From positions 769 through 64,768 of the IMG/VR virus record IMGVR_UViG_3300033489_000009: a stretch of 64,000 nucleotides of DNA. The stretch is one strand, 5' to 3'. Numbering within the stretch: position 1 is the first letter of the stretch; each line of letters begins with the position of its first letter. Positions 1 through 64,000 of the stretch are shown here, piece by piece. Below the pieces are notes generated by a model. The model was not told where the DNA came from. It was given only the letters and a program-made list of their open reading frames with translations, and did no database searches. Made by a program: the position numbers and the translations under genes. The DNA is from a virus.

Positions 1-97
1 GCCAGCCGCCAGCGCGGGTGCGCATTCCGGCTCCGGGCCATCACGGGATGACCCCGGTTCAGGCTCGCCGGCTCCCCCGGCCTCGCGGAGGAGGGCC

Positions 98-238
98 TCA
101 CGAGCCGAGCCCCGGGCTCCACGTGTTGCCGTACTGGTCGAGGTGCCAGCCGTCGTGCCCAGCGGGGTGGAGGCACTGGTAGTCAGCGCCGAGGTTCGGG
201 CCGAACTGGCAGGGGCAGTGACCGTCGAAGTCAGCCAC
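98..238 (-). CDS. Small Cys/His-rich hypothetical protein (46 aa)
   Basis: Read manually: MADFDGHCPCQFGPNLGADYQCLHPAGHDGWHLDQYGNTWSPGLGS; GTG start overlaps the end of the upstream ORF. Confidence 0.55.
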   Translation of the reverse strand: MADFDGHCPCQFGPNLGADYQCLHPAGHDGWHLDQYGNTWSPGLGS

Positions 239-752
239 GGTTCACCTTCCGCAGGTCATCCACAGTGACCGGCCGATTCTCACCGTCGACCCGGTAGATC
301 GTCCCCAGCCGCTCAAGCTCCGAGTAGGAGAAGCTGACCGCAAGCCGCGCAGCCTCTTCGGTCGCGTAGACGCCAGGAAGCCACGCCTGATCCTCGGCCA
401 CGACCCAGCGCTCACAGTTCATCGACTCGTCAGGGCCGAGGCGGTAGACGTCGACATGGTCGAGGCCACCTGCCTCGACCATCTGCGGGAATGGGGCCAC
501 CGGCCCATCCTGGACCACGACCAGGTCCTCCACCGCAGGCTCACCGGTCTCGACGTCCATGTAGGGGCGGCCGTGCCGTAACGCGAGGACCTGCACCGTG
601 ACCGTCCCTGCCTCATCGTCCACGGTCACCCTGGCCCCGACGGGGGTGGTCTCCGGGTTGATGCCTACCGTCTGGAGCCAGGCCATCCACGCGTCCCGCC
701 GGGCATACCAGTCCGGGTCCCGGTGGGTCGGCAGCTTGGCGGTCCGGGTCAC
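231..752 (-). CDS. Hypothetical protein
   Basis: ORF 231..803; likely GTG start at 752 overlapping the stop of the upstream gene (GTGA coupling). Confidence 0.6.
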   Translation of the reverse strand: MTRTAKLPTHRDPDWYARRDAWMAWLQTVGINPETTPVGARVTVDDEAGTVTVQVLALRHGRPYMDVETGEPAVEDLVVVQDGPVAPFPQMVEAGGLDHVDVYRLGPDESMNCERWVVAEDQAWLPGVYATEEAARLAVSFSYSELERLGTIYRVDGENRPVTVDDLRKVNRG

Positions 753-1045
753 AGTGTCGCCTCCAACGCCTCTTCCAGCGCGTCCCGGACGGTCGCCGTC
801 CACCTGACGATCACCACGTCCGCGTCAGCCTCCTCGCATGGAACCTGGACCGGGCCATCCGGGGTGGCGACGTACCGGGCGAAGGTGTGCCCCCGCCACG
901 GCCGCCCATCGGGGACCGCCGCCTGACCCTGGCATGCCTGCTCCCACATCGCGTCCAGCACCATCTCCCGCAGACCCGGCCCCAACTCTCGCCAAACCTC
1001 GACCGGCAGCTGCAGGCAGAGGGAGAACTGCCTCGGGTCGCTCAT
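749..1045 (-). CDS. Hypothetical protein
   Basis: 98 aa ORF coupled to both neighbours by 4-nt overlaps. Confidence 0.6.
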   Translation of the reverse strand: MSDPRQFSLCLQLPVEVWRELGPGLREMVLDAMWEQACQGQAAVPDGRPWRGHTFARYVATPDGPVQVPCEEADADVVIVRWTATVRDALEEALEATL

Positions 1046-1344
1046 CGGGATGCCGCCTCGGTGTCCGTGATCCAGGCCGAGTAGCTCAGCCGCACCTCGA
1101 ACATCTCCCCGGCCTGCCGGACCCAGTCACCCTCCGGCGGGGTCGGCGGCACGCCCAGCGTCGGGCGCCCCGCAGGGCCACCGCCGAGACGGACACCCCG
1201 CTCCTTGGCCAACGCGACCGCCTGGGCGTGCAACAGGTCCCTGATGGCCGACCGGCCGCGCTGCTCGGCCGGGACCTCCGCGTAGAAGGTCCACGTACCC
1301 CATCGCCCGCCCACCACAGCCCGCCCCTGCTCCTGCTCGCTCAA
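1042..1344 (-). CDS. Hypothetical protein
   Basis: 100 aa ORF overlapping the TerL stop by 4 nt. Confidence 0.6.
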   Translation of the reverse strand: MSEQEQGRAVVGGRWGTWTFYAEVPAEQRGRSAIRDLLHAQAVALAKERGVRLGGGPAGRPTLGVPPTPPEGDWVRQAGEMFEVRLSYSAWITDTEAASR

Positions 1345-3917
1345 ATGAACCTCACCCGAGGCCTGGCACCGAGATCCCGCTCAGCGCACATGTACCTAGC
1401 GCAGTCACAGTTATGCACGAGGACGCCGGCCGCGAAGTACTCCGGCTGGTCAGCCACCGTCAGGTTGAACACCGGCACAAGCCCGGGCTGAACGCAGACG
1501 CTGAGCACATGTACGTCCGCAGCATTCCTTGCGGCTGTAGCGGTTGGTAGTGAACTCGGTACCGCACTGGGGGCAGGTCCTCTGCTCGTCGTCCACGCCG
1601 CTCGCGTAACGCCATGCCGTCTTGCACCTATTCGAGCAGAACCGCTCACGACCGTGCTGGTTGGTGGTCTCGAAGTCGGCCCCGCACTGCTCGCAGGTGC
1701 TGGTTCGCACGGGTCCATGCCCGAAGCGTTCCACCTCAGCGTGCCAGCGGTGCCAGTCCAGACCCTCAGGCGAGCTGTGCCATGCCGCAGCGAGCGGACG
1801 AATCCGCTCGAGATGCGCGCGAGCCTCGGGACTTTGCGATCGGACCCGCGCCTGTTCCCGGTGAACTTCCTTGTGCTCGGCGATCGTGACGCAGGCCAGG
1901 TTCCCCGGGTCATTGTTGAGGGGGTCGAAGTCGAGGTGATGGACCTCGCAACCCTCGGGTATCGGTCCATGCTTGGCCTTCCATATCTCCTGGTGAAGGT
2001 GCCCGACTCCCCGCTTCCTGTCGGCGATTCCAGGAGTGAAGTAGTTGCGGTTGGCCTGATATGGAGAGTCTGGGTAGCGGCGGAATGTGATTCCGGCGAA
2101 CTTAACTCGCTCGACGTTGGACACCCCATAAGTCTATCCCCATATCCCAATGAATCGAGCCGCGACCAGCCTCTTTCGTTCACCCAGACAGGATGATCCC
2201 CTGTACCGACAAGCACTTCCCCGGTCGACAGCAGGACCTGCACCACTTCCGCAGCGGGCATGGTCATGCCACTCGCAACTACAGGTCGTGGTCCGGCCCT
2301 GGTAAGCACCAGGTGCCATGGCCGGATCTGCTCGATCGGGACGTCTCCGGCAGTGGTGGCGACCAGCGTCCCGGCAATGAGGCACCCATGGTCGTCCACC
2401 TTCAACGGTGTCTCCTTCGTCTCCCTCGGCACCGCCGCCGTCGCCCCGGCCGGATCCCACACGTAGCCGGGCAGCTCCTCCGCGAAGCATGTCGGCTTCT
2501 TCGCCTCCTCCAGCTCCGGGTCCAGTTCCACCAGTGAGTCCCGGAGGATGTACAGGCGGGGCTTCCCGTCACCCGCTGGCCGGAGGCGGGCCTGCATGGC
2601 CTGGATGCCGTCCTTGACCGTCTTGTGCGCCGCGGAGGTGGACATGCCCAGGTGCCGTTCCAGGGTCGCCCTGTCTTCCGCGTCATGGTCGCAGATCACC
2701 GCGGTGGGGCGGGGCTCCAACCAGACGCCGTCGCCGTCGCGCATCTGGGCGAGCATGGTCCGGGCGTGGTCCTCGACGAGCCGTCTCGTGTGGTAGATCT
2801 CCCGGTACATCCATAGCCGGCCGTCGCCGTCCTCGGCGTACCACTGTGCGGTGAAGGGGTTCGTGAAGCCGAAGTCCACCACGATCCACCTGGTCCAGTC
2901 GGCTGGGATTTCGAACCGGTCGACGAGGTGGATCGCAGGGTCGTACCCGTCGTAGATGATCCCCTCGGCGGCGACCCACTTCCCTCCCTCCAGGCGGGCC
3001 TTCCGGACGCCGGTGAGCTTCGCCAACTTCGCCAGGTACGCCGCCCCAGCGAGGGTGGGTTTGCCGGTGGCGGGCGCGATGAGGGTCGGGTTGTCCGAGT
3101 GCCGGCAGTGGAGCATCCGGGTGTCGCCCCGCTGGCAGCGGACGTTCAGCCAGTGGGTGGGCTTGTCCGGGTTGGTGTCGGCGAGGAGCTGCTGGACCGG
3201 GGTACGGGCGTTCCGGAGCCGGGTGGTGAGCGCCTCCCAGTTGTCGGTGGTCAGCTCGATCGCTTCTTGGACGTACACCACGTCGTAATCGGAGGACATC
3301 ACCCTGGTCGATTTGTCCATTCCGCCGAGGTTGATGGCGGACCCGTTGGCGTACCGGTAGGCGGCGGCCTCCTGCTGGGATCCGCCGTAGAAGTGGACCA
3401 GTCCCGCTTCGAGGGCTTCGGGGATGACCTTCTCCCGCCAGGTGACCAGGGCCGTGGAGCCGAGGGAGGTGAGTGTCTTGCGGATGACCAGGCCGCGCAT
3501 CCCGGGCCAGGCGAGGGCGAGGAGGTTCAGCAGCTCGAGGGCCGCCCGGGACTTGCCGGTGCCCGCGGGACCGGACAGGAGGACCTCGTCCTGGGCGGTG
3601 GTGAACACGTCGCGGGCCGCGCCGTGCGGGGCGTACAGGTGGACGCCGGGCACGGTCGGATGCTCGTCGGTGCTGGCCTGGTCGGGGTGGACGGGCAGGT
3701 GCAGGGCGGTCGGCAGGTGCACGCCGGGGATCAGGTAGGTGACGGTGCTCGCGTCGGGCCCGGTCAGGACGAGCCGGTCGCCGGCCGGGACGGTCGCGGT
3801 CCAGCCGGCCTTGCGCCACAGCCGGTGCCCGGAGTGGTCGAGGTCGTCCGCGGCGTTCCTGGCAGCTTGGGCGACCAGCCTGGCCACCCACCCGCCCGGG
3901 GCCGCGGTCGTTGTCAC
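1341..3917 (-). CDS. terL: Terminase large subunit, intein-containing
   Basis: Walker A GPAGTGKS, Walker B YVQEA, coupling motif DTNP, nuclease motifs VDFGFTNP and DDHG/CD..RY; interrupted by an intein. Confidence 0.95.
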   Translation of the reverse strand: MTTTAAPGGWVARLVAQAARNAADDLDHSGHRLWRKAGWTATVPAGDRLVLTGPDASTVTYLIPGVHLPTALHLPVHPDQASTDEHPTVPGVHLYAPHGAARDVFTTAQDEVLLSGPAGTGKSRAALELLNLLALAWPGMRGLVIRKTLTSLGSTALVTWREKVIPEALEAGLVHFYGGSQQEAAAYRYANGSAINLGGMDKSTRVMSSDYDVVYVQEAIELTTDNWEALTTRLRNARTPVQQLLADTNPDKPTHWLNVRCQRGDTRMLHCRHSDNPTLIAPATGKPTLAGAAYLAKLAKLTGVRKARLEGGKWVAAEGIIYDGYDPAIHLVDRFEIPADWTRWIVVDFGFTNPFTAQWYAEDGDGRLWMYREIYHTRRLVEDHARTMLAQMRDGDGVWLEPRPTAVICDHDAEDRATLERHLGMSTSAAHKTVKDGIQAMQARLRPAGDGKPRLYILRDSLVELDPELEEAKKPTCFAEELPGYVWDPAGATAAVPRETKETPLKVDDHGCLIAGTLVATTAGDVPIEQIRPWHLVLTRAGPRPVVASGMTMPAAEVVQVLLSTGEVLVGTGDHPVWVNERGWSRLDSLGYGDRLMGCPTSSELSSPESHSAATQTLHIRPTATTSLLESPTGSGESGTFTRRYGRPSMDRYPRVARSITSTSTPSTMTRGTWPASRSPSTRKFTGNRRGSDRKVPRLARISSGFVRSLRHGTARLRVWTGTAGTLRWNASGMDPCEPAPASSAGPTSRPPTSTVVSGSARIGARRHGVTRAAWTTSRGPAPSAVPSSLPTATAARNAADVHVLSVCVQPGLVPVFNLTVADQPEYFAAGVLVHNCDCARYMCAERDLGARPRVRFI
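1410..2384 (-). mobile_element. Intein (325 aa) in the TerL nuclease domain
   Basis: Begins CLIAGTLVAT (Cys1 codon 2382-2384), has a block B-like TGDHPVW, and ends FNLTVADQPEYFAAGVLVHN followed by Cys+1. The exteins rejoin as KVDDHG-CDCARY. Confidence 0.93.
1450..2124 (-). CDS. HNH endonuclease with C-terminal zinc fingers, nested in an alternative frame inside the intein
   Basis: HLHQEIWKAKHGPIPEGCEVHHLDFDPLNNDPGNLACVTIAEHKEVH (HNH) plus CEQC, FCSNRC, CPQC and CCGRTC motifs; same strand as the intein, different frame. Confidence 0.88.
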   Translation of the reverse strand: MSNVERVKFAGITFRRYPDSPYQANRNYFTPGIADRKRGVGHLHQEIWKAKHGPIPEGCEVHHLDFDPLNNDPGNLACVTIAEHKEVHREQARVRSQSPEARAHLERIRPLAAAWHSSPEGLDWHRWHAEVERFGHGPVRTSTCEQCGADFETTNQHGRERFCSNRCKTAWRYASGVDDEQRTCPQCGTEFTTNRYSRKECCGRTCAQRLRSARACAGVQPDGG

Positions 3918-4597
3918 AGTCGTGCTGCCGGGTCGATCTGCTCGGCGAGAGCGCGCAACTGGACGGGGATCAGGGCCTGTGCCCGTTCCGCCTGTTCGGG
4001 GGTGAGGTCAAGGTCGGCCAGGACGGCGCGGAGGGTTTCCCCGACCATCGCCCCGACCTGCTCGGCGAGGGTGACACGGCGTTCCTCGATGCCCATCCGG
4101 TGGGCGATCTCGCAGGCTTTCAGGAGCCGGTCCTGCGCCTTGCCGAGGAGTTCGACCCACAGGTTCGGGTGGGCTTCCTCGGTGATGTCGGTGCCCGGGT
4201 TCTCGGTGGCCTGCTTGCTGACCTGCTTCGTGGTGCCCCAGATCACGTCGTCCGCAGCGAGCTGGCGGACCTGGATCCGATACCAGGCGACCTCCCCCGC
4301 CAGGTGCGCGATCTCGCCAAGGACGACCTCAGCCGGGTCGAGGCCGTCGATGGGCAGGCCGAGGGTGGTGGCGGCGGCGCGCGCGGCGAGCTCGGCCCTC
4401 GCTCGCTCGGCCGCGTTCTTGGACCGGCGGGTCGCGCCGCCGTGGACCCGGCACGCCTTCCCGCCCGCCTCCGGGTAGGCCAGGCACGGGGCGGGCGGGC
4501 TGGTGCCTTTCCGGTGGCCGCTGCAGGTCGGCACACCAGGGGCGGTCTCCCGCTCGTGACGGTGCCCGCAGCGGCGGCACTTCCGGACGGGACTCAT
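3914..4597 (-). CDS. terS: Terminase small subunit (putative)
   Basis: Directly upstream of TerL with a 4-nt overlap; N-terminal Cys cluster and CRVHGGAT (HGG-type) motif; helical C-terminus. Confidence 0.75.
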   Translation of the reverse strand: MSPVRKCRRCGHRHERETAPGVPTCSGHRKGTSPPAPCLAYPEAGGKACRVHGGATRRSKNAAERARAELAARAAATTLGLPIDGLDPAEVVLGEIAHLAGEVAWYRIQVRQLAADDVIWGTTKQVSKQATENPGTDITEEAHPNLWVELLGKAQDRLLKACEIAHRMGIEERRVTLAEQVGAMVGETLRAVLADLDLTPEQAERAQALIPVQLRALAEQIDPAARL

Positions 4598-4635
4598 GAG
4601 GGTCCGGTCTCCCGGGGGGACTCATGAGGTTCCGG
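4589..4635. repeat. 19-bp direct repeat GGGACTCATGAGG(G/T)TCCGG x2 at the terS start
   Basis: Copies at 4589-4607 and 4617-4635 with one mismatch; each contains the palindrome CTCATGAG. Confidence 0.8.
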
Positions 4636-4825
4636 GGTTGGGCGGGGGTCGAAGTGGACGGTGCACCCTTGGTGCATCTGCCAGGTCATGCCGGAGTCGC
4701 CCCGGTGCCAGACGCTGTCGGGGTGGCGTTCGAGGGTGCACATCTCCCGGTAGCCGGTATCGAGGTCGGGGCTGATGTGGCCCCCGCGATGCCGAGACTG
4801 TCGAGGCGGACGGCCGGTAGGGCGG

Positions 4826-6188
4826 TCATCGGGCCCACCTCGGCATATACCCGGCCCGACGTGCCCGGGACCGATCCCGGTGAGCGATGGTGGCCTGGGC
4901 GCCGCCGTCGAGGATCAGGACGGGCCGCAGGCCGGCCGGGATGGACCGGTCGATGCGGTCGAACTCCTCGGCACAGAGGGGCTGGGGGTAGGAGATGACC
5001 AGGACGTCGCCGTGCCTGCGGCGGGCCCCCGCTGGCGGGTCTGCTCGGGTGGTCACTGAGCCTGACCCCGTTTCGGAGTGGCCACGATCGGCGCCCGAGA
5101 CAAGTAGCCGCGCTGCAGCTGTTCATCCAGGGCGTTGCGCAGAGCCTGGACCTGGTCCCGACTCAGGAAGAGTTCGACCTCCGGTGCGTCGTCGGAGATG
5201 GCGGACATGATCCGGAGCAGGCCGCACATGCTGCTGCTGGCCAGGTCGATCCAGCCGCCCCGCGATGTCGAGCTCAGGGACTCGGCTGACCCGCTCGCCC
5301 AATGCCTTGTGCCGTCCCTGCTGTCGGTGAACGGCGCATCGTCGTCGTCGAGCGTCATGAAACTGCTCCAGATGCTCACGCTGGTGGTCCTTCCTTGGGT
5401 CGACTGATTCCGGATCGACGGGCCCGGCGGATTTCCCGCCATGTCGCTCGAGCCCAGCCGTAGGGCGGACATCGCGCGATCCAGTGCGCTCCACAGGGGC
5501 AGCGCCAGACGGCCCCTCGGGGAGCGACCGACTTGATGGGCAGCTCGCAGCGGTGCCGGGGCCTGTCGGCGTTTCCGATGATCGTCACGATGCCGGTCCT
5601 TTGGGTCGGGTCCAGCCGGGGCGTTCGCTCGTGTGGCGGGGCCGGGCACGGTCGTCCTGGGGGTGCCGGGCGGCCCAGATGGTCATCTGGTCGAGGAGGG
5701 CGGCCACGAGGTCCCAGGTGGGGGAGAGGCGGTGGGGTGGGTTGACGCCTGCGGTGCGTGCGGCCCGGTTCCTAGTGGGTTGGTCCCAGGTGGTGATGTC
5801 GGTGGGTGGGATGGCGTGGTGCCAGCACCAGTGGGCTAGTTGGCGGGCTTTCGTCTCGCGGTTGGTGTCCGCCTGGCTCGTCCGCGTGTAATCCACGTCA
5901 CGTCCGTGTGGCATTGGTCGCCTCCCGCCACCGGTAGCAGCCGCACACCACCGACAGGCCACACGCCCCACCACGCGGATGCCGGGCCCGAGGATGCCCA
6001 CACACGCACTTCGTCGGTGACCGCGGCGGAGGAGGGACCACCGCAGGGGACCCCGACCCCGGGCACACCGCCGCAGTGGCTGGCGGTGCACCGTGACTGG
6101 CCATCGTCCCGTCCAACTTCACCGCCATCACCCGCCCGCAGACCGGGCACGGCCGGCGCGGATGCGGCCCACCGATCACGACCTGCAC
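4826..6188 (-). CDS. Cluster of about five small coupled hypothetical ORFs (4826-5056, 5053-5379, 5376-5588, 5585-~5914, 5898-6188)
   Basis: Successive short minus-strand ORFs, mostly with 4-nt overlaps; several have CxxC or CxC motifs. Confidence 0.55.
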
Positions 6189-7045
6189 CCAGGGATAACC
6201 CGGTCCAGCCAGTCCCGGAACTCAGTGCTCGCGTCCTCCAGGACGGCGATGCACATGTCCTCACTCTCATCGTCCGGGTGAACAGGGTCCAGCTGGTAGA
6301 CGTACTCGCCGTCCCGGTACCACCGGGGGGGCGGGGCCAGCCGTTCCGCCTCGTCGCCGGTGCGGTCCCGGTCATCCCGGAGCATCCGCACAATCCGCAG
6401 CGCCTCACCCACCGCACCGGTCAGGTCCGACGTCGCGTCCTCATCGACCCCGACCAGATCAGCCAGCCCCGACGCGAGGCGGACCCGCTCCGCCTCGGCT
6501 TGGGCGGCGGCCTTGGTGTCCCCTTCCTGGATCAGGTCGATGGCTTCCGAGAGTCCGGCCTGGAGCCGGGCAAGATCCCGGCTGGCCTGCTCCAGCCGCC
6601 CCACATGGTCCATGCCGTAGCAGGCGTGCGCCCGAGCGGCGGCGTCCAGGAGGTGCCCGACCGCCCGGAGGCGGTGCTCGTCGTCGAGGTCGAGGAACTT
6701 GGCGACCCACTGAGCTGGTGCCAGGGCGTCCCCTGACCCGCTGGCCTGCTCGTAGGTCTCGTCGAAGATGCCGGGCTTGCACGGGTAGAACTCGCCCTGG
6801 ACGCCCTTGATGATGAAGTCGCCGGGGCTGGCGAGCATCGTCCCTTCCAGGGTGTCGATCCGGACCCCTGGCTGCCCGGTGAGTGTCGCCTGGCCGCCGC
6901 ACCAGGCGGCGACGCTGCGGGCCGTGTCCCACAGGTCGGCGTGTCCGATCCTCCCGAGCATCTCCGGGACGCGCATCGTCTCGATGGTGACTGGCTTCTT
7001 CCGGTACCGGACCGGCTCCGGGCCGCTCTCTGTGTTGCTGGTCAC
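6176..7045 (-). CDS. Phage protein with conserved N-terminal KKP..TLEG..GD.IIKGV.GE.YPCKP.IF..TYE domain and a coiled-coil C-terminus
   Basis: YRKKPVTIE...IDTLEGTMLASPGDFIIKGVQGEFYPCKPGIFDETYE is a widespread phage domain of unknown function. Confidence 0.75.
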   Translation of the reverse strand: MTSNTESGPEPVRYRKKPVTIETMRVPEMLGRIGHADLWDTARSVAAWCGGQATLTGQPGVRIDTLEGTMLASPGDFIIKGVQGEFYPCKPGIFDETYEQASGSGDALAPAQWVAKFLDLDDEHRLRAVGHLLDAAARAHACYGMDHVGRLEQASRDLARLQAGLSEAIDLIQEGDTKAAAQAEAERVRLASGLADLVGVDEDATSDLTGAVGEALRIVRMLRDDRDRTGDEAERLAPPPRWYRDGEYVYQLDPVHPDDESEDMCIAVLEDASTEFRDWLDRVIPGCRS

Positions 7046-7389
7046 CGTGCTGCCTCCATCGTGGTCTCGGACCGGACAGGTGCCACGTCCGGTGGGGTGC
7101 GGGCCAGGACAGCCCGGGCCAGGGCCAGATCCTGCGCGAACGACTGCTCAACCTGCTCGGGCGTGGCGTCGGGGTCGGTGACCGCGAGCAGGGCGTTGGA
7201 GCGCATCAGCAGCCCCCGGACCGCAGCCGTCAGGGCGGTCGACCCGTCCAGGAGCACGGGGTCACCGGGCGGGCAGGTCAGGGCCCGGTCCAGGGCGGTG
7301 ACCGCGTCGATCAGGGTCCGGGCCGGGTCGAGGTGGACGTAGGGGCGGCCGTTGCGGGGCCCTGCACGGTGACGGGCCGACCGGGTCAC
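7042..7389 (-). CDS. Hypothetical protein
   Basis: ORF 7042..7467; probable start near 7389, overlapping the upstream stop. Confidence 0.5.
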   Translation of the reverse strand: MTRSARHRAGPRNGRPYVHLDPARTLIDAVTALDRALTCPPGDPVLLDGSTALTAAVRGLLMRSNALLAVTDPDATPEQVEQSFAQDLALARAVLARTPPDVAPVRSETTMEAAR

Positions 7390-7799
7390 CACGGCACGTC
7401 CTCGCCCACGGCGCCGTCCACCTGCTCGTCCCGGCCGGGGCTGGTCTGGAGCGCGGGTAGCTCCCACCGCTGCACCGGGGCGGGCTGGCAGGTGCGCGCG
7501 ACGAGGCGGGCTGTCGCCTCGCTGGTCGGGGTGATCGCGTACACCGACCCTGGGCTGTAGTACTGGCTCGCTGTGGTCGGGCCGTCAGGGCTGGGGATGT
7601 CCAGGCGCAGGAAGCTCGCTCCCGCGATCTGGGCTTCGGTGAGCCAGCCCGCGAGGCGCCGGTGGCCGAGGAGCTCCAGGATCGTCCAGCCGGCGAACGG
7701 GGCGTCCGTGGGTTCGGGCAGTTGGGCTGCGACAGCGGCGTAGGCGACCTGGCCGGGGTCGACGGCCACGGTGGGGCCGGTGGTCTCTTCGGTGGTCAT
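7386..7799 (-). CDS. Conserved phage hypothetical protein
   Basis: ILELLGHRRLAG...E..IAG..FLRLDIP...YSPGSVYAITP motif recalled from phage proteins; GGAGG RBS upstream. Confidence 0.65.
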   Translation of the reverse strand: MTTEETTGPTVAVDPGQVAYAAVAAQLPEPTDAPFAGWTILELLGHRRLAGWLTEAQIAGASFLRLDIPSPDGPTTASQYYSPGSVYAITPTSEATARLVARTCQPAPVQRWELPALQTSPGRDEQVDGAVGEDVPW

Positions 7800-8121
7800 G
7801 GTTGGTTGGTCCTCCGTTTTCACAAGTGCACAATCGGACTGGATACGGGTAGGGGGTACCCGGTACTCTCGGAGTGGAGGTGACCGGAATGTCCCGACCT
7901 GACGGCATGCGACGCGACCGCACCGGAGACCTCACCCACCCCGACACCCACGACGGCCACCACTGGCGGTGCGACCGCACCGGCTGGGCGGGAGAGGACG
8001 CTGAGGGCCGACCCGTCCCCTGCCGGGCATGCCGCCCCGACACTGCGGCCCGCCTCGACCGGCAACGCGCCACCGGCGTCCCCGCGCCACGCGGCTGGCG
8101 ACCCGCCTAACCGGTGGCCCG

Positions 8122-9207
8122 TCACCGGTAGCACCCACGGCCCAGGTCACCGTGCACCACCGCAGGCCGCAGATGACCCAAATGCCAGCACCGGCCACCA
8201 TCCCTGCACGGGTACGGGCCGATCGTCGAGTCCCCCGGGTAGAAGACCCTGGCCGCCTTCCGGGCATGCTTCCGCGTCGCATACGCGCGTTTCCCGCAGG
8301 CGGGGCACTCGTGCATGTACTGGTTCCGGACCCTGGCAGCCTTCCGCGACTTCACCGGCCACCACCGCCGTGGCCCGGCAGCCGGGTGTGCTGCACCAGC
8401 AGCCCAGCCGCCTCCACCGGAGCCCACCCGGCAGGGACCGGCAGGCACGTCAGGCACGGCCACGCGCACACCGCGACCAGCCGGCCCTCCACCACGATCA
8501 CCGACCCGACCCGGGCCCCGGCGTCGTGGACGTCCCGCCACGCCACAGCCGGCGCGTACCCGGACGTCTGCTCACCGGACACCGTCGCCACGACGGCGGT
8601 CATGACGGGTCGCCCGGGCATGGCTGCCCTGCCCGCTCCCGGGACCAGGGCTGCTCGCACACGAAGCAACCGGGCCCCTCGACGGACAGGAGGTTCTCGT
8701 GGTCCAGGATCAGCTGGGCCGCGGTCGGGTCGGTCACCCGCCACGCGCCGGTCACGATCCACAGGTGCTCCCCAGGGCGGGGCTCCCGGAAGTCCGCGTG
8801 GTACTTGTGCGCGACCTCGATCCGCTGGCCGAGCGAGGCGACCCGGCGGGCCGGGTTCCCGGATGGCTGCTTGCGGCGGGTGCTCACCGGCCGCCTCCCT
8901 CGGTGAGGTGGTGGTAGCGCAGCCAGGTGTTCCCGGCCAGGCTCTCTCCCTCGACGACATGCAGCCGCGCGGTGAGGGCGTCCACGTCCATCGGGCACGG
9001 ATCCAGATCGGCGAGCTCGGCCTCCAGGGCGGCGGCCAAGTCCCGGGCGCGGTCCCGCTCCCCCTCCGCCTCTTCGAGGCGCTCCTCCGCATCCGCCAGG
9101 AGCAGCTCAGCCAGCCGCTCCCGGCCGGACCGGACCAGCAGCGCGCCCAGGGTGAGGACCCCGCCGGGGAGGGTGCACCACGCCTGCCACACCGGGACCG
9201 TGACCAT
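8122..9207 (-). CDS. Four small coupled hypothetical ORFs (8122-8355, 8352-8603, 8600-8887, 8884-9207)
   Basis: GTGA/ATGA overlaps; includes CPACGKRAYATRKHARKAA...YPC..WHL and a CFVCEQPW Zn motif. Confidence 0.6.
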
Positions 9208-9476
9208 CAGAGCGTCCTGGTGGTGCCGTCGAGCAGCTGCACAGTCACCGGACAGGAGCAGGAGCCCACGCACCCGGCGCCGCAGGTGTGGCAGCGGACG
9301 CAGTACGGCGACCCGCCGCACTCGCAGCAATGCTCCGGGACGGCCAAGCCGGTACCGCCGCAGGCGTAGCACTCGCGGTAGCCGTCCTCGCCCGTCGCAT
9401 CGCAGGAGCAGCACTCGGTCCCGCCGTCGGCGCAGATCTCGCAGGGTTCCGCCGCTTCCGGCGTGGTGGTCGTCAC
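9207..9476 (-). CDS. Cys-rich miniprotein (89 aa), DnaJ-like CxxCxGxG zinc motifs
   Basis: GAAGGAG RBS and GTG start; CEIC, CCSCDATG, CYACGGTG, CCEC, CVRC, CHTC, CSC. Confidence 0.65.
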   Translation of the reverse strand: MTTTTPEAAEPCEICADGGTECCSCDATGEDGYRECYACGGTGLAVPEHCCECGGSPYCVRCHTCGAGCVGSCSCPVTVQLLDGTTRTL

Positions 9477-9504
9477 GGGGTCGCTCCTTCGGTCGGTGGG
9501 CTGG

Positions 9505-9765
9505 TCAGTCCCAGCCGCAGGCACAGTCGTGGTCGGCGGAGGTGCAGCTGCCGGGCCGGCCGCAGTCATGGGCACGACAGCGGCCGTGCTCGTCGTGGAC
9601 GTCGCCGGAATGGGTGCAAGGGCGGCCGGTGCGGGGGCAGGGTGGCGGCTGCCAGCGGCTACAGCAGCCGCAGTGCTCACCGTCCTGCCCGTCCGGGCCC
9701 GGACGCTCACACCACCGGCAGCACCGGTCGGGGTCATGGATGGTGCCGCAGGATCTGGTGCACAC
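9505..9765 (-). CDS. Cys/His-rich metallothionein-like miniprotein (86 aa)
   Basis: CAGGAGGG RBS and GTG start; MCTRSCGTIHDPDRCCRWCE...CGCC...CACGWD, 15 Cys. Confidence 0.55.
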   Translation of the reverse strand: MCTRSCGTIHDPDRCCRWCERPGPDGQDGEHCGCCSRWQPPPCPRTGRPCTHSGDVHDEHGRCRAHDCGRPGSCTSADHDCACGWD

Positions 9766-9787
9766 GCGCTGGCCCTCCTGGCTGTAC

Positions 9788-10561
9788 TCACGGAACGCAC
9801 CGCCCCAGATCGAGGCAGTCCTGGGCGAGCCGCAGTGCGGCCTTCTCGCACTGGCTTTCGCGCTTCTCGATCCCGACCGCACGACGGCCCAGCGCCCGGG
9901 CAGCGACCAGCGTCGAACACGACCCGGCGAACGGATCCAGGACCAGGCCGCCAGGAGGGCACCCGTAGGTGATGAGCGGCTCGAGGATCCCGGTCGGCTT
10001 CTCGGTCTCGTTGAGCGCGTTGCCGTGCATGGATGGGTGTCGGATCACTGAGCGCATCATCCGGTCGGTGCTGACGTAGGCAGCGTTTTGCGCGATCGCG
10101 CCGAGGTGGGCTGGACTATTCCCCGGCCGGCGCTTGGAGGAACGGGCGTTCGTGGGTCCGTCGAAGGGGATCCGCGGGACGTCCCGCTGCAGGTCGGACC
10201 AGCGTCCGCGGTACCAGTGCAGGGCGTGCTCATGCACGCGCTTGAACCGATCGGCCGCGAATCCTGACCCATTGTGCTTCTCCCAGACCACATCCTGGCT
10301 GAGTCGCCAGTCGGCGAACTGGTGGTGTTGGGCAAGGAACATCCGCATCGACCCGAAGCACCACAGCGACGACCCGTGGCCGGTCATGAGCGACGGCCAC
10401 CCGTCCGGCCAGACGTCCCAGTCGAGCGACGTCTCACCGTAGGGAGGATCGGCCACGATCAGGTCAGCCGCGAGTCCGAGCTCGGGCAGGATCCCCCGGC
10501 AGTCACCGTGGTAGAGCGCGACCTTGTCGTCGGCGTAGTAGGGCGCGGTCACGGTGCTCAC
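9788..10561 (-). CDS. DNA amino-methyltransferase (m6A/m4C, beta class)
   Basis: LYHGDC, DPPY, VWEK, TEKP and VLDPFAGSCST motifs in beta order. Confidence 0.92.
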   Translation of the reverse strand: MSTVTAPYYADDKVALYHGDCRGILPELGLAADLIVADPPYGETSLDWDVWPDGWPSLMTGHGSSLWCFGSMRMFLAQHHQFADWRLSQDVVWEKHNGSGFAADRFKRVHEHALHWYRGRWSDLQRDVPRIPFDGPTNARSSKRRPGNSPAHLGAIAQNAAYVSTDRMMRSVIRHPSMHGNALNETEKPTGILEPLITYGCPPGGLVLDPFAGSCSTLVAARALGRRAVGIEKRESQCEKAALRLAQDCLDLGRCVP

Positions 10562-11115
10562 CGCCCCGCCGTGGCAGCCGACAGGACGAGGTCGAGCAGA
10601 CCCCCCACGGCGAGCGTCAGGGCGGCCGCGAATGCCACGAGGAGCGCCATCTCGACCACGGACGACCCGCCGTCAGCCAGGGACCGGCCACCACGGCCGT
10701 CCAGGAGCCACCGGAACCCGTCCGGATAGCGGACCGGGACCCTGCCCGGATCGACACCACGGCGGACCTTCCACCCGGCCGCGTATGCCCGCTCCGGGTG
10801 GTCCTCCAGCCAGCCGTTGTCCAACCGGCAGACCATGATGATCGACTCGACCTGGTTGACCGCCGGGTCTGAGCTGCCGCCCATGCCGCGGTTGACGCGG
10901 TGGTTCGGCACCAGCTCCGGAGCAGGGTGGTCGTGGCAGAGGAGGCCGACGACGCACTGCCCGTCCCGGGCGATCGCGGCGAGCTTGGTGTCCTGGGAGG
11001 GGCCAGTCTGGCGGGGCCGGGAGCGGACCGCCGGTGCCCGGCGGAGACCCGTCCGCCGCACCATTGCGGACCCGGCACGCAGCGCCGTCCGCCGCGTCAA
11101 CGCAGCCCGCCTCAC
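10558..11115 (-). CDS. HNH-like nuclease with C-terminal hydrophobic prepilin-like tail
   Basis: RDGQCVV...HRVNRGMGG...N..IIMVC..DNGWLE.HPE.A...GW; C-terminal GGSSVVEMALLVAFAAALTLAVGG. Confidence 0.65.
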   Translation of the reverse strand: MRRAALTRRTALRAGSAMVRRTGLRRAPAVRSRPRQTGPSQDTKLAAIARDGQCVVGLLCHDHPAPELVPNHRVNRGMGGSSDPAVNQVESIIMVCRLDNGWLEDHPERAYAAGWKVRRGVDPGRVPVRYPDGFRWLLDGRGGRSLADGGSSVVEMALLVAFAAALTLAVGGLLDLVLSAATAGR

Positions 11116-12773
11116 GCTGCCACGTCCTCTCCAGTGATTGCCTCGACCAGGGCCGAGCCGATGACCTCCGCGCACGGCGGGCAGACCGCGTTCCCGTAGC
11201 CGGCGACCTGCTCCCGCTTCGTACCGATGACCTGGTAGTCGGGGGCGAACGCCATCCCGGCCGCGATCTCCTCCGGGGCGAGCATCCGGAACGTGCAGTC
11301 TTCGACCGCCGGCACGTCCGTGGGCTGGACGAGCGCGTACCGGTCGCGGGTCGTCAGCGTGCCCATCGGTTCCGACGACGGCCGGGCCACGCCGGTGCCG
11401 TAGTAGGGCAGCATCAGCGCCTCACCCCAGGTGATCAGCGACTGGTGGCCCCTGGTGGTCAGGGTGCGCAGCGCCTCGCCCACCGGGGTAGACATCTCGG
11501 CGCCGTCACCGCGGGAGGAGTTGTTCCGCATCACCATCGCCGGTGGGTTGACCAGGGCGTGGTGGGTGCCGTCTGCGCTGAACGTGGTCAGCGGGTCGAG
11601 CATGCTGTAGGCGGCTTTCCTGGACCCGCCACCGCGCAGCAGCACCCAGAACGGGGCCTGCACGAGCGCGGTCTCCAGCCGGGTCGTCTGCGTCCGCAAC
11701 GGGGCACCAGACGGGGAGGCTGACCTCCCCTCCCGGGCTGTGGTCGGCACCAGAAGCCCGTCGGTCTCCCTGGTGGTCCGGGACGGCATCGGCGCGTCGA
11801 TCGGGTGCGCCCCGCCGCGCCACGTCCCACCGGCGGGGGCCAGCATCGGCAGGCCCGCGTACCGGCGTAGGCCAGCCTCGATCCGGGCGATCGTCGCTGG
11901 CTGCAACGGCCGGGACCGATCGCCGATCCGAGCACCCGGGTACAGGTCCCAGTCGATCGCTGCCGCGGCCGGGAGCACCGCCGGGTCCACGATCTGGTGC
12001 CGGCACGCAGACCGGGGGCACCGGTACACGTACTGGCCGCCCGGCCCGTAGTTGCCCATGTCCTGCCCGGCCCGCTTCCACGACTGGACCGCGTCCACGA
12101 CCTCATCGCAGCTGGGGCAGTAGGCCTTGGGGCGCAGCCACCGGTCCCAGTCGGGGTCACGGCCGAAGCTGGCCAGCCAGTAGGCGAGGAAGTACCGGTC
12201 CCTCGATTGGGGTGCGCGGCGGGTCCGGATCGACTGGGCGTGCATCGCGTTGAGCGCGATCAGCCGCGTCCGGTACGGGCCGATCGCCTCGATCTCGCGG
12301 CGCCACACGTCGTGCTGGTCCCACTTCCGCGCCTGGGGCACGTTCTCCACGACCCCGGCGAGCACCGGCCGGCCGCGGTCGGCCATGGCCCGCAGGTAGC
12401 GCGGGACCTCGTCCATGAGTGCCCGCCGCTTCACCAGGTCGAGCCGCTTGGACCGCTCCACCGGCGACTCGGCCGGGTCCTCGAACAGGGTCGCCTCGGT
12501 CGCAGTGTCGAAGTACTGCTTCTCGCCGCGGGCATTGGAGAACGGCGGGCACGACGGGGATGCCCAGAACAGGTCTGCTCGCGGGAATCGGGTGATGTCG
12601 GCCTTGGTGACGTCGCCGAGGTAGTGGTCGGCGTGCGGGAAGTTCCGTGCGTGGACGTCGATCGCGATGGGTGCGTGGTTCGCGGCGAGCATGACCTGCA
12701 CTCCGGGCACGGCGGCGAATCCTTGGGAGGAGCCACCCCAGCCGGCGAACTCGTCGTACAGGGTCAGGGTCAC
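11112..12773 (-). CDS. DNA cytosine-5 methyltransferase
   Basis: Motifs I (DEFAGWGG), IV (SPSCPPFS), VI (ENV), VIII (QSRDRYF), IX (RML..EEIA..M.F) and X (GNAVCPP). Confidence 0.93.
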   Translation of the reverse strand: MTLTLYDEFAGWGGSSQGFAAVPGVQVMLAANHAPIAIDVHARNFPHADHYLGDVTKADITRFPRADLFWASPSCPPFSNARGEKQYFDTATEATLFEDPAESPVERSKRLDLVKRRALMDEVPRYLRAMADRGRPVLAGVVENVPQARKWDQHDVWRREIEAIGPYRTRLIALNAMHAQSIRTRRAPQSRDRYFLAYWLASFGRDPDWDRWLRPKAYCPSCDEVVDAVQSWKRAGQDMGNYGPGGQYVYRCPRSACRHQIVDPAVLPAAAAIDWDLYPGARIGDRSRPLQPATIARIEAGLRRYAGLPMLAPAGGTWRGGAHPIDAPMPSRTTRETDGLLVPTTAREGRSASPSGAPLRTQTTRLETALVQAPFWVLLRGGGSRKAAYSMLDPLTTFSADGTHHALVNPPAMVMRNNSSRGDGAEMSTPVGEALRTLTTRGHQSLITWGEALMLPYYGTGVARPSSEPMGTLTTRDRYALVQPTDVPAVEDCTFRMLAPEEIAAGMAFAPDYQVIGTKREQVAGYGNAVCPPCAEVIGSALVEAITGEDVAA

Positions 12774-12863
12774 TGCTGCCCCCCGGCGGGGCCGGTGCGG
12801 GTTGCGGTGCGTGCCATCAGGTGTGTGTGTCCCTTCGCGATCGGTGACGAGCGGGCGTGGCGG

Positions 12864-13604
12864 TCAGTCCCCAGCCAGGCCGATGGTCCGGGCGTCCGGG
12901 AACCGCTCGCGGACGATCCGCTCCCGCTCGGTCCCGGCCGAGACCACGAGCGAGACGCATGCCAGGCCCCGCTCGACCAGGTACCTCGTCACGGCGACAT
13001 CGGAGTAGGCCGCAGCCTCGTCGGGGGTGAGCCCGAACGCGGCCGGGACCGCCCCGAGGTCGGCGAGCAGCGACTGGTCCAGATCCGGGCAGGCCATCGC
13101 CCCCCGCAGCGAGTCCACGAGGAACCCGTTCAGGTCCCCGACCTCCCGCCAGTCCGGCTCCCAGTCGATGCGGTCGCCGGCCTGCCGATAGGCCAGGTGC
13201 AAGCTGGCTGCGTCGCCGGCACGGTTGACGGCCAGCACGACCAGCGCCTCCGTGATCCAGCCCTTGGCCAGGGCGTCGTGCTGCTCGACGAGGAGCTGCA
13301 TCTCGCCGCGCTCCCACGGCTTGCCGGTCAGCGGGCTCAGCCCGCCCCGGACGGACTTGGCCACCCACGTGTCGGTGACCAGGACCACCAGGTCGGCCCG
13401 GTATCCGGCTGCGCACATCCCGGCGAGTTGGGCGGCGTGACGGCCGTCGCCCTCAGGGACGGCGGCGATGGCTATGAGGTCCTGGCCGCGGTAGGGCAGC
13501 ACGGTCGCCGGGAGGTCGATCCCGGCCCGGCGTGCGCGTTCGAGGCAGGTCCGGGCGGTGGCGGCGGCGTGGTCGAGGGATTCGCGGATCGTCGGCATGG
13601 TCAC
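12864..13604 (-). CDS. Hypothetical protein
   Basis: Globular-looking ORF coupled to the upstream gene. Confidence 0.65.
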   Translation of the reverse strand: MTMPTIRESLDHAAATARTCLERARRAGIDLPATVLPYRGQDLIAIAAVPEGDGRHAAQLAGMCAAGYRADLVVLVTDTWVAKSVRGGLSPLTGKPWERGEMQLLVEQHDALAKGWITEALVVLAVNRAGDAASLHLAYRQAGDRIDWEPDWREVGDLNGFLVDSLRGAMACPDLDQSLLADLGAVPAAFGLTPDEAAAYSDVAVTRYLVERGLACVSLVVSAGTERERIVRERFPDARTIGLAGD

Positions 13605-14026
13605 CGCCCGCCCTTCGGCATGCGGCGGGAGTCGACCAGGACCGTCGCCGACACCAGCACCGCCCGCTCGCAAGCGCGCAACACCGCGGCCATCTCCTCG
13701 TCCCGGGTGGACACGGCAGGGACGGCCAGGTCCGGTCCGGTCCTAGCGGTGGCCATCCAGTCGATGGCCTCCTGGCCGTGCAGGTGCAGGAACGTGACCG
13801 GCGTCAGCCGTGCATCGCCGGTGCCGTCGATGACCGCATCGTGCAGCTGCTGGGCGAGCTGGGCGACAGCTTCGACGGCGTCCGGGGCGGTGGTGTCGTC
13901 TGTGATCTGGGCGACGCCGGTCCGGGAGACCGCGACGAGGGTCCCGGCTTGGCGGGCTTGGGCCATGCGGACCGAGTGGCGCACGGACAGGGCCGGGATC
14001 GGGGCGGGGTGGGCGTTGGGGGGCAC
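13601..14026 (-). CDS. Hypothetical protein
   Basis: 141 aa ORF with AAGGAAGG RBS. Confidence 0.6.
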   Translation of the reverse strand: MPPNAHPAPIPALSVRHSVRMAQARQAGTLVAVSRTGVAQITDDTTAPDAVEAVAQLAQQLHDAVIDGTGDARLTPVTFLHLHGQEAIDWMATARTGPDLAVPAVSTRDEEMAAVLRACERAVLVSATVLVDSRRMPKGGR

Positions 14027-14055
14027 GGGTTTCCTTCCTTGCGTTCTGGGGTGGT

Positions 14056-14083
14056 GCCCGGGGGCCGGTGGAGGCCCCCGGGC
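14056..14083. terminator. GC-rich hairpin (11-bp stem, 6-nt loop)
   Basis: GCCCGGGGGCC-GGTGGA-GGCCCCCGGGC, intergenic, just downstream of the Gly-rich gene. Confidence 0.6.
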
Positions 14084-14093
14084 CCGGGACTTC

Positions 14094-14411
14094 TTAGTCG
14101 CCGTCGCCGCCGCCGTAGCCGCCGCCGTCGCCGCCGCCGTCGCCGTCGCCGTCGCCGTAGCCGCCGCCGTAGCCGCCGCCGTCGCCGTCGCCGTCGCCGT
14201 AGCCGCCGCCGTAGCCGCCGCCGCCGCCGTAGCCGCCGCCGTCGCCGTCGCCGTCGCCGTAGCCGCCGCCGTAGCCGCCGCCGTCGCCGTCGCCGTCGCC
14301 GTAGCCGCCGCCGTCGCCGTAGCCGTCGCCGCCGCCGCCGTAGCCGCCGTCGCCGCCGCCGTAGCCGATCGATGCGTGCGCCTCCTCCAGCACGGCGCAG
14401 GACGCGCTCAC
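14094..14411 (-). CDS. Gly/Asp/Tyr low-complexity repeat protein (105 aa)
   Basis: GYGDGDGDGGGYGGG-type tandem repeats; GTG start overlaps the upstream stop. Confidence 0.7.
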   Translation of the reverse strand: MSASCAVLEEAHASIGYGGGDGGYGGGGDGYGDGGGYGDGDGDGGGYGGGYGDGDGDGGGYGGGGGYGGGYGDGDGDGGGYGGGYGDGDGDGGGDGGGYGGGDGD

Positions 14412-14713
14412 AGCCGGTTGGCCCACTTCCCGGCGTCCGCGTCGATGACCAGCACGGTCGCGAGCTCGTGCGCCCGGACGGTCCCGCACCGGTCCAGGAC
14501 CGTCGACCCAGTGGGCCCCTCAGTCGCGATCTGGCCGAGGCCCTTGCTGGTGCCCCAGCGGCGGACGATCGCGGCGTCGGTCAGGACGTGCTCGTGGCCG
14601 TCTTTGGTGTGCCGGCCGACGGCGACCCAGCCGCGTTGCAGGACGAGGATCTTCACGTCGGCCGGGGCCGCAGGCTGGTCGGTGGGCTGGTCGGTCACTG
14701 TCGTCTCACTCAC
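14408..14713 (-). CDS. Conserved phage protein (DUF6948-like)
   Basis: KILVLQRGWVAVG...L.DA.IVRRWGT.KGLGQIA.EGP motif; this family typically precedes a GYGDG-rich gene. Confidence 0.75.
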   Translation of the reverse strand: MSETTVTDQPTDQPAAPADVKILVLQRGWVAVGRHTKDGHEHVLTDAAIVRRWGTSKGLGQIATEGPTGSTVLDRCGTVRAHELATVLVIDADAGKWANRL

Positions 14714-14776
14714 TGTTGATCTTCTTTCGGTTGGTGGTCCCCGGGTAGCGGGTTCGCTCCCGGACGATTGCTGGGG

Positions 14777-15532
14777 TCAGGCGGGCCGGTCTCGGGAGCG
14801 GGCGGCGGCGTATCGGGTTCGGAGTTCGCCGGGGCCGACCCGCTGCTCGCCGTCCGCAGACGGATCGGGGGCGGCGGTGGGCCAGAACGCGGGCTGGGTT
14901 GCGACCGGCCGCGCAGCGGCCTGGTCAGGTGGCGGAGAAGGATCCGGCCTGGAGGCTGTGGATGACGCAGGTGACGTACTCACCTGAGGTGATTGGTCTT
15001 GTGTGGTGGGAGTTCTGTTGGAGTAGTTCTTTAGCCCCCCATCCCGTGGGGGGCTAAGCCCCCCATCTGGTGACGGGCTGCGCCCCCCGTTGAGTGGGGG
15101 GCAACTTTCTGCGGTGTCACCCGGTTGCCCCCGACCGGATGGGGGGCAACTCCCGTTATCCACAACCTGTTGCCCACCAACAGACGGGGGGCAACTCCCC
15201 TCCTCGGAATCCGGGTTGCCCCCGACCGGATGGGGGGCAACTCCCGCGAAGAGCCTCAGCCGGTACTCCGCGTTCCGACCGTTCCCGGCACGCCGCTTCA
15301 CGACGATCGCGCCAGACCGCACCAGATGGCCGACCGCGTTCTCGACACGCCTGAACCCGGGCTCGGTATGCGGGGCGCCCAGCACGTCGGCCAGTGCTTC
15401 CCGGCCGCCGTAGTAGACCAGCTCCGGGTCGTCGTCGCGGCAGAGGTTCGCCATGAAGGCGAGCAGACGCCAGGACCGGTCAGGCAACTGTGCCCAGCGA
15501 GCGCATACGGCAGCCACGTTGGCCCTTCCCAT
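14777..15532 (-). CDS. Replication initiator (N-terminal winged HTH, internal iteron repeats)
   Basis: RLLAFMA...YYGGREALAD.LG...VENAVGHLVRSGAIVV...G..AEYRL; repeat region encodes SCPP units. Confidence 0.75.
   Translation of the reverse strand: MGRANVAAVCARWAQLPDRSWRLLAFMANLCRDDDPELVYYGGREALADVLGAPHTEPGFRRVENAVGHLVRSGAIVVKRRAGNGRNAEYRLRLFAGVAPHPVGGNPDSEEGSCPPSVGGQQVVDNGSCPPSGRGQPGDTAESCPPLNGGRSPSPDGGLSPPRDGGLKNYSNRTPTTQDQSPQVSTSPASSTASRPDPSPPPDQAAARPVATQPAFWPTAAPDPSADGEQRVGPGELRTRYAAARSRDRPA
15033..15245. repeat. Putative replication origin: palindromic iterons with a DnaA box
   Basis: GGGGGGCAACT at 15096, 15141, 15186 and 15232 (45-46 bp period); identical 32-mer GGTTGCCCCCGACCGGATGGGGGGCAACTCCC at 15123 and 15214; TTATCCACA at 15156-15164. 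Confidence 0.8.
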
Positions 15533-15612
15533 CAGTAGCCCACCAGGACGGTGTGCACGGCGGCGGGATCCCTTCTCGGGGACGGAGATCAGGGGCGGAC
15601 GCTCCGGCAGCG

Positions 15613-15975
15613 CTACGGCGGTGCGACGTCCTGCGCGGTCAGCTCCCGCATCTGCGCCACGGTCGGCTCGGCAACGTCACGCAGGCGCCACGCCTGCCGG
15701 ACGATGGCCTCTTCGAGGACGTTGCGGGCCCACCTGCCGTTGCCGAAGTGCTCGTCCCGGACCGTTGCCGCGAGGAGGTCGAGGAGCGCCTCCTGGCAGG
15801 GCGTGTCCGCGGCGTAGTCGGCTTGCTCGGCGAGGCGGGTGAACACCTCGATCAACTCGACGTCGGTGTAGTCGTCGAAGGCGATGGTGGTCCGGAAGCG
15901 GGAGGCGAGGCCTGGGTTGGAGGTGATGAACCGGGTCATGGGGGCGGGGTAGCCGGCGACGCGGGCGACGCTCAC
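15613..15975 (-). CDS. Stand-alone C-terminal fragment of a CbbX/SpoVK/EccA-type AAA+ ATPase (lid domain)
   Basis: VAGYPAPMTRFITSNPGLASRFRTTIAFDDYTDVELIEVF...FGNGRWARNVLEEAI; no Walker A or B. Confidence 0.8.
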   Translation of the reverse strand: MSVARVAGYPAPMTRFITSNPGLASRFRTTIAFDDYTDVELIEVFTRLAEQADYAADTPCQEALLDLLAATVRDEHFGNGRWARNVLEEAIVRQAWRLRDVAEPTVAQMRELTAQDVAPP

Positions 15976-16331
15976 GCGGACACCAGCCGTCCGGGGGTGC
16001 GGGAGGTCGGGAGCACGCCGGTGCGGCTCCCCCACCGGGGCCGGAGCGCCCGGGGGTCCCCGGCCTTCCTGGCCCGGCACACCGCCCGGTCCAGCGCTGC
16101 AGCGGTCATCCCGAGCCGTGCCGCGGCCTGGGCGATCGTGTGGTCACGCGACAGGGGCTCCCACTCGCCCATCAGTTCGTCCCGGCCGTAGGTGGCCCGC
16201 GGCCAGCGGGTCGGGCGGCCGCGGTCCATCTCGCCGTGGTAGCAGGAGTCGCACAGGTGGCGTGCGACGAGCGGCCGCAGACGGCGGCATCGGGCGCACG
16301 GCCCTAGCCGGTACCGGGTGGGGGGGTTCAC
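15972..16331 (-). CDS. Zn-finger + HTH protein
   Basis: CARC...LCDSCY followed by TIAQAAARLGMTAAALDRAV; GAAGGAGG RBS. Confidence 0.65.
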   Translation of the reverse strand: MNPPTRYRLGPCARCRRLRPLVARHLCDSCYHGEMDRGRPTRWPRATYGRDELMGEWEPLSRDHTIAQAAARLGMTAAALDRAVCRARKAGDPRALRPRWGSRTGVLPTSRTPGRLVSA

Positions 16332-16363
16332 CTGCGGCCTCCTTCGAGTGGTGGTGGTGGGGG

Positions 16364-17200
16364 TCAGCCGGCTGCTGCGGTGCGGGCGGCGTAGTGGTCG
16401 GTGAGCCGGTCCCGGAGGTCCCGCTTGTTCCCGGTCGCCCGCAGGCCGGCCTCCTTGCACAGGTGCCGTAGGCCTGCCAGGTCGAGCAGGTCCAGCTCCT
16501 CTCCCGTCCAGGACTGCTCGGCCCGCTCGGGGGCGGCGGCGGACGGTTCGGGGACGACGCTCAGCGCGGGACGCGCCGCGGTCGGCTCCGGCTCGTCGGC
16601 GTGGTCGCCACGGAGCAGGTCCAGCTCCCGTTCGGCGTCGTCAGCGGCCCGCTGCGCGGCGTCCTTCTTCAGCTGGCTGGTCGGGGTCAGGACCCACCGG
16701 GGGGACGGCCTGGACGCGGTCACACCGGGGACGGGGTGGGTGTGCCGCTGGTCGTCGACGTGCAGGACCAGCCACCCGCCCGGCAGGTCGGGGTCGGCCT
16801 GGACGATGCACCGATCGCGGAGGAACTCCCCCGCGGTTGGGCCGGGTGTCACCGCCGGGGTCCCCGGGATGCCGGCGAATCCGAGGGCCTCCATCGCCTG
16901 CTCGAGGAGGGGGGCGGGGACGGTGAGGGTGGCGGTGACCGCGTCGGGGGCGTGTTCGGCGAGCCAGGACGCGTACTCGGACGATCCGGTGATGGTGGAC
17001 GTGGCGGGCCGGTCGGCTCCGTCGAGGCGCAGGTTCCCCAGACCCTGGCTGGAGGGGAAGCGGTCGACGAGGCCGCCGGTGACGCGGAGGCGTTCGGCTT
17101 CGGCGACTGCTGCGGCCTTCATCCGCAGGGCGCGGGTGGTGGCGGCTTCGGCTTCGATGGCTGCGCCGCAGGCGGTGTCTACGAGGTCCTCGATGCGCAT
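16364..17200 (-). CDS. Hypothetical protein with C-terminal SAP-like DNA-binding motif
   Basis: Ends LDLLDLAGLRHLCKEAGLRATGNKRDLRDRL. Confidence 0.7.
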   Translation of the reverse strand: MRIEDLVDTACGAAIEAEAATTRALRMKAAAVAEAERLRVTGGLVDRFPSSQGLGNLRLDGADRPATSTITGSSEYASWLAEHAPDAVTATLTVPAPLLEQAMEALGFAGIPGTPAVTPGPTAGEFLRDRCIVQADPDLPGGWLVLHVDDQRHTHPVPGVTASRPSPRWVLTPTSQLKKDAAQRAADDAERELDLLRGDHADEPEPTAARPALSVVPEPSAAAPERAEQSWTGEELDLLDLAGLRHLCKEAGLRATGNKRDLRDRLTDHYAARTAAAG

Positions 17201-17214
17201 GGTGCGTGCTCCAT

Positions 17215-18753
17215 TCAGGTGAGGTCGGAGGCGGCGTCGTTGGCGGACCGGCCGTCGCCGGTCGTGAGGTGGCGGCGGGTGGCGTGCATGACGGCGCCAA
17301 GGGGGGTGGGCTGGTCGCCGTCGCCCAGGGCCAGAACTTGGGCGTGCTCGGGTGACAGGATCGGGCGGCAGTCGACGTGCAGGGCCCCCGCGGTCTGGGC
17401 TTCGCGCATGAGGTCGGTCAGCTGGTCCAGGTCGTATGCGGTGAGGGCGGTGAGGGCGAGTTGGTGCGCCGGATGGATCGGCTCGCCGATGGTCGGGTCG
17501 GTGGCCGGTTCTGCGGGCTGCTCCCCGGGCTCGTCCGGCGTCGGGGTCGGGCTGCCGGCGGCCGCAGTGACGGTCTCGACACGGTGCAGCAGCCACGCCC
17601 GCAGCGGGATCATCGGATCCGCCGATCCGGGAGCGACCATCTCGACCTGGGCGTCGGTCAGGGCGCCACGGACGTCGATCAGGAGCAGGTGCCGGTTCGA
17701 GGCCTCGTCCCACGTGCGGCGCAGCTTCTCCACGTCGGTGCATAGTGCGGCGAGCTCTGCGAGCTGCTCGGCGAGCTCCTGATCGGCCGGGACTCCGGTG
17801 CTGCGCTGCCCGTTCCGGGTTTCTGCCTCCGGCTCGTCGGTCCCGCTCTGGCGCTGGCCGTACCGGCGGTCAGCGATCCGCGAGCCCGCCTCCTCGGCGG
17901 CGGCCTCATCGACCCGCTCGTCCGGGGTGAGGTCCCCGCCTGTGAGGTTGCGGATCTCGGCGACCTGTGCGATCGCCGGGTCGAACTTCCACGCGTCGAA
18001 GATCAGCCAGTCGAGCAGGCTGGACCCGTCGGGCACGGTGAGCGTCACGGCGGGGTCGCCTGGGCGGATCGCGAGGTCTGGCTGGACGGCGCGGGCGCCG
18101 ATGATCTGGGGCCGGTTCCCGCGAGTGAGGCGGATCCACTGCCGCACCCCGTAGGCGAGGTCCTTCTGGCCGCGGGCCCGGTAGATCTTCGACCCCTCGA
18201 CGGGGCGGCCGTTCTTCACCTCGGCGACCTCGCCGCCGCGAGCGGTCACGACGACAATGCCGGGGAAGCTGTTGAGCAGCTTCATGACCTTGTTGTGGCG
18301 GCCGTTCGCGTCGTTCCACAAATTCGGAGGGATCACGACCTCGGCGTCGGGGTCCTCAGCAAGGCGCTTCGCGTTGTACTTGAACCGGCGGCCCCGCTGG
18401 TCCACCCACGCGGACAGGCCCTCCCATAGGTCGGTCATTGAGTCGATGCCGAGCACGACGGGCGGTTCACCGGAGGCATGCGCCCGGAGCGCCTCCTCCC
18501 GGACGGCTTCGATCTGGTCGAGGACCTGGTGGTAGCTGCCGTCGTGGTCGAGGACCTCGAAGCGGACGCCGGGGATCGCGCCGTACTCCTCGACGGTGAA
18601 CTCGCCGAGCTCGAGGATGTACATGGCGCCGACGCGGGTGGACGCGGACAGTTCGCACATGGCCCACGTCTTGCCGGCCTTCTCTTCTCCCTCGACGAGC
18701 ACGAACGGCGGGGATGGGCGACCGGACGGCTTGTGCGCGCGGACCCGGCTCAT
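17215..18753 (-). CDS. AAA_24 / Sak4-like recombination ATPase with long C-terminal extension
   Basis: Walker A EGEEKAGKT, Walker B LGIDSMT, GIVVVTAR and GQKDL.Y motifs. Confidence 0.8.
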   Translation of the reverse strand: MSRVRAHKPSGRPSPPFVLVEGEEKAGKTWAMCELSASTRVGAMYILELGEFTVEEYGAIPGVRFEVLDHDGSYHQVLDQIEAVREEALRAHASGEPPVVLGIDSMTDLWEGLSAWVDQRGRRFKYNAKRLAEDPDAEVVIPPNLWNDANGRHNKVMKLLNSFPGIVVVTARGGEVAEVKNGRPVEGSKIYRARGQKDLAYGVRQWIRLTRGNRPQIIGARAVQPDLAIRPGDPAVTLTVPDGSSLLDWLIFDAWKFDPAIAQVAEIRNLTGGDLTPDERVDEAAAEEAGSRIADRRYGQRQSGTDEPEAETRNGQRSTGVPADQELAEQLAELAALCTDVEKLRRTWDEASNRHLLLIDVRGALTDAQVEMVAPGSADPMIPLRAWLLHRVETVTAAAGSPTPTPDEPGEQPAEPATDPTIGEPIHPAHQLALTALTAYDLDQLTDLMREAQTAGALHVDCRPILSPEHAQVLALGDGDQPTPLGAVMHATRRHLTTGDGRSANDAASDLT

Positions 18754-19820
18754 GAGGTCACCTCGGATGGGGTGGCAACAGCCTCAACCGTGGTGGGGAC
18801 GCACGGCAGGTGGTGTAGGTCGGCTTCAGGCCACTCCCCGGCCGCGACAGCATCTGGCGGCGGGTACAGGGCATCCGTGGTGGCAAGGTCCACGACGGTG
18901 TCCCCGTCACGTATCGGTTCGTCGCAGACGGGGCAGACGACGGGGCTCCACGTCTCACAGGTGCAGTTGTCGGCCGGCCCAGACCAGTCGGAGCATCCCG
19001 GGGAGTCGAATCCCTTCGCGACGAACGGCGTCGGGTCGTGAGGGCGGGTCACCTGCTGCTCACCTCCGAGTGTGCTGTGAGGACGGCGCGGACCAGGGCC
19101 GCGTGCTCGGTGTCGGTGCCGTCGGGGCGGATGAACCCGTAGAGCGTCGCGACGGCGACGGCGTCCGGTCCGGGGTTGGGCAGGCGGGCAAGCTCGGCGT
19201 GGAAGTAGGCGACCGCCCGGGCGGTCCACTGGCCGGCGTCCGCGGTGGCGCGGGCCGGGCCAGTGAACGTCTCGTGGCTCATGACGTGACCGCCGTGCCG
19301 TCGCCGGTCTCGGCCTGGTCCGGGTGGGTGGCCACCTCGACGGTGAAGCGGGACCCGTCCGGGAGGGTGAGCACACCGACGACCCACAGGACGACGCGCG
19401 CACTGCCGGGGGCGGCGTCGATGACCGTCTCGCCGGTCGGGTCGGCGCCGGTCAGGGCCCGCACGTACTCCCGACCCTGGTCCGGGGGCACCCTCCGGTC
19501 GTAGTCGGCGGTATGCAGGTGGACCAGGAGTGCACCGTTGCCGTGATCCGCCACCGATGCGGTCAGGGCGTGGTGGTCGGCGGTCTGCAGTACGTGGGCG
19601 TATGCGGCGACCCGCGGCTCGGCGGCCAGCTGGGTGCGGAGGGCGGTGATGCTGTGGGCGGCGTGGTCGATCTGCGCGGTGACCAGCTCGCGGGCCTGGG
19701 CGCCGAGGTCGGTGTCGTCGCCGGCTTCGAGGCAGAGGGCGGCAAGGAGGGCTGCGACGGCCCGATCCGGGGCGTACCCGGCCGTGAGGAGCTGTCCGTA
19801 CCTGTCAGCGACGGTGGCCA

Positions 19821-19821
<1 letters not shown>
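18750..19821 (-). CDS. Three coupled hypothetical ORFs (18750-19052, 19049-19282, 19279-19821)
   Basis: 4-nt overlaps; the first contains CPVCD and H..C motifs. Confidence 0.6.
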
Positions 19822-20089
<268 letters not shown>

Positions 20090-20093
<4 letters not shown>

Positions 20094-20524
20094 CGGGTCA
20101 CCGCCAGGCTGGTGGCGACGGTGAGAAGCTCCAGCTCCCCAGGAGTCGGGACGTCGGGGCGGGCACCGAGCGCGGCCTCGATCTCCAGGACGGTCCGGGT
20201 CAGGTAGCAGGCCAGGTTGTCGTGCTCGGCGTCGGCGGCCTGGCACTGCCGCCAGACGTGCGCCTGGAGCGTCGCCTGCGCGGTGGCCTTCTCGGCCGTG
20301 GTCATGGCCGGGTCGTCGAAGATCAGCCGGGACCGGGTCTCCAGGAGCCAGGCCAGGCGTTCGGCCTGGAGCTGGTGGGCGGCGTGGGCGGCGTGCAGGT
20401 CCCGGCGGGCTGCGGTCAGGCCGAGGGTGAGGACCTCACGTCCGCGGTCGGTCAGGCCGGTGGGGAAGTAGGGAGTCGGTCGTCGCGGGTGATTTGTGGC
20501 GGTAGTTGTGGTTTCCGTGCCCAT
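20090..20524 (-). CDS. Hypothetical helical protein
   Basis: 144 aa ORF with GGAG RBS, downstream of cro. Confidence 0.6.
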
Positions 20525-20642
20525 CGGGGAGACTCCCTAGGTAGCGTGTTGCTGTTGTGGTGGCCCCGTGGCTGGGTGGCGGTGGGGCCGGCGGGTGTTC
20601 GGATTGGGTCCCTGCTTTGGCGGCGGGGGCCCTTTCTGCTGG

Positions 20643-20906
20643 TCAGGCCGAGGCGGGCATCGACAGGTGTCCGTCGGCTCGACGCATCAGCTCGATTGCG
20701 GTGATGTCGAGCGCCCGGGCATACCGTGCAAGCGCGTCGACCGGGATGGCTGATCCGCCGGACAAGTGCCGTGCCGCAGTCTTGAATGGGGTATCTGAGA
20801 CCTCAGCGAGTCGGCGCCCGGACCACTGCCTGCGGGCCAGTTCGGCCCGAAGCTCTGCCGCGACGCGCTGCGATAGGAGCGGTTCGGCGGGTGGCTGGTG
20901 AGTCAT
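20643..20906 (-). CDS. Cro-like XRE-family HTH protein
   Basis: VAAELRAELARRQWSGRRLAEVS..PFKTAARHLSG; divergent from the repressor. Confidence 0.8.
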   Translation of the reverse strand: MTHQPPAEPLLSQRVAAELRAELARRQWSGRRLAEVSDTPFKTAARHLSGGSAIPVDALARYARALDITAIELMRRADGHLSMPASA

Positions 20907-20942
20907 GGGTGAGACAGTAGGGCCGGAAATGACTCAGGTCAA
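20899..20942 (-). promoter_or_regulatory. Leaderless lytic promoter for cro with operator motifs
   Basis: TTGACC (20937-42), N17, TACTGT (20914-19), ATG 7 nt downstream; TGA(G/C)TCA at 20930-36 and 20899-905. Confidence 0.75.
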
Positions 20943-21043
20943 GCCATCGGCGTGTCGTTACCGATTCGATTGAGTCGGAGAAGCCAGACGATGTGTCTTT
21001 CGGCATCTTGCTCGGGCCGTATTCGACACGGCACACTGTGGCG

Positions 21044-21433
21044 ATGACGTTCAACCAGACGGTGGCTGCTGAAGTACGGGCGGAGATGGCCCGTCAGCGC
21101 ATGTCAGCGCGGGAGTTGTCGCGCCGATCCGGGCTTGCGCAAGCAACGCTCGCCAGGAAGATCCGCGGCGATGCGGAGCTCGGTCTGGACGATATCGACG
21201 TGATCGCCGAGGCACTCGGTGTGGATGTGGTCGATCTCATCCCTCGACGGCTGCCCGCAACCGGGACGGGTGGCGGCCCAACCCCTCAGGTGCTGGCCAG
21301 GGCGACCAGGACGAACCGGCAGAAGGCAGGCACGGGGCGTAACGGCATGAGTGCACAAAGCCGACCGAGATACGGACAGTCGCCGGACCAGGCCGTGACC
21401 CGGCTCGACTCCTACCGCATCCGGGCAGCGTAG
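21044..21433 (+). CDS. Immunity repressor (XRE HTH) with C-terminal extension ending ...LDSYRIRAA
   Basis: VAAEVRAEMARQRMSARELSRRSGLAQATLARKIRGD; lies between cro and the integrase. Confidence 0.85.
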   Translation: MTFNQTVAAEVRAEMARQRMSARELSRRSGLAQATLARKIRGDAELGLDDIDVIAEALGVDVVDLIPRRLPATGTGGGPTPQVLARATRTNRQKAGTGRNGMSAQSRPRYGQSPDQAVTRLDSYRIRAA

Positions 21434-21521
21434 GACCCACAATGCCCGGGGAATCCCCCAAACAGATGATCACCAGCTGTAACGGTCCCGTCATTCTTCG
21501 CACACGTACACGATCTTCGCC

Positions 21522-22379
21522 ATGACAGCCCGAGACCTGGGGGCCGCTGTCATCACCCGGTTCCTCGACGACAGCCGGGCACGCGGTCTCTCCACCGACG
21601 GAACCCTCCCCGGATGGCGCCGCACCCTCGACGCCCTCTCCCGCTGGGCCGACCAGCCCGTCCTCTACCTCACCGAGGACCAGCTCCGCGCCTGGGCCCG
21701 GGAACGGGCGAAGGAGATCCTCCCCCAGACCCTCCACGGCTACGTCGTCTGCCTCCGCGCGTTCTACTCCTGGGCGGTCCGCACCGGCCTCCTCTTCGAG
21801 AACCCGGCCCTCGCCCTCGAGCTACCCCGCCTGCCGAAACGCACCCCAGACCCGATCACCGAACGGGCGTACAGCCTGTGCGTCGACACCGCGCCCCTGG
21901 ACCTCGCCGCCTGCTACGGCCTCGCCGGGTTCGCGGGTCTGCGCGCCTGCGAGGTCGCCCGCCTCGCCTGGCCCGCCGTCCGGTGGGCCGAGCAGATGCT
22001 CCGCCTCGACGGGAAGGGCGAGGTCGAGCGGGTCGTGCCCATGTCGACGCCGCTCGCCGAGCTCCTCATCCGCCTCCCCGTCCGGGCCGCGGCCCGCCGG
22101 GGGCCGGTGATCCGCCGCCGCGACGGCCAGGCAGGCCACAACCGGCCGCACACCATCTCCCAGACCGCGAACACCTGGCTGGCCGACCACGACATCCCCT
22201 GGACGCTCCACAAGATGCGGCACCGGTTCGCCACCAGACTCCTCGACGAGGGCGCCGACGTCCGCATCGTCCAGGAGGCCCTCGGCCATGCGTCCCTATC
22301 GAGCACGGCGATCTACACGAAGGTCCGCCCAGAGCGGCTCCGGGCCGCGATCGAAGCAGCCGGCCGGATCATCGCCTGA
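21522..22379 (+). CDS. int: Tyrosine integrase lacking an N-terminal arm-binding domain (285 aa)
   Basis: GLRACEV (Arg), GKG (Lys), HKMRHRFAT (HxxR), LGH and AIY (Tyr) catalytic set. Confidence 0.93.
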   Translation: MTARDLGAAVITRFLDDSRARGLSTDGTLPGWRRTLDALSRWADQPVLYLTEDQLRAWARERAKEILPQTLHGYVVCLRAFYSWAVRTGLLFENPALALELPRLPKRTPDPITERAYSLCVDTAPLDLAACYGLAGFAGLRACEVARLAWPAVRWAEQMLRLDGKGEVERVVPMSTPLAELLIRLPVRAAARRGPVIRRRDGQAGHNRPHTISQTANTWLADHDIPWTLHKMRHRFATRLLDEGADVRIVQEALGHASLSSTAIYTKVRPERLRAAIEAAGRIIA

Positions 22380-22387
22380 TCAGCGGC

Positions 22388-22409
22388 CAGCCTGCGCATG
22401 CGCAGGCTG
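22388..22409. other. Perfect 22-bp palindrome immediately downstream of the integrase
   Basis: CAGCCTGCGCATGCGCAGGCTG. Confidence 0.7.
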
Positions 22410-22470
22410 CCACTACTGCCAGCCGGCCAACCCCGACCGAGTGACCCACGAAGGGCCCTTGGGCCCCACG

Positions 22471-22509
22471 TGTAGACGGATCTACAGATCACGTGTAGAG
22501 TGTTCTACA
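22471..22509 (+). promoter_or_regulatory. Leaderless promoter overlapped by two palindromic operators
   Basis: TAGACG-N17-TAGAGT; TGTAGA-N4-TCTACA at 22471-86 and 22494-509; ATG at 22509. Confidence 0.8.
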
Positions 22510-22880
22510 TGACGACGACAGCGGCGATCAGCTACCGGGTCCAGCCGTACCACCCCGAGACCTACACCCATGAGGTCACGGACATGCACTCCTGGACCGT
22601 CACCGCCGCCGATGGCACCGTGATCTCCGAGCTGTACGTCGACATGACCACCCTCGAAGTCCGCAACATCTGGACCCACGAGGACCACCGCGAGCAGGGC
22701 CACGCCACCGCCCTCTGGACCGCAGCCACCGAGATGCTCCCGGTCCGCCACTCCCACGCAGCCCACCGCACCGACGACGGCGACCGGTTCGCTGCCCGCG
22801 TCGGCGGCGAAACTGCCCCCTGTACCGATGACTGCGACTGCGACGCACCCACCGACGACGACTACGACACGGAGGACTGA
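22509..22880 (+). CDS. Minimal GNAT-like acetyltransferase with Cys/acidic tail
   Basis: Motif A-like EVRNIWTHEDHREQGHATALW, then RTDDGDRF; tail CTDDCDCDAPTDDDYDTED. Confidence 0.7.
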   Translation: MTTTAAISYRVQPYHPETYTHEVTDMHSWTVTAADGTVISELYVDMTTLEVRNIWTHEDHREQGHATALWTAATEMLPVRHSHAAHRTDDGDRFAARVGGETAPCTDDCDCDAPTDDDYDTED

Positions 22881-22886
22881 CCCCCC

Positions 22887-23273
22887 ATGAAGAACCCCGC
22901 CTACATCAGCCAGCGCCGCTGCGAGCGGGGCCCCCGCTGGCACGTCGCCGGGACCATCCGGGCAGGCGAGTACAGCGACGCGTACACCACCAGCGCGGCG
23001 GACGCTGAGCGGCTCGCGGACACCTACCAGGCGGACGGCCTGCACCAGGTGCGAGTCACCCCGCCCGTGCAGTACGAGGACCTGTCGGTCGAGGCGAAGC
23101 GGATCGGGGATGCCCTGCTCGCCGCTCGGACCGCCGCGGCAGACCTCCTGCAGCAGGCCGCAGCCATCACCCCGCAAGCCCACGACGAGGGGCTAGGAGT
23201 CGAGGAAACCCGGCTCGCCACGCTGCTCGCCGTGGACCGGATGACGATCCGCAAGTGGCTGGGCAAGCGCTGA
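22887..23273 (+). CDS. Protein with C-terminal HTH
   Basis: Ends GVEETRLATLLAVDRMTIRKWLGKR; GGAGG RBS. Confidence 0.75.
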   Translation: MKNPAYISQRRCERGPRWHVAGTIRAGEYSDAYTTSAADAERLADTYQADGLHQVRVTPPVQYEDLSVEAKRIGDALLAARTAAADLLQQAAAITPQAHDEGLGVEETRLATLLAVDRMTIRKWLGKR

Positions 23274-23279
23274 CCCCGC

Positions 23280-23924
23280 ATGCCCAGCCGCGAGCGTGGA
23301 GTGACCCGCCCTGGTGAGCCTGCACGAATGCCGGCCGCCGGGCGGGTCTGCGGTCAGGATCGGGGTCCCGCATCCTGTGCGGGACCGGTCTGGGCCCGCG
23401 GCTTGTGCCGCCGCCATTACCGGCAGCAGGCCCGCGGCGGCGTGGTCGACGCGGGCGAGCGGGCGGTCGGGGCGCCGTCCGGACATGGCCAGTGGGGGAT
23501 CGTCGACGTCGACGAGGGTGACGGCGGGCGTCTGGTCTGCCACGACTGTGGCCGAACCTTCATTGCACTTGCTGTCCACATCGGGATGGTTCATGACGAC
23601 GTCCACCCCGGCGGGGTCCGTGAGTACAGGCTCCGGCACGGACTCCCGATGAGCGTGTCGCTCATCGCCCGGGATCTGGCCGCGAGGCTGGCTGAGGCGG
23701 CCCGCCCCGCGGCCAGCCGCCTGGCCGCGGTCAGGTCCCCGGACACCCTCGGCGCCCCGCAGGAAATGGTCACGCGTGGACTACGGCTGTCCCGGAGGGT
23801 GGGGCGTCCTCGACCGGATCGGTATCCCGCGATGCCACGAATTGGACCGGAAGCCCTGCGGCCGGTCCCGGACGGCGGTCCCGTCACGCTCCATCCGCGC
23901 GAGTCCCCCGACCACGTCTACTAG
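23280..23924 (+). CDS. MucR/Ros-like zinc-finger regulator
   Basis: N-terminal C..C..ARGLC..HY finger; LVCHDCGRTF..L..HI...H....VREYRLRHGLP..VSL. Confidence 0.7.
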   Translation: MPSRERGVTRPGEPARMPAAGRVCGQDRGPASCAGPVWARGLCRRHYRQQARGGVVDAGERAVGAPSGHGQWGIVDVDEGDGGRLVCHDCGRTFIALAVHIGMVHDDVHPGGVREYRLRHGLPMSVSLIARDLAARLAEAARPAASRLAAVRSPDTLGAPQEMVTRGLRLSRRVGRPRPDRYPAMPRIGPEALRPVPDGGPVTLHPRESPDHVY

Positions 23925-24026
23925 CGAGGCGCCGATTGCGTTTGCGGCGACTGATGCTCCCGTGGACCGCCTCCGATCGGCCCGCGCCGGCAGCCATTCC
24001 CAGATCCTCGCCTCCAGGTCATCCAT
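23781..24026 (-). CDS. Small winged-HTH-like protein, last gene of the Cas operon
   Basis: GGAGG RBS; MDDLEARIWEWL...ANAIGASLVDVVGGLARMERDGTAV...WHRG. Confidence 0.55.
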   Translation of the reverse strand: MDDLEARIWEWLPARADRRRSTGASVAANAIGASLVDVVGGLARMERDGTAVRDRPQGFRSNSWHRGIPIRSRTPHPPGQP

Positions 24027-24031
24027 GGCGT

Positions 24032-25045
24032 CTACCTCCAATCCCCTCGATCGTCGACCCGGACGGATGATGTCGCGGCACGCCGGGACCCCTTCACGAA
24101 TATCAGCGTGTGCTGGTGGCCTCGGCCGAGGCTCCGGCCGGTGCGCATCGCGTGATAGCCGCGCATCGCAGACGTCCCGCACGGTGGGATCAGGACCGCT
24201 GCCGACACCAGATGAAGCCCGGCATCCTCGAATGCGCGGATCGCCATGCCACGCAGATCGATCAGACGCCCATCCCGGGCCCGCACGTCTCCGATGACGA
24301 GGCCCGCGAACCTGTCGGCGCGCAGAGCGCACGCAGCGCCGTCGACGATCCGTCTCAGTGCTCGCTCATACTGATCCACGGTCATGGTCGACAGGTCGGC
24401 CGGATCGTCCGAGTACCTCTCCGTCCAGAGGTAGGGGGGGCATGTCCACACGAAGTCGACGCTGCCCGGATCCAGGGAATCGACCCACCGCGCTGCGTCG
24501 GCGTGCGCCCACTCCGCGGATGTCAGCGAGGGGATCCCTCGCATCGCCAGCTCGGCGCAATGGGCGCGGTTGGCCTCGACCTGGGCTGCCGAAAGATCAC
24601 ACCCGATGTACCGGCGGCCGATGACCGCGGCGACGACTCCCCTGGTGGGGCCCCCGGCGAACGGGTCCAGGATCAGCCACCCCGGCGCCGTCCACCACCG
24701 ATACGCCAGCTCGCACAAGACGGGATCGAATTGGCTGGTCCCGGTGCCGAACGCTCCGCCACCAGCCATGGAAGCCGACTGGCGGTACTGATCGGCCTCG
24801 AACTCGGCGGCCGTCAGATCCCTCCCTGCGGCATCCTTAGCCGCCTGAAACTGCTGGTAATAGCTCGGGTCACGGCTAGTCGCGGTCGACAGCAGGAGAC
24901 GCCCCGGTCGCCCGACACTCGGATCGAGCCCGATGGCAAGCCACTCCTTCCGGCGCGCCTGCCACTTCCCGCGCCGCTGATCGAGCAGGTCGAACGGCGG
25001 CAGGCCGGACAGCCGATCAGTGGCCGAAGGGATCGCAGCGCTCAC
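24032..25045 (-). CDS. SAM-dependent amino-methyltransferase (probably DNA m6A/m4C)
   Basis: TSQFDPVLCE..YRWW, ILDPFAGGPTRG, YIGCDLS and WTCPPY...Y motifs. Confidence 0.85.
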   Translation of the reverse strand: MSAAIPSATDRLSGLPPFDLLDQRRGKWQARRKEWLAIGLDPSVGRPGRLLLSTATSRDPSYYQQFQAAKDAAGRDLTAAEFEADQYRQSASMAGGGAFGTGTSQFDPVLCELAYRWWTAPGWLILDPFAGGPTRGVVAAVIGRRYIGCDLSAAQVEANRAHCAELAMRGIPSLTSAEWAHADAARWVDSLDPGSVDFVWTCPPYLWTERYSDDPADLSTMTVDQYERALRRIVDGAACALRADRFAGLVIGDVRARDGRLIDLRGMAIRAFEDAGLHLVSAAVLIPPCGTSAMRGYHAMRTGRSLGRGHQHTLIFVKGSRRAATSSVRVDDRGDWR

Positions 25046-25767
25046 CTAGGGGTCCTGTCGAGGCGGTCCCGCACGGAGCGGACCTCCGGGTAGTAGGTGT
25101 CCTCCCAGTCGCCGCGTCCATACTCGGCGCCTCTCGACCCACCCAGAGAGGACACCCGCAGCCGATCTCGAGGTATGACCCCACCGAATGACATTGCATA
25201 GGCGGGATGAAGTGGAAGGTCGTGCAGTGCCGCGTACGCCCACACGTCGGCAGACCTCCACCTGATGATCGGCCTGCATGATGTCGCCGTTACTACCCCG
25301 TGGACCGCAGCTGACATCCCGCGCGCCCGCGACTCGTCGGCCCGGAGCCCGGTGATTCGCCTCGGGCTCTCATGCTCCTCCAGCCACCGGTACGGGTTCG
25401 GGCTGGCGATCCCGTACTCACGGTAGGGGGTTGGCCACCGCGCGAGGTAGGCGTCGGCGACGGACTGGCAGTCCGGGTTGCGTAGCCTGTCCGTCCCTTC
25501 CCTGGCCCCGTATGTGACGTATATCAGCTCTATGTCTAGGTCGCGGGCGAGGTGAGCGACCGTGACCGAGTCGCGACCCCAGGAGACTCCGATGTGACAG
25601 GGACCGGCGGCGGCAAACCCTGCGATGCAGGTATGGGCTGCCTCGGCGAGCCGGTCCAGCCTGCGAGCGATGTGGGACGCCCGGACGGTGGCCGCGTCGT
25701 ATCGGGCCAGCCTGGACCACACGGCCCGGTCGTCGCCGGTGAGCCGCGGCGAGTCGATGAGAGCCAT
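25042..25767 (-). CDS. cysH: CysH-like (PAPS reductase family) protein of type IV-B systems
   Basis: PP-loop SWGRDS, ITGLRADESRAR, RPIIRW..ADVWAY...HDLPLHPAY. Confidence 0.88.
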   Translation of the reverse strand: MALIDSPRLTGDDRAVWSRLARYDAATVRASHIARRLDRLAEAAHTCIAGFAAAGPCHIGVSWGRDSVTVAHLARDLDIELIYVTYGAREGTDRLRNPDCQSVADAYLARWPTPYREYGIASPNPYRWLEEHESPRRITGLRADESRARGMSAAVHGVVTATSCRPIIRWRSADVWAYAALHDLPLHPAYAMSFGGVIPRDRLRVSSLGGSRGAEYGRGDWEDTYYPEVRSVRDRLDRTPR

Positions 25768-26492
25768 CAGACGGCCATCCCAGGGGTGACGGGCATCTTG
25801 CGGGTGCCATGCCAGTAGGGGGCCCTGACTGCGCCCGGGACGCCGCGCCCGACGGGGGCCGGGAAGTCGCGGTTCATCCATGCGTCCCGGTCGGCGGGGC
25901 CACCCTCCTGGACCTCGACCTTGAGGACGCGGCCGTTCCCGTGCCCGGTGACCCGGCCGAGGGCCCGGAGCCTGGTCAGGAGGCTGGCGGTGGCGTCCTG
26001 GTCGCCGAGCGCCCACCACGTGACATGGGTGACGAGACGCCCCGGGTAGGTGATGTTGCGGGCCTTGTGCGCGCCGAGCCCATCATGATGCCGGGCATCG
26101 GTCGTGTATCGGGCGTACTCCTGGGTGGGTGGCTTCTTGCGGATCTCGACGGCGGTGGTCCCGTGCTCGGTAAGGACGGCCCGTGAGCAGCACCAGCCCC
26201 ACACGGTGCCGTCGGCGGCAAGCAGGGCCGGATTAGTGCCGGCCGGTGCGGGTCTGGTCCAGGTGGCCAGCGGGACCCTGAAGTCCGCGCACCGGTCCAC
26301 GGTGAGCGGCGGCAGCACAACCCCGGACTCGCGGGCAGCCAGGTAGGCGCAGTACGCGAGCGGCCCGTCCAGATGCATCGGGTCCGCGACAGTGATCACC
26401 GGGTCGGCGATCGTGGCGACCACCCGGAACGGCCGCCACGCCGGGGACGCCACCGTGTCGGCGACATCCCCGACGCGCACGACCCTGCTCAC
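25767..26492 (-). CDS. csf3: Type IV Cas5-like subunit Csf3
   Basis: HLDGPL, W..S.A, and a C-terminal G-loop LGRVTGHGNGRV...W...R..P...RAPYWH. Confidence 0.85.
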   Translation of the reverse strand: MSRVVRVGDVADTVASPAWRPFRVVATIADPVITVADPMHLDGPLAYCAYLAARESGVVLPPLTVDRCADFRVPLATWTRPAPAGTNPALLAADGTVWGWCCSRAVLTEHGTTAVEIRKKPPTQEYARYTTDARHHDGLGAHKARNITYPGRLVTHVTWWALGDQDATASLLTRLRALGRVTGHGNGRVLKVEVQEGGPADRDAWMNRDFPAPVGRGVPGAVRAPYWHGTRKMPVTPGMAV

Positions 26493-27406
26493 GCCCGGAC
26501 CTGCAGCAGCGCCCGGATCGCGTCAGCGTGACCACTCAGGTGGTCGACGTACCGGGCCGCCGCCGCGGACACGTCGCCGGTGAGCTCGGAGGTGTCGGAG
26601 GACACGACAGCGCACCGGCCGAAACCCTGCGCGCCCCTCGCTCCCAGCCGCCACACGCCGCCCGCAGTGACCCGGGTCAGGGCCGCACACAGGGCGTCGA
26701 CCTCGGCAGGGACCGCCGCGTCGACACCGACCTCGAACGCCCACAGGGACCCCGCCTGGATCACCTGCATGTCGTAGATCATCTGCGTTGATGCGGGAGC
26801 TGCATCCCCGAACATGGCCTCCGCGACCAGCCGGTCCACCGAAGAGCCGGTCACGTCGTGGCGGGTCCCGAACTCTTCCCCCATCCAGTCGACCGCGCGC
26901 ATCCCGGCGGACGGGTCACGCATCACGGTGGCCGGGATCCGCCACTCATTCTCCCGGCAGGCCAGGTGCGCGTTGGATACGCGGAGGCTGCCGCGGACGA
27001 TGTCCGACCCCAGCGAGTAGCCGAGCAGCGGCAGGGACGGCAGGAGCGTGTGCCGCTCCGCCATCGCCCGCAGGTCGGTTTGTGCGCCGGTCTCCGTCAA
27101 TGCCCCACCGGACCACAGGAGGTCGACGATCGCCTTCGGGAGACCGTTGTCGGGGACCTGCAGGGTGTCGACGGTGATCCAGGCGAGGGCATCCCGGATG
27201 GCGTGCCGGATCGAGTTGCCGGACACGAACGGGGTGCGGCGACGCTCCCCGTCCGGGCCGACGGAGTCCTGCATGCGCACCAGGGCGGTGTTACCGGCGG
27301 TGCCTGCGCCGTGGTGGATCGGGTCGAGGGCGCGGAGGGTGACGGGGATGCGGGCCGTGACGGTCCGCTGGTAGGTGCCGGCCCCCGCCTCGATGGTGGC
27401 AGTCAT
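26489..27406 (-). CDS. csf2: Type IV Cas7-like backbone Csf2
   Basis: LDPIHHG..TAGNT..R, PFVSGNSIRH.IR, LWSGGAL, LPLLG, QMIY..Q....G and LGARGAQGFGRC G-loop. Confidence 0.9.
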   Translation of the reverse strand: MTATIEAGAGTYQRTVTARIPVTLRALDPIHHGAGTAGNTALVRMQDSVGPDGERRRTPFVSGNSIRHAIRDALAWITVDTLQVPDNGLPKAIVDLLWSGGALTETGAQTDLRAMAERHTLLPSLPLLGYSLGSDIVRGSLRVSNAHLACRENEWRIPATVMRDPSAGMRAVDWMGEEFGTRHDVTGSSVDRLVAEAMFGDAAPASTQMIYDMQVIQAGSLWAFEVGVDAAVPAEVDALCAALTRVTAGGVWRLGARGAQGFGRCAVVSSDTSELTGDVSAAAARYVDHLSGHADAIRALLQVRA

Positions 27407-27852
27407 CAGAACATGGCTCCTGTGTCGTCGGTGGCTGCGGGCGCTGCGGATGTCTTGGTGGCCTTGTCGGCGCGCTTGTCGGCGCGGCGGAGACGCACCA
27501 TCGCCGCGATGTAGACGGCATCCCTTTCTGCGATCCGGCGCCACCGGGCGAACGTGACCGGGTCGGCCAGTGCGGCCTCGATCCCGGCGACCGTCCGGCC
27601 TGTGTGCTCAGGGAGTGTCGCCACCTGCAGTTTCCCGGACATGACGGTGACCATGTCCCGGATGCTGGTGGCGCGCGCTGCCGCAGCGGTCAATGCCGTG
27701 GTGGCGCGCGGCCACCAGTGGGCGACACCGATCGTCGCGACGTCGGCGGCGCCGAGCATCGCGTCGAGCATGTCCTCGGCGACGACAGCGAGAACGTCGT
27801 CGGGGACGTTGGGTGGGAGCCGGTCAGGCCGCGTAGCGGTCGGCGAGGTCAC
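27406..27852 (-). CDS. cas11: Type IV-B small subunit Cas11
   Basis: 148 aa all-helical protein (HWWPR..TAL..AAARA) between csf1 and csf2, the canonical IV-B position. Confidence 0.7.
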   Translation of the reverse strand: MTSPTATRPDRLPPNVPDDVLAVVAEDMLDAMLGAADVATIGVAHWWPRATTALTAAAARATSIRDMVTVMSGKLQVATLPEHTGRTVAGIEAALADPVTFARWRRIAERDAVYIAAMVRLRRADKRADKATKTSAAPAATDDTGAMF

Positions 27853-28561
27853 GGATGGTCTCCTTCGTGGTCATGTGCAGCGCGAGCTGCAGTAGAGGTG
27901 AGTTGGCGTGTGGTGCGACCGTCGGCGACCAGCGCCGCCATGCGGTCAGCCCGTCCCTGGTCAGGGCCGGGACGGTTGGGGTGACGGCGTGGATACTGTC
28001 CGGGTTGTGTCCAGCGAGGCGTAGCGCGGCGCATGCCCCGATCAGAGCCCCGTACTCGGTGGGGGTGGCGTCGACGACGCATCCCTCGATCCGGGCCAGG
28101 ACCAGGGCCGCGCCGGGCGCGTTGACGGGCGTGTACGGGAGGAGGTGTTTCTGGCCTGAGACGGCGATCGTGACCGCCCATACGTCGTCCGGGGGGTCCG
28201 TGAGTGCGGCGATGATCGCGGACTGGTCCTTGCGGTTGCAGAGGTGTAGCCGGCCATCGGATGGGTATGGGGCGGATGGTGCCCCCGTCGGGAGGATGGT
28301 GGCGGCGGTGGTGAGGATCGACCACATCCGTAGTGTCTGCGGCGGTTTCCCGGCGAGGGCCCACGCGCACGGCTCGCACACCGTCGACAGGTCCGGGCGG
28401 GCCGCGGTGAGGATGTCGAAGTTCTTGCCGAGCGCATCCCGCGCCCGTAGGTGCCGGTGGTGGGTCACCCCGCACACCACGCACCCGGCGTCGGCGGCGA
28501 TCGCCTTCGGGTGGGATGGCCCACCGGCTGCGTCCCACGCCATCCGGACCGCCGTCAGCAT
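27824..28561 (-). CDS. csf1: Type IV large subunit Csf1 (Cas8-like)
   Basis: CVVCG...LG.NF...CEPCAWAL.GKPP.TLRMWS and W.V.IA.SGQKH.LPY..VN motifs. Confidence 0.85.
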   Translation of the reverse strand: MLTAVRMAWDAAGGPSHPKAIAADAGCVVCGVTHHRHLRARDALGKNFDILTAARPDLSTVCEPCAWALAGKPPQTLRMWSILTTAATILPTGAPSAPYPSDGRLHLCNRKDQSAIIAALTDPPDDVWAVTIAVSGQKHLLPYTPVNAPGAALVLARIEGCVVDATPTEYGALIGACAALRLAGHNPDSIHAVTPTVPALTRDGLTAWRRWSPTVAPHANSPLLQLALHMTTKETIRDLADRYAA

Positions 28562-29238
28562 GCCGGCACCTGGGCTGGCGCTGGGCGGGCGAGGATGAGA
28601 CCGCACCCGAAACTCTTGTTCCGGCCTACACCCTCGGCCATGAGCGCGTGCATGGCCGGCTCGTCGCAGACCCGGCCCTCGAATCGCAGCAGTGTGTGAT
28701 TCGAATGCTGGACCCGGCCCTCCTTCACCCTGCGGCCGGTCAGGTGCCATGCCCCGGCCATGGTCACGTCGAGCCCGTCGAGGATCCCCGCGAGCCTGCC
28801 CGCCAGCACCTCCACCATCGCCTCCGGCGGGCGGACCGTATGCCGCCGTTTCTCCGACCGGGCGGAGAGTTTCCCCGGGATCTGCCCTGCCGCGACCAGC
28901 TCGCATTCCCGGACCCACTGACTGTGCGACTGGCCTGACTGGCCTGAGTCCATCACGACGGCCCCCGATATCAGGGCCCCGGCGGTCGGCCACCAGTACG
29001 GGCTGTGGGTGGTGTTGATCGCCCACCCTCGGGGCCAGTCCTCACGGGTGATGGGCCGGTCGTGGCGGACGATCAGGACCCTCGGCTTAGGTATGGCCCA
29101 CAGGACGGGCCGGGGCTGCTCCCCAGCGAGGGCGGCCTGGGTGACCAGGTCGTGGAGATGCTTGACGTCCGCCGACCGGGGATCCCGGTCGGTGATCTGC
29201 ACCGTGGTGAGTATCAGTGGGCTTCCTATCGTGTCCAT
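28555..29238 (-). CDS. cas6e: Cas6 (Cas6e-like) RAMP endoribonuclease
   Basis: N-terminal D..HLH, VLW, and C-terminal RFEGRV.D..AM..LM.EGVGRNKSFGCGLI G-loop. Confidence 0.85.
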   Translation of the reverse strand: MDTIGSPLILTTVQITDRDPRSADVKHLHDLVTQAALAGEQPRPVLWAIPKPRVLIVRHDRPITREDWPRGWAINTTHSPYWWPTAGALISGAVVMDSGQSGQSHSQWVRECELVAAGQIPGKLSARSEKRRHTVRPPEAMVEVLAGRLAGILDGLDVTMAGAWHLTGRRVKEGRVQHSNHTLLRFEGRVCDEPAMHALMAEGVGRNKSFGCGLILARPAPAQVPAC

Positions 29239-29240
29239 GG

Positions 29241-29519
29241 TCAGTTCCCCTCATGGCCGTGCTGGTGTCGGTCGCGCCACGCCTCTAGCTCCACTACGCG
29301 GTCCTCGATGGACGGCGGAGGGACAGGTGCTGCCCGCTGGCCCCGGTACGCCTCGACGTCTCCGCGGCGGTACCGGCGGTGGCCGCGGCCGCGCGCGCCC
29401 CCGGGCGTCTGCGAGTAGGGCAGCTCACGTCTGGGGATGCGCCAGACGGTGACTGGATCGACCTGTAGCAGCTTGGCGACTTCACCGGTGCTGAGGGTCT
29501 CGTCGTCGGTGGCGGGCAT
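29241..29519 (-). CDS. MerR-like/excisionase-type (BldC-like) HTH regulator heading the Cas operon
   Basis: LSTGEVAKLLQVDPVTVWR...TPGG...HRRYRRGDVEAY; AAGGAGAGG RBS. Confidence 0.85.
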   Translation of the reverse strand: MPATDDETLSTGEVAKLLQVDPVTVWRIPRRELPYSQTPGGARGRGHRRYRRGDVEAYRGQRAAPVPPPSIEDRVVELEAWRDRHQHGHEGN

Positions 29520-29537
29520 CCCTCTCCTTGGGATCAG

Positions 29538-29635
29538 TGCAAGGTGTGTGCTGGTCGCAAGGGTAGAGGGAGCGGCATTCACGTCGACATCATCGCGCGC
29601 CCCGTGCAAGCCTTGCAAGGGGTGAAAGGTGTGTG
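29538..29635. promoter_or_regulatory. Divergent control region with repeated (T/C)GCAAG motifs
   Basis: TGCAAGG at 29538, CGCAAGG at 29556, inverted repeat TGCAAG-C-CTTGCA at 29605-17 flanked by CCCC/GGGG; AAGGTGTGTG at 29541 and 29626. Confidence 0.6.
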
Positions 29636-29683
29636 TCAGGATCGTCAGGTGACTTCTCCCGACCGCCTGGCTGGTGGTGCCGC

Positions 29684-30420
29684 GTGACCGTCCCCGCCCT
29701 GCAGCTCGCCGACGTGTGCGAGTCGTGCCGGCAGTGCCCCGGCACCCGGTGGATCCTCGGAGGCGACGGTGAGTCGCCGTTCCTGGTCTGCCAGGGCTGC
29801 GCACCGACCCCCCTGTCAGCCTCCGTCCCGCCATCCCCCAGCACGGTTCCCCCGGCCGTGCCGGCGGGGCGGAGGCCCACCAACCAGACCGCCCGGGCCG
29901 TCGCGATCCAGGCCGCCGGGATCAGCACCGTCGGCGTCAGCCTTTGGGCGCTGACCCGCATCGCCGGCGGCGGCACGCTCCTCGTCCTCGGCGCGGAGGC
30001 CAGCGTCCTTTGCCTCGGCTACGCCGCCCGGGCGTTCGGTGGTGCCAGGTGATCCGGGTCATCGCCGCGGCCGCGGTGTTCGTCGCCGGCTGGCTGGTCC
30101 TCGCGACGCAGGGGGAGGCGATCGCGGCGGCCCTTGAGCGGATCGTGCTGGTGCTGGTCGCAGGCGCCGCTGCCCTCACCGTGATCGTCGTCGGTGGCGT
30201 GGTCCTGGTCCGCCGTCTGGTCAGGCCGAGCGAACAGCCGGCACCGCAGGTCCCGGATCACTCCCAGGAGCTCCCAGCGCTGGGAACTGACTGCGCTCGT
30301 GGCTGCGGCCGACCGGGGACCGTGCTGCTCGCCGGGGCCGGTTCCCTGCCGTTTCTGGTCTGCCAGCGGTGCGCCGACGTGCACACCGGCCGCGTCCAGC
30401 CCCGCGGAGCGCGGCCGTGA
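29684..30420 (+). CDS. Two coupled membrane proteins with a shared Zn motif (29684-30052, 30049-30420)
   Basis: Both have hydrophobic helices and a C..C...PFLVCQ.CA motif; GTGA overlap. Confidence 0.6.
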
Positions 30421-30427
30421 ACCGGCT

Positions 30428-30561
30428 CGTTCCGGAAGTACTCATCCGGAACGGCTGCGTTGTGGCGCCGGATCGGGGAGCGCGTCCTGCACCGATGCCG
30501 TTCCGGATGTCCGTTCCAGCCGTCCGGCCGTCCCGATCGGCTCCCGCCCACTTCCGGAACG
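30428..30561. other. Putative res site of the serine resolvase
   Basis: CGTTCCGGA-AGTACTCA-TCCGGAACG inverted repeat (30428-53); half-sites at 30499, 30512 and 30553; directly upstream of the resolvase. Confidence 0.7.
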
Positions 30562-30580
30562 ACAGCGAGGGGGATCTCAG

Positions 30581-31390
30581 ATGACCATGCTCGGCTACGC
30601 CCGCGTGAGCACCACCGACCAGGACCCTGCCCCGCAGGTCGCGCAGCTGCGCGCCGCGGGCTGCGACCGGGTCTTCGTCGAGTCGGCGTCCGGGTACCGC
30701 GATGACCGGCCCGAGCTGGCCGCGCTCCTGGACTACGCGCGGGACGGCGACGTGATCGTCATCTGGCGCCTCGACCGACTCGCCCGCTCCACCACCCACC
30801 TCCTGTCGCTGTCCGCCGATCTCGACAAGCGCGGGATTGGGCTGAAGTCCCTGTCCGACCCGATCGACACGACCTCGGCGACGGGCAGGTTGGTCTACAC
30901 CCTCCTGGCCGCGATCGCCCAGTTCGAGGGTGACCTGCGCCGGGAGCGCCAGCAGATCGCGTGGGAGGCCGGGAAGCCGAAGGGCCGCCCACCGACGCTG
31001 ACCGGCGGCCAGCGCGACCTCGCCGCCCGGCTCCGCGGTGAGGGCAAGTCGCTGGCCGAGATCGGGCGGGCGGTCGGGGCGCCGAAGACGACGATCCACC
31101 GGCACCTCACCGCGCTCCTGGCCGTGATCAGCGGCCGGCGCACCGCCCCGCTCGCCGTGTCCCTGCTCGCGTTCGCGGTGCTCGCAGGGTTTGGCGTCGT
31201 CTCGATGCTTGCGGTCGCTGCCGGCGCGACGTCGCCGCTGCTGCTGCCCGGGCTGGTGGCCACCGCGCTGACGATGCTGGTCTTACAGGGCTGCACCGCC
31301 AGTGCGCCTGCCGGGGCGCGGGGGCCGGTGAGGGTCCGTCCGCCGGTCCGGATCCGCCCGATCATGCCGATGGCGGTGGCCTGGTCATGA
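30581..31390 (+). CDS. Serine resolvase/invertase with HTH and a C-terminal two-helix hydrophobic extension
   Basis: GYARVST.DQ, RPEL, WRLDRLARS, GRPP and HTH, followed by LAVSLLAFAVLAGFGVVSMLAVAAG and LLLPGLVATALTMLVL. Confidence 0.9.
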   Translation: MTMLGYARVSTTDQDPAPQVAQLRAAGCDRVFVESASGYRDDRPELAALLDYARDGDVIVIWRLDRLARSTTHLLSLSADLDKRGIGLKSLSDPIDTTSATGRLVYTLLAAIAQFEGDLRRERQQIAWEAGKPKGRPPTLTGGQRDLAARLRGEGKSLAEIGRAVGAPKTTIHRHLTALLAVISGRRTAPLAVSLLAFAVLAGFGVVSMLAVAAGATSPLLLPGLVATALTMLVLQGCTASAPAGARGPVRVRPPVRIRPIMPMAVAWS

Positions 31391-32178
31391 CGACTCTGCG
31401 CCTGTCCGACCGCTCCCGCTGGCGTGCGGCACGCACCTTGCAGGACCTCGCCGACCTCACCGCGGCGTGGCTGGCTGGGGAGATCCGGTCGCAGCCCGGC
31501 TACTACGGCCGCGTCGATGTCGACGAGGACCGGGCGCCCGGGCTGACCGCCGCGCTGGTGGCCTGCAACAGGGCCGGGTTCCTCACCCGCACCTCCCAAG
31601 CGAGTTACGTCGGGCCCGGCTACCACGGCGCCACCCGCGCGACCGCGCTGGCCGCCGTGCACGGGTACACCGACAGGGACACCGCCCAGCGCCTGTTCTC
31701 GGCGTCCGTCTGGGCCCCGACCCGGGTCCACGTGTTCATTCACCCCATCGGGGCCGGCCGCCTTGGCGAGGACGCCCGTGAGGTGTCGTGGGCTGACGAC
31801 AGGGCCACCTGCTCATTCGGGGGCTGCGTACCGGTCGGCTACCTGCTGGACGAGTTCGCCGGCTGCTCCCGGCACGTGATCGACGCGCTCGCGCACGCAT
31901 GGTCAGTGACGGTCCTCGACCCGGAGCCGGGCCGGAACACGCTCTGGGCGTGGCTCGCCGAGGCCGTGCCTGCGCTCGCCAAGGGCGCCCGGCCAGTCCC
32001 CATCTCCGGCCACCGCGTGCCCGAGTATCCAGACCGGTGCGGATGCGGCGGGATCCTCCGGCCAGCCGACAGGCCGATCTTCGCTCCCGACGGCGGGGCG
32101 CACCTGATCCTCCGCTGCGATCACTGCGGGATCCAGACCCCGATGGACTGGACCTGGCAGCCAGGGGTTGATCGGTGA
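31387..32178 (+). CDS. DUF6919-like protein of actinomycete plasmids/AICEs
   Basis: W..ARTL.DL..LTA.WL.G....QPGY...L...NRAGFLT..SQ, and C-terminal V..IDP..GRN..LW..L-like motif. Confidence 0.65.
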   Translation: MTTLRLSDRSRWRAARTLQDLADLTAAWLAGEIRSQPGYYGRVDVDEDRAPGLTAALVACNRAGFLTRTSQASYVGPGYHGATRATALAAVHGYTDRDTAQRLFSASVWAPTRVHVFIHPIGAGRLGEDAREVSWADDRATCSFGGCVPVGYLLDEFAGCSRHVIDALAHAWSVTVLDPEPGRNTLWAWLAEAVPALAKGARPVPISGHRVPEYPDRCGCGGILRPADRPIFAPDGGAHLILRCDHCGIQTPMDWTWQPGVDR

Positions 32179-32753
32179 TGGCCACCAGCAAGCACCGGAA
32201 GCCTCCCCGGACCCGGACCACGAAGCGCCGGGGGACGACCAGCACCCGTCTCGTCAAGCCCCGCCGCAAGCGGACGGCGGCCCGCAGTCAGAGGGTCGCG
32301 AACTTTTCCCTCTTCAACATCAACTTCGGCGGTACCGGAAGCGGCCGCGGACGGCGCAAGCGCCGCTTCCAGGGCTTCCTGAAGGGCCTGTTCAAGACCG
32401 GGCGGGAGGTCGGCAAGGGGGTCGGCCGGCACATGCCGCAGGCCGGGTGCCTGAACAGCCCAGGGTCCATCCAGAAGGCTGCGGCCCGTACCGGTGGGCG
32501 GCGGCAGCCCAGCAGAGTCACCGGCGCCGGGGCTGGGGCTGCGGCCACGCTCAGCGCGCGCCGCGGGAGCCGGTCGCCTAGGTCGCGGTTCGCCGCGTCC
32601 ATGCCCGGGGCTGGGGGCCAGGCCGGCACGGACCCGCTGGACACCGACGAGGCGATCGAGAACTGGACCGAACGGACGGGCGAGGCGCCCGGCGGGGCCT
32701 GTCCCTGCGGCGGGATCGCACGACACACCGCTGACTGTGAGGTCTGGCAATGA
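32175..32753 (+). CDS. Basic hypothetical protein
   Basis: Arg/Lys-rich ORF coupled between the DUF6919-like gene and traB. Confidence 0.55.
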   Translation: MMATSKHRKPPRTRTTKRRGTTSTRLVKPRRKRTAARSQRVANFSLFNINFGGTGSGRGRRKRRFQGFLKGLFKTGREVGKGVGRHMPQAGCLNSPGSIQKAAARTGGRRQPSRVTGAGAGAAATLSARRGSRSPRSRFAASMPGAGGQAGTDPLDTDEAIENWTERTGEAPGGACPCGGIARHTADCEVWQ

Positions 32754-34957
32754 ACCTGGACGCGGCCAACGGCCACCACGACGGCAGCGCCCTCGATCTC
32801 GAGGAACGCCTCGAGGTCGACGCCCACGACCTGAAGGATTCCCTCGCCCACGAGCCCGGTCACGGTCTGACCGCCGGGGACCTGGAGGCCGGGCAGGTCG
32901 AGGAGGCGGCCGAGCAGGGCCCGGCCGTCGACCCGCCCGCCCGGCGGTCCGCGGCGGTGGACCGGATCCGGGCAAAGGCGGATGCGCGGCGCCGGCCTCT
33001 GGTCCCGGAGTGGATGGCCACCCAGGTCGGCCGGCGCACGGTCACCCGGATCGCCGCGTCAGCGGCCTGGCACTGGACGCTGTACCGGGTGGTGCACCTG
33101 GTCCCGGACCTGGGGCTCCTCGCCTGGTATGCGGTCGTGGGTGCGGGCCGGTTGGCGTGGGGGTCGGTCCAGTTCGTGGGTGACGGTGAGGCGCGGCCGC
33201 TGCGGAAGTCGGCGATCCTGTCCGACGACCACAAGGCGTACATGCTGCTGGTCCGGGAGCGGAACGCTCGGATCTCCCGCCGGCTGGCCGGCGCGACCAC
33301 CCTCGGGCTCCTCGCCCTGCTGGCGGCCGGCCTGCTCGTGTGGCTGGCGCCCGGCTGGCTCACCGGCCCCGTCACGGTCACGGCGGTCATCGGCCTGGTC
33401 CGCGCTGGCCGACCGGTGGGACGGCCGATCCTGTCCCCGGCGACCGTGAAGTCCACGGTCCCGCGGCTGACGTCGGTGGCGATCGTCCGGGCCCTGGCAG
33501 GGGTCGGCATCGGACCGCTCACCACGGGCGCGGCGAAGGGCGAGACGGCCGAGTGGTTCCCCGAGCCGATCACCAGGACCGCCGTCGGCCATGAGGTCGG
33601 GATCGAACTGCCGCACGGCACGACCGCCGCGGAGGTCGCGGACAAGCGGGAGAAGCTGGCCGCCGGTCTGCGCCGCCCGATCGGCTGCGTGTGGCCGATG
33701 GGTGAGCCGCGGGTCCACCCGGGGCGGCTGACCCTGCACGTCCTGGACGCCCCGATGTCGAAGATGGCGCAGCCGCCGTGGCCGCTCGCGAAGACGGGGC
33801 GGTCCGACGTGTTCAAGCCGATCCTCCTCGGCTGGGACCAGCGTGGACGGCCGGTCACCGTCCTCCTCATGTTCTCGAACCTGCTGGTCGGGTCGATCCC
33901 GAGGCAGGGCAAATCGAGGACGGTCCGGGTCCTCATGCTCGCCGCGAGCTTCGATGTCACCTGCGAGCTGCACGACCACGAGTTGAAGGGCACCGATGAC
34001 GACTCGATGTTGGAGCCGTACCTGCACCGGTACACGACCGGCTCCGGGTCGACCGACACACCGGCGATCGAGTCGGTGATGGCCTCGATCCGGGAGGTCG
34101 CCGGCTACCTCGATCCGCGGGCGAAGACGATCGCCCGGGTCTCCCGGGAGAACCCGGCGCGGTGCCCGGACAAGAAGGTCACCCGCGAGCTCGCCGACGA
34201 CCCGGCCCTGAAGTTGCACCCCGTGATCCTGAAGATCGACGAGGTGCACGAACTTTTCGAGACCGAGTTCGCGGCCGAGGCCGAGCAGAAGCTGACCGCG
34301 ATCATCAAGCGTGGCCCCGCGCTGGGGATCATGCTGATCCTGGCCACGCAGCGGCCGGACGCGAAGTCGATCCCTACGGCGATCTCGGCGAACGTTGGCC
34401 TGCGGTTCTGCCTGCGGGTCGGCGGGTGGAAGCCGAACAACCTCGTCCTCGGGGACGGCGCCTACGCGATGGGCATGCGGGCCGACCTTTTCACCGAGGA
34501 CGACAAGGGCTGCGGTCTGCTCCGGGACGGTGGGACGACCGCGCAGACCGTCCGGGGCGCCGACATCGACGGCCCGGACGCGGAGCCCATCGCCCGCCGC
34601 GCGCTGGCTATGCGCACCGCGGCAGGGGTGCTGTCCGGGGATGCGGTCGGCGAGCGCATCGAGCTCGAGCGGGACCAGCTGGAGGTCGTCTTCGACTGCA
34701 TCCGGGTCTTCCGGGACTGCCCCAGCGCCGACGAGTCTGTGTGGCTGCACCAGCTGGAGGAGCTGCTCGCGGAGTGGGCGCCGAGCGAGTACGGGGACCT
34801 GGAGGCACCTTGGTTGGGGGACCGGCTCCGCGCGCTTGGGATCCCGACGATGGCGCAGCGGAAACGGAACATCGACGGGGAGCAGGTCAACCGTGCGGGT
34901 GTGTCCCTGGCGGTTCTTCGGAAGGCCGTGGAGGGCCGCGAGGACGAGGGTCGGTAG
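32750..34957 (+). CDS. traB: TraB-like FtsK/SpoIIIE conjugative DNA translocase
   Basis: N-terminal TM segments, Walker A GSIPRQGKS, Walker B LKIDEVHELF, LATQRP, RFCLRV, and a C-terminal wHTH-like domain. Confidence 0.88.
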   Translation: MNLDAANGHHDGSALDLEERLEVDAHDLKDSLAHEPGHGLTAGDLEAGQVEEAAEQGPAVDPPARRSAAVDRIRAKADARRRPLVPEWMATQVGRRTVTRIAASAAWHWTLYRVVHLVPDLGLLAWYAVVGAGRLAWGSVQFVGDGEARPLRKSAILSDDHKAYMLLVRERNARISRRLAGATTLGLLALLAAGLLVWLAPGWLTGPVTVTAVIGLVRAGRPVGRPILSPATVKSTVPRLTSVAIVRALAGVGIGPLTTGAAKGETAEWFPEPITRTAVGHEVGIELPHGTTAAEVADKREKLAAGLRRPIGCVWPMGEPRVHPGRLTLHVLDAPMSKMAQPPWPLAKTGRSDVFKPILLGWDQRGRPVTVLLMFSNLLVGSIPRQGKSRTVRVLMLAASFDVTCELHDHELKGTDDDSMLEPYLHRYTTGSGSTDTPAIESVMASIREVAGYLDPRAKTIARVSRENPARCPDKKVTRELADDPALKLHPVILKIDEVHELFETEFAAEAEQKLTAIIKRGPALGIMLILATQRPDAKSIPTAISANVGLRFCLRVGGWKPNNLVLGDGAYAMGMRADLFTEDDKGCGLLRDGGTTAQTVRGADIDGPDAEPIARRALAMRTAAGVLSGDAVGERIELERDQLEVVFDCIRVFRDCPSADESVWLHQLEELLAEWAPSEYGDLEAPWLGDRLRALGIPTMAQRKRNIDGEQVNRAGVSLAVLRKAVEGREDEGR

Positions 34958-35060
34958 TGGCTGTCTGCCCTACCGGTAGGGGTGCCTCTACCACCCGGCC
35001 CTACCGGTAAACCCGCAGGTCAGAGGCCATTTCAAGCAAGATCGCAGACTGGTAGGGCAG
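34953..35060. repeat. CTACC/GGTAG repeat cluster downstream of traB
   Basis: Palindrome CCCTACCGGTAGGG (34968-81), CCCTACCGGTA (34999-35009), further CTACC/GGTAG copies. Confidence 0.6.
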
Positions 35061-35100
35061 GGGTCGCGCAGGGCCCCGAAACCGCTCCTGGAGGGGAATC

Positions 35101-35337
35101 GTGCACGTGCTCGTTTTGGCCGCTACCGCTACCGGCGTCGTCGTCGTGCTGGCCGCCGGGTACCTGGGGTGGTGCTGGCTGGTCCCCGGGTACACCTGCC
35201 ACGCTTGCGGCGGTGGCGGGTCTCGCCGGACGCGGATCCTGGGCCGGGAGCGGACCTGCCGGTCGTGTCGGGGGGTCGGTGAGCGGCCCCGGCTGGGCAT
35301 GTATGTGCTCCGCGCGTTGCGGGAGGGGAGCCGGTGA
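35101..35337 (+). CDS. Small membrane protein with CxxCxGxG zinc finger
   Basis: TM helix then CHACGGGG...CRSCRGVG; typical of genes following traB in AICE-like elements. Confidence 0.65.
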   Translation: MHVLVLAATATGVVVVLAAGYLGWCWLVPGYTCHACGGGGSRRTRILGRERTCRSCRGVGERPRLGMYVLRALREGSR

Positions 35338-36470
35338 GTGTGTTGTCGTTGCCGAGGCGTCGGGTGCCCCTGGAGACCGCACGTCGGCTGGCCGGCCAGC
35401 TCGACCGGCCCCAGCCGGCAGATGATCGGGCGAGGCGTCGGCTGGCCGAGGTCGCTTCCCGCGGCGGGACGTGGGCGATGGTCGTGCCCGTCGTCCTGGT
35501 CAACACGTTCGCTGGGATCGGGCAGACGCTGTGGGCGATGGACCACATCTCCCCGGCGCTCGGTGTGCCCGCGGTGCTCACTGCGGTCGGGTTCGCGGCG
35601 ACCCTGGAGTCGATCGCCGTCTACCTGGCCTACCAGGCGCACCGGGCGCTGATGGCCGGTGATGCGGCGCTGCGGCTGCGGGTCGCCTCGTATGCGGCTG
35701 CCGGGACGGTCGGGGCGTTGAACTACTCCCACTGGTCGGCCGACTGGCAGCCGACCGCGGTGGCGATCACGTACACGGGGTTCTCGGTGATCTCGCCGTG
35801 GCTGTGGTCGATCCAGTCGAGGTCGATGCACCGCGCCGAGCTGCGGGCTGAGGACCTGATCGACCCGAGGACGGTCCGGTTCTCGATGGCCCGGTGGACC
35901 CTGTATCCGGTCCGGACGTTCACCGCGTTCCGGGCCGCGGTGTGGGCTGGGGTGGTCGATCCTGCGGTGGCGATCCGGCTGGCCGATCGAGTCGATCCCG
36001 TCCGGTCGATCGACCCCGATCCGGGGGTGTCGATCGAGGCCGGGCACCCCGATCGGATCGACCCCGACATCGAGTCGGCGGCCGTCCCGGATCGGGTCCG
36101 GATCGAGGCCTCGATCGAGTCGATCCAGTCCGCTGCGGATCGACCCGCCGGACCGCCGGTGATCGAAGCTCCGAAGTCGATCGGATCGACCCCGATCCCG
36201 GCCGGGAGATCGACCAGGAAGAAGCCGACCCGGCAGCCCCGGACGGTCGATCAACTGGCCGTCGAGTTGGCCGCTGAGATCGAGTCGGGTGGCCTCGATC
36301 TGGCACCGTCGGCTGAGGCGATCCGGCGGCGGCTCAAGTGCGCTCCCGCCACTGCCAGGGAGCTGCGGGATCGGCTCGCGAGTGGGGACGCTCCAGCCGG
36401 ATCGGCCCCGGTGTTGGAAGTTACCGACGACGCTCCAAGCGCGACCCAGGAAGGAACACTGACCCCATGA
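35334..36470 (+). CDS. DUF2637 / Spd-like membrane spread protein with C-terminal HTH
   Basis: Four TM helices, ES.A.YL..AH.AL..GD.A..LR.ASY, GALNYSH; C-terminal PSAEAIRRRLKCAPATARELRD. Confidence 0.75.
   Translation: MSVLSLPRRRVPLETARRLAGQLDRPQPADDRARRRLAEVASRGGTWAMVVPVVLVNTFAGIGQTLWAMDHISPALGVPAVLTAVGFAATLESIAVYLAYQAHRALMAGDAALRLRVASYAAAGTVGALNYSHWSADWQPTAVAITYTGFSVISPWLWSIQSRSMHRAELRAEDLIDPRTVRFSMARWTLYPVRTFTAFRAAVWAGVVDPAVAIRLADRVDPVRSIDPDPGVSIEAGHPDRIDPDIESAAVPDRVRIEASIESIQSAADRPAGPPVIEAPKSIGSTPIPAGRSTRKKPTRQPRTVDQLAVELAAEIESGGLDLAPSAEAIRRRLKCAPATARELRDRLASGDAPAGSAPVLEVTDDAPSATQEGTLTP
35850..36255. repeat. Dense GATCGA/TCGATC repeat cluster inside the spd-like gene
   Basis: More than a dozen copies of GATCGA or TCGATC (often GATCGACCC) in about 400 bp, in both orientations. 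Confidence 0.75.
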
Positions 36471-36766
36471 CCCAGCACACGCCGCTGCCAGGACCGATCG
36501 CCGTAGACCCGTACAGCGAGCTCCTTGACCTAGCGAACGCCCAATCCCCGGGCGGTGACATCACCCCGGCCGGGGAAGTGGCCCGGGCCATGCTCGGCGC
36601 AGCCCTGGACGGGATCCAGGTCGGCTCCTACGACGAGCAGGTCATCGCGTGGCTGCAGGGGCGGGATGCGTCGACGATTGCGGTGGTGGCGTCGTTGTTG
36701 CGGCGGGCGTGGACGGCGGGTCTGGCGGCTGGGCGGATGGAGATCCGGGAAGAGCGGACCCGCTGA
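36467..36766 (+). CDS. Hypothetical protein typical of actinomycete plasmids
   Basis: GSYDEQVIAWL...DASTIAVVASLLRRA motif; AGGAAGGA RBS. Confidence 0.6.
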   Translation: MTQHTPLPGPIAVDPYSELLDLANAQSPGGDITPAGEVARAMLGAALDGIQVGSYDEQVIAWLQGRDASTIAVVASLLRRAWTAGLAAGRMEIREERTR

Positions 36767-36773
36767 AGGCTAG

Positions 36774-36826
36774 TTGACGCCATCGTTTATTACCGCTAGA
36801 GTTGAGTTAACGACATCGGATAACTC
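36774..36826 (+). promoter_or_regulatory. Principal-sigma promoter with downstream inverted repeat
   Basis: TTGACG (36774-79), N17, TAGAGT (36797-802); GAGTTA-N11-TAACTC at 36804-26. Confidence 0.8.
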
Positions 36827-36842
36827 GACACCGGAGGACACC

Positions 36843-37196
36843 GTGACCGACTACTTCGCAGCCAAGGCCCGCAGCGTCTTCACCGCAGCCTCCGGCGACC
36901 CGGACCTCAGCGGCCCGCTCGCCGCCTGGGCACGATACGCGCACGGTGTCGGCGACTCCCGCCGCGGAGTCATCGTCAGCGAGACCGGCGAGATCCTGGC
37001 CGAGACGCGCCACACCCCCGCCACGATCAGCACCCCCGGCGCCACCTACGCCACGTCGGGCGGCGAGCGCGTGCAGGACCGCGAGCTGGGCCTGGCCATG
37101 GCCGCGTTGGAGAGCCGCACGGGCCGCCACTGCATCCACGTCAAGTACTGGCAGGTCTGCACCGGGGCGAGCCGCTTCACGCCGGCCTCCCGGTGA
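36843..37196 (+). CDS. Hypothetical protein
   Basis: GGAGG RBS and GTG start, first gene after the promoter. Confidence 0.7.
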   Translation: MTDYFAAKARSVFTAASGDPDLSGPLAAWARYAHGVGDSRRGVIVSETGEILAETRHTPATISTPGATYATSGGERVQDRELGLAMAALESRTGRHCIHVKYWQVCTGASRFTPASR

Positions 37197-37399
37197 CCAC
37201 CGAGACCAAGCGTCGTCCCGGCCGCCCCACCGTGGGCGGCCGGGTCACGGTCTCCCTGGGCTCCGAACGGGTGGCCAGGCTGAAGGCTGCCGCCGACCTC
37301 GCTGGGGTCAGTTTCCCGGTGATGCTCCGCAGGTGCATCGACACGGCACTGGCAGGGCGGGATGGCCACGAGCAGGAGAACCCAGGGGGGCGGTTGTGA
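37193..37399 (+). CDS. Ribbon-helix-helix-like DNA-binding protein
   Basis: PGRPTVGGRVTVSLG..RVARLKAAADLAGVSFPVMLRRCIDTAL. Confidence 0.65.
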   Translation: MTTETKRRPGRPTVGGRVTVSLGSERVARLKAAADLAGVSFPVMLRRCIDTALAGRDGHEQENPGGRL

Positions 37400-38034
37400 C
37401 GGTGAGGGCCGGGATCGGTGCGGTGGTGGCGGGCTGTGTCCTGCTGGCCGCCTGCGGCAGCGGTAGTACCGAGCACGGTGACAGCTCCGGTCCGACGGTG
37501 CCCGCGACGGGTGCGCTGGCCGGGCTCACGGTCGCTGCCGAAGCGCACGCCGACACCTACCAGCGGGACGCGTTCGGGCAACGGTGGAAGGACGTCGACG
37601 GGAATGGGTGCGGGCAGCGGGACGACGTCCTGACCCGGGACCTGACCGGGATCACCCGCCGGGGCCGGTGCGTCGTGGTCGCAGGCGCACTGGTCGACCC
37701 GTACACCGGCCAGCAGGTGGCGTTCGCCAAGGCCCGCGCGAGTGAGGTGCAGATCGACCACATCGTCGCTCTGGCTGAGGCGTGGCGGTCCGGGGCCTGG
37801 TCCTGGACCCCGGACCGGCGGGAGGCCTACGCCAACGACCTGACCGTCCTGCAGGCCACAGCGGGCCGGGTGAACCAGGTGAAGGGCGATGAGGATGCGG
37901 CGGGCTGGTCACCGGCCGGCGGCGCGCGGCGGTGCCGGTACGCCGGCATGGTTGTGCAGGTCAAGGCCCGTTGGGGCCTGACCGCTGACCCGGCTGAGGT
38001 CGAGGCGCTGGCCGCGATGTTGGGGGACTGCTGA
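37396..38034 (+). CDS. Lipoprotein HNH nuclease (DUF1524 family)
   Basis: Signal peptide with lipobox LLAAC; YQRDAFG..W.D.D.NGC..R..VL.RD, QIDHIVALAEAW.SGA, ND...L.A....N..KGD. Confidence 0.88.
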   Translation: MTVRAGIGAVVAGCVLLAACGSGSTEHGDSSGPTVPATGALAGLTVAAEAHADTYQRDAFGQRWKDVDGNGCGQRDDVLTRDLTGITRRGRCVVVAGALVDPYTGQQVAFAKARASEVQIDHIVALAEAWRSGAWSWTPDRREAYANDLTVLQATAGRVNQVKGDEDAAGWSPAGGARRCRYAGMVVQVKARWGLTADPAEVEALAAMLGDC

Positions 38035-39546
38035 TGGTCGCTCGGCCGCCAGTGATGGAGGACATTCCGTCGCCCGTCCCCAACAGGTGGCGGATCCTCG
38101 CCTACGGCGCTGGCACCGACCCGCCATACACGGTCGCGAACCATGTGGGCGCATCCTCCACGTGGCCAGGAGCCGTCAACCACGTGCTCCCCGCCGAAGC
38201 GTGGCTGGACGAGATCGTCGTGACTGGCCTGCTCCATCTGGAGGACATGGGCGGCCACTGGTACCTCGGTATCGGGGACTGCAAGTTCTCCCTGACCGTA
38301 GACGGCGATCGGGTCCGGGTCCTCCTTTACGAGGGTGAGGTCGAGTCGTGACCGCGAGGCGTCCGTTGCGGCTGGTCGGTCCCGTCGGGCCCGCCCCGCA
38401 GGCAGGGCCTTGGACCCGGCCGGTGACGGTCCAGCTCCAGGCCGGTGCGTGGACGGCGCTCGGGTTCGCCGCGCTGATCGACGGGAAGCGGCCCGGCGAG
38501 TGGCTGTCGGAGCGGGTTGAGCAGCTGCTCGCAGACGCTGTCACCGCGGATCCCGAGCTGGCGGGGATGGTCGCCAGCGCACTGACCTACCAGCAGGGGA
38601 GGACGGTCGGGGATGAGAAGCCTGATCAGGTTCATGCTTCGGCGGGCACGGCGGAGGGGTGATCCGATTCCGGCGGGGACCGTCTGCGATCTCGGCCCGT
38701 TCGAGCCGGTCGCTGACCCGAATGTCGTGCTCTTCGACCACCTGTGCGAGGTGCTGGATCCGGCCCGGCGTGAGGCGTTCCTCGCGCTCCGTCCAGTGCC
38801 CGTGGATCCGCCCATCACGGTCGCGGCGGGTCGGCTCCGGTCGGGAGTGCGAGATCCTCAGGTCACCTGCATGATCCGCTTCGGTCGGGGCGTGACGCTG
38901 GTCGCGCTGAGCACCGGGGACGTCCATCTCGTCAATGACCGGGTATCCGGTGCGCTGGCCAGCCAGCAGGGGAGGACCACTGACCATGGCTGATGAGCAG
39001 GGTGGTGTCTGGATCCGGACGGTACCCGACATGGAAGGCATCTACCGTCCGGTCGTCGAGCTCGACGACGACACTTCACACCCGATCGACGACGTTACTG
39101 CGGTCGCCTACGCCCGGGCGATCCTCGTAGCGGTCGCCTACGCCGAGTACGACGCTGCGGTGATCCGGCAGATGACGACGGTCTGCAACCAGGAGGCGGC
39201 GGTTGATCTGGTCCGTCGGATGCGCGGCGACCGGCCGCTACTGGTCTGGCCGGCCCCGCTGGAGCTCGAGCCGGGCGTCTCCGCCCGGACGGGGGAGGCG
39301 TTCCTGGCTGTGAGCCTGCACGGCCTGCGCGTCGGCCAATGGGACATGGCGCAGGCCCGCGAGCACGCCTTGGGTGTCCTGGAGGCCGTCGAGGTTGCGC
39401 CGTTGGATTCGGCGTACCTGCGGGCACTGCGGGCAATCGATGTCGAGGAGGGGCGGGCCAGGGTGGTTGTGGACGATCTGGCCCGGTACCGGATGCTGGA
39501 GCAGGAGGGGGGAGTCGAATCGTGGCTGACCTGGTCGAGTTCCTGA
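38034..39546 (+). CDS. Four hypothetical ORFs (38034-38351, 38348-38662, ~38613-38993, 38986-39546)
   Basis: Consecutive overlapping plus-strand ORFs with globular composition. Confidence 0.55.
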
Positions 39547-39947
39547 CCGCCCGCCTCGACGAGGACGAAGCGGTTGCGCGGGTGGCTTCACGGACGGTGT
39601 CCGGCTCCTGGCACCTTGAGCGGAGCTCCGTGCTGTGGTGGCCGACGACAGACGACGACTTGGACGAGGACGATGGTGCTGGTGGAGCCTGGCCGATCGA
39701 TCCGGGGACTGCGATCGCTCCGCACATTGCCCGCTGGGATCCGGCTCGGGTCCTCGCCGAGGTGGCAGTCAAGCGGCAGTTTGTCCGCCTGTTCTCAGAT
39801 CGGCCGACCGCGCCCCCGGCCGGTGATGTCTTCCAGTCGGCGATCGCCAGCATCGTGACCAGTACGAATGACTGGGTGCTGCGGCAGTTGGTCCAGCCGT
39901 ATGCGGATCATCCGGACTTCGACCCGACCTGGAGGGACGCGACGTGA
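39522..39947 (+). CDS. DUF6221 family protein
   Basis: DLVEFLTARLDEDE...HIARWDPARVLAEV..KR...LRQLVQPYADHPDFDPTW. Confidence 0.85.
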   Translation: MADLVEFLTARLDEDEAVARVASRTVSGSWHLERSSVLWWPTTDDDLDEDDGAGGAWPIDPGTAIAPHIARWDPARVLAEVAVKRQFVRLFSDRPTAPPAGDVFQSAIASIVTSTNDWVLRQLVQPYADHPDFDPTWRDAT

Positions 39948-40680
39948 GCCGGCGGCGTCGCCCGGGTGGCCGTGACCCCAGGCTGGCCGGGGTCGACCCG
40001 GAGACGGCGGCAGTCCGGCGCTGGCTCACCGACTGCCTCCGCGCTGTGGCCAGCCGCCGGGTGACCCCGCCCGGGCACGCCTACGGGTCGCCGCAGGAGT
40101 TCGTGCTCAAGCACGGCACCTGGCACATCTCTAGCCGGGTCGCAGTGATGGTCGAGTCGCATTGCTTCGCGAACGCCCTGAACTGCGCGCTGGTGTACCC
40201 GGGCTGGTCGTACGTGGAGGGGTACGCCATGGGGCCGCTCACTCAGGTGCCGATCCACCACGGGTGGGGGCCCTGGACGAGCAGGGGCGGGCGATCGAGT
40301 TGACGTGGCGGGCACCGGGCCTGGCGTACCTGGGTGTGCCGTTCGCGGTGGAGCGGGCGGACGACTGCTCGTGGGTGGGTGACGCGACGGTGCTGGACGA
40401 CTGGCGGCGCGGTTGGCCGCTGCTGCGCGACCGGTGGCGGGGTGAGCCGGGGGATGTGCCCCGCTCGGACCGGCTGCGGGCGCTGGCTGTCACGTTGCCG
40501 TTCTCCGACTTGTTCGTGGCGGCTGGGTTGCCGGCGCCGCCGCGGCCGACGCTGGCTGGGAGCGCTCTGGGGGCGTTCCGGGCGGCTCAGGCCCGGTTCG
40601 AGACGGAGCCCGGGCTGGGCCCGGATGAGGCGATGGCCCTGCTCGTGGAGGCGGTGGAGGGCGCGCTGCAACGCCCCTGA
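39944..40680 (+). pseudogene. Gene split by a frameshift at a G5 run (CFANA...YVEGYA...HHGW / LDEQG..IE.TW...AYLGVPF family)
   Basis: ORF 39944-40303 and the frame of ORF 40162-40680 join into one continuous motif series if the G run at 40266-70 gains one G or loses two. Confidence 0.65.
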
Positions 40681-40762
40681 CCTGCATGTCCGCCACTTCG
40701 GAGCCCGATCCAACCCGGAGGCCATCACAATCGCACTGACAACCGAGAGGGAGGCCCGCAAG

Positions 40763-41086
40763 ATGATCCACGAGATCCACAACACCGACGAGAACGGCAA
40801 CCCGGCTGGCGGGAAGACCGTGTCAACCGGGCCGAGTACCGGGCTGAGCATCGAATGGCAGAACGGGCCACTCGCTGTGGACGGGGTGCGCAAGGACCCG
40901 AACGGCGCATTCGTAGAAGACGTGATCGCCGCCGCCATCGGGCGGATCGGGTTCTACCAGGCCGGCAAATTCCATTGCCTTGAGAACGCAGCCGCTCTGG
41001 GACACCTGCTGGCCGCTGCGGAGATCCTGGCCGAGCGGACCCGAGACCGGGATCGGCGCCAGGTCGAGGGAACTCATCAGAGGTGA
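40763..41086 (+). CDS. tad1: Tad1-like anti-defence nucleotide sponge (107 aa)
   Basis: WQNGP...NGAFVEDVI...RIGFYQ..KFHCLENAAAL..L..A...L.ERT.DR.RR.VEGTH parallels the Tad1 pattern FQ.GP...NG...EDL...RL..FQ...F.C.EN..A...L..A..WL..RT..R..R.VEGT; strong GAGAGGGAGG RBS. Confidence 0.8.
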   Translation: MIHEIHNTDENGNPAGGKTVSTGPSTGLSIEWQNGPLAVDGVRKDPNGAFVEDVIAAAIGRIGFYQAGKFHCLENAAALGHLLAAAEILAERTRDRDRRQVEGTHQR

Positions 41087-41640
41087 TCGGTGCGGTCCTA
41101 CTGCGGCCACTCCCCCCCGGCCGCGGAACCCGGCATTCCAGCTACGGGACGGTACGGGTCCTGGCCGTGCTCGGCCGGCAGCCCGGCTGGGTGCACGTCA
41201 CGCTGCCGACCCGCCCCAACGGCAGCAGCGGCTGGGTCAAGGCAGGTGACGTGAAGGTCGAGCAGGTCACCACGTCGATCGCCGTGGACCTATCGGCCCG
41301 GACCATCACCGTCCGGGTCGGCGGCGGGAAGGCCACCACCGGCAAGGCCGCGGTCGGCTCCACCCGGAACCCGACCCCGACCGGAAGTTTCTTCGTCACC
41401 GACCGGGTACGTCCCGCCGACCCGGGCGGCGCCTACGGCTCGTTCGCGCTCGGGTTGTCCGCCCACTCCGACACCCTGTCCGAGTTCGGTGGCAGCGACG
41501 GGCAGGTCGGGATCCACGGCACGAACGATCCGGCCAGCCTGGGCAGGGCCGTCTCCCATGGGTGTGTCCGCGTCCCGGATGGTGTTGTCGCCCTGCTGCG
41601 GCAGGTGCCTCTGGGGACCCCGGTCGTCGTCACCGCCTGA
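41083..41640 (+). CDS. L,D-transpeptidase (YkuD family), no signal peptide evident
   Basis: LPTRPNGSSGWV, AVG...PTPTGSFFV, GIHGT...GRAVSHGCVRV catalytic His/Cys motif. Confidence 0.92.
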   Translation: MIGAVLLRPLPPGRGTRHSSYGTVRVLAVLGRQPGWVHVTLPTRPNGSSGWVKAGDVKVEQVTTSIAVDLSARTITVRVGGGKATTGKAAVGSTRNPTPTGSFFVTDRVRPADPGGAYGSFALGLSAHSDTLSEFGGSDGQVGIHGTNDPASLGRAVSHGCVRVPDGVVALLRQVPLGTPVVVTA

Positions 41641-41658
41641 CCAGCCTGGACGTAGGAC

Positions 41659-41691
41659 GCGGCCCCAACCTCGCAATGAGGTTGGGGCCGC
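41659..41691. terminator. Perfect 14-bp hairpin between convergent transcription units
   Basis: GCGGCCCCAACCTC-GCAAT-GAGGTTGGGGCCGC. Confidence 0.85.
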
Positions 41692-41778
41692 TGCCGGTCC
41701 ACGGCGACCCAATACCGCGTGCCGGCGTCTCCTCCGGGCCAGCCCGGTGGGGCTGGGGTGCTGCACCGGTCACGGTAG

Positions 41779-42009
41779 CTACAGGCCCCGCGCCGTCCAA
41801 CCGGCGACCCACATGGACCCCGCCAGCACGGCCGCGAGGACGGTGACGGGGAGGACCGACCAGGGGCCGGTGGACGCCCACCATGCCAGGACCAGTCCCC
41901 CGGCGGTGACTGCTGCGGTGTACCCGGTGCGGGTGGCCAGTGCGCGCCGGATCCGTTGGGCCGTCTGGGGCTTGGGTGCGGGGTGGCGGACCTGACCGGC
42001 GGCGGGCAT
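41779..42009 (-). CDS. Small two-TM membrane protein
   Basis: 76 aa ORF with two hydrophobic helices. Confidence 0.5.
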   Translation of the reverse strand: MPAAGQVRHPAPKPQTAQRIRRALATRTGYTAAVTAGGLVLAWWASTGPWSVLPVTVLAAVLAGSMWVAGWTARGL

Positions 42010-42120
42010 GGGGGCGTCACGACCTAGGGCTGGGCTGGCGTACGGGGGTGGGGTGGAGCTCCAGGGTATGCGGGTGCAGGGAAGACGCTCGGTCAGCTTC
42101 CCGCCGTTATGGGCGGTGGG

Positions 42121-43734
42121 TCAGCGGATTCCGAGTTGCGCCAGTAGGAGACGTCCCGCTGCGGTCCCGATCGCGTTGTGTCCTGCCTGCGATGGGTGGA
42201 CCCCATCAGTGGAAACGTAGAGGTCAGAGTTGCCCGCGCCCGTCGTGGCACCAACGCGGCCGGTTCCGGACCAGAGCGCGGGCCCGACCGTCGCGATGGT
42301 CACGGGGGTAGCGGGGACTGCGGTTGTCAGGGCCGGGACGGTGATTGTGTAGGGGCCGGTCCCGGACCGGCTCGTGATGACCCGGCGGTCGATGTTGTTG
42401 ATCGACACCGTGGATCCGGCGGGGATTGGGGCCGCCAATCCCGCGATGGTCGTTGCCCCGGCCGATGCCCCGGAGGAGGTTGTGGTCGAGACGGCGGCGT
42501 GCCCGAGCGGCATCTCCAGCAGGTCGACGAACAGGCATCCAGCGGCCAGCGCCGCGGCCCTGACGGCATCCCGGAGGGGGATAATCCAGACGGGCCAGGA
42601 CTCGGGCCCGTTGTGGTACCAGGTCCCGTTGACGATTTGCAGCGCGTTGGGGAGTGCCGCGGTGACGGCCGCGAAGCACGCGGAAGCTTCGGCGCCGACA
42701 GCGGCCGCGGTCCACGCGGGGTTGGTGACCGGGCTGTCGTTGATCCCGCCGGACCAGACCACAACCTCCGGCGCGTAGGCGATGACGTCGGCGGCCAGCC
42801 GATCCCGGTATTTCACGTATGACCCGGGGTTCAGGTATCCGGTCCCGCCGATCGGGGAGGCAACGACCTCATCCCAGCCGAGGGCATGACCGAATGCCCG
42901 CACCAGGCAGTCGGCGCCCGTGTTCGGGCTACCGGTCCCCTCGGCGAAGGAGTCACCGACGAAGATCGTCCTCGGCCCGCGTAGCGGCGCCGACCAGACG
43001 GAGTCCGTGGCTGCGGTGACGATGCCGCCGAACGGGACGTTGTACAGCTCTAGGTCGATCCGCCGGGGGCGCTTATCGGCCAGCGTGACCAGCGTGTATC
43101 CGTCAGTCCCGTCGTTGACCAGAGAAACAGCCGTCTCCGACACGAGCTGGTCATCGACCCAGACCCGGTACTTGCCGTTGGCATTCCGTGCGCGGACCTC
43201 GAAGGCGATCCCGTCGAGCATGAAGGAGACCTTGAGCGGCGACACGAGAGCCGCAGACGGGCTCAGCGCGTTCGCCGAGACCATTGTCGGTCGAGTGCCC
43301 GTGGTGCCGAACTGGGCGACGCCGTACCCGCTGTAGGCGTATGTCCCGTCGACAGTCCCAGCACCGGCTGTGGCGTCTGCGGACGGCCACAGCTTGGCCA
43401 GCGTCTGCGTGCTCGTGGCGGAGATCGTCGCTGCGGCGGCGACCGGCACCAATGAGTGCTGGCTCAGCGCCCGGAACTTCGACGCCTTCCGCACATACGT
43501 GCCCGAGTCGGTTGCCGCCTGGACGGCGATCGCGGCGTCTCTAGCTACCGCCTCCGCAGCGACAGACGATGCGACCGCCGTGGCAGTCCCGACCTCCAGT
43601 GCGGCCACGGCGGTGCTGGCAGCGATCACCGCTGGCCGGGACGCCTCAGGGATGTCCGCCAGCTCGAAGAGGTGACCCTCCCCGTAGGAGATGGTCCCGG
43701 TCCGGACCGGGTGGATCGTGATCCGCTGTCCCAT
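42121..43734 (-). CDS. SGNH/GDSL hydrolase with N-terminal beta domain (possible virion-associated esterase)
   Basis: Blocks I (GDSFAEG), II (GGTGY), III (GGIND) and V (DGVHPS). Confidence 0.88.
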   Translation of the reverse strand: MGQRITIHPVRTGTISYGEGHLFELADIPEASRPAVIAASTAVAALEVGTATAVASSVAAEAVARDAAIAVQAATDSGTYVRKASKFRALSQHSLVPVAAAATISATSTQTLAKLWPSADATAGAGTVDGTYAYSGYGVAQFGTTGTRPTMVSANALSPSAALVSPLKVSFMLDGIAFEVRARNANGKYRVWVDDQLVSETAVSLVNDGTDGYTLVTLADKRPRRIDLELYNVPFGGIVTAATDSVWSAPLRGPRTIFVGDSFAEGTGSPNTGADCLVRAFGHALGWDEVVASPIGGTGYLNPGSYVKYRDRLAADVIAYAPEVVVWSGGINDSPVTNPAWTAAAVGAEASACFAAVTAALPNALQIVNGTWYHNGPESWPVWIIPLRDAVRAAALAAGCLFVDLLEMPLGHAAVSTTTSSGASAGATTIAGLAAPIPAGSTVSINNIDRRVITSRSGTGPYTITVPALTTAVPATPVTIATVGPALWSGTGRVGATTGAGNSDLYVSTDGVHPSQAGHNAIGTAAGRLLLAQLGIR

Positions 43735-43752
43735 CGGACTAGCCTCTCTCTT

Positions 43753-44205
43753 TCAGGTGGCGAGGGTGACACCGGCGCGACCCGCCAGGGCCGGGACGGT
43801 CGGCGACAGGTATGAGGTGACCACCGCAGTACCAGCGGCGGCGGTAGCAGCGACCAGGACGGCCAGCCAGTCCACGGCGAGCATCCCCGCGAACTCGGTC
43901 GGCAGGAACCCCAGCACGACCCCAGCGAACGCCGGCAACGCTCTCGACCATAGGACGGGTGCCACTCCCCCGCCGGTAACGGGCGGCACATCCCGCAGAG
44001 CGTTGAGCAGGCCCTTGATGGTGGTGAACGTCAGGACACCGCCCATCGTGACCGCTGTGGCGCGGAGGTCGACGTGCCCGGCCGCGAGCGTGACCGCGGC
44101 CAGGACCGGTGCGCCAGCTTGCAGGCCCTGGCGGATTAGCCGGTCGGCGAGGTCACGCCACCACGGCCACGACACGACCGGACGGCTGGTGCTGGGCTGG
44201 GACAT
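43753..44205 (-). CDS. Holin (putative, four TM)
   Basis: WWRDLADRLIR...; multiple hydrophobic helices; in the lysis cassette. Confidence 0.7.
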   Translation of the reverse strand: MSQPSTSRPVVSWPWWRDLADRLIRQGLQAGAPVLAAVTLAAGHVDLRATAVTMGGVLTFTTIKGLLNALRDVPPVTGGGVAPVLWSRALPAFAGVVLGFLPTEFAGMLAVDWLAVLVAATAAAGTAVVTSYLSPTVPALAGRAGVTLAT

Positions 44206-44223
44206 CAGGTGCTCCTTGTTCTC

Positions 44224-44553
44224 TCAGTCCTTCGATGGATCGGCGGGATCGAGACTCGGATCGTTCGGGACCCCGATACCGGCCGCCCGCAGTGTCTCGG
44301 TCAGTGTGGCGATGTACTGCCGCATCTCTGTGCGCTGGGAATTGACGATGGTGTGAACCTCATTCAGCCGGCCCTGCACAACCTCGGTCGAGCGCCTAGC
44401 AGCCTCGATGACTGTTTCGCGTTCGGCCTTATCCTCAGCGCGTTCCCGCCGCCGCGCCCGGTTGGTCAGCCAGGCCAGGAGCAGCGGGGTGATGGTGGAC
44501 GCCGACAACCCGAGGATCAGGGTGACGACGATCGCCACAGCGCCCGATGTCAC
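44224..44553 (-). CDS. Single-TM coiled-coil lysis-cassette protein
   Basis: N-terminal TM then ...EVHTIVNSQRT, resembling DUF2746-type proteins. Confidence 0.65.
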   Translation of the reverse strand: MTSGAVAIVVTLILGLSASTITPLLLAWLTNRARRRERAEDKAERETVIEAARRSTEVVQGRLNEVHTIVNSQRTEMRQYIATLTETLRAAGIGVPNDPSLDPADPSKD

Positions 44554-44930
44554 CGCTTGGCCTCTTCGTGCGGGCCGGTGGGGTCGAGGTGCGCGTCGAG
44601 CCGGGCGATCGTGTGGTCCAGGCGGGCCACGGTCCGCCCGGAAATCGCCGCCTGCTCGATCTGACGTTGCTCGATCCGGGCCGATGCCCTCGCCTGCTCG
44701 GCCATCTGATCCAAGAGCGTCCGCAGGTCCCCACTGGTCCGGGCGGCGAAACCGTTGTTGATGGGCCTGGTCGACGCGGCAGCCTCCGTCGCCGCGTCGG
44801 CGGCGACCCGGGCGACACGCACGGCGGTGGCATCCCGTCGCGTCGTCCGCCTGTCTCGGCGGGCGATCTCGATCGCGAGCCCTCCAGGGCCGACGATCGA
44901 CAGGATGATGGGTACCAGGTCTGATATCAC
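44550..44930 (-). CDS. Single-TM coiled-coil lysis-cassette protein
   Basis: GAGGA RBS and GTG start; TM then ...TRPINNGF...RLDAHL. Confidence 0.65.
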   Translation of the reverse strand: MISDLVPIILSIVGPGGLAIEIARRDRRTTRRDATAVRVARVAADAATEAAASTRPINNGFAARTSGDLRTLLDQMAEQARASARIEQRQIEQAAISGRTVARLDHTIARLDAHLDPTGPHEEAKR

Positions 44931-44983
44931 GATGTCCTCGGCAGGGGTTGGTGGGCCCCCCGGCCCGGCTGGCGGCAGCGGTG

Positions 44984-45799
44984 TCAGGTGGCGGGTAGTC
45001 CGGTACGGAGCTCGAGGAGGACCTGATGGGCGACAGCCGCCGGGTCCACGGATGAGGGCAGGTGGGGTGCGATCGCCGCAGCGAGCGCGGCGACGTCGAC
45101 CGTCGCTGCGGGCGGGGTCGGAGACCTCAACCACGCCGGGATCGTGGGCACCGCATCGGCACCCTTGGCGGTGATCGGCTGAACCTTCCCCCCCTTGCCG
45201 GCGTAGGCGGCCACAGTGTCCGGGTGGGTGACGTACCGCTTCCCGGAGGCTCCGATGTCCCAGACGCGGCCGTCAGGGGTCTCGTACAGGTCCACTGCTT
45301 CTCCCATGGGTGAGGTGACGGCCGGCTTGGGGGTGTAGTCGATCCGGCCGAAGCCGATGATCAGGGATCGGGGGCGGCGGCGGGCCATCACCTCACCGCC
45401 ATTTGACTGCGACCCGGTCAGGGACGTGTTGCCCTCGATGGTGTCGACGAACCCGGCGTCCCACGCTGCGGCCGAGCGGACGAACGCGACATGCTCCGGG
45501 CCAGGGTCGGCGTCGAAGTTGAACCAGACGACGTCCCCGGCCGCCGGGCGGCTGGTGTAGAACGCGCCGTGCGCGCGGGCGTCAGCGATCCCGGCCGGGG
45601 TGTAGACGAACCGGCGGACGGTCGTCCAGTCCGGTGTCGCATGGACCTTGGCCAGGACCCACCAGACGAACGCGCCGCACCAGGAGCCGCCCTGGAACTC
45701 GGGCAGCACCGACCAGTAGCCGACCCTGTTCGAGCCCGGCGGGGACTCGGTGGTGCCGACCTCGGCTGCGGCGATCCGCAGCGCATCCGACGCGGACAT
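44984..45799 (-). CDS. Endolysin, CHAP domain
   Basis: EVGTTE.PPGSN, WCGAFV (Cys), GDVV.F, EHV (His), TIEGNT. Confidence 0.92.
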   Translation of the reverse strand: MSASDALRIAAAEVGTTESPPGSNRVGYWSVLPEFQGGSWCGAFVWWVLAKVHATPDWTTVRRFVYTPAGIADARAHGAFYTSRPAAGDVVWFNFDADPGPEHVAFVRSAAAWDAGFVDTIEGNTSLTGSQSNGGEVMARRRPRSLIIGFGRIDYTPKPAVTSPMGEAVDLYETPDGRVWDIGASGKRYVTHPDTVAAYAGKGGKVQPITAKGADAVPTIPAWLRSPTPPAATVDVAALAAAIAPHLPSSVDPAAVAHQVLLELRTGLPAT

Positions 45800-45812
45800 G
45801 CGGCCCCCCCTC

Positions 45813-46349
45813 TCAGAGTGGAATGACGACGATGCGGCGGAACGCGAACGTCCCCGTCCCACCATCGACCTGATACTTCGCGGTGAACGTGTTCGACCCG
45901 GGGGTCAGGTCCCCCGACCTGAAGGACAGCGCGGTGGACCGGACCAGGTTCGACGCACCCGGGTCGGCGATCAGCGCGCTGGTCGCCGCCGCCGCGATCG
46001 TCGTGGCCCCGGACACGGCGTGACCCATGTAGGAGGACAGGCCGCCGGAGTTGGCGATCCGGGACGTCATGAAGACCAGCGCGGACGGCCCGGTGGTCAC
46101 GGTGACCTGCGGCCCGGTAGTCGTCAGGTCCACGAAGCTGGTGCTTGTCGTCGACTCCCCCGCCTCGACACTGTGCCCGGTGATGGTCCGGGCCGCGATC
46201 GAATTGACGCCGGTCGCGACGAAAATCTGGGATGCGGCCGTGGCTTTGGCCGGGGCCGTGCAGTTCAAGTTGTCCCGGACGTAGGTATTAAATTGCGCGG
46301 CCGTGAACGCGCTGTTCGCTACCGCCGTCATCGGCGCGGTCCATGCCAT
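45813..46349 (-). CDS. Minor tail protein
   Basis: MAWTAPMTAVA....TAAQFNTYVRDNL N-terminus typical of actinophage tail-tip proteins; beta-rich. Confidence 0.75.
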   Translation of the reverse strand: MAWTAPMTAVANSAFTAAQFNTYVRDNLNCTAPAKATAASQIFVATGVNSIAARTITGHSVEAGESTTSTSFVDLTTTGPQVTVTTGPSALVFMTSRIANSGGLSSYMGHAVSGATTIAAAATSALIADPGASNLVRSTALSFRSGDLTPGSNTFTAKYQVDGGTGTFAFRRIVVIPL

Positions 46350-46678
46350 TACGCCACAACTCCTTCATGCTCGAACGTCTCCGCCATCAGGTCCTCAACC
46401 CGCTGCCCGTGCGGGGCCCCGGCCGCCAGCGCGAGCGGATGCCCGGCCGGGAACCAGTTCCGGTGCTGCGGTGCCACCCTGACTGCGAGCGCCTGCCAGA
46501 TCCGGGCCGCATCGTCCGGCCATGAGACGAGGGCGACCTTCCCGCAGTTGCTGCACGCGTAGGCATCCTGGCCCGGGTCGAGTTTCTCCGCGTTGCCGCA
46601 CCCGTCCGGACAGTCCGCTATCCACCTGCCCCAATTGGCGTAGGCGGCCGCCCGGTCAGCTGGCGAATAGGCCGTCAT
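46349..46678 (-). CDS. Small Zn-binding tail-region protein
   Basis: ANWGRWIADCP..CGNA...C..CG...WP...RNW.P motif. Confidence 0.65.
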   Translation of the reverse strand: MTAYSPADRAAAYANWGRWIADCPDGCGNAEKLDPGQDAYACSNCGKVALVSWPDDAARIWQALAVRVAPQHRNWFPAGHPLALAAGAPHGQRVEDLMAETFEHEGVVA

Positions 46679-48986
46679 TGAATCCCTGCCCGTCGGTGTC
46701 GAACACGAATAGTGGGGTGACGACCGTCGCCGATTTCGCGAGCAAGCCCTGGTTGAACCCGGCACCCTCGACGTCGAACCTGAACGGGTTCGTGATCTGC
46801 GCGGGGGCCTGCTCGGCGGTGAACGTCGTGACATGTGCCGGGCCGGCGGCGATCTCGTGGGCGATCCGCTCGATGAAGAAGGAGCCGTTGACGCCGGACT
46901 GGTCCTCGCTGACGGTGACCTGGTCGGACAGTGCCCGTTCCAGCTGCTCGGCCAGGCGGGCCGTGTTCCCGCTCACCTTGAAGGTGATCATCGGGAGTCG
47001 GTCGGCGTAGTAGGTGGTGATGATGTTCGCAATCGCGGCAGCGTCGTTGGCGTTGACCCAGGGGACTTCCCGCGTGTAGGAGCGGGGCCCGTAGGTGTCG
47101 ACCGAGGCGGTGTCCTCGACGACGGTCTGGATGGTGGTGGCGACCCGGACGGGGCTGGCACGCAACGCCATCGAGGCGACGGTGGCCGCCCCGGACGTGG
47201 CGGTCACGGAGATGGTGACCGCGGCTCCGGAGGTGCGGGACAGGGTGGCGACCACTCCCCCGCCGGAGGACAGGGTGAAGTCCGTCGGGTCAGTGGGGGT
47301 GATCGCGGCCAGGAACGGGTCGCTGCTGGAGGCGACGATCTGGACCGTCTCCCCGTCCGCGAGGGTGAACTGGGTGTCGGAGGACCAGATCTGCTCGGGC
47401 AGGCCGGTGCACGCCCGGACCTGGGAGGTGATCTCGACGCGGTTGGCCAGGGCCCGCCATCCCGCGTCGTAGGTGAACCCGGAGTCCAGGGCTTGAGGTT
47501 CATCGCCGCCGCCCGCGAGCACGGCCTGCGCATACCTCGACCGGTCACGCAGGTACCGGTGGGTGCGGTCCCGGAACACCAACTGCCCGGTCCCGTCGAC
47601 CGCTATCAGCGCGGGTGGCCCCTCAGCGCGGACCAGGCGGCGGAGCGCATCCAGCGCGGTGGTGCCCTCCTCCCACCACCAGGCGATCGCCGTGTGCCCG
47701 GCGTCCAGGTCCCGCAGTCCGGCGGGCCAGCCCGCCACGTCGAGGACATAGCCGATGGCCTGCCCGGTGGACACGCCCCGGTACAGGGGGGTGGAGATGG
47801 TGACCTGCGCGAGACGGCCGAGACCGTCCAGGCAGGTCAGCTCAACCGACCGGTCCCCCAGCGACGGCCGCACGGTGTAGTCGTCGAGGTTGCCGCGGAA
47901 CAGGTTGTAGACGCTGGTCCCGAAGGTGGCGCGGACGGCGACCTCCCGGCCCGGGCCGAGGAGACCAGCCAGGGGGCTGGACCCGTTCTCCGGGCTGTAA
48001 TCCCGGCTGGAGTTCTGCAGGACGAACTGGGCTTCCCCGGCGGAGCAGTCGTCGACGGCCCGCGACGGGCTGTTCCGCCCGCCCTGGATGGACACCGCAT
48101 GCCGGGAGCCCAGGGTCCGGGCGGTGACGTCGTCGCCGACCCCACCGAAGCTCCCGTCGCCGGCCCAGTCGACCAGCACCTGGTAGGTGGCGGCCGTCCC
48201 CTCAGGGATGGGCACGGTCTCCGGGAGGGTGAACGTCAGGTCATCGGTCAGACCGAGACTGTCGGTGCCCTCGATCAGGATCGACGTCTCGATACCGGGG
48301 TCGGTGACGCCGATGCTGTCGGTGATCTCCCACAGCAGGGACGGGATCCCGATCTCGGTGGCGGATCCGAGGTTGGTGGCGATGTCGTCGATCCGCCACG
48401 TGGCGAGCGTCGCCGAGGACCCTTTGCCGAACCGGACGCGGGTCGCGTCCGCGGCGGTGGTGAACGACGACACGGTCAGGGTGTCGTCCGGGGTGGCCGA
48501 GTCGCCGGTGTACAGCTTGTACGTCGCCGACCCGCTGCTGCCATTGAGGCCGGTGCCGTAGAAGCTGATCCGGTACCAGACGCCTGTGGTGAGCGCCACG
48601 GACGAGGTGTCGAGCGTTGATGCGCCGACGATCTCCATCAGCCCCGTGGACCGCAGCTGTAGCCGCAGGATGTGGCTGTTACCGGACGATCGGAGCCCCA
48701 CCGGGAACTGGACGGTGGCGTCCGGAAGGCCGGTCAACCGCAGGTAGAACCGGACACTGAAGTCGGTCGCGCCGGTGTCGTCCATCGACAGGTAGCAGGA
48801 CGTCGCCGCTGTCGCCTGGGTCAGTTCGCCGCCGAGCGCCCCGTGCATCGGCGTGGTCGTCGAGTAGGTGATGGTCCCGCCGGACCCGGGGACGACCTCG
48901 GAGAGCTGGTCACCGGACCCGGTGTCGGAGGTGGTGATCCCGACGCCGTCGGAGCCGCCCTCGAAGGTGAACGTCTTCAGGCTCAT
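46656..48986 (-). CDS. Minor tail protein (lectin-like N-terminus plus tail-tip/hub region)
   Basis: 776 aa; N-terminal beta-sandwich (WYRI..Y...DD.A), then VDW...DDVT, F.G.LDD and DASV..YG.R motifs. Confidence 0.8.
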   Translation of the reverse strand: MSLKTFTFEGGSDGVGITTSDTGSGDQLSEVVPGSGGTITYSTTTPMHGALGGELTQATAATSCYLSMDDTGATDFSVRFYLRLTGLPDATVQFPVGLRSSGNSHILRLQLRSTGLMEIVGASTLDTSSVALTTGVWYRISFYGTGLNGSSGSATYKLYTGDSATPDDTLTVSSFTTAADATRVRFGKGSSATLATWRIDDIATNLGSATEIGIPSLLWEITDSIGVTDPGIETSILIEGTDSLGLTDDLTFTLPETVPIPEGTAATYQVLVDWAGDGSFGGVGDDVTARTLGSRHAVSIQGGRNSPSRAVDDCSAGEAQFVLQNSSRDYSPENGSSPLAGLLGPGREVAVRATFGTSVYNLFRGNLDDYTVRPSLGDRSVELTCLDGLGRLAQVTISTPLYRGVSTGQAIGYVLDVAGWPAGLRDLDAGHTAIAWWWEEGTTALDALRRLVRAEGPPALIAVDGTGQLVFRDRTHRYLRDRSRYAQAVLAGGGDEPQALDSGFTYDAGWRALANRVEITSQVRACTGLPEQIWSSDTQFTLADGETVQIVASSSDPFLAAITPTDPTDFTLSSGGGVVATLSRTSGAAVTISVTATSGAATVASMALRASPVRVATTIQTVVEDTASVDTYGPRSYTREVPWVNANDAAAIANIITTYYADRLPMITFKVSGNTARLAEQLERALSDQVTVSEDQSGVNGSFFIERIAHEIAAGPAHVTTFTAEQAPAQITNPFRFDVEGAGFNQGLLAKSATVVTPLFVFDTDGQGFNDGLFAS

Positions 48987-49942
48987 CCGTACACCCGGAT
49001 CGTGACCGGGGTGCCGGTGTCGTCGTAGACGTTCCCGGACGCGGTGTAGAAGGCGCCGGTCTTGATGTCGATGGTGTGCCCGGTGTTGTACTGGTTACGG
49101 CCGAAACGGTTGCTGGTCCAGGACCCGAGGTTGTTCCCCGCGTTCGTGGCCTTGGCCGCGTTGCTACCGATCTCGCCGCCGTAGAACCAGTTCTTGGAGA
49201 TCGTCATCCCGGTGATCGCACCCACGTTCGGGGTGATCATCAGGCAGGACGTGCCCCTGTGCCCCGCCTCACCGACCCGCGACCACGGCGAATCCCCGAC
49301 GCTCGTGTCGATGATCCCCGTGAAGTAGTTGCCGCGCAGGACCATCCCGGCGCCGCCCTGGATCTGCACCCCGTCACAGTGCGACCCGTCAGTGTGGCCC
49401 GCGGCCGGGTAGAAGAACGCGTGGTCGGCGATGTAGCACATCTCGATCGTCACGCCGAGCGCCCCGGTCGGGGAGGAGGTGTTGAAGACGCCGAACCCGT
49501 CGACGCAGTGGCGGACCCGGCAGCGGCGGGCCACGAAGTGGTGGCCGAGGATGGCGTCGAGGCTCTGGTCGGGGGTCTCTGCCTGGAAGAGGGAGTCCTC
49601 GACGACGATGTTCGCGGCGCTGCCGCTGGTGCACGTCAGCAGGCCCTGGGAGCTGGTGGGGGCGGCGTTGCCGTAGAACCCGCAGTTGCGGAAGTACTTA
49701 AGCCCGGATGTGTTAACGATCACCTGGCCGTGGAAGTCGTGGGAGTCGTAGGACTGCGCCCCCGACGGGACGGTGAAGGTGCCCGAGTGGGAGGTGCGGG
49801 TGGGGTTGTACAGGGCCGTGGACAGGATGCCGGTGTTGCTGGCGGTGGGCTGGTCGACGCCCCAGACCATCGCGTCGCGTGCGGCCCAGGGGTCGGACAG
49901 GCCGGCCCCCAGTTCCCATCGCAGCCCGCTGGTCAGCGCCAT
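48983..49942 (-). CDS. Right-handed beta-helix protein (possible depolymerase/tail spike)
   Basis: Asn/Gly/Cys-ladder pattern, HCDGVQIQGG, VLRGNYF, ISKNWFYGG, SNRFGR. Confidence 0.75.
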   Translation of the reverse strand: MALTSGLRWELGAGLSDPWAARDAMVWGVDQPTASNTGILSTALYNPTRTSHSGTFTVPSGAQSYDSHDFHGQVIVNTSGLKYFRNCGFYGNAAPTSSQGLLTCTSGSAANIVVEDSLFQAETPDQSLDAILGHHFVARRCRVRHCVDGFGVFNTSSPTGALGVTIEMCYIADHAFFYPAAGHTDGSHCDGVQIQGGAGMVLRGNYFTGIIDTSVGDSPWSRVGEAGHRGTSCLMITPNVGAITGMTISKNWFYGGEIGSNAAKATNAGNNLGSWTSNRFGRNQYNTGHTIDIKTGAFYTASGNVYDDTGTPVTIRVYG

Positions 49943-49948
49943 GTCAGG

Positions 49949-50548
49949 TCAGGCCCCGAGGAGCACGTGGTGCCACAGGGCTGTGGCGGCCAGGTCGGCG
50001 GTCTTATCCGCGGCCGGACTGATCAGCGCGCGGGCGATCGTGTTGGCGGCCGTGCTCGTGGCGTTGGTGGCGGAGTCGTTGACGATCACGATCTCGGAGA
50101 TCGCGGAGTTCGTTGCGACCCCTGCGGCCCAGGTGACCTGGTAGGTGGCCTGCCAGCCCGCGTCGGTCCCGGTCACCGCCGTCGCTGTCGGGAAGCTCGC
50201 GTCGAACGCGGCGTTGCTCGCCGACAGGTAGGTGACCAGCGCGCCGCCGGCACCGGACTTGGCGACCGCCGTGGTGCCCGTGCCGAGTTTCATCCCGGTG
50301 ACCTTGGTCGGTGCGGCCGGGTTCGCCGGAGACACCCCGGCGATCGCCATCTGCGTGTAGTACTGGTCCCCCGCCGTGGTGATCAGATTGTGGAAAGGGA
50401 TGATCTGCCGGCCGACGAGGAGGATCCCGTACCCGAACATCTCGACCCGGTTGCGGACGGCGAGGGCTACTCCCCCGGCGTGGGCTGTGGCGAGGGCCTC
50501 GGCGACGTCCCGGCGGCCGGGCCCCCTGACATGCATGGTGGCGGTCAC
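49949..50548 (-). CDS. Minor tail / collar-like protein
   Basis: HNLITTAGDQY...MKLGTG.TA...TW.AG.ATN..I.E; GTG start overlaps the tape measure stop. Confidence 0.65.
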   Translation of the reverse strand: MTATMHVRGPGRRDVAEALATAHAGGVALAVRNRVEMFGYGILLVGRQIIPFHNLITTAGDQYYTQMAIAGVSPANPAAPTKVTGMKLGTGTTAVAKSGAGGALVTYLSASNAAFDASFPTATAVTGTDAGWQATYQVTWAAGVATNSAISEIVIVNDSATNATSTAANTIARALISPAADKTADLAATALWHHVLLGA

Positions 50549-52605
50549 AGTCGGCCCTTCCGTTTCAGGTTGTTGACGGCCTGCTGGAGCCAGTCCTCGA
50601 GCTGGGACTGGCTGCCGATCGGCGCGTACACGTTCAGCTGGACCAAGCCAGCGCCCGCCCGGCCGGCACCGGCGAGCATCCGCTCGGTGTCCGGGTTGGA
50701 CCACACCCGCGACCCGGCCGGGAGAGCGACCGGCCCCGCGCCGGCGGGGATCTCGACGAGCTCCCGGCCCTGCTCGGCCAGGTCGGTCCACCCGTTGCGG
50801 GGCCCGCCCTCCGCCGCCCGCCCGACCCCGCCGACGATCCCGCCGTGCGCCTGGGCGTTGCGGGCCGAGTACGGGACCTGCTGGTTGTACGTCGACTGCC
50901 GGTCCTGCCGGTACCGGGTCGTGACCGTGACCGTGATGGACCGGGGGATCCCCAGCAGCGCGTTGGCCAAGTTCCGGGCCTGCCCGGCCGTCAAGCCCAT
51001 CTGCCGGGCCGTCTTCATCAGCCGGTCCCGGGCGGTTTCCAGGATCCGGTTCTGCGCCGCCTGAGACCCGCCCGCCTTCGCCACGGCATCCCGCCACCGC
51101 AGCGCCGAGGAGGCGATGTCGTCCAGGGCTGCCTGGTTCTCCCGGCCCTTCGCCGTGTGCACGTTCAACGTCCGGCCGTTACGTTTCAGCGCCTCCGTGG
51201 CGGCGTCGATCGCAGCCTCGTAGCCGCGCTGGTCGGCGCGCTGCTCCAGCAGCTCGTCCGCCAGCTGCCGCATGCTCTTCTTCACGGCCTTCGCGGCGCC
51301 GTCGAGGTTCGTGAACGACCGGGCAAGGTCAGCGCTGGAGCCGGTGACACCGTCGGCGGCGACCTTCGTCGGGTCGAGGGCGTCCTGCAGCAGCTTCAGG
51401 CCCTTGCTGACGTCGCCGTGGAAGATGTCCGTCATCCCGGCGCCGGCGATCGCTACCCGCCGGAACACCTCGATCAGGCCGATAACGACGGCCATCACAT
51501 CGTCCAGGGCCATCGCCACCTCGGGGCCCAAATTCCCGAAGGTGGCCAACAGGTTGCCGATCTCGGAGCCCAGGACGGGCAGGTTCTTCGCGATCACGTC
51601 GATGACCGGACCGGCGGCCTGCAGCATGTGGACGAACCCAGGCAAGGCGTTGTGCGCCAGGCCGATGAAACCCTCAGTCAGGGGGGCGATGAACTGGCCG
51701 ACCGTGTCGAACGCTTTCCGGATCTGCGGCAGGTCCCGCACCAGCCCGGCCTTGACCATGTCCAGGGCGTGCGCGACCGGCCCGGCGAGCCCGGCGGATG
51801 CCTGCTCGAACCCGTTGACGAAAGTGCGGCCCAGGCTGGTGCCGGCCTTCTCGACGGCCGGGTCCCCCTTCTGCAGGTACCCGCCGAGTCCGGCGACGCC
51901 GACGACCCCACCGGCGGTGATCGCCCCGGCGACCGCAGCGATCAGCGGCCCGGACAGCAGCGCCCCGGCGGCGATCAGCCCGGGCATCAGCCCGGACGAG
52001 AAGTTCCGGGAGAACGATGCGCTCGAGGCCATGCCGGACTTGCTGGCCGCATCCTCGAGCTGGTGGAGGCCGGACTCGGCCTTGGCCTTGTCGACGTCGG
52101 CGTCGATGTTGACGGTCTTGCCGTCGATGCGGTCCGCGAGGCGTTGCAGGTCCGCCAGCTTGGCTTCGGCGGCTGTGACGTCGGCGTCGGCCTTGACCTT
52201 CACGTCACCGGCCGCGTCGGCGGCGGCGGTCTTCAGGTCGGCGAGTTTCTGCTGCGCGGCCGCGATGTCGGCGTCCACCTGGACCCGGATCACGGTCTGC
52301 CGTTTGGCCAGGTCGTCGGCCTGGTCGCGCATCACTTTCAGCTTTGCGTCGGCTGCGGCGATGTCGGCGTCGATCTTGATTTTCGCGTCGCCGGTCGCCG
52401 TCTTGGCCTGCTCGCGGAGCTTGGTCAGCTTCTGCTCGGCGGCGATGACGTCGGCGTCGATCCGCAGCTTCTTCGCGTTGAGCTCGTTGAGCATCCGCTC
52501 GACGTCGCCCTTGAACTTCTTGGCCTTCGCATCCGCCGCCGCGAGCGCGGTGCCGGAGTCGTCGCGGCCGCGGACGACGATCTCGATCTCGTTGCTGTCG
52601 CTCAC
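50545..52605 (-). CDS. Tape measure protein (686 aa)
   Basis: MSDSNEIEIVVRGRD start, Ala-rich helical repeats, C-terminal GG...GE.G.E-like motif; follows the chaperone pair. Confidence 0.9.
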   Translation of the reverse strand: MSDSNEIEIVVRGRDDSGTALAAADAKAKKFKGDVERMLNELNAKKLRIDADVIAAEQKLTKLREQAKTATGDAKIKIDADIAAADAKLKVMRDQADDLAKRQTVIRVQVDADIAAAQQKLADLKTAAADAAGDVKVKADADVTAAEAKLADLQRLADRIDGKTVNIDADVDKAKAESGLHQLEDAASKSGMASSASFSRNFSSGLMPGLIAAGALLSGPLIAAVAGAITAGGVVGVAGLGGYLQKGDPAVEKAGTSLGRTFVNGFEQASAGLAGPVAHALDMVKAGLVRDLPQIRKAFDTVGQFIAPLTEGFIGLAHNALPGFVHMLQAAGPVIDVIAKNLPVLGSEIGNLLATFGNLGPEVAMALDDVMAVVIGLIEVFRRVAIAGAGMTDIFHGDVSKGLKLLQDALDPTKVAADGVTGSSADLARSFTNLDGAAKAVKKSMRQLADELLEQRADQRGYEAAIDAATEALKRNGRTLNVHTAKGRENQAALDDIASSALRWRDAVAKAGGSQAAQNRILETARDRLMKTARQMGLTAGQARNLANALLGIPRSITVTVTTRYRQDRQSTYNQQVPYSARNAQAHGGIVGGVGRAAEGGPRNGWTDLAEQGRELVEIPAGAGPVALPAGSRVWSNPDTERMLAGAGRAGAGLVQLNVYAPIGSQSQLEDWLQQAVNNLKRKGRL

Positions 52606-53185
52606 CCTCCTGGGTCACCTCCCTCCGACAGGTCGGGCTGGCCGCGGTTCTCGATGCGGATCAGCTGCAGCAGCTCCGCGTCCTCGGCGAGGACCGCGGA
52701 CGGCAGGACGTGGAACCGGTCGCAGAGCGCGAGGATCGCCTGCGCCCGGCTCAGCTCGGCGGGCTTACCGGCAGGGACTCCATCGGCAGTGACACCTCCG
52801 GGGCAGTCGGCCCAGGAGTCGAGGGACCGCCCAAAGGGTCGGGGACACCCGCCGCGGCGGTCATCCATTCCCTGGCCAGACGGGTCACGTCCGGGATCTC
52901 CAGCAGGCCCAGCCCGGCCCGAGTGGCGGGGATCGGGTCGCCTCCGTCGGTGAGGTTCCAGTCGAGGAGCCCGCCGGCCATCACATCCAGGACGGGGGCG
53001 AGCTGCCGGATCTGCTCGGCCTGGCCGGTGGCGTGAGCGGCTGCATCGACAGCCTCGGTGAGGGTCAGGAGGTCATCGACGGACAGGGACCGCATCCGCA
53101 CCTGCGCCCCGGCGAGCTCCGTGTCGTCGGCGAACACCAGCTTGAAGACGCGGCGGGAGATCTGATGGCCCACGGCGGCGGTCAC
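52602..53185 (-). CDS. Tail assembly chaperone pair with programmed -1 frameshift (short form 52751-53185; long form to 52602)
   Basis: In-frame slippery heptamer C CCT TTG (52832-38); the -1 frame reads ...PAELSRAQAILALCDRFHVLPSAVLAEDAELLQLIRIE up to the tape measure start. Confidence 0.85.
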
Positions 53186-53586
53186 GTCCAGGTCGGCGCG
53201 GTGCCGTTGGACAGGGCCCCCGGCACCGCGAACGTGAGCTCCGCGGACGCCGACCGGGTCAGCGGGTAGTCGGTGAGGATCTGCTCGGCGGTCATCGTCT
53301 TCGACGCGATCGTCCAGATGCACGTCCGCGACACGGACGTGGTGGGGATCGTGGAGAACACCAGGTGGGACAGGGCGGCGTTGAAGACGCCGTTCAGCGT
53401 CGAGGAGAAGTCGGCCAGGAGCAGGAGCCGCTCCATCGCGGCCTTGTCGAGGCCCGTGGTGTCCTGCACCCCGCGCGGCGTGGCGAACTGGAAGTTCGTG
53501 ATGTCGTTGCGGACGTCGGTGGCGGACGTGCCCGTCGAATCATCAACTGTCAGCGTCGTCCACGACAAACCGGACTGTTTGGCCAA
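53182..53586 (-). CDS. Tail tube-like protein (short paralog)
   Basis: MAKQSGL...DTTGLDKAAMERLLLLADFS.TLNG.FN. Confidence 0.75.
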   Translation of the reverse strand: MAKQSGLSWTTLTVDDSTGTSATDVRNDITNFQFATPRGVQDTTGLDKAAMERLLLLADFSSTLNGVFNAALSHLVFSTIPTTSVSRTCIWTIASKTMTAEQILTDYPLTRSASAELTFAVPGALSNGTAPTWT

Positions 53587-53592
53587 AGCTGG

Positions 53593-54045
53593 TCACCCTC
53601 TCTGGATCTGGTCGGCGATGCGCTGCTGATGGGTCCCGAAGTCGTCGATCCAGTCGTCCGGGCGGGTGTGCCGGTAGACCTCACCGGTCGGGTTGCCGCG
53701 CCAGTCCCCGCCGCGGCGCAGGAACAGCTCCTGCCGGTCCAGCAGCACCCGGTGCGTCGACGCACGGAAGCACGGCTGCCCCGGCGGGAAGGTGAACCGC
53801 AGGAACCCGTCCTCGGTCCGCTCCTCGACCACCCACCGCCGGCCAGAGGACCGGATCGTGCCCTCCTCGAGGGAGCCGGGCAGGACGGTGGTGGCCCACC
53901 CGCGCTCGTGATGCTCGCAGCCGACCTCCTGGCAGGTCGCGGCCCGCCAGTGGGTGGTCAGGGGTGAGACGACCTGGTAGGTCTGCATCGCCGCCGCTGG
54001 CAGCAGCGGCTGGATCCGCTGCCCTTCCGGGCTGGGTACGGTCAT
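53593..54045 (-). CDS. Conserved tail-region hypothetical protein
   Basis: QTYQV..P...RAATC.EV.C.H...GW...F.F.PGQ.CF...R.GDWRGNP. Confidence 0.7.
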   Translation of the reverse strand: MTVPSPEGQRIQPLLPAAAMQTYQVVSPLTTHWRAATCQEVGCEHHERGWATTVLPGSLEEGTIRSSGRRWVVEERTEDGFLRFTFPPGQPCFRASTHRVLLDRQELFLRRGGDWRGNPTGEVYRHTRPDDWIDDFGTHQQRIADQIQRG

Positions 54046-54794
54046 CAGAACGCCACCTCTGTGACGTTGCGGGCGAACATGACCGCGAACACTGCGGAGG
54101 TGAAGGTGCCGGTAGTGACGGCGCGGACGTACCGGCGGACCGTGGCGTCCCGGGCACCGGCCAGCCGCTGCCAGCCGGGGCCCGGCGCAGCAACCGCGGT
54201 GAACGCGGCACCGGTCAGGGCCGCGAACCCGCTGCCCGCGGACGCGGAGTCCTCCAGGGCGACCGTGACCGACGTGCCGGCCACGGAGAACACCTGCACG
54301 TACGCCTGCCACCCGAACGCCGTGGTGACATCGGTGAGATCGACTGAAGTGCCGTCCGTGGCTGCAGTGTCGGTCCGCTTCCCGGCGGTCAGCAGCCGGC
54401 CCCATTCGAGGCCGTACCCGTTCGCGACGGCGTCGACGGCCAGGAGCAGTTCCCCTTCCCGGCTGCGGTCCGGGTCGTAGTTGGTCTGCTTGCCGATCAT
54501 CGCGGCTGCGGGGTTGCCGAGGGTGGTGCCCCGGCAGTACATGAGGTGCACGTCCGTGGTGGGCAGCGTCGAGAGGAGCGCGTGCTCCTGACCGGCTGCC
54601 GGGTTGAAGAAGCTGGTCCAGGCCATGGCGCCGTCCCGGCCGCCGCCGATCCGCTCGTGCGCGTCCTTGTTCAGGCCGGTGGTGTCGAACAGCTTCGCTG
54701 GCCCGCCGGAGACACGGCGCAACTGCTGGGTGTCTCCGGACAGGTCGACGCCGGCGGCGTAGAAGTTGTCGCCGAGCGCGGATTCCTTTGCCAT
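54045..54794 (-). CDS. Major tail / tail tube-like protein (long paralog)
   Basis: MAKESALGD...DLSGD...DTTGLNKDAHERIGGGRDG...F.P, plus an extra C-terminal beta domain. Confidence 0.8.
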   Translation of the reverse strand: MAKESALGDNFYAAGVDLSGDTQQLRRVSGGPAKLFDTTGLNKDAHERIGGGRDGAMAWTSFFNPAAGQEHALLSTLPTTDVHLMYCRGTTLGNPAAAMIGKQTNYDPDRSREGELLLAVDAVANGYGLEWGRLLTAGKRTDTAATDGTSVDLTDVTTAFGWQAYVQVFSVAGTSVTVALEDSASAGSGFAALTGAAFTAVAAPGPGWQRLAGARDATVRRYVRAVTTGTFTSAVFAVMFARNVTEVAF

Positions 54795-54797
54795 CCG

Positions 54798-55466
54798 TCA
54801 GCCTCCTGTTCTGCGGGCTCGGTAACTCCGCGCCACGTCCCGCTTGTAGCACTGCCGGCACTTTCCGAGCGCATGTGGCGGGCGCTCTGGATGTCCACAC
54901 GAGTTGGCAGGAGCAGGCTCGCGCTTTTGTGCACCCGTACGCCATCTCACGTAACATGCCGCGCACATTCCGCGCGCCTTGTGGCACCTATCTGGGTGTC
55001 CGCATTCGTTCTCGCGTGCAGGCCTGTCGTAGTAGCTGCTTCGGCGCTTGTTCAGCGCCTGCTCATCCCAGGTCGCCCACCGGCAATTACCGGGCTCATA
55101 GTCGCCGTCGTTGTCGATGCGGTCGAGCGTCGTACCTTCACAGCGCTCCCCCATATCTGCCAGGAAGGTCGCAAAATCGAACCAACGTAGGCACACCTTG
55201 ATGCCCCGTGCGCCGTAGTGCTTCCACGCAGGATTCGCGGGGTTGGTGCAGCGTTGGATCATGCTGGTCCACGTGTTATACGTAGGTGTTCGATCCTGCC
55301 CGTGCTTGCCATGGCCGTGCTTCTCGCGAGTGCCGTTCGCGCGGCGAGTTGCTTCACGCTTCGCAATAGTCTCTGGCGACAGCTTGCGCCCAAGCATTGC
55401 CGTTCGATTCTTGGCCCGGATTTCGGGTGTGCGCTCATATGTCATGGACAACATTTTACCCTCCAT
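54798..55466 (-). CDS. Free-standing HNH-type homing endonuclease
   Basis: YNTWTSMIQRC.NP....YG.RGI.VC.RW..F..FL.DMG...TLDRIDNDGDYEPGNCRWAT; N-terminal NUMOD3-like segment, two C-terminal CGHP..C..CY units; visibly lower GC than neighbours. Confidence 0.88.
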   Translation of the reverse strand: MEGKMLSMTYERTPEIRAKNRTAMLGRKLSPETIAKREATRRANGTREKHGHGKHGQDRTPTYNTWTSMIQRCTNPANPAWKHYGARGIKVCLRWFDFATFLADMGERCEGTTLDRIDNDGDYEPGNCRWATWDEQALNKRRSSYYDRPARENECGHPDRCHKARGMCAACYVRWRTGAQKREPAPANSCGHPERPPHALGKCRQCYKRDVARSYRARRTGG

Positions 55467-55468
55467 CC

Positions 55469-55927
55469 TTACCTCACCTGGGGCCATAAATTGTCCACGA
55501 TCAGCGGGACGGTCACGTCGATCACCCGGTAGACGGTGTCGTCCTGGGTCAGGTACCCGGGCTTGGCGGCGATGGGTGGGCCGTGGGCTCCGAGCACGTC
55601 GACCTCCACGCTCGCGCCGAGGTCGAGGTCGCCGATGACCGAGCCGATCAGGGCGCTCGCTGCGGCGAGGATCTCCGGGTCCACGCGGTCCCCGTCGACG
55701 ATCGCCGGGAGGGGCCGGAAGATGCGGGCGAGGAACGCGAGCCGGGCGCTGGTGGTGGCGAGGCCGGACCGGCGGGGGATCGCTCGCAGGTCGTCGACCC
55801 AGACGGCGCAGGACAGGCCCCGGCCGGGGGCGTTGGCGGGTTCGTGGCCGGCGACCCGGTCGAACAGACCCAACGCGGCGGCGTGGTCGATGACCGCGGC
55901 GTGCAACCCGGCAGCGTCCAGGGTCAC
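55469..55927 (-). CDS. Tail terminator (putative)
   Basis: 152 aa; position after the neck gene; GY.......YR..D.TVP..V...W.Q motif. Confidence 0.7.
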   Translation of the reverse strand: MTLDAAGLHAAVIDHAAALGLFDRVAGHEPANAPGRGLSCAVWVDDLRAIPRRSGLATTSARLAFLARIFRPLPAIVDGDRVDPEILAAASALIGSVIGDLDLGASVEVDVLGAHGPPIAAKPGYLTQDDTVYRVIDVTVPLIVDNLWPQVR

Positions 55928-56304
55928 CGGATCACCGCCAGGTGCCTGGCCACGACCGGCGCGGCGAGCGCCGGGATCTGCTCGACGACCAGGTTGGTGG
56001 CGTCACGGAAGGAGTGGTAGCCCTTGAACCGGGTCGTCTGGTTGCGCTTGGAGACGCCTTCGAGCCAGGGACCGTAGATGATGCCCCGGTCGGTGACGTG
56101 CGCGTCCGGTCGCTGGTCGCGGCGCAGGATCTGCGTCTCGTAGTACGGCGTCGGGTACTGGATGTTCTCGTTCAGGTACTGGTGGACGTTCGCGGAGGCC
56201 TGGTCGGCGACGGTGCGGGCCACATCCCAGGCGATCTCGGCGACCTCGTCGGCGGCGCGGCCATCGAACATCGGACCCGTCAGGGTCACCGTGGCGGCGC
56301 TCAT
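55924..56304 (-). CDS. Neck / HK97 gp10-like protein
   Basis: GP.FDGRA...YGPWLEG...RN.TTRFKGY..FR; ATGA overlap. Confidence 0.7.
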   Translation of the reverse strand: MSAATVTLTGPMFDGRAADEVAEIAWDVARTVADQASANVHQYLNENIQYPTPYYETQILRRDQRPDAHVTDRGIIYGPWLEGVSKRNQTTRFKGYHSFRDATNLVVEQIPALAAPVVARHLAVIR

Positions 56305-57365
56305 ATCGCACCGATCCGTGCCTTGCGGCCGTGCGCGGCGTACACGCGGTCCCGCAGGTCGGACAGGGCACGGCCCGACGCTGGCCGGGCGTTGTCTCCC
56401 GAGCCGACGGTCCGGGCGTACCCGGATGCCTGCTGAGCCAGCGCATCCAACGCGTGGGCGACGATGTACTGGTTGACCAGTGCCGGTGGCAAATGCCGGG
56501 TGAGCGTTGCCCCGGTCAGGTGGGTGGCCGCAGTGGTGCCGGCCGCGGCACGGACAACGGTGAGAGTCCGGGGGGCGTAGATCGCGGCACCGGACGCGTG
56601 CGCGGCGACCGTCGTGCCGTCCCAGCCGCGGCGCACCACCAGCGTTGTGGCGGCCACGTCGTCGACCAGGAGCCGCTCCGCCTCGACCAGGAGCGTCTCC
56701 CCCGCGAACCACGTCCCACCGGAGACGGTCAGCGTCTGCCCGGCCGTCGACGCGGCCAGCCCTGCACCTGCCACGGTCCTGGTGGTGTCGGCCATCGTCT
56801 TACCGGTCACGAGCATCCGCTCGGTCCCGGCCTGCAGCAGGTCACCGACCCCGACAGTCGCGGAGTCGGTGACGTCGACGGCCGTCTCTGTAGCGTCGAG
56901 AGCCTCCGCCAGCGCCCCGGCCGCCGCGGAATCGAGCGAGTACGCCCAGACGCCGGTGGCGGTGATGTCCCGCTGCCACGTCGCCCCGCCACCGAGGGAG
57001 TAGGCGGTGGACGTGTCGATCTCCAGGCGGGTGTACGGGGGGCCGTCGTCGGGGCGCAGGAGCGCCGCGGTGGTGGGGATCGCCGCGCCGCCCGAGGTGA
57101 GGCCGGTGAGGGTCGCGAGGTCGGGCATCGGCGGGTCCCCGACACCCTCGGAGAGCCAGATCAGCCACGGCGTGGCCTGGGTGGGGTGCGGCCAGTCGAA
57201 CGTCCGGGATCCGGTCTGGGGCCAGAAGATGCGGTGGCAGAGTCGGTCCACGTCCCGGGAGGCGGCGGTGATGGCGTCGTCGATGCGCCGGTTCGCCCGC
57301 GCGGTGTCTTTCAGGTCGAGGGCGTCCTTGACCTGCTCGCGGGTCGCGTACACCGGCAGGCTCAT
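56301..57365 (-). CDS. Head-tail adaptor with large internal insertion
   Basis: YAT.E.VK.AL...ID.AI.AASR.VD..C.R.F...R.FD N-terminus; V.GVW.Y; inserted beta repeats. Confidence 0.75.
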   Translation of the reverse strand: MSLPVYATREQVKDALDLKDTARANRRIDDAITAASRDVDRLCHRIFWPQTGSRTFDWPHPTQATPWLIWLSEGVGDPPMPDLATLTGLTSGGAAIPTTAALLRPDDGPPYTRLEIDTSTAYSLGGGATWQRDITATGVWAYSLDSAAAGALAEALDATETAVDVTDSATVGVGDLLQAGTERMLVTGKTMADTTRTVAGAGLAASTAGQTLTVSGGTWFAGETLLVEAERLLVDDVAATTLVVRRGWDGTTVAAHASGAAIYAPRTLTVVRAAAGTTAATHLTGATLTRHLPPALVNQYIVAHALDALAQQASGYARTVGSGDNARPASGRALSDLRDRVYAAHGRKARIGAI

Positions 57366-57403
57366 CGCCGGTCACCTCCTCTCACGGCTCGGGCTGGCTG
57401 GGG

Positions 57404-57565
57404 TCAGGGTTCGTTGCCGCAGAACGGGCACTGCTGGACCCCGCCCTTGCCGGCGACCAGGAGGGTGCCGTCGGCAGGGCAGGACACGGGCCGCCGGGAC
57501 CGGTCGGCCTCGCCTTCCTGCCGGGCCTCCTTGAGGATCGACAGGAGCCCATCCCAGCCGGCCAC
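57404..57565 (-). CDS. Small Zn-ribbon protein (53 aa)
   Basis: Read manually: MAGWDGLLSILKEARQE...SCPADGTLL......CPFCG. Confidence 0.55.
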   Translation of the reverse strand: MAGWDGLLSILKEARQEGEADRSRRPVSCPADGTLLVAGKGGVQQCPFCGNEP

Positions 57566-57570
57566 GATGG

Positions 57571-57969
57571 TCAGGGCTTCCGGGGCGTGGTCGATCGGCG
57601 GCGGGTCCTGGCCGGGACGGCGAGCTTCGCCTCCGGCTCAGGACCGGGGTCGCCCTCGGGCTCCGAGTCCGGCACGGGGTCGGGCGGGCCGACGGTGAAG
57701 GTCACGACGTCCGCGCCGTCCACCTGGTCGCTCACGTCGGCCACCACCACTGCGGTCGGCTCCGGCTCGGGGTCCGGCACGACGACCGGCACTGGCGCAG
57801 CGGCCGCGGCCTTGGCGGCGTCGTCGGCTCGCGCGTTACTCGCCCCACCCTGTGCTGTGATCTTCGGCATCCCCTGGCCCTCCTCGAAGTGGCGGCGGTG
57901 ACCGCAGTGCGGGCAGCACGGCAGCCCCACGGCGAATCTGGTCCCGCACGCCATGCAGGTCCACAACAT
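57571..57969 (-). CDS. Zn-ribbon protein with Pro/acidic tail
   Basis: GGAGAGGGAGG RBS; WTCMACGTRFAVGLPCCPHCG...MPKIT..GGASN. Confidence 0.6.
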   Translation of the reverse strand: MLWTCMACGTRFAVGLPCCPHCGHRRHFEEGQGMPKITAQGGASNARADDAAKAAAAAPVPVVVPDPEPEPTAVVVADVSDQVDGADVVTFTVGPPDPVPDSEPEGDPGPEPEAKLAVPARTRRRSTTPRKP

Positions 57970-58020
57970 CCCGGCGGTGCCCCCTCCCTCTCCCCCTGTC
58001 GACTGCTGCTGACTGGCCCC

Positions 58021-58064
58021 CACGGTCCGGGCCCGGTCACCCAGGCGCCGGCGCCCGGACCGTG
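58021..58064. terminator. Intergenic 12-bp inverted repeat
   Basis: CACGGTCCGGGC ... GCCCGGACCGTG. Confidence 0.5.
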
Positions 58065-58079
58065 GAGGTGACCCTCGGG

Positions 58080-58541
58080 TCAGGCCGAGGCCGTGACCGT
58101 GGCGCCTGTCGTCAACGCCACATACGTGCAGTACCACTGGATCGCGCCATCAGCGGTGGCCTCCGTGGCCACCGACTCGACCTCACCGGTCGTGGCCACG
58201 AAGCTGAGCGGCTGCCCGGATCCCTTGACCAGGGCCGGCGCGGCAGCGGTCGCTGCCTGGCCGGCGATGACCGTCCCGGCCGCCGTGTTCGTGGTCCCGA
58301 GGTCGACCGCGGTCGCGATGACCACGGTGTCGCCGACGGTCGGGTCGGTCTGGACGTTGATGGTGTTCGCGCCGGCCATCTCGACCGTGGTCACGCCCCA
58401 CATCGCGGTGATGAGGACCTGCCCGCCGGCGACGGTGAACACCTGGTGGGTCGCTGCGCCAGCGATCGTCTGGAGCTTCCCGACGACCCGCTCACCGAGG
58501 ATCACCTTGCGGATGGATGTCTGGTCAACCATTGTCGTCAC
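58080..58541 (-). CDS. Putative virion (capsid accessory) protein
   Basis: 153 aa Thr/Ala/Val-rich beta protein two genes after the capsid gene. Confidence 0.65.
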   Translation of the reverse strand: MTTMVDQTSIRKVILGERVVGKLQTIAGAATHQVFTVAGGQVLITAMWGVTTVEMAGANTINVQTDPTVGDTVVIATAVDLGTTNTAAGTVIAGQAATAAAPALVKGSGQPLSFVATTGEVESVATEATADGAIQWYCTYVALTTGATVTASA

Positions 58542-58559
58542 TGCGAGACCCCTTCCCGG

Positions 58560-59081
58560 TCAGGCGTTCGCTGCGCCTGGCCGCAGCAGGTTGGGCAGGT
58601 TCGCCGGGGTCCGCTGGCTGGCCAGGTCGACCCGCAGGTACAGGAACGCTGCGAGCTGGGCGTTGTTGGACAGGTCGGCCTGGTTCACGGAGATGTGGGT
58701 GTACCCGTCCGCGAGCGACGTTGACGGGACGTGGATCACGTAGATCTTCTGCTTCTGCGCGTCGTCCGCGACCGCCGTCATGATCGCCGCCGCGGTCTGG
58801 GCCGTCTTCGACCACGACTCGTCGTTGTCCAGGAGCGTCTCGGCCTTGCGGTAGATCGTGGTCATGGTCGCCAGGTCCGCCGACGTGCCGCCGGTGTAGG
58901 CGGTGTGCTGCTGCAGGCTGGGCACCGGGTCGTCGCCGTCCGTGCCCGCGGCGTAGACCAGGAGCAGGTCGATCCCCCCGCAGCCCTGCATGCTGATCCG
59001 CTTGCCGGTCGCACCCGCGGTACCCAGGTCGACCGGCGCGAGGGCGAGGCCGACGTCGTAGAGCCTTCCAAGTCCGAGCAT
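58560..59081 (-). CDS. Putative capsid decoration protein
   Basis: 173 aa beta-rich protein immediately after the capsid gene. Confidence 0.65.
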   Translation of the reverse strand: MLGLGRLYDVGLALAPVDLGTAGATGKRISMQGCGGIDLLLVYAAGTDGDDPVPSLQQHTAYTGGTSADLATMTTIYRKAETLLDNDESWSKTAQTAAAIMTAVADDAQKQKIYVIHVPSTSLADGYTHISVNQADLSNNAQLAAFLYLRVDLASQRTPANLPNLLRPGAANA

Positions 59082-59134
59082 GATGCTTTGTCCTCTCCGA
59101 CCGGGGTTTCAATGCCGGCCAGGTTGGGCCTACC

Positions 59135-59169
59135 GCGTGCTCGGGACCGGGCCACAGCCCCGAGCACGC
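59135..59169. terminator. Hairpin downstream of the major capsid gene
   Basis: GCGTGCTCGGG-N13-CCCGAGCACGC. Confidence 0.55.
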
Positions 59170-59182
59170 TCGGCCGAGAGCG

Positions 59183-60556
59183 TTAGGAGCGGGTCGCGAT
59201 CTGCACGAACGGGGACAGCGTGCTGCCGCCGTTCTTGGGGGTGATCGGGGACTTGATCCAGGGCTGGCCGTCGACCCGCTCGATGATCTTGTAGGCGGTC
59301 AGGTCGCTGGCGAACTTGTAGTGCGGGCTGGACGTCGCACTCATGACCTGCCGGTCACCGATCAGGTAGAAGCCCGGGTCCACGAACGAGATGTCCCCGG
59401 CGGTGCCCAGCGTCGGAACCTTCTCCGTGAAGTACACCGGCCGGCCCAGGATGGACATCGGCGGGCCGGACACGCCGTTGTTCAGCCAGATCGCGGACCC
59501 GCCGGTCCCCACCGAGAGGGCCATCGTGGCCAACGCGGGGAATGTGTCGATGCTGGCGATCCAGATCGCCCGCCCCAGCGAGCTGGGGAGCATCCGGGCG
59601 AACATCTTCACGATGTTCTCCCACACAACCGTGGTCGCCGGCTGCCCCGTCTCGGCAGTCGCCGACACCAAGGACGTGTTCCCGGCGTCGAGCATCCCGA
59701 GCGGCATCCCGACCCCGGTGCCGTTGATGAAAGCGTCGTCCTCGTAAAACCCCAACGCCTCAGGGAAGATTTGGTTTATGAACGCCTCGAAGCTGATCGC
59801 GCTGTCCGAGATGAGCTCGTTGGGGACCTCGGTGTAGGCGGTCAGCTTCTTCGCTTCGAGGACGATCCGGGAGAACGCCGCCTGGCTCGCGGTTAGAGCT
59901 CCGCCCTCTTCGGTCCAGTAGCAGACGATCCCCCCATACACCGAGGAGGCGTTGGAGGTGGCGTCGATCGCGGGGAACGGGACCCGCAAGCTCTCCATCG
60001 GGATGACGCGGGCGCGGGGCCGGATCAGCGCCGTCTCCAGGGCGACGCGCAGCAGCTCGGCCCGGAGCGTCTCCGGGATCAGGAACCCACCCTCGGACGG
60101 CACCGTGGAGTCGAACGCGGCCCGGACCCGGGAGATCCTCGCCTGCGCGACGGCGTCCCGCTGAGAGAGGTGCCAGATGCTCTTGAAGTAGTCCGCGCTG
60201 CCCTTGAACTCGTTGTCGATCTTCGCGCCCATGGCCTTGGGGTTGTGGATCGCGTTGCGCTGCGCGGGGATCGGCAGCGGGTCCCCAGGCGCCAGGCTCG
60301 GGCGGACCAGATCCTCCTGCCGGTGCTCCTTCAAGAAGCCCGCCACGACCCGCTGCGTCTCCTCACGGACCTGCGTCGCGATGGACTGGTCCTTGTCCAG
60401 GACCGTCTTCGCATAGTTGGAGATGAACTCCCCGAATTGGTCGGTGTTCGTGGTGAACAGGTCCTTCATCCGGGTGGGGTCCTGGAGCATCGCCTCGAGC
60501 TCGGCGGCGCTGGTGGGGATGGTGAGCCGCTTCGGCTCGACCGTCGGTGCGGGCAT
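59183..60556 (-). CDS. Major capsid protein (HK97 fold), 457 aa
   Basis: GGFLIPE, ALETALIRPRA..IPM, YWTEEG, I.LEAKKL..Y..V.NEL..DS, GRPV.FTEK, YLIGDR, ERVDG. The start is set at ATG 60556 (MPAPTVEPK), not 61291. Confidence 0.95.
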   Translation of the reverse strand: MPAPTVEPKRLTIPTSAAELEAMLQDPTRMKDLFTTNTDQFGEFISNYAKTVLDKDQSIATQVREETQRVVAGFLKEHRQEDLVRPSLAPGDPLPIPAQRNAIHNPKAMGAKIDNEFKGSADYFKSIWHLSQRDAVAQARISRVRAAFDSTVPSEGGFLIPETLRAELLRVALETALIRPRARVIPMESLRVPFPAIDATSNASSVYGGIVCYWTEEGGALTASQAAFSRIVLEAKKLTAYTEVPNELISDSAISFEAFINQIFPEALGFYEDDAFINGTGVGMPLGMLDAGNTSLVSATAETGQPATTVVWENIVKMFARMLPSSLGRAIWIASIDTFPALATMALSVGTGGSAIWLNNGVSGPPMSILGRPVYFTEKVPTLGTAGDISFVDPGFYLIGDRQVMSATSSPHYKFASDLTAYKIIERVDGQPWIKSPITPKNGGSTLSPFVQIATRS

Positions 60557-60561
60557 GCGGC

Positions 60562-61820
<1,259 letters not shown>

Positions 61821-61821
<1 letters not shown>

Positions 61822-64000
61822 CAGCCGTCACCTCTCTGCTCGGGTAGTTCGACCCACTTGCGCCAGTCGGATCCGCCGCGCCAGACGGCGACTACCTGTC
61901 CTCGGCAGCGGTCCCGGCCGAGGCAGTCGAGGTAGCCGCGGATCGGGTACGTGAGCAGCCAGGGCCGCAGCGGGTCGTCGCTGTTGCCGAGCCACTTCCG
62001 ATTCACAGCCCGACAATTCGGACATGTCGCCCGGTCAAGTACCTCATCGCTGTAGAGCGCGGCGGACGGTCCGGCGGTGATCGTGGCGAGACGCCCCTCG
62101 TGCTGCGCCTGCGTCAGCGCGCCACCAAGGACGTCCTCCGCCTGCGCGTCCGTCAGCAGGTCGAGGTGCTCGGTGACCACGGTGGTGACCTGGTCGGGGG
62201 TCGAGCCGGGGCCCCAGGAGCGCAGCGCGGCCCTGCCTGCGGACATGGCCAGTCCGGCCGTCAGCGACGCGGCGGCGACCTGCGCGGTCGCGGCGAGACC
62301 GAACCGTTGGACCGTCCCGGTGCTGATGGTGACGTCCTGCGCTGCGGCCTCCGCGACGACCTGCCCGGCAGCATCCGCGGCGAGGGCGACCATCGCCTCT
62401 TCGAGGGCGGCGGCCGCGTCGAGGGACGCGGCGTGCAGGCCGGTGAGGGCGATGACGTCGCCGGCCGCGACGGCCTGCCTGACCTGCTCGACCAGGGCCG
62501 TCTTCTGCACGGTGGTGTAGCCGGCCCAGGTGGCGAGCAGGGCGTCCAGCGCCTGCTGCCACGAGTCCTGGACGGGGGTCAGGTCGGGGCCGGCGCCGGT
62601 AGGCAGCTCGGCGGGGGTGGCGTCACCGGGCGCCTCGGGCAGGACCGCGGCGGCCCGGGGCGCACCAGTGTCGTCGCGGGCATGCCGGCGGGGGGCGGGC
62701 GCGCTGTGCGTGAGGGCGGTCCGGACGGCGGCGGCGAGGGTCTGGCTGGTGGCCAGCGCCATCGTCAGCGCACGGTCATCGCGGGGGTGGCGGGCCGCCG
62801 GAGTGGGGGACACCGACGGCCCGCCGTCCTGGGGAGGCTGCGCCGCCGTCGGGGGCGGGGCGGCGTCCATCTCCAGGTCCTCAGGCAGACCCACGACCCG
62901 CGCCGCGGACCGGGCGCTCACACCGGCCTGCCGGTATGTCGAGAACGCGGTCGCTTTGCTGGTCCGGTCGGACTGCTCCAGCTCCTCGTCCTCCGGGACC
63001 GGGCTGTCGTAGTCGAACTCGACGCCCCGCCCCGTCGTCCCGAACAGGGGCAAGAAGAACCCGTTCAACGCGAGCTTGATCCGCTCCAGGCGGGGGACGA
63101 GACAGCCCGTCGCATAGATCACCCGGGCCGCTTCAGCGTTGGCCCGGTTCACGTTCTCGACGGTCCCGAGCATCGGCAGCGGGTACCGGTACGCCTCCCG
63201 GATCCGCTCCGACGACAGGTTCCGCAGCTCCGTGAACTGCATGTCCTTCACGCTGTAGCTGCGGTCGACCCATTCGCCCTGCTCGAGGATCGCGACCCGG
63301 TGGGCTTGCGCGACACCCTGATGCTGCTGCCGCCACCGGTCGCGCATCTCGTTGAACTCGTCGTCCGACAGGCGCTTGTCGACCTTGATGATCCCGCCGG
63401 GCTGCGCACTGTTCAGGAAGAAGTTCCGGTTCCATTCGGCGCCGAACCGGGCCGAGTCGATGTCAGCGAGGATCGTCCCGACCGGCCCGAGCCCCCGGTA
63501 CGGGTCCATCGGGTCCGGCAGCCGCAGCTGGATGACCTCGTCGAGGTCGAGGGGGACCTTCTCCCCGCCGGGGCCGGTGTACACCCAGCCCTTCAGGTAG
63601 TCCTTCACGGAGGGGACGGGTTCCATCCGGTCCGGGCGGACCGGCCACATCTCCAGCGGGATCGACCCGGCTTTGACGACCACCCAGTACGCCTCACCGG
63701 GCAGGTCCAGGTGCTGCTGGATCGTCTCGACGAACAGTTGCCGGTGGAAGAAGTCGTTCGGTTTGGTCCACACGTCGAGGGCGAGGTGGCGGGTCACCTC
63801 CTCCCGCTGGCCGTCCGGGGTGCCTGGTGCGGGGGTGCGGTACAGGTGCCAGTCGACGGCGGCGGTGTCGTAGGCGAGGGAGGAGACGATCGCATGGAGG
63901 GTGCCCGTCGCGCCCATGGCGGCGAGCTGGGCGGTGCGGCCCCCTCCCCCGCTGCCCGGGGTGGTGAACGCGTTCTGCCGGCCGGAGGTGTAGGGGACGG
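61821..64000 (-). CDS. Portal protein fused to a MuF-like head morphogenesis domain (5-prime end outside window)
   Basis: HK97-type portal motifs (LPGEAYW, WPVRPDR, DPYRGL.P, NRNFF.NSA.PGG), then a helical region and D..TC.NC...C.G..RCRG..VAVW. The frame is open upstream of 63917 to the window edge. Confidence 0.92.

Follow-up and report, generated by a model that had tools for sequence, protein, structure and literature searches.

Recurrent pairing of a cysH-like gene with a predicted DNA-type amino-methyltransferase gene in phage-borne type IV-B CRISPR-Cas operons

Introduction

Type IV-B is the only CRISPR-Cas subtype still without a known function, according to a paper of September 2026 (PMC13676074), and the CysH-like protein encoded beside its csf genes (CasCysH) is regarded as key to that function. 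The closest described systems are IV-B loci with CasCysH, such as that of Mycobacterium sp. JS623 (PMC7937560; PMC8175902; PMC7038947). These combine csf1, cas11, csf2 and csf3 with a cysH-like gene on a mobile element, and they have neither a helicase gene in the operon nor a CRISPR array. Their CysH-like protein keeps the PP-loop and is devoid of the catalytic C-terminal cysteine. All of these features are shared by the locus described here, which lies in a 64,000-nucleotide stretch of DNA from a soil phage (hereafter the window). Unlike the JS623-type loci, however, the locus is found in a virus record rather than on a plasmid, and it adds a cas6e-like gene, a methyltransferase gene coupled to cysH, and a small conserved ORF. 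In the literature searched, a methyltransferase is represented only by the figure-legend label 'N6-MTase', which is left unanalysed (10.1101/270033).

Two other groups of systems provide context for this gene pair. The same methyltransferase module occurs in phage proteins as a fusion of ParB with an N6_N4 domain (PMC12704722), for example in Enterococcus phage phiFL3A gp36 and Mycobacterium phage prophiGD43A-5 gp79. BREX and Dnd systems likewise join a PAPS-reductase-family protein (BrxP, DndC) to a DNA mark, such as PglX methylation, with no dedicated core nuclease, and ParB-like partners (DndB) recur in systems of this type (PMC12839542).

Results

A type IV-B operon headed by a cas6e-like gene

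The window carries a IV-B CRISPR-Cas operon of eight genes on the minus strand, in the order cas6e-like, csf1, cas11, csf2, csf3, cysH, methyltransferase, and an ORF of 81 codons. The csf3 (Cas5-like) gene at 25767..26492 matches NCBIfam TIGR03116 cas5_csf3 (E=6.7e-16) with 58.6 bits, below the 140-bit cut-off, and its homologues in loci L184-L187 carry PF27782 Csf3. Similarly, csf2 (Cas7-like; 26489..27409) matches TIGR03115 cas7_csf2 below the cut-off (E=3.6e-6), and its homologues adjoin csf3 in about 70 loci as judged by tblastn. The csf1-like gene (27824..28540, start uncertain) has no Pfam match and was assigned by position and homology: in most CasCysH loci tblastn detects a homologue in the corresponding place ahead of csf2, and in L185 and L187 the gene at this position has a weak or faint precomputed match to PF27781 Csf1. 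Between csf1 and csf2 lies a putative cas11-like small-subunit gene of 148 codons (27406..27852), a designation made by position and size only; L184-L187 have genes for 119-134 aa at the same place. This csf1, cas11, csf2, csf3 order is kept in about 70 related loci as well as in L184-L187.

The cysH gene adjoins this core and no DinG or RecD helicase gene was found; Pfam and NCBIfam scans of six operon ORFs, a set outside which the cas11-like ORF fell, returned no helicase family. There is also no CRISPR array within the 64-kb window, where the sole short-period repeat consists of three 36-nt hairpin copies at 15120-15246 separated by gaps of 9-10 nt. The operon departs from the usual IV-B composition in its first gene (28555..29238, 227 aa), which matches Pfam CRISPR_assoc PF08798 above the cut-off (E=7.5e-9, 36.6 bits) and NCBIfam casE_Cse3 weakly. 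Cas6 has been described as a rare exception in IV-B, with 12 instances (PMC7038947), but a gene of the cas6e-like family comes first in all five gene-called operons examined (the window and L184-L187).

Other searches yielded little. The operon had no megablast match among phages, no Rfam family was found between 14.5 and 30.5 kb of the window, and a scan for promoters and terminators yielded no terminator and a single weak promoter-like site. None of the listed RNA sequencing runs contains the stretch. A PHROG scan of eight large ORFs, chosen before the GC3 frame check, gave one FtsK-like match and was otherwise uninformative.

CasCysH retains the PP-loop and has no C-terminal cysteine

The cysH-like gene (25042..25767, minus strand) encodes 241 aa and matches Pfam PAPS_reduct PF01507 above the cut-off (E=1.4e-8, 35.4 bits). 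Its ATG shares one nucleotide with the csf3 stop codon (TGATG), which places the true start at 25767, as the preliminary description of this DNA had it; a 325-aa ORF reaching 26019 was rejected as an upstream extension into csf3. A PP-loop of the variant form SWGRDS occupies residues 62-67, and among 32 homologues S62, G64, D66 and S67 are invariant. The catalytic C-terminal cysteine of PAPS reductases proper (ECGLH-type) is absent, the tail being without any cysteine, and C164, in the motif TCRPI, is the only near-invariant cysteine in the same 32 homologues. The window copy thus agrees with the report that CasCysH does not have the cysteines that sulfur chemistry requires (PMC8175902). Curated NCBIfam CysH models all score far below their cut-offs on this protein, and its AF2 model (pLDDT 93) is matched by Foldseek to PAPS reductases, TtuA, NcsA and TilS.

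A query with the single CysH protein retrieved no related loci, and an alignment query was needed to recover 80 CasCysH homologues, almost all of which adjoin csf genes. When phage and plasmid collections were searched by tblastn, nothing was found at 1e-10 and only distant plasmid copies at 1e-3. Identity to the Rhodococcus plasmid copies is only 27-30%, and these plasmids, including pRHL3, have a cysH gene with no adjoining methyltransferase gene.

The coupled gene encodes a permuted amino-methyltransferase

The gene that follows cysH (24032..25045, minus strand) encodes a ParB-less amino-methyltransferase of the [ST]CPPY family with 337 aa. The two genes share 4 nt (GTGA), in which the GTG start of the methyltransferase gene runs into the TGA of cysH. 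DPFAGG occupies residues 127-132 of the protein and TCPPY residues 201-205. Both the overlap of a PP-loop CysH-like gene with a methyltransferase gene and the succession of FAGG and CPPY in the latter, as first described, are therefore correct. The CPPY motif does not distinguish the window copy: it is invariant, including its cysteine, in 133/133 aligned family members, as are the catalytic motifs. Pfam N6_N4_Mtase PF01555 is matched above the cut-off (E=1.1e-6, 29.2 bits), although this match spans motif I only.

The beta-class motif pair, FxGxG with (D/N/S)PP(Y/F), is represented by DPFAGG and by TCPPY, which has Cys for D/N/S. The beta-class order is motif IV then motif I, whereas here motif I (127) precedes motif IV (201). 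In keeping with this arrangement, the profile match to PDB 2ZIE is strong but in swapped (permuted) order (E=6.4e-18), and weaker profile matches were obtained to N4C methyltransferases, CcrM, MboIIA and PvuII. The 2ZIE protein, TTHA0409 of Thermus thermophilus, is a putative beta-class DNA amino-methyltransferase and the best solved-structure relative by profile, with a TSPPY...Y.D.P..L block after motif IV and a DPFAG motif I. It differs from the window protein in the order of its two halves and in having Ser where the family has Cys, and its own substrate is putative. The family is thus a circular permutant of the beta class with the unpermuted class I topology. Because its DNA methyltransferase relatives are circularly permuted, a Foldseek search of PDB with the AF2 model (pLDDT 89.9) gave only generic class I methyltransferases.

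The nearest relatives are ParB-fused phage methyltransferases (45-51% identity). Across residues 14-326 the window protein is 34-51% identical to the described phage fusions, with which it shares [ST]CPPY, DPFAGG and the order I then IV. The family is very large, phage-borne, and normally equipped with an N-terminal ParB domain. When viral contigs were pattern-scanned with the alignment of IV-B methyltransferases, the matches listed belonged mostly to this broad family, and no count given here is based on them. Unlike these fusions, the window protein has no Pfam PF02195 (ParB) match and aligns only from about position 140 of the family profile, the first ~135 positions of which are ParB; its gene also sits by cysH in a Cas operon and not by a terminase gene. 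It is nevertheless an intact predicted class I SAM-dependent amino-methyltransferase, translationally coupled to cysH. We assign it to the DNA type on the basis of the 2ZIE profile match, the ParB fusions among its relatives, and the replacement of this gene by a Dam-class enzyme in other loci (see below).

The pair recurs within one actinobacterial branch of IV-B

A ParB-less methyltransferase of the CPPY family touches cysH in 14/81 non-redundant CasCysH loci and occurs in two gene orders, csf3-cysH-methyltransferase and csf3-methyltransferase-cysH. In 4 further loci the same slot is filled by an unrelated D12/Dam-class methyltransferase (PF02086). All 18 methyltransferase-bearing loci fall within a single actinobacterial subclade of 30 rows in the CysH tree (18/30), and related pairs are present in actinobacterial phages. 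The methyltransferase and cysH frames overlap in L184-L187. Elsewhere in the flanks of the loci examined, only about 10 methyltransferase genes were seen, versus the 18 that touch cysH. These findings bear out the earlier proposal of a paired module, which is real and recurrent within IV-B operons given the two gene orders, the overlapping frames and the correlated divergence of the two proteins described below. We take the methyltransferase to be a true accessory of the actinobacterial phage-borne IV-B branch and not a chance neighbour. Note that no meaningful p-value can be attached to the enrichment, which reflects only about 3 to 5 independent events.

Neither enzyme depends on the other. 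CasCysH needs no methyltransferase, since 12/30 actinobacterial loci and almost all IV-B loci in other clades have a cysH gene without one. The methyltransferase needs no CysH, since its close relatives, some of them ParB-less, are solitary phage genes that lie beside terminase genes with no cysH.

At least three different methyltransferase lineages gather beside cysH, along with ParB-like proteins and IbrA-like PAPS reductases. Genes for the latter two, which commonly accompany DNA-modification genes, flank cysH in other clades. Phages carry pairs of the IbrA/IbrB type (a PAPS reductase with DUF3440 and a ParB-like protein); 7 non-actinobacterial IV-B loci have such a pair immediately upstream of CasCysH, and in other IV-B loci a lone ParB-like ORF comes after cysH. 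PAPS-reductase-like, ParB and methyltransferase genes therefore recur together in this neighbourhood, although the window itself, unlike the IbrA/IbrB pairs, is without a ParB domain and without DUF3440.

The window methyltransferase appears to be a separate recruit

Most cysH-linked methyltransferases form their own monophyletic clade (33 rows, support 97/95) of actinobacterial proteins of about 300 aa. All of the clade members sampled regardless of context (4/4) sit in IV-B operons, and a sample of 400 other genomes from the phylum of Phytoactinopolyspora limicola contained no member at E<=1e-40. Divergence among the methyltransferases of this clade is correlated with CysH divergence (Mantel rho 0.47, p=0.002).

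The window methyltransferase lies outside this main IV-B clade and groups with ParB-fused methyltransferases (support 95/100); an AU test against its placement inside the clade gave p=0.038. In an earlier, smaller tree sample it had been the sister of the main clade; with wider sampling, the idea of a single origin for all IV-B-linked methyltransferases, including that of the window, was abandoned. In locus L017, the sister of the window locus (67% CysH identity), the small ORF comes immediately after cysH and there is no methyltransferase gene. As judged from these sequence comparisons, the window enzyme appears to have lost its ParB domain and to be a separate recruit from the ParB-methyltransferase pool. 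The slot it occupies is filled by other methyltransferases in other IV-B lineages.

A small conserved ORF ends the operon

The operon 3′ end comprises cysH, the methyltransferase gene and then a conserved 81-aa ORF (23781..24026, minus strand), which begins 5 nt past the methyltransferase stop codon behind GGAGG and was missing from the preliminary description. Its homologues touch cysH in L007, L017, L024, L025, L029, L035, L073, L184 and L186. The product may be a winged-helix protein, as hinted by Pfam matches that are all sub-threshold.

Discussion

The reading that we favour, and only tentatively, is that the enzyme is a DNA amino-methyltransferase laying a mark that works in parallel with Csf-CysH. 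It would methylate adenine N6 or cytosine N4, both exocyclic amino groups, in DNA of the element and the host, and the mark would act beside the Csf-CysH machinery rather than downstream of it. CysH would carry out a separate ATP-dependent (adenylating) reaction, with the Csf complex presenting it with a nucleic acid or some other target, and the methyl mark could identify DNA that the system is to spare, or it could shield the element's own DNA. By analogy, this logic of a mark plus a non-nucleolytic effector would be that of BREX or Dnd, in which an effector, of the PAPS-reductase family or another kind, goes with a methyl or phosphorothioate mark. The likeness is one of logic only and not of system homology: no Pfam match of the PglZ, BrxC, BrxL or DndA/D/E type was found in the scanned operon genes, the scan having had no separate query for the cas11-like ORF or for the upstream extension of csf2. 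Pfam and NCBIfam revealed no DndA, DndD or DndE partner in the scanned operon proteins, and the cysteine dyad of DndC is absent from CasCysH. Weighing against the favoured reading, the independent events are few, an operon 3′ end is an easy place for adding any gene, and each enzyme also occurs without the other.

We consider the main rival reading rather unlikely. Here the enzyme would be an autonomous orphan anti-restriction methyltransferase of the phage that hitch-hikes in IV-B with no biochemical link to CysH or Csf; it would protect the phage genome from host restriction and be co-expressed because anti-defence and conflict genes cluster. The family is indeed overwhelmingly one of solitary phage genes, ParB-less forms included, and many IV-B loci have no methyltransferase gene. 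The interchangeable families in the slot are also what one would expect if any protective methyltransferase will do, and ParB-methyltransferase fusions are enriched in prophages, with an anti-defence role proposed for them (PMC12704722). A hitch-hiker is harder to reconcile with a gene that always adjoins cysH, often between csf3 and cysH with overlapping frames, while so few methyltransferase genes lie elsewhere in the flanks. It is also at variance with a dedicated ~300-aa clade that is confined to IV-B operons where context was checked and that co-diverges with CysH. If the enzyme instead acts on RNA, which we hold to be improbable, it would methylate a base amino group (e.g. guanine N2) of Csf-bound or cellular RNA, and IV-B as a whole would be an RNA-modifying machine. 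An RNA substrate is suggested by the closest structural neighbours of the model, the tRNA m2G enzymes Trm11 (Z 19.5), TrmN (19.2) and Trm14 (18.9), other class I methyltransferases reaching Z 17.5 or less. There are also weak Trm11-type sequence matches (NCBIfam TIGR01177, E=3.3e-4; 5E71, aTrm11, E=1e-3), IV-B Csf complexes bind RNA (PMC7937560), and in L012, from another IV-B clade, cysH is followed by a phosphatase with a weak SpoU-like ORF. However, a high structural rank is to be expected of an enzyme that, like Trm11, has the unpermuted topology of the window enzyme, and the sequence profiles favour beta-class DNA methyltransferases by a wide interval of E-values (6.4e-18 versus 1e-3 for aTrm11). 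A THUMP-like domain is not apparent in the model, the first 100 residues of which are predicted to be helical, and relatives are fused to ParB and lie beside terminase genes. The Dam-class replacements (PF02086) are annotated as N6-adenine-specific DNA methyltransferases. We know of no RNA substrate for that class.

The preliminary description had proposed that the two enzymes may carry out a two-step modification. In its sequential form, CysH would activate a base or backbone position, by adenylation or in another way, and the methyltransferase would act on the product, or the reverse, yielding a hypermodified nucleotide. Tight translational coupling and recurrent adjacency speak for such a scheme, as does the action of PAPS-reductase-family enzymes such as DndC and BrxP in DNA modification (PMC8175902; PMC12839542). 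We regard it as very doubtful. An obligatory two-step modification of one position finds no support: each partner occurs alone in close relatives, unrelated methyltransferases replace one another, and the methyltransferase has the same active-site motifs as its solitary relatives. With unrelated families in the slot, ordinary methylation of ordinary bases fits better than methylation of a special CysH product. To our knowledge, no pathway couples a PP-loop enzyme to an N6/N4 methyltransferase on one nucleotide. A predicted CysH-methyltransferase complex scored 0.00, a value obtained with no controls that is evidence neither for nor against binding. More far-fetched still is a natural RNP-directed epigenetic writer composed of the Csf RNP, CysH and the methyltransferase, in which Csf delivery would replace the ParB DNA-loading domain. 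Its RNA cargo might consist of crRNAs from a host type I-E system, with the phage Cas6e-like protein as the processing enzyme, and IV-B would then mark DNA instead of cutting or silencing it.

A mark laid in parallel with Csf-CysH stays our preferred, tentative reading. The finding ties cysH to a methyltransferase in a whole phage-borne branch of IV-B, and it shifts the balance of expectation towards a function in marking or modifying nucleic acid. The pair is also a testable lead to what IV-B does, because the methylome can be read with and without Csf and CysH.

A CysH-like gene overlaps a methyltransferase gene in a type IV-B operon

Closely packed ORFs run from position 29238 down to 23781 on the minus strand of the virus record, which comprises 64,944 bases with 70% G+C; the stretch is also present in soil metagenome runs, and one of these is its possible source. 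The preliminary description reported a PP-loop CysH-like gene overlapping by 4 nt a methyltransferase (MTase) gene that encodes FAGG followed by CPPY, and we were able to confirm both the arrangement and the motifs. The cysH-like ORF (25042–25767, minus strand) carries the PP-loop variant SWGRDS and scores above the Pfam PAPS_reduct threshold. The MTase ORF (24032–25045, minus strand) encodes DPFAGG (residue 127) and TCPPY (residue 201) and scores above the Pfam N6_N4_Mtase threshold, with a match that covers motif I only. The overlap is the sequence GTGA, which holds the TGA stop of cysH and the GTG start of the MTase gene, and the ATG of cysH overlaps the stop codon of the gene before it by one base. 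Third-position G+C in the window is 0.80 for cysH and the MTase gene, versus 0.84 to 0.90 for the csf genes and 0.93 for other genes.

The operon has the genes of a type IV-B cassette plus three others, namely a cas6e-like gene, the MTase gene, and a small ORF. Upstream of cysH, all on the minus strand, are csf3 (TIGR03116, E = 6.7e-16) and csf2 (TIGR03115, E = 3.6e-6), both below the curated cut-offs, and further upstream a cas11-sized ORF and a csf1-like ORF assigned from position and from homology to their positional counterparts elsewhere. The cas6e-like gene (28555–29238, minus strand; PF08798, E = 7.5e-9) heads the operon. No CRISPR array was found across the whole window. Four gene-called IV-B operons (L184–L187) share this layout, with a cas6e-like gene at the head; in one of these (L185, Saccharothrix) a type I-E cse1 gene lies ~5 kb from the operon, prompting us to ask whether the system draws on host I-E crRNAs. 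An intergenic cluster of G+C-rich hairpin repeats at 15030–15250 includes a 36-nt palindromic unit (GTTGCCCCC...GGGGGCAAC) that occurs three times, separated by gaps of 9 to 10 nt; no Rfam family was found for this cluster, and its spacing is not CRISPR-like.

The small ORF (23781–24026, minus strand; 81 aa), absent from the list in the preliminary description, begins 5 bases past the MTase stop with GGAGG ahead of its start. At nine or more further IV-B loci, its homologs, alone or as the C-terminal part of longer ORFs, touch cysH on one side or the other. The ORF gives weak winged-helix hints, and one CysH homolog (P0022) has a winged-helix-like C-terminal extension similar to it.

Methyltransferase genes recur beside cysH

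A search for CysH homologs found 80, nearly all adjoining csf genes. We assembled 93 loci with relatives of the type IV-B protein (CasCysH), 13 genomic and 80 from viral contigs, which form 81 groups at 90% CysH identity, the window included. A homolog of the window's MTase touches cysH in 14 of the 81 groups, each time without ParB, and the order is csf3-cysH-MTase in seven and csf3-MTase-cysH in the other seven. The same slot is occupied in four more groups by an unrelated D12/Dam-class methyltransferase (PF02086); three of them carry it between csf3 and cysH, and one carries it after cysH. In the CysH tree, a single actinobacterial subclade with 30 rows contains all 18 MTase-bearing groups, and only ~10 genes of the two MTase families occur elsewhere in the flanks of all loci. 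The classical plasmid IV-B locus of Rhodococcus pRHL3 has no MTase adjoining cysH.

A search seeded with a cysH-linked MTase returned 730 relatives, and the best 120 of these are nearly all ~300 aa and actinobacterial. Four members of this group were chosen blind to gene context (L184–L187), and all four reside in cas6e-csf1-cas11-csf2-csf3 operons beside a PAPS_reduct gene with overlapping frames. The clade of linked MTases is supported at 97/95 in the careful tree, and its nearest outsiders, a more distant Streptomyces group, are solitary MTases beside terminase. Pairwise divergences of linked-clade MTases and of CysH are correlated (Mantel rho 0.47, p = 0.002). MTase and cysH are genuinely linked genetically; in one clade the link is old, and it recurs in others.

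Other genes also keep company with cysH. In seven non-actinobacterial loci (L036, L039, L042, L044, L050, L058, and L075; for example, L042:5103–6993), an IbrA-like PAPS reductase with DUF3440 and a ParB-like protein (phrog_2159) are encoded directly upstream of CasCysH, and each such cassette therefore has two PP-loop enzymes. Lone ParB-like ORFs follow cysH in other loci. The post-cysH ORF of L012 (7680–8393), L032, and L080 has a match to a tyrosine-phosphatase family and a weak one to SpoU-type RNA methylases; it would represent a methyltransferase partner of another type, in a separate IV-B clade. Gloeobacter morelensis plasmid pGMOR1 (L192:10337–12582) holds another MTase and PAPS-reductase pair, 3.7 kb downstream of IV-B cysH, in which the gene for a DNA cytosine methyltransferase runs up to the start of a second gene of the PAPS-reductase family, the two sharing an end/start coordinate.

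Origin of the window's methyltransferase

A small sample placed the window's MTase as sister of the linked clade, a placement overturned by wider sampling, which puts it inside the ParB-fused group with a long-branched copy from L083 (support 95/100). Constraining it to the linked clade lowers the log-likelihood by 61 units (AU p = 0.038, a value to be read carefully because the test was defined after the tree was seen). Identity is 45 to 51% to the best-listed ParB-fused relatives (50 to 54% when measured in other ways) and 33 to 46% to linked copies. The sister locus of the window by CysH (L017, 67% CysH identity) has no MTase within 13.6 kb, and a homolog of the 81-aa ORF directly follows its cysH. 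The simplest account is that a member of the pool of ParB-fused MTases shed its ParB domain and, in the lineage of the window, entered the operon between cysH and the small ORF. Such a separate insertion would mean that at least three separate MTase lineages have come to occupy one position.

Predicted folds and substrate

The CysH model (pLDDT 93) resembles PAPS reductases, CysD, and the tRNA-modifying PP-loop enzymes TtuA, NcsA, and TilS, with modest TM-scores of 0.4 to 0.55. Unlike true PAPS reductases, the window's CysH lacks the C-terminal catalytic cysteine, as published before for CasCysH (PMC8175902).

The MTase family is very large (at least 5,000 matches), and most members among the matches listed are 470 to 530 aa with an N-terminal ParB domain. 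ParB-MTase fusions in deposited phages lie just upstream of terminase with no cysH nearby. Because [ST]CPPY is invariant in 133 of 133 aligned sequences, its Cys is a family signature rather than decay. The family profile matches TTHA0409 (PDB 2ZIE), a putative beta-class DNA methylase, at E = 6.4e-18, and more weakly N4-cytosine MTases, CcrM, MboIIA, and PvuII. The two halves align to 2ZIE in swapped order, which identifies the family as a circular permutant of beta-class amino-methyltransferases. The confident AlphaFold model (pLDDT 89.9) has the unpermuted topology, and for this reason the tRNA m2G enzymes Trm11, TrmN, and Trm14 rank as its best structural neighbors (Z 18.9–19.5), followed by generic class I methyltransferases. 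The protein is a predicted exocyclic-amine methyltransferase, and the sequence affinity, ParB fusions, and terminase context make DNA its likely substrate and RNA a less likely one.

Possible roles of the pair

Our tentative preference is for a DNA amino-methyltransferase whose mark would act in parallel with the Csf-CysH machinery, the one supplying a mark and the other an effector. It is rather unlikely, yet a serious competitor, that the enzyme is an anti-restriction MTase that works on its own and is carried along in a conflict operon. Methylation of Csf-bound or cellular RNA appears improbable. The preliminary description proposed that CysH and the MTase might build a two-step base or backbone modification, and an obligatory pathway of this kind was not borne out, because each enzyme is common without its partner, unrelated MTases replace each other, and solitary relatives have the same active-site motifs; we consider such sequential chemistry quite improbable. 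There is only a slim chance that, in the boldest scenario, the MTase is delivered to its target by the Csf complex in place of ParB.

The presence of cysH in type IV-B systems is well known. Among searchable papers, a neighboring "N6-MTase" is mentioned only in a figure legend (10.1101/270033), and no MTase partner, ParB-less clade, or slot replacement is described. Type IV-B function was still called unclear in September 2026, with AMPylation of targets or production of a signal proposed for CasCysH (PMC13676074). The main value of the cysH-MTase finding is as a handle for experiments on type IV-B function.

What the first reader, a model, noticed from the sequence alone, without database searches (positions are those of the whole stretch)
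24032..25767. CysH-like enzyme and methyltransferase as a paired modification module
Seen: a PP-loop CysH-like gene overlapping by 4 nt a methyltransferase with FAGG then CPPY motifs. Established: PAPS-reductase-family proteins take part in DNA modification systems (DndC in phosphorothioation) and occur in phage modification clusters. Inference: the two enzymes may build a two-step base or backbone modification, which would give the unexplained IV-B CysH a concrete biochemical role.
Basis: partly seen in the sequence, partly recalled or inferred. Interest (0 to 1): 0.75.

Follow-up and report, generated by a model that had tools for sequence, protein, structure and literature searches.

The report
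Phage type IV-B operon carrying a methyltransferase
A temperate actinobacterial-type phage carries a type IV-B CRISPR-Cas operon whose puzzling CysH-like enzyme is followed by a DNA methyltransferase gene; related phages have repeatedly placed unrelated methyltransferases beside cysH, which makes methylation a testable clue to what type IV-B systems do.

Summary
On the minus strand, a CysH-like PP-loop gene (25042-25767, motif SWGRDS) overlaps by 4 nt (GTGA) a 337-aa methyltransferase gene (24032-25045, FAGG then CPPY). Both end the operon cas6e-like, csf1, cas11, csf2, csf3, cysH, MTase, small gene, in a 65-kb siphophage genome.

The overlap itself is ordinary: 18 of 60 same-strand gene pairs in the window overlap by 4 nt. 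The pairing is not ordinary.
- Among 140 dereplicated CasCysH loci, 22 have a DNA MTase directly beside cysH, on either side.
- All 22 lie in one half of the CysH tree, where they are 22 of 46 evaluable loci.
- Two unrelated families fill the slot: a permuted N6/N4 type and Dam. The swap and insertion boundaries are clean.
- In the other half of the tree, SPOUT methyltransferases abut cysH in 7 loci.

An obligate two-step CysH-MTase pathway is unlikely.
- 78 of 100 evaluable loci have no adjacent DNA MTase.
- The closest long-contig relative has cysH followed directly by the small gene.
- The MTase family has thousands of stand-alone or ParB-fused members in phages that lack CysH.

Best reading: an autonomous DNA amino-methyltransferase cassette, recruited as an accessory whose mark matters to the IV-B/CysH system. 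This is a new variant of a known kind.

The parts
29241..29600 (-). small HTH protein (BldC/excisionase-like) just upstream of the operon; possible regulator
   Evidence: PF12728 HTH_17 E 1.8e-7 and NF033787 HTH_BldC E 1.4e-6. The start codon is approximate.
28555..29238 (-). cas6e-like (CasE/Cse3 family) gene, first gene of the operon
   Evidence: PF08798 CRISPR_assoc E 7.5e-9 over residues 22-219. The same family lies upstream of csf1 in 35 of 140 locus clusters.
27824..28561 (-). csf1 (small Cas8-like subunit with a CxxC...CxxC zinc-finger pattern)
   Evidence: No profile hit. It is homologous and syntenic with the csf1-position gene in 98 locus clusters and 54% identical to the L102 gene.
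27406..27852 (-). cas11-like small-subunit candidate
   Evidence: A 148-aa ORF lies between csf1 and csf2. The codon-position GC pattern of the gap points to this frame. It falls in a family found at the same position in 46 clusters. There is no Pfam hit, so the assignment rests on position only.
26489..27409 (-). csf2 (Cas7)
   Evidence: TIGR03115 cas7_csf2 E 3.6e-6; homologues found in 133 of 180 loci.
25767..26492 (-). csf3 (Cas5)
   Evidence: TIGR03116 cas5_csf3 E 6.7e-16. Its stop overlaps the cysH start by 1 nt, TGATG.
25042..25767 (-). CysH-like PP-loop enzyme (CasCysH)
   Evidence: PF01507 E 1.4e-8. The AF2 model has pLDDT 94.2 with a PP-loop ATP-pyrophosphatase fold. It is a member of the Csf-linked CysH family. 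There is no C-terminal catalytic Cys.
25567..25584 (-). PP-loop motif SWGRDS
   Evidence: S62, G64, D66 and S67 are invariant in the family alignment.
25042..25045 (-). GTGA overlap of the cysH stop and the MTase start
24032..25045 (-). ParB-less member of the phage ParB-MTase family: a circularly permuted N6/N4-type DNA amino-methyltransferase
   Evidence: PF01555 over motif I. PADLOC MTase_II E 9.6e-14 over residues 123-280. Permuted matches to solved N4C/N6A DNA MTases. 45-51% identity to ParB-fused homologues. AF2 model pLDDT 89.8.
24650..24661 (-). motif I FAGG, within DPFAGG (SAM binding)
24431..24442 (-). motif IV CPPY, within TCPPY (catalytic)
   Evidence: C, P and P are invariant and Y nearly so across 62 family members
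23781..24026 (-). conserved 81-aa gene ('geneX') starting 5 nt after the MTase stop; in relatives it follows cysH directly
   Evidence: 72% aa identity to the gene directly after cysH in L102, and 60-63% in L187, L188 and L189. No Pfam hit.

Best explanation
What it is. The 337-aa protein is an intact, self-sufficient DNA exocyclic-amine methyltransferase (N6-adenine or N4-cytosine; which one is unknown). It comes from the widespread phage and mobile-element ParB-MTase family. It has lost the ParB domain and sits as a single-gene cassette of about 1 kb between cysH and a conserved small downstream gene. That places it at the 3' end of a phage-borne type IV-B operon (cas6e-like, csf1, cas11, csf2, csf3, cysH, MTase, geneX), so it is made together with CysH.

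What CysH is. CysH is a PP-loop ATP-pyrophosphatase-type enzyme that lacks the PAPS-reductase catalytic cysteine. It does not need the MTase, because most CasCysH loci have none.

How the two relate (inferred). Unrelated MTases have been recruited beside cysH again and again. This suggests that the methylation state of nucleic acid matters to the IV-B/CysH system. My preferred mechanism is that the MTase lays a sequence-specific methyl mark on the phage's and lysogen's own DNA. That mark would exempt the DNA from the Csf-CysH activity and/or from restriction. This is modification-based self/non-self logic, as in R-M, BREX and Dnd. It is not a shared biosynthetic route.

Shown: gene identities, intact motifs, the operon position, cassette gain/loss and swaps, and the distribution on the CysH tree. 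Inferred: DNA as the substrate, co-transcription, and the self-marking role.
For: DNA MTase identity.
- PADLOC type II MTase model, E 9.6e-14, covering motifs I to IV in the same linear order.
- Sequence matches to solved N4C/N6A DNA MTases (2zie, 8s9n, CcrM, M.MboIIA) in two permuted pieces.
- Most of 118 close homologues carry an N-terminal ParB domain.
- All 25 family-invariant residues are present.

Autonomy.
- The three contexts inspected for close homologues (P0041, P0049, P0006) are phage-like and lack Csf and CysH.
- The MTase family occurs in 29 isolated-phage records, while the CysH query found no match in 50,697 phage records.

Cassette nature.
- The window and L102 are collinear from csf1 to cysH. 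GeneX then follows the MTase in the window but follows cysH directly in L102, L188 and L189.

Non-random link.
- 18 of the 19 loci that hold this MTase family within about 9 kb have it directly abutting cysH.
- 11 are upstream and 7 downstream, often with a 4-nt overlap.
- Dam-type MTases abut cysH in 4 further loci.
- L088 (Dam) and L012 (N6/N4 type) share 79% and 75% nt identity in the flanks, with a non-homologous 800 bp exactly between the csf3 stop and the cysH start.
- L007 has a Dam-type insertion after cysH relative to L108, with 86.5% identical flanks.
- All 22 cases lie in one half of the CysH tree: 22 of 46 evaluable there against 0 of 54 in the other half.
- The tree needs at least 8 gains or losses of an adjacent MTase.
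- Downstream neighbours in MTase-less loci show no other recurrent family.
- SPOUT MTases abut cysH in 7 loci of the other clade.
Against: - No experiment or methylome is at hand. The substrate (DNA or RNA) and the target base are not determined.
- The best fold matches are tRNA m2G MTases (Trm11, TrmN, Trm14; Z 18.2-19.6), only slightly above generic class I MTases (Z 15-17).
- If the mark were required for self-protection, the 78 evaluable loci without an adjacent DNA MTase would need another explanation. L102 is one of them.
- A closer relative, L187 (CysH C-terminus 93% identical), has an MTase that lacks the first ~92 residues. That hints the MTase is dispensable.
- The phage carries two other MTases (9788-10561 and 11112-12773), so this one may simply be further anti-restriction cargo.
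- Linked genes inherited together inflate the counts. Independent events number perhaps 5-8.
Confidence: 0.4

Rival explanations
1. Hitch-hiking cargo. The MTase is an ordinary orphan anti-restriction methyltransferase that landed in a permissive, hypervariable slot at the end of the IV-B operon. It has no functional tie to CysH or Csf beyond shared expression timing.
For: - The family is a common solitary or ParB-fused phage MTase.
- It is present or absent among close relatives.
- The phage has three MTases, and the operon lies in a lysogeny/moron region between a tyrosine integrase and a serine recombinase.
- 4-nt overlaps are routine in this genome.
- Both junctions flanking cysH accept many unrelated inserts.
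Against: - When this MTase family is present in a IV-B phage locus, it abuts cysH in 18 of 19 cases, although about 25 gene slots are sampled per locus.
- Adjacency is kept through upstream/downstream rearrangement.
- Dam replaces it precisely in the same slot.
- MTases make up about half of the gene-bearing inserts between csf3 and cysH: 14 DNA MTases plus 2 SPOUT of roughly 30. MTase genes are about 4% of the genes in this phage.
Confidence: 0.3
2. CysH and the MTase act one after the other on the same nucleotide to build a compound base or backbone modification. For example, CysH would activate a position by adenylation and substitution, and the MTase would then methylate it.
For: - Tight operon coupling.
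- PP-loop enzymes activate nucleobase carbonyls or the DNA backbone (TilS, TtuA, NcsA, DndC are fold relatives).
- PAPS-reductase-like genes sit with ParB and MTase genes in actinophages such as Salgado gp5-gp8.
- CysH and the MTase share a lower GC3 (0.80) than the csf genes (0.86-0.90).
Against: - 78 of 100 evaluable CasCysH loci lack an adjacent DNA MTase.
- Non-homologous MTases (Dam, permuted N6/N4 type, SPOUT) substitute for one another. This is hard to reconcile with one special intermediate.
- Stand-alone MTase homologues keep the same invariant catalytic residues.
- The closest long-contig relative lacks the MTase.
Confidence: 0.12
3. Guided effector. The Csf ribonucleoprotein recruits the ParB-less MTase, standing in for the lost ParB DNA-loading domain, so that methylation is aimed at RNA-specified DNA targets for epigenetic silencing of competitors.
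For: - All 18 Csf-linked MTases lack the ParB domain that most relatives carry.
- The operon has a Cas6e-like gene, which implies guide processing.
- Type IV-A acts by nuclease-free silencing.
- Pinilla-Redondo et al. speculated on epigenetic silencing for IV-B.
Against: - ParB-less family members also occur without Csf (P0041, P0049).
- Dam-type replacements have no known recruitment surface.
- Most IV-B loci lack an MTase.
- There is no CRISPR array on the 64.9-kb contig.
Confidence: 0.1
4. RNA methyltransferase. The enzyme methylates an exocyclic amine (for example m2G or m6A) in the RNA held by the Csf complex or in a target RNA.
For: - Top structural matches are the tRNA m2G MTases Trm11, TrmN and Trm14, in the same linear motif order.
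- TIGR01177, E 3.3e-4.
- The IV-B complex binds RNA.
- SPOUT RNA-type MTases take the same slot in the other clade.
Against: - No THUMP or other RNA-binding domain was found.
- Sequence profiles favour DNA MTases.
- ParB fusions occur in relatives.
- Replacement by Dam, a DNA enzyme.
Confidence: 0.08

Closest known systems
Type IV-B CRISPR-Cas with CasCysH (for example Mycobacterium sp. JS623 plasmid; Zhou 2021, Taylor 2021, Pinilla-Redondo 2020)
   Same: csf1, cas11, csf2 and csf3 followed by a cysH-like gene. No adaptation genes, no nuclease or helicase, and no CRISPR array on the contig. Carried by a mobile element. CysH has a PP-loop and lacks the catalytic Cys.
   Different: This locus is on a tailed phage. 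It begins with a Cas6e-like gene, reported as rare in IV-B (12 instances). It ends with a DNA MTase and a small conserved gene. The papers I read draw an 'N6-MTase' in a locus figure (Shmakov 2018) but do not analyse any MTase link.
Phage and mobile-element ParB-MTase fusion family (for example Mycobacterium phage Vincenzo gp1, Listeria phage B054 gp77, Enterococcus phage phiFL3A gp36)
   Same: Homologous over 92-97% of the MTase at 34-51% identity. It shares DPFAGG, TCPPY and 25 invariant positions, and keeps the ~40-aa segment that the Csf-linked clade has lost.
   Different: No ParB domain. It is encoded inside a CRISPR-Cas type IV-B operon rather than near the terminase or genome ends.
Csf-linked ParB-less MTase clade (17 loci, for example prophages of Corynebacterium phocae, Corynebacterium sp. 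MSK041, Phytoactinopolyspora limicola)
   Same: Same family, ParB-less, directly abutting cysH.
   Different: The window's MTase lies outside that 98%-supported clade on a long branch. Grouping it with the clade has only 71% support. It is 37-44% identical to clade members and keeps the segment they lack. It may be an independent recruitment.
IbrA/IbrB-type PAPS-reductase plus ParB (plus MTase) clusters of phages (Gadjet gp1-5, Salgado gp5-8, Gaia gp103-104)
   Same: A PAPS-reductase-superfamily PP-loop enzyme is encoded next to ParB-family and MTase genes in actinophages. The same IbrA/ParB pair abuts CasCysH in 8 related loci.
   Different: IbrA-type enzymes are larger (about 400 aa, with DUF3440) and lie next to the terminase. 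Here the PP-loop enzyme is the short CasCysH type tied to Csf genes.
Modification-based defence systems that use PAPS-reductase relatives (DndC, SspD, BrxP) or MTases (R-M, BREX PglX)
   Same: The logic of an epigenetic mark combined with an effector. CysH belongs to the same superfamily.
   Different: There is no DndC-type profile match, only BrxP at E 9e-4. No cysteine desulfurase or restriction gene was seen next to the pair. The chemistry is unknown.

Membership tests
[quoted passage not shown] | csf2 (Cas7) and csf3 (Cas5) of the Csf type | tested here: met
   TIGR03116 E 6.7e-16 and TIGR03115 E 3.6e-6, both below NCBI's curated cut-offs. Supported by homology and synteny with more than 100 Csf loci.
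[quoted passage not shown] | csf1 and a cas11-like small subunit | tested here: inconclusive
   No profile hits. The assignment rests on position, zinc-finger pattern and family clustering: csf1 in 98 clusters, cas11-position ORF in 46 clusters.
[quoted passage not shown] | adjacent cysH-like gene; no DinG or RecD helicase; no adaptation genes | tested here: met
   cysH lies directly after csf3. No helicase or cas1/cas2 was found among the operon ORFs scanned.
[quoted passage not shown] | no associated CRISPR array and no Cas6 | tested here: not met
   No array in the window or the 64.9-kb contig. However, a Cas6e-like gene is present (PF08798 E 7.5e-9), so this is an atypical IV-B.
PAPS reductase sensu stricto (CysH, EC 1.8.4.8) | PAPS_reduct fold | tested here: met
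   PF01507 E 1.4e-8. Family profile against E. coli CysH (1sur), E 1.1e-8. Fold matches.
PAPS reductase sensu stricto (CysH, EC 1.8.4.8) | C-terminal catalytic cysteine (ECGLH-type tail) | tested here: not met
   Cysteines only at positions 47, 57, 100 and 164; the last 40 residues hold none. This agrees with Taylor 2021 for CasCysH.
CasCysH (type IV-B associated CysH-like clade) | canonical PP-loop SxGxDS and membership of the Csf-linked clade | tested here: met
   SWGRDS, with S62, G64, D66 and S67 invariant. It sits in a tree of 140 CysH clusters, nearly all next to csf genes.
DndC-type phosphorothioation enzyme | DndC profile match and dndA/D/E partners | tested here: not met
   PADLOC gives no DndC hit for the window protein, only BrxP at E 9e-4. 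No partner genes were seen in the operon. The rest of the window was not searched exhaustively.
N6/N4 DNA amino-methyltransferase (PF01555, beta class) | SAM-binding motif I (FxGxG) and catalytic motif IV ((D/S/N)PP(Y/F)) | tested here: met
   DPFAGG is present. Motif IV is the variant TCPPY, invariant across the family. It aligns to TSPPY of solved N4C MTases.
N6/N4 DNA amino-methyltransferase (PF01555, beta class) | linear order: motif IV, then target-recognition domain, then motif I | tested here: not met
   Motif I (residue 129) precedes motif IV (residue 202). The PDB matches come in two permuted pieces. The order is gamma-like, as in PADLOC MTase_II model PDLC03376.
ParB-MTase fusion family | N-terminal ParB (PF02195) domain | tested here: not met
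   No ParB hit. Most homologues extend a further ~130-220 aa at the N-terminus. The MTase core itself is homologous (E 4.6e-95, 51% identity).
Trm11/TrmN/Trm14 tRNA m2G methyltransferases | THUMP RNA-binding domain plus MTase domain | tested here: not met
   The MTase domain is the best fold match (Z 18.2-19.6). No THUMP domain was found by Pfam. The N-terminal 100 residues are short helices in the model.
Restriction-modification system | cognate restriction endonuclease next to the MTase | tested here: not met
   The neighbours are cysH and an 81-aa protein without a nuclease domain. The MTase is therefore an orphan.

The most novel reading that the evidence does not exclude
CasCysH may be the nucleic-acid-modifying effector of type IV-B systems, acting as a PP-loop adenylating enzyme. 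Methyltransferases would be its dedicated, interchangeable partners: DNA amino-MTases in actinobacterial prophages and phosphatase-SPOUT fusions elsewhere. They would either pre-empt the CysH reaction on self nucleic acid (immunity by methylation) or complete it. Type IV-B would then be an RNA-guided modification and discrimination system rather than a nuclease-free relic.
Probability: 0.25. Interest if true: 0.85.

Novelty: new variant of a known kind. Interest (0 to 1): 0.6.

Why it matters
The function of type IV-B systems and of their near-invariant CysH-like partner is still described as unclear in a 2026 paper.

Methyltransferases of three unrelated classes have been slotted directly beside cysH again and again, with clean swap boundaries. 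This gives a concrete, cheap experimental handle: methylomes and nucleoside mass spectrometry with and without cysH and the MTase, plus knockouts in cultured lysogens that carry these loci. Candidate strains are Corynebacterium phocae CCUG 38205T, C. striatum ATCC 6940, Cutibacterium porci and Phytoactinopolyspora limicola.

The result also narrows the hypotheses. An obligate CysH-MTase pathway is unlikely. A role for nucleic-acid modification state in IV-B biology becomes more likely.

Tried and rejected
- Complex prediction of CysH (alignment A1) with the MTase (alignment A2) gave no verdict (score 0.00, mark 0.32). I do not use it for or against binding.
- Foldseek against the PDB with the MTase model gave only generic class I MTase matches (TM 0.40-0.47). 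It is sequence-order dependent, so it could not show the permuted beta-class DNA MTases. VIA-wide separated the m2G tRNA MTases only slightly from the rest.
- The search of PLSDB plasmids found only two distant MTase hits and four distant CysH hits. The Rhodococcus jostii pRHL3 and Gloeobacter pGMOR1 IV-B loci have no MTase beside cysH.
- The promoter and terminator scan of the operon was uninformative: one weak promoter-like site and no terminator.
- I looked for CRISPR arrays in the window, the whole contig and 140 loci. Only L158 has a real array. Other hits were short-period coding repeats.
- I considered that the MTase adjoins cysH only because both lie in the pre-terminase region where phage MTases usually sit. 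In the window the operon lies between two recombinase genes, not next to the packaging genes. The 'between csf3 and cysH' arrangement is also not explained that way. Hence I kept this only as part of the hitch-hiking rival.
- Pfam and PADLOC gave nothing for several other recurrent cysH neighbours (cluster 38, cluster 92, geneX). The Atlas lead for cluster 38 was weak: a glycosyltransferase family on 12-17% of members.
- The 'own genome' is only the 64,944-bp contig, so no host genome could be examined.
Full report
**What is in the sequence**

The window has about 70% G+C. It covers nearly all of a 64,944-bp contig. The contig encodes a portal, head protease, major head protein and tape-measure protein, a tyrosine integrase (21522-22379) and a serine recombinase (30194-31390). 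It is therefore a temperate siphophage-type genome, probably of an actinobacterium.

On the minus strand between the two recombinase genes lies a tightly packed operon:
- a Cas6e-like gene (28555-29238; PF08798 E 7.5e-9)
- csf1 (27824-28561)
- a cas11-position ORF (27406-27852)
- csf2 (26489-27409; TIGR03115)
- csf3 (25767-26492; TIGR03116 E 6.7e-16)
- the CysH-like gene (25042-25767; PF01507 E 1.4e-8)
- the methyltransferase (24032-25045; PF01555, motif I region only)
- an 81-aa gene, here called geneX, five bases further on (23781-24026)

The cysH stop and the MTase GTG start share GTGA. There is no CRISPR array in the window or the contig.

The 4-nt overlap carries no weight on its own. By my rough gene calls, 18 of 60 same-strand neighbour pairs in this window overlap by 4 nt.

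**What the two proteins are**

The CysH-like protein folds with high confidence (pLDDT 94.2) as a PP-loop ATP-pyrophosphatase. Its nearest solved structures are tRNA thiolases (NcsA, TtuA), TilS, PAPS/APS reductases and CysD, at TM about 0.4-0.55. By profile it matches E. coli PAPS reductase (E 1e-8).

It has the canonical SxGxDS loop that true PAPS reductases lack, and it has no C-terminal catalytic cysteine. This matches the published description of CasCysH as a likely ATP alpha-hydrolase or adenylyl-transfer enzyme rather than a sulfonucleotide reductase.

The MTase also folds confidently (pLDDT 89.8). Several results indicate a DNA amino-methyltransferase whose motif order is circularly permuted relative to the beta class:
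- It matches solved N4-cytosine and N6-adenine DNA MTases in two permuted pieces.
- It matches a PADLOC type II MTase model across motifs I-IV in the same linear order (E 9.6e-14).
- It has more than 5000 homologues, most of them 470-530 aa with an N-terminal ParB domain.
- It keeps all 25 invariant family positions, including DPFAGG and TCPPY.

Its best fold matches are tRNA m2G MTases (Z 18.2-19.6), only slightly above generic MTases (Z 15-17). An RNA substrate therefore cannot be excluded. No THUMP or other RNA-binding domain was detected.

**Is the pairing more than chance?**

I fetched 179 loci encoding relatives of the CysH protein from genomes, metagenomes and viral contigs. I dereplicated them, together with the window, into 140 clusters at 90% CysH identity.

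I then clustered all ORFs across the loci. After CysH, Csf3, Csf2, Csf1, Cas11 and Cas6e-like (35 clusters), the most frequent family is this MTase family, in 19 clusters. In 18 of those 19 it directly abuts cysH. Eleven lie between csf3 and cysH, often with a 4-nt overlap onto cysH. Seven, including the window, lie just downstream.

A second, unrelated family abuts cysH in four further loci: D12/Dam N6-adenine DNA MTases (PF02086, E down to 6e-24).

On the CysH tree, all 22 cases fall in one 59-member half, whose named genomes are mostly actinobacterial prophages. They are 22 of 46 evaluable loci there, against 0 of 54 in the other half. At least 8 gains or losses are needed.

Pairwise DNA comparisons show clean cassette events:
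- L088 (Dam) and L012 (N6/N4 type) are 79% and 75% identical on either side of a non-homologous 800 bp. That segment lies exactly between the csf3 stop and the cysH start.
- L007 carries a Dam-type insert after cysH relative to L108, with 86.5% identical flanks.

Downstream neighbours in MTase-less loci show no other recurrent family. Between csf3 and cysH, about half of the gene-bearing inserts are MTases. MTase genes make up about 4% of the genes in this phage.

In the other half of the tree, a SPOUT (SpoU/TrmH) MTase abuts cysH in 7 loci, upstream or downstream. All three signature motifs are visible. Five of the seven are fused to an HCxxGxxRT cysteine-phosphatase domain.

Hence cysH attracts methyltransferases. 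This goes beyond what the papers I read say: Shmakov et al. list 'N6-MTase' in a figure legend of IV-B loci without comment.

**Is it a two-step pathway?**

The evidence leans against it.
- 78 of 100 evaluable loci have no adjacent DNA MTase.
- The window and L102, its closest relative on a long contig (CysH 67% identical), are collinear from csf1 through cysH. In L102, and in L188 and L189, geneX follows cysH directly. The MTase is thus a single-gene cassette of about 1 kb that is present in the window and absent there.
- A still closer soil contig, L187 (CysH C-terminus 93% identical), has the order cysH, MTase, geneX. Its MTase lacks the first ~92 residues, which suggests decay or dispensability.
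- The Csf-linked MTases form one ParB-less clade (98% support) whose topology looks congruent with the CysH tree by eye. That means long co-inheritance.
- The window's MTase sits outside that clade on a long branch. It is more similar to ParB-fused relatives (up to 51%) than to clade members (37-44%), and it keeps a ~40-aa segment the clade has lost. It is probably a separate recruitment.
- Family members work in phages that have no CysH. There are 29 isolated-phage records with the MTase family and no CysH match in 50,697 phage records. The three contexts inspected for close homologues lack Csf and CysH.
- Interchangeable, unrelated MTases are easier to explain by a generic methyl mark than by a reaction on a special CysH product.

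**Preferred mechanism and its rivals**

I favour, at about 0.4, an autonomous DNA MTase co-expressed with the IV-B genes. Its mark would matter to the system, most simply as a self-mark that exempts the phage's and lysogen's own DNA from Csf-CysH action and/or from restriction. This would parallel R-M, BREX and Dnd, where PAPS-reductase relatives already appear. It also fits the earlier speculation that IV-B is tied to epigenetic or R-M-related functions.

The main rival, at about 0.3, is pure hitch-hiking of anti-restriction cargo in a permissive slot. The phage has two further MTases, at 9788-10561 and 11112-12773. The remaining rivals are the two-step model (0.12), guided methylation by a ParB-less MTase recruited to Csf (0.10) and RNA methylation (0.08).

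A wider pattern supports some DNA-centred link between these enzyme families. IbrA-type PAPS reductases sit with ParB and MTase genes next to the terminase in isolated actinophages. The same IbrA/ParB pair abuts CasCysH in 8 loci.

**Verdict**

The locus is a new variant of type IV-B, being phage-borne and carrying both Cas6e-like and MTase genes. Its value lies in turning the IV-B/CysH puzzle into a set of simple methylome, mass-spectrometry and knockout experiments.

Noticed in passing
window 28555-29238 (-): A Cas6e-like gene heads this IV-B operon, although no CRISPR array exists on the 64.9-kb contig. The same family precedes csf1 in 35 of 140 locus clusters, far more than the 12 Cas6 instances reported for IV-B in 2019.
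   Followed up: partly
L111:9759-10514, L156:9680-10390, L041:815-1561, L048:4636-5544, L117:7100-8293, L176:8535-9011, L095:2319-2741: SPOUT (SpoU/TrmH) methyltransferases directly abut cysH, upstream or downstream, in 7 loci of the CysH clade that has no DNA MTases. Five carry an N-terminal HCFHGRDRTG cysteine-phosphatase motif. A phosphatase plus a 2'-O-MTase next to a PP-loop enzyme recalls RNA-end (cap-like) chemistry.
   Followed up: partly
L128:7103-8993, L121:10100-11949; also L079, L138, L147, L039, L057, L125: An IbrA-type PAPS reductase (PF01507 plus DUF3440) and a ParB-like partner lie directly beside CasCysH in 8 loci. These loci therefore hold two different PAPS-reductase-superfamily genes side by side.
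   Followed up: partly
L158:11967-12379: A genuine CRISPR-like array: 6 repeats of about 36 nt with a GTGATC...GATCAC hairpin, period 65-75 nt. It lies about 2.2 kb downstream of cysH, after a 665-aa ORF (L158:9959-11953). This would be a CysH-bearing type IV locus with its own array.
   Followed up: no
window 15120-15246: Three tandem copies of a 36-nt unit with a strong internal hairpin (GTTGCCCCC...GGGGGCAAC), period 45-46 nt. A k-mer scan counts four. The spacing is too tight for a CRISPR array. Possibilities are iterons, terminators or a protein-binding site. Whether the Cas6e-like protein could bind such hairpins is untested.
   Followed up: no
window 23781-24026 (-): A conserved 81-aa gene starts 5 nt after the MTase stop. 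It follows cysH directly in L102, L188 and L189 (60-72% aa identity), so it is the usual last gene of this sub-lineage's operon. It has no family match.
   Followed up: partly
L187:1-1186: A soil contig whose CysH C-terminus is 93% identical to the window's has the order cysH, MTase, geneX. Its MTase homology starts only at window residue 93, inside the cysH 3' end. It is an N-terminally truncated or decaying copy.
   Followed up: partly
window 9788-10561 (-) and 11112-12773 (-): Two further DNA MTase genes in the same phage: a canonical beta-class N6/N4 MTase (PF01555 E 7e-27) and a 553-aa MTase (phrog_116).
   Followed up: no
window 24032-25767 compared with 25767-29238: cysH and the MTase share a lower third-position GC (0.80 each) than csf3, csf2, csf1 and cas6 (0.86-0.90). 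This hints that the two have a different history from the csf genes.
   Followed up: no
L013:1571-2287, L042:9776-10456, L064:8375-8986, L078:3770-4627, L163:6907-8109: An unknown family of about 200-240 aa also recurs directly beside cysH or between csf3 and the MTase in 5 loci. It has no Pfam or PADLOC hit, and only a weak Atlas lead.
   Followed up: partly
window 14043-14414: A long run of 9- and 12-nt periodic repeats (25 registers of a 114-nt unit) inside a coding region, that is, a peptide-repeat protein. Similar short-period coding repeats occur in L102, L103 and L169.
   Followed up: no

Follow-up and report, generated by a model that had tools for sequence, protein, structure and literature searches.

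A Cas6e-family protein leads the Cas genes of an array-less type IV-B operon in a complete tailed actinophage genome

Of all CRISPR-Cas subtypes, type IV-B is the most strongly reduced and the least well understood: it lacks both an array and a nuclease, and no RNA partner of it is known. The canonical system, encoded on a megaplasmid of Mycobacterium sp. JS623 (7JHY; PMC7937560), consists of csf1, cas11, csf2 and csf3 in that order with an adjoining cysH-like gene, and it lacks a Cas6. The single IV-B complex that has been purified bound heterogeneous RNA, and assembly on such RNA proceeds without any Cas6 (PMC7937560), so a subunit that selects the RNA is not obligatory for IV-B. Loci of this subtype are sometimes carried on prophages of Actinobacteria, and those with a Cas6 are rare, "only 12 instances" having been counted (Pinilla-Redondo et al. 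2020, PMC7038947). Among cultured phages, Skermania phage SPI1 (KR011061.1) has csf1, cas11, csf2, csf3 and a 239-aa downstream gene as Orf40-44, all annotated as hypothetical. In type IV-A3 a Cas6e-type enzyme was recruited to a type IV effector module, which has DinG and a CRISPR array but no Cas11 and no cysH (PMC7038947, PMC8175902); the Cas6 and Cas6e enzymes of type IV systems have His/Tyr active sites and are retained in the IV-A complex (PMC8175902). In type I-E, the gene lies with cse1, cse2, cas7e, cas5e, cas3, cas1, cas2 and an array. There Cas6e stabilises crRNA in Cascade, the His20Ala substitution eliminates its RNase activity, and Cascade can function without this activity if processed RNA is supplied (PMC4499155).

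The locus described here comes from a record of 64,944 bp that has a terminal repeat of 127 bp; the window, that is, the whole 64,000-nt stretch of DNA that was analysed, covers all but 944 bp of it. The record is the complete genome of a temperate-type tailed actinophage, a phage of soil actinomycetes, in agreement with the phage origin assumed in the original prediction, and its DNA has a GC content of about 70%. The operon comprises the following genes, in the order of transcription:

29241..29519, minus strand: HTH_17 (MerR/excisionase-type) regulator, 92 aa (PF12728, E 2.9e-8; GC3 0.82)
28555..29238, minus strand: cas6e-like gene (P0001), 227 aa, ATG start, GC3 0.86
27824..28543, minus strand: csf1 (P0158), type IV Cas8-like large subunit, 239 aa (PADLOC typeIV_Cas8, Csf1_0_IV, 7.9e-20)
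27406..27852, minus strand: cas11, type IV small subunit, 148 aa (PADLOC typeIV_Cas11, 6.2e-11)
26489..27406, minus strand: csf2 (P0159), type IV Cas7, 305 aa (PADLOC typeIV_Cas7, 6.1e-79)
25767..26492, minus strand: csf3, type IV Cas5, 241 aa (PADLOC typeIV_Cas5, Csf3_0_IV, 7e-29)
25042..25767, minus strand: cysH-like gene of the PAPS-reductase family, 241 aa (PF01507, 2.9e-8; phrog_2302, 3.6e-20)
24032..25045, minus strand: N6/N4-type DNA methyltransferase, 337 aa (PF01555, 1.1e-6; phrog_12517, 6.7e-76; PADLOC MTase_II, 9.6e-14)

The regulator is the first gene of the operon, behind a leader at 29520-29690; its ribosome-binding site, GGAGAGGG, and ATG can be read in the sequence, and its stop codon lies 2 nt ahead of the ATG of the cas6e-like gene. 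Behind it, on the same strand, come the cas6e-like gene, csf1, cas11, csf2, csf3, the cysH-like gene and the methyltransferase, in that order. The csf2 start overlaps the cas11 stop (TGATG), the cysH-like start overlaps the csf3 stop, and the methyltransferase gene is coupled to cysH via a GTGA junction. The cas6e-like gene is thus not stray and forms part of a translationally coupled operon in which every gene is accounted for. A 229-aa ORF at 27849-28538 had been taken for an unknown gene following cas6; it lies in the wrong frame (GC3 0.57, no matches), and the real gene is csf1, with a GC3 of 0.86 and a CxxC...CxxC motif. The csf2 product matched the type IV-B Csf2 of PDB 7JHY (7e-8).

The csf2 signature together with csf1, csf3, cas11 and the adjoining cysH-like gene places the locus in type IV-B. 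The subtype is defined as lacking Cas6 or any other crRNA-processing enzyme, whereas here a Cas6e-family gene stands at the head of the Cas genes, and the locus therefore counts as a variant of type IV-B, a IV-B module plus an extra Cas6. It is not type IV-A, which is marked by DinG, an array and the absence of cas11: a search of the phage for cas1, cas2 and dinG (DEAD_2) found none of them, no array was found, and cas11 is present. Nor does the gene belong to a type I-E Cascade, as its neighbours are csf genes and neither an I-E array nor cas1 or cas2 accompanies them. In common with the JS623 system, the phage locus has the csf1-cas11-csf2-csf3 order with a cysH-like gene next to it, lacks an array, adaptation genes and a helicase, and resides on an actinobacterial mobile element. 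It differs in its Cas6e-family gene and in its carrier, which is a tailed phage instead of a plasmid, and it has a methyltransferase coupled to cysH. The phage SPI1, which alone among the cultured phages of the collection has a relative of Csf2 (28% identity), differs in having no Cas6; its upstream Orf39 did not match the Cas6 profile. With type IV-A3 the locus shares the recruitment of a Cas6e-type enzyme to a type IV effector module, but none of the IV-A hallmarks.

The original prediction of a Cas6e-like nuclease at 28555-29238 stood up as regards the family, with the nuclease activity predicted from sequence. The protein matched PF08798 (E 7.5e-9; 36.6 bits against a gathering cut-off of 25), with residues 22-219 aligned to positions 19-223 of the 223 in the profile, and it was hit by the PADLOC models Cas6e (8.5e-10) and typeIV_Cas6 (3.4e-9). 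The TIGR01907 equivalog model of type I-E Cas6e, on the other hand, gave only 20.4 bits against a cut-off of 45.2 and aligned with the C-terminus alone. The AF2 model had a pLDDT of 85.8. Foldseek returned the RNA-bound Cse3 of T. thermophilus as top matches (E 3e-11), and in VIA-align the Z-scores were 18.4 to E. coli CasE (4TVX_M) and 18.2 to Cse3 (2Y8Y), against about 10 for other Cas6 families and 7.4 for the type IV-A Csf5. The modelled protein thus has the double ferredoxin-like fold of the Cas6e type. Alignment by hhalign of a 41-sequence family profile with CasE of E. coli K-12 extended over the full length (probability 98.6%, E 1e-15), although this residue-level match required the 41-sequence profile, as the single protein or a 9-sequence profile aligned at the G-loop only. 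Taken together, the PF08798 match, the fold and the active-site alignment are far above chance.

Compared with solved type I-E enzymes (CasE 4TVX and 4DZD; Cse3 2Y8Y and 3QRQ), the phage protein shares the two-RRM fold, with a Z-score of 18 over 184-190 aligned residues, a long basic beta-hairpin, the full-length profile match, a C-terminal G-loop and a histidine aligned with His20. It is unlike them in its low identity (17-20%), in its score below the equivalog cut-off and in having Lys in place of the Tyr found in Cas6e three residues ahead of the catalytic His. The features concerned are as follows:

29152..29169, minus strand: DVKHLH codons (D24-V-K-H27-L-H29), residues 24-29
29152-29154, minus strand: codon of H29, the putative catalytic His
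28594..28632, minus strand: codons of the glycine-rich loop GVGRNKSFGCGLI, residues 203-215, which aligns with known G-loops

DVKHLH had been proposed to hold a histidine at the catalytic position of Cas6e. This applies to His29. Its counterpart in E. coli CasE, according to hhalign, is the catalytic His20, and His29, like Asp24, is conserved in at least 90% of the 41 aligned relatives (19-88% identity); the other histidine of the motif, His27, is variable. The G-loop was also correctly recognised: it aligns with those of E. coli CasE and T. fusca Cse3, and G203, G211, G213 and L214 are invariant in all 41 relatives. The position three residues ahead of His29 varies across the clade, and the Lys found there in the phage protein makes its catalytic efficiency uncertain. 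The first Cas gene of this array-less operon thus encodes a Cas6e-family protein with the build of the metal-independent endoribonuclease that processes pre-crRNA in type I-E Cascade, and this protein has kept the catalytic His29 and the glycine loop.

When scanned for repeats, neither the window nor the circularised whole genome showed a CRISPR-like array, mini-array or solitary repeat, and Rfam gave no CRISPR-DR match in the phage at either the gathering or the E-value threshold. Hairpins of the I-E-like form CCCCGC...GCGGGG occurred in the phage at chance frequency. A pair of 24-31-nt repeats 57 nt apart (60995-61082) was rejected as an array, as it sits in the coding region of a prohead protease. 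The absence of a cognate array, asserted in the original prediction, is therefore borne out over the complete genome, and the reservation attached to it, that an array might turn up in the unsequenced remainder of the element, no longer applies. The loci of relatives (L002-L004, L007, L008, L010, L011, L013, L015-L017) contained no array either. With arrays missing from the phage and from every relative alike, the Cas6 substrate is not a phage CRISPR transcript.

In the relatives the order cas6e-like gene, csf1, cas11, csf2, csf3, PAPS_reduct recurs (L002, L003, L008, L010, L011-L014, L015/L016, L017). The carriers are phage-like contigs, the clade including a 99.9-kb UViG (L008) and contigs of 50-200 kb, and Cas6 identity across these syntenic loci is 24-52%; the arrangement headed by cas6e is thus conserved across a diverged clade of such contigs. 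Every locus examined had an intact copy of the gene in translational coupling, and the gene's dN/dS of about 0.26 indicates purifying selection. Identities to relatives were 52, 47, 42, 30 and 26% for Cas6 and 72, 69, 63, 39 and 40% for Csf2, so that, judged by these comparisons, Cas6 diverges in step with Csf2 and appears to be an old co-diverging subunit of the type IV-B module rather than a cas6e taken over recently from a host I-E system. The 12 Cas6-bearing IV-B loci of PMC7038947 resemble the phage locus in being IV-B with a Cas6 and without an array; in that study they were counted. For the phage locus we add the membership of the Cas6e family, the conserved active site and the finding that the gene is stably kept throughout a phage clade.

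We infer the activity, RNA binding and complex membership of the cas6e-like protein. Our preferred reading, held tentatively and at somewhat less than even chances, is that it is an active subunit of the Csf complex that selects hairpin RNA for the Csf ribonucleoprotein; we favour this over the capture of host I-E crRNA. The basic beta-hairpin and the G-loop of the protein would hold a specific stem-loop RNA, His29 would cut the RNA at the 3' base of the stem, and the protein would then stay bound to the hairpin, in the manner of Cas6e in Cascade and of Cas6/Csf5 in type IV-A. Bound in this way, it could seed or cap the filament of Csf2 and Cas11, whose opposite end would carry Csf3 and Csf1, and thereby set which RNA the Csf complex brings to its CysH-like and methyltransferase partners. 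The most plausible substrate would be a non-CRISPR hairpin transcript of phage or host.

Co-folding of Csf2 with Cas6 gave an ipSAE of 0.39 against 0.00 for the best control; the runs agreed in at least 43% of contacts, and the partner pLDDT was at least 80. Of 80 solved complexes, 58 attained this mark, as did 2 of 110 mismatched pairs, and scores of 0.60 or lower were given by only 7 of the 80 solved complexes and by both mismatches. Since Cascade structures have been solved, the result may also reflect likeness to Cascade. We regard the modelled contact as weak support and did not take it as evidence of binding.

That the phage enzyme captures host crRNA seems to us unlikely, although several observations suggest it. 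The enzyme would recognise the hairpins of host I-E repeats and cut or hold them, and the guides would either be handed to the phage Csf complex or be kept from host Cascade, an anti-CRISPR effect. Type I-E systems are common in actinomycetes, and the enzyme is of the Cas6e type and apparently active from its residues, yet no array is present in the complete genome or in any relative. Both scavenging and sponging of crRNA have been proposed for IV-B (PMC8175902, PMC7038947), and the JS623 system used in the published test has no Cas6, unlike this clade with its own Cas6e. In the sole published test, however, in which canonical IV-B was co-expressed with an I-E Cas6 and an I-E array, the crRNAs were not loaded; they were not enriched in the IV-B ribonucleoprotein and made up about 0.12% of reads (PMC7937560). 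In addition, IV-B is negatively correlated with other CRISPR-Cas systems of the host (PMC7038947). The failure to reach the TIGR01907 cut-off and the low identity to the solved Cas6e structures also speak against this explanation, and so does the co-divergence with Csf2, which does not have the look of a recent capture from a host.

A broader proposal, which we consider rather improbable, is that Cas6e acts as an adaptor that loads RNAs made elsewhere onto the array-less IV-B complex; in its boldest form these would be host CRISPR transcripts, so that immunity would be disarmed or guides redirected. RNA anti-CRISPRs (Racrs; PMC10651486) offer a parallel, as there too a phage exploits the partnership of Cas6 with a repeat hairpin to interfere with crRNA biogenesis, but in the case of Racrs the phage supplies repeat RNAs by which Cas6f and Cas7f of the host are trapped, whereas here the phage has the Cas6 and no repeat. 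If the adaptor existed, it would be a protein-based mirror image of the RNA anti-CRISPRs, with guides redirected to the CysH-like and methyltransferase machinery.

It is equally doubtful that the protein is a structural relic, either a non-cutting protein that caps the Csf complex or helps to assemble it, or a decaying remnant of an array-bearing type IV ancestor. Such a role would fit the loss of the Tyr partner of the catalytic His, the dispensability of Cas6e RNase activity for Cascade given processed RNA (PMC4499155) and the fact that canonical IV-B systems, among them the one in the cultured phage SPI1, operate with no Cas6 gene. The near-universal His29 and Asp24 and the invariant G-loop in such divergent sequences argue the other way. 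An intact and coupled gene under a dN/dS of 0.26 speaks against decay, although a cap that binds without cutting would still be compatible with it. A wrong assignment, in which the ORF would encode some other RAMP, such as one resembling Cas5 or Cas7, or would have arisen by chance in GC-rich DNA, is effectively refuted: RAMP proteins do have glycine loops in common and spurious ORFs are frequent at 70% GC, but the GC3 in frame, the full-length PF08798 match, the far higher Z-score to Cas6e than to other Cas6 families or Csf5 and the distinct csf3 (Cas5) and csf2 (Cas7) genes downstream all contradict it.

Returning to the selector subunit, a Cas6e-type active site that has survived deep divergence implies that, in this clade at any rate, a defined hairpin RNA may be selected and cut. 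The Cas6e-bearing variant therefore offers a handle for finding the RNA used by IV-B and turns that question into a direct experiment. The identity of the RNA would bear on the role of IV-B in phages, whether counter-defence, gene regulation or guided modification of nucleic acids via CysH and the methyltransferase. A host crRNA as substrate would amount to a new anti-CRISPR principle.

A pattern scan of IMG/VR for relatives found none, and tblastn and megablast searches of GenBank phages and PLSDB plasmids were without a match. Among GTDB species genomes there was one weak C-terminal match, in a Dehalococcoidia MAG, and a scan of JGI metagenomes returned only one already known contig and one weak match.

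We also compared eight loci for a hairpin in or beside the operons, and none was common to at least four of them. Two stems in cas11 were common to the phage and one relative (L003); they were missing in the other five loci and lie on conserved codons (WWPRA), and were rejected. A cluster of six hairpins at 15033-15246 is a less likely candidate for a Cas6 substrate. Its motif occurs nowhere else in the genome and is absent from all the relatives' loci compared; since it adjoins replication-type genes, it is more likely to represent an origin or iterons.

The ORF at 28555-29238 on the minus strand encodes 227 aa, with boundaries exact by ORF listing and translation and a GC3 of 0.86, in the range of real genes of this 70% GC sequence. 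In Pfam the protein matched the CasE/Cse3 family PF08798 (E 7.5e-9; 36.6 bits, cut-off 25) over residues 22-219, corresponding to profile positions 19-223 of 223 and thus covering the whole protein. PADLOC gave Cas6e (8.5e-10) and typeIV_Cas6 (3.4e-9), and the I-E-specific equivalog TIGR01907 matched the C-terminus only, below threshold (20.4 vs 45.2 bits).

An AlphaFold2 model built from nine homologues was confident (pLDDT 85.8, pTM 0.77). The best PDB matches found by Foldseek were T. thermophilus Cse3 with repeat RNA (2Y8Y, 2Y9H, 3QRQ; E ~3e-11, TM 0.63-0.71), and E. coli CasE was also among them. In VIA-align comparisons, CasE in Cascade (4TVX_M; 188 residues, 3.4 A) scored Z 18.4 and Cse3 scored 18.2, whereas the values were ~10 for Cas6b and P. 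furiosus Cas6 and 7.4 for type IV-A Csf5 (6NJY); because of this difference, the protein as modelled is specifically of the Cas6e type. We also compared an alignment of 41 relatives with E. coli K-12 CasE from NC_000913 using hhalign, and the two aligned end to end (probability 98.6%, E 1e-15). ADVKHLHD, which includes DVKHLH (residues 24-29), paired with RDLYQLHQ of CasE, so His29 is the counterpart of His20, and Cas6e RNase activity is lost in His20Ala (PMC4499155). Among the 41 sequences Asp24 and His29 were at least 90% conserved and the glycines of the G-loop (GVGRNKSFGCGLI, residues 203-215) were invariant; His27 was variable, as was the position -3 to the catalytic His, occupied by Tyr in Cas6e and by Lys in the window protein. 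The original prediction of a Cas6e-like nuclease with a G-loop and an N-terminal histidine at the catalytic position is thus borne out by family match, fold, invariant glycines and the His29–His20 pairing, with the refinement that, from the alignment, of the two histidines in DVKHLH the second is the relevant one.

The gene is not isolated. Reading of the gene junctions and scans with PADLOC, Pfam, PHROGs and PDB placed it in one coupled operon:

29241-29519, minus strand, HTH_17 regulator (PF12728, 2.9e-8)
28555-29238, minus strand, cas6e-like gene (PF08798, 7.5e-9)
27824-28543, minus strand, csf1 (PADLOC, 7.9e-20)
27406-27852, minus strand, cas11 (PADLOC, 6e-11)
26489-27406, minus strand, csf2, Cas7 (PADLOC, 6e-79; IV-B Csf2 in PDB 7JHY, 7e-8)
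25767-26492, minus strand, csf3, Cas5 (PADLOC, 7e-29)
25042-25767, minus strand, cysH-like gene (PF01507, 2.9e-8)
24032-25045, minus strand, N6/N4 methyltransferase (PF01555, 1.1e-6)

Mechanical ORF calling gave a 229-aa ORF at 27849-28538, which was rejected as the wrong frame (GC3 0.57, zero matches); the true csf1 is the 239-aa frame with its ATG at 28543, a GC3 of 0.86, the Csf1 match of 7.9e-20 and a CxxC...CxxC motif. By gene content and the published definitions, under which type IV-B is without Cas6, the operon is a type IV-B module with the presence of Cas6 as the sole exception (PMC8175902, PMC7038947). The leader at 29520-29690, between the HTH gene and the divergent region, contains repeats of CCTTGCAAGG/CTTGCAC-type and CACACACCTT motifs, likely operator sites.

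The source record (64,944 bp, 127-bp terminal repeat), of which the window spans bases 769-64768, is rated 100% complete in IMG/VR and encodes the large terminase, portal, prohead protease and tape measure of a tailed phage; recombinases and an FtsK/TraB-like gene are also present. A search of the window with repeat finders and our own scan of the circularised genome revealed no CRISPR-like array; what they did detect were coding repeats of short period, a cluster of hairpins and a single in-gene pair, none of them CRISPR-like. There was no Rfam match to CRISPR-DR, I-E-type hairpins occurred at chance frequency only, and no Cas1, Cas2 or DinG was found in the genome. The absence of a cognate array noted originally therefore stands, and an array in an unsequenced remainder, named then as evidence to the contrary, is excluded because the genome is complete and array-free.

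The in-gene pair at 60995-61082 was considered as a mini-array (24-31-nt direct repeats, 96% identical, 57 nt spacing) and rejected; it falls within the coding sequence of the prohead protease and is probably a coding repeat, 57 nt being 19 codons. A long coding-repeat tract at 14095-14331 (GCC/GTC units, 9-12-nt periods, ~23 copies) sits in a minus-strand ORF and yields a low-complexity Gly/Asp-rich segment. The cluster at 15033-15246 comprises six GC-rich hairpins, three of them of ~24 nt (AGCCCCCC-7nt-GGGGGGCT), with elements of ~32-36 nt on a 45-nt period (GTTGCCCCC-loop-GGGGGCAAC); GGGGGGCAACT occurs there four times and nowhere else in the genome, and on the plus strand the region is far more stably folded than its shuffles (z -7.2). 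The cluster sits within or immediately 3' of a wHTH-type ORF (14777-15532, minus strand). Since it is beside replication-type genes and absent from the other loci, it more probably represents an origin or iterons than a substrate of the Cas6e-like enzyme.

Close homologues of the Cas6e-like protein are rare, with only 8 in an index of 5.8 billion proteins; an exhaustive profile search gave 249 cluster representatives at E<1e-3, of which 40 passed E<1e-10 and 4 passed E<1e-30. In every relative with readable downstream DNA (loci L002, L003, L010, L011/L012, L013/L014, L015/L016, L017, L019 and the 99.9-kb UViG behind L008) the gene heads a IV-B module, ordered Cas6e-like, a Csf1-sized protein of ~240-310 aa, proteins of ~145 aa and ~297 aa, Csf3, sometimes GerE, and PAPS_reduct, followed in L013/L014 by a methyltransferase. 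Cas6 identities across these loci ranged from 24 to 79%, the neighbours included phage-like genes (RecT, YqaJ, RNase_T, Gp3-like, WhiB), and no arrays were found in the relatives' loci. For L003, L002, L010, L011 and L013, identity to the window was 52, 47, 42, 30 and 26% for Cas6 and 72, 69, 63, 39 and 40% for Csf2; as these values fall in the same order, the two proteins have, judged by sequence, diverged together, Cas6 faster. The dN/dS of cas6 in the closest pairs was 0.26.

Given the Cas6e fold, a histidine and G-loop that are conserved, purifying selection, coupling within the operon and divergence alongside Csf, the gene appears to encode a working subunit of the phage Csf complex and to be neither stray nor decaying. 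The Cas6e of Cascade remains bound to the hairpin and has a stabilising effect on crRNA (PMC4499155); the Cas6 of type IV-A is retained in the complex (PMC8175902). By analogy with these and with Csf5, the protein may bind and cut a stem-loop RNA, remain on the 3' hairpin and seed or cap the Csf2/Cas11 filament, and would thereby select the RNA carried by the complex. That this is a non-CRISPR hairpin RNA is our tentative proposal. The Csf2–Cas6 co-fold (0.39; best control 0.00), a value to be read in light of the likeness to solved Cascades, weakly supports pairing of the modelled proteins; no conserved hairpin was seen in or near the operons.

The original prediction had instead inferred processing or capture of host crRNA, which, if true, would be the reading of greatest interest. 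The balance of evidence is against this, and we consider it unlikely: crRNAs were not enriched by a IV-B complex when I-E Cas6 and an I-E array were co-expressed with it in the single experiment available, although the IV-B system used lacked Cas6 (PMC7937560), and in hosts the presence of IV-B correlates negatively with that of other CRISPR-Cas systems (PMC7038947). The window Cas6 is also distant from I-E enzymes in TIGR01907 score and structure comparison, and is a long-standing companion of the Csf genes with no recent host capture. A structural role without cutting is slightly less likely still.

Type IV-B is known on actinobacterial plasmids and sometimes in prophages. Its occurrence in viruses was already known (PMC10848311), and 12 IV-B loci with Cas6 had been counted without analysis (PMC7038947). 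On sequence grounds, the present analysis adds an actinophage clade in which a Cas6e-family enzyme with a conserved catalytic histidine heads the IV-B operon and co-diverges with Csf2; it also adds that array absence is provable for a Cas6e-headed IV-B module in a complete genome. The main value of the system is an experimental handle on the RNA partner of IV-B.

No relatives of the Cas6e-like protein were found in GenBank phages or PLSDB plasmids, and among cultured phages only Skermania phage SPI1 (KR011061.1) had a relative of Csf2. At 3852-7485 it carries Orf40-43, which are csf1, cas11, csf2 and csf3, then the 239-aa Orf44, all annotated as hypothetical. This unannotated IV-B module is canonical and without Cas6; being in an isolated phage, it could serve as a comparator in experiments.

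A small GerE/LuxR-type HTH gene was observed in or directly after the IV-B module in L011 (11329-11757), L013 (11331-11738), L017 (3495-3908) and L003 (5083-5412), located between csf3 and cysH, after cas6 or after cysH, whereas the window has the HTH_17 gene upstream of cas6 instead. In a further relative's locus, L004, a gene for IS605 OrfB/TnpB with a Cas12f-like TNB domain (1208-2413) lies ~1.3 kb upstream of the Cas6e-like gene.
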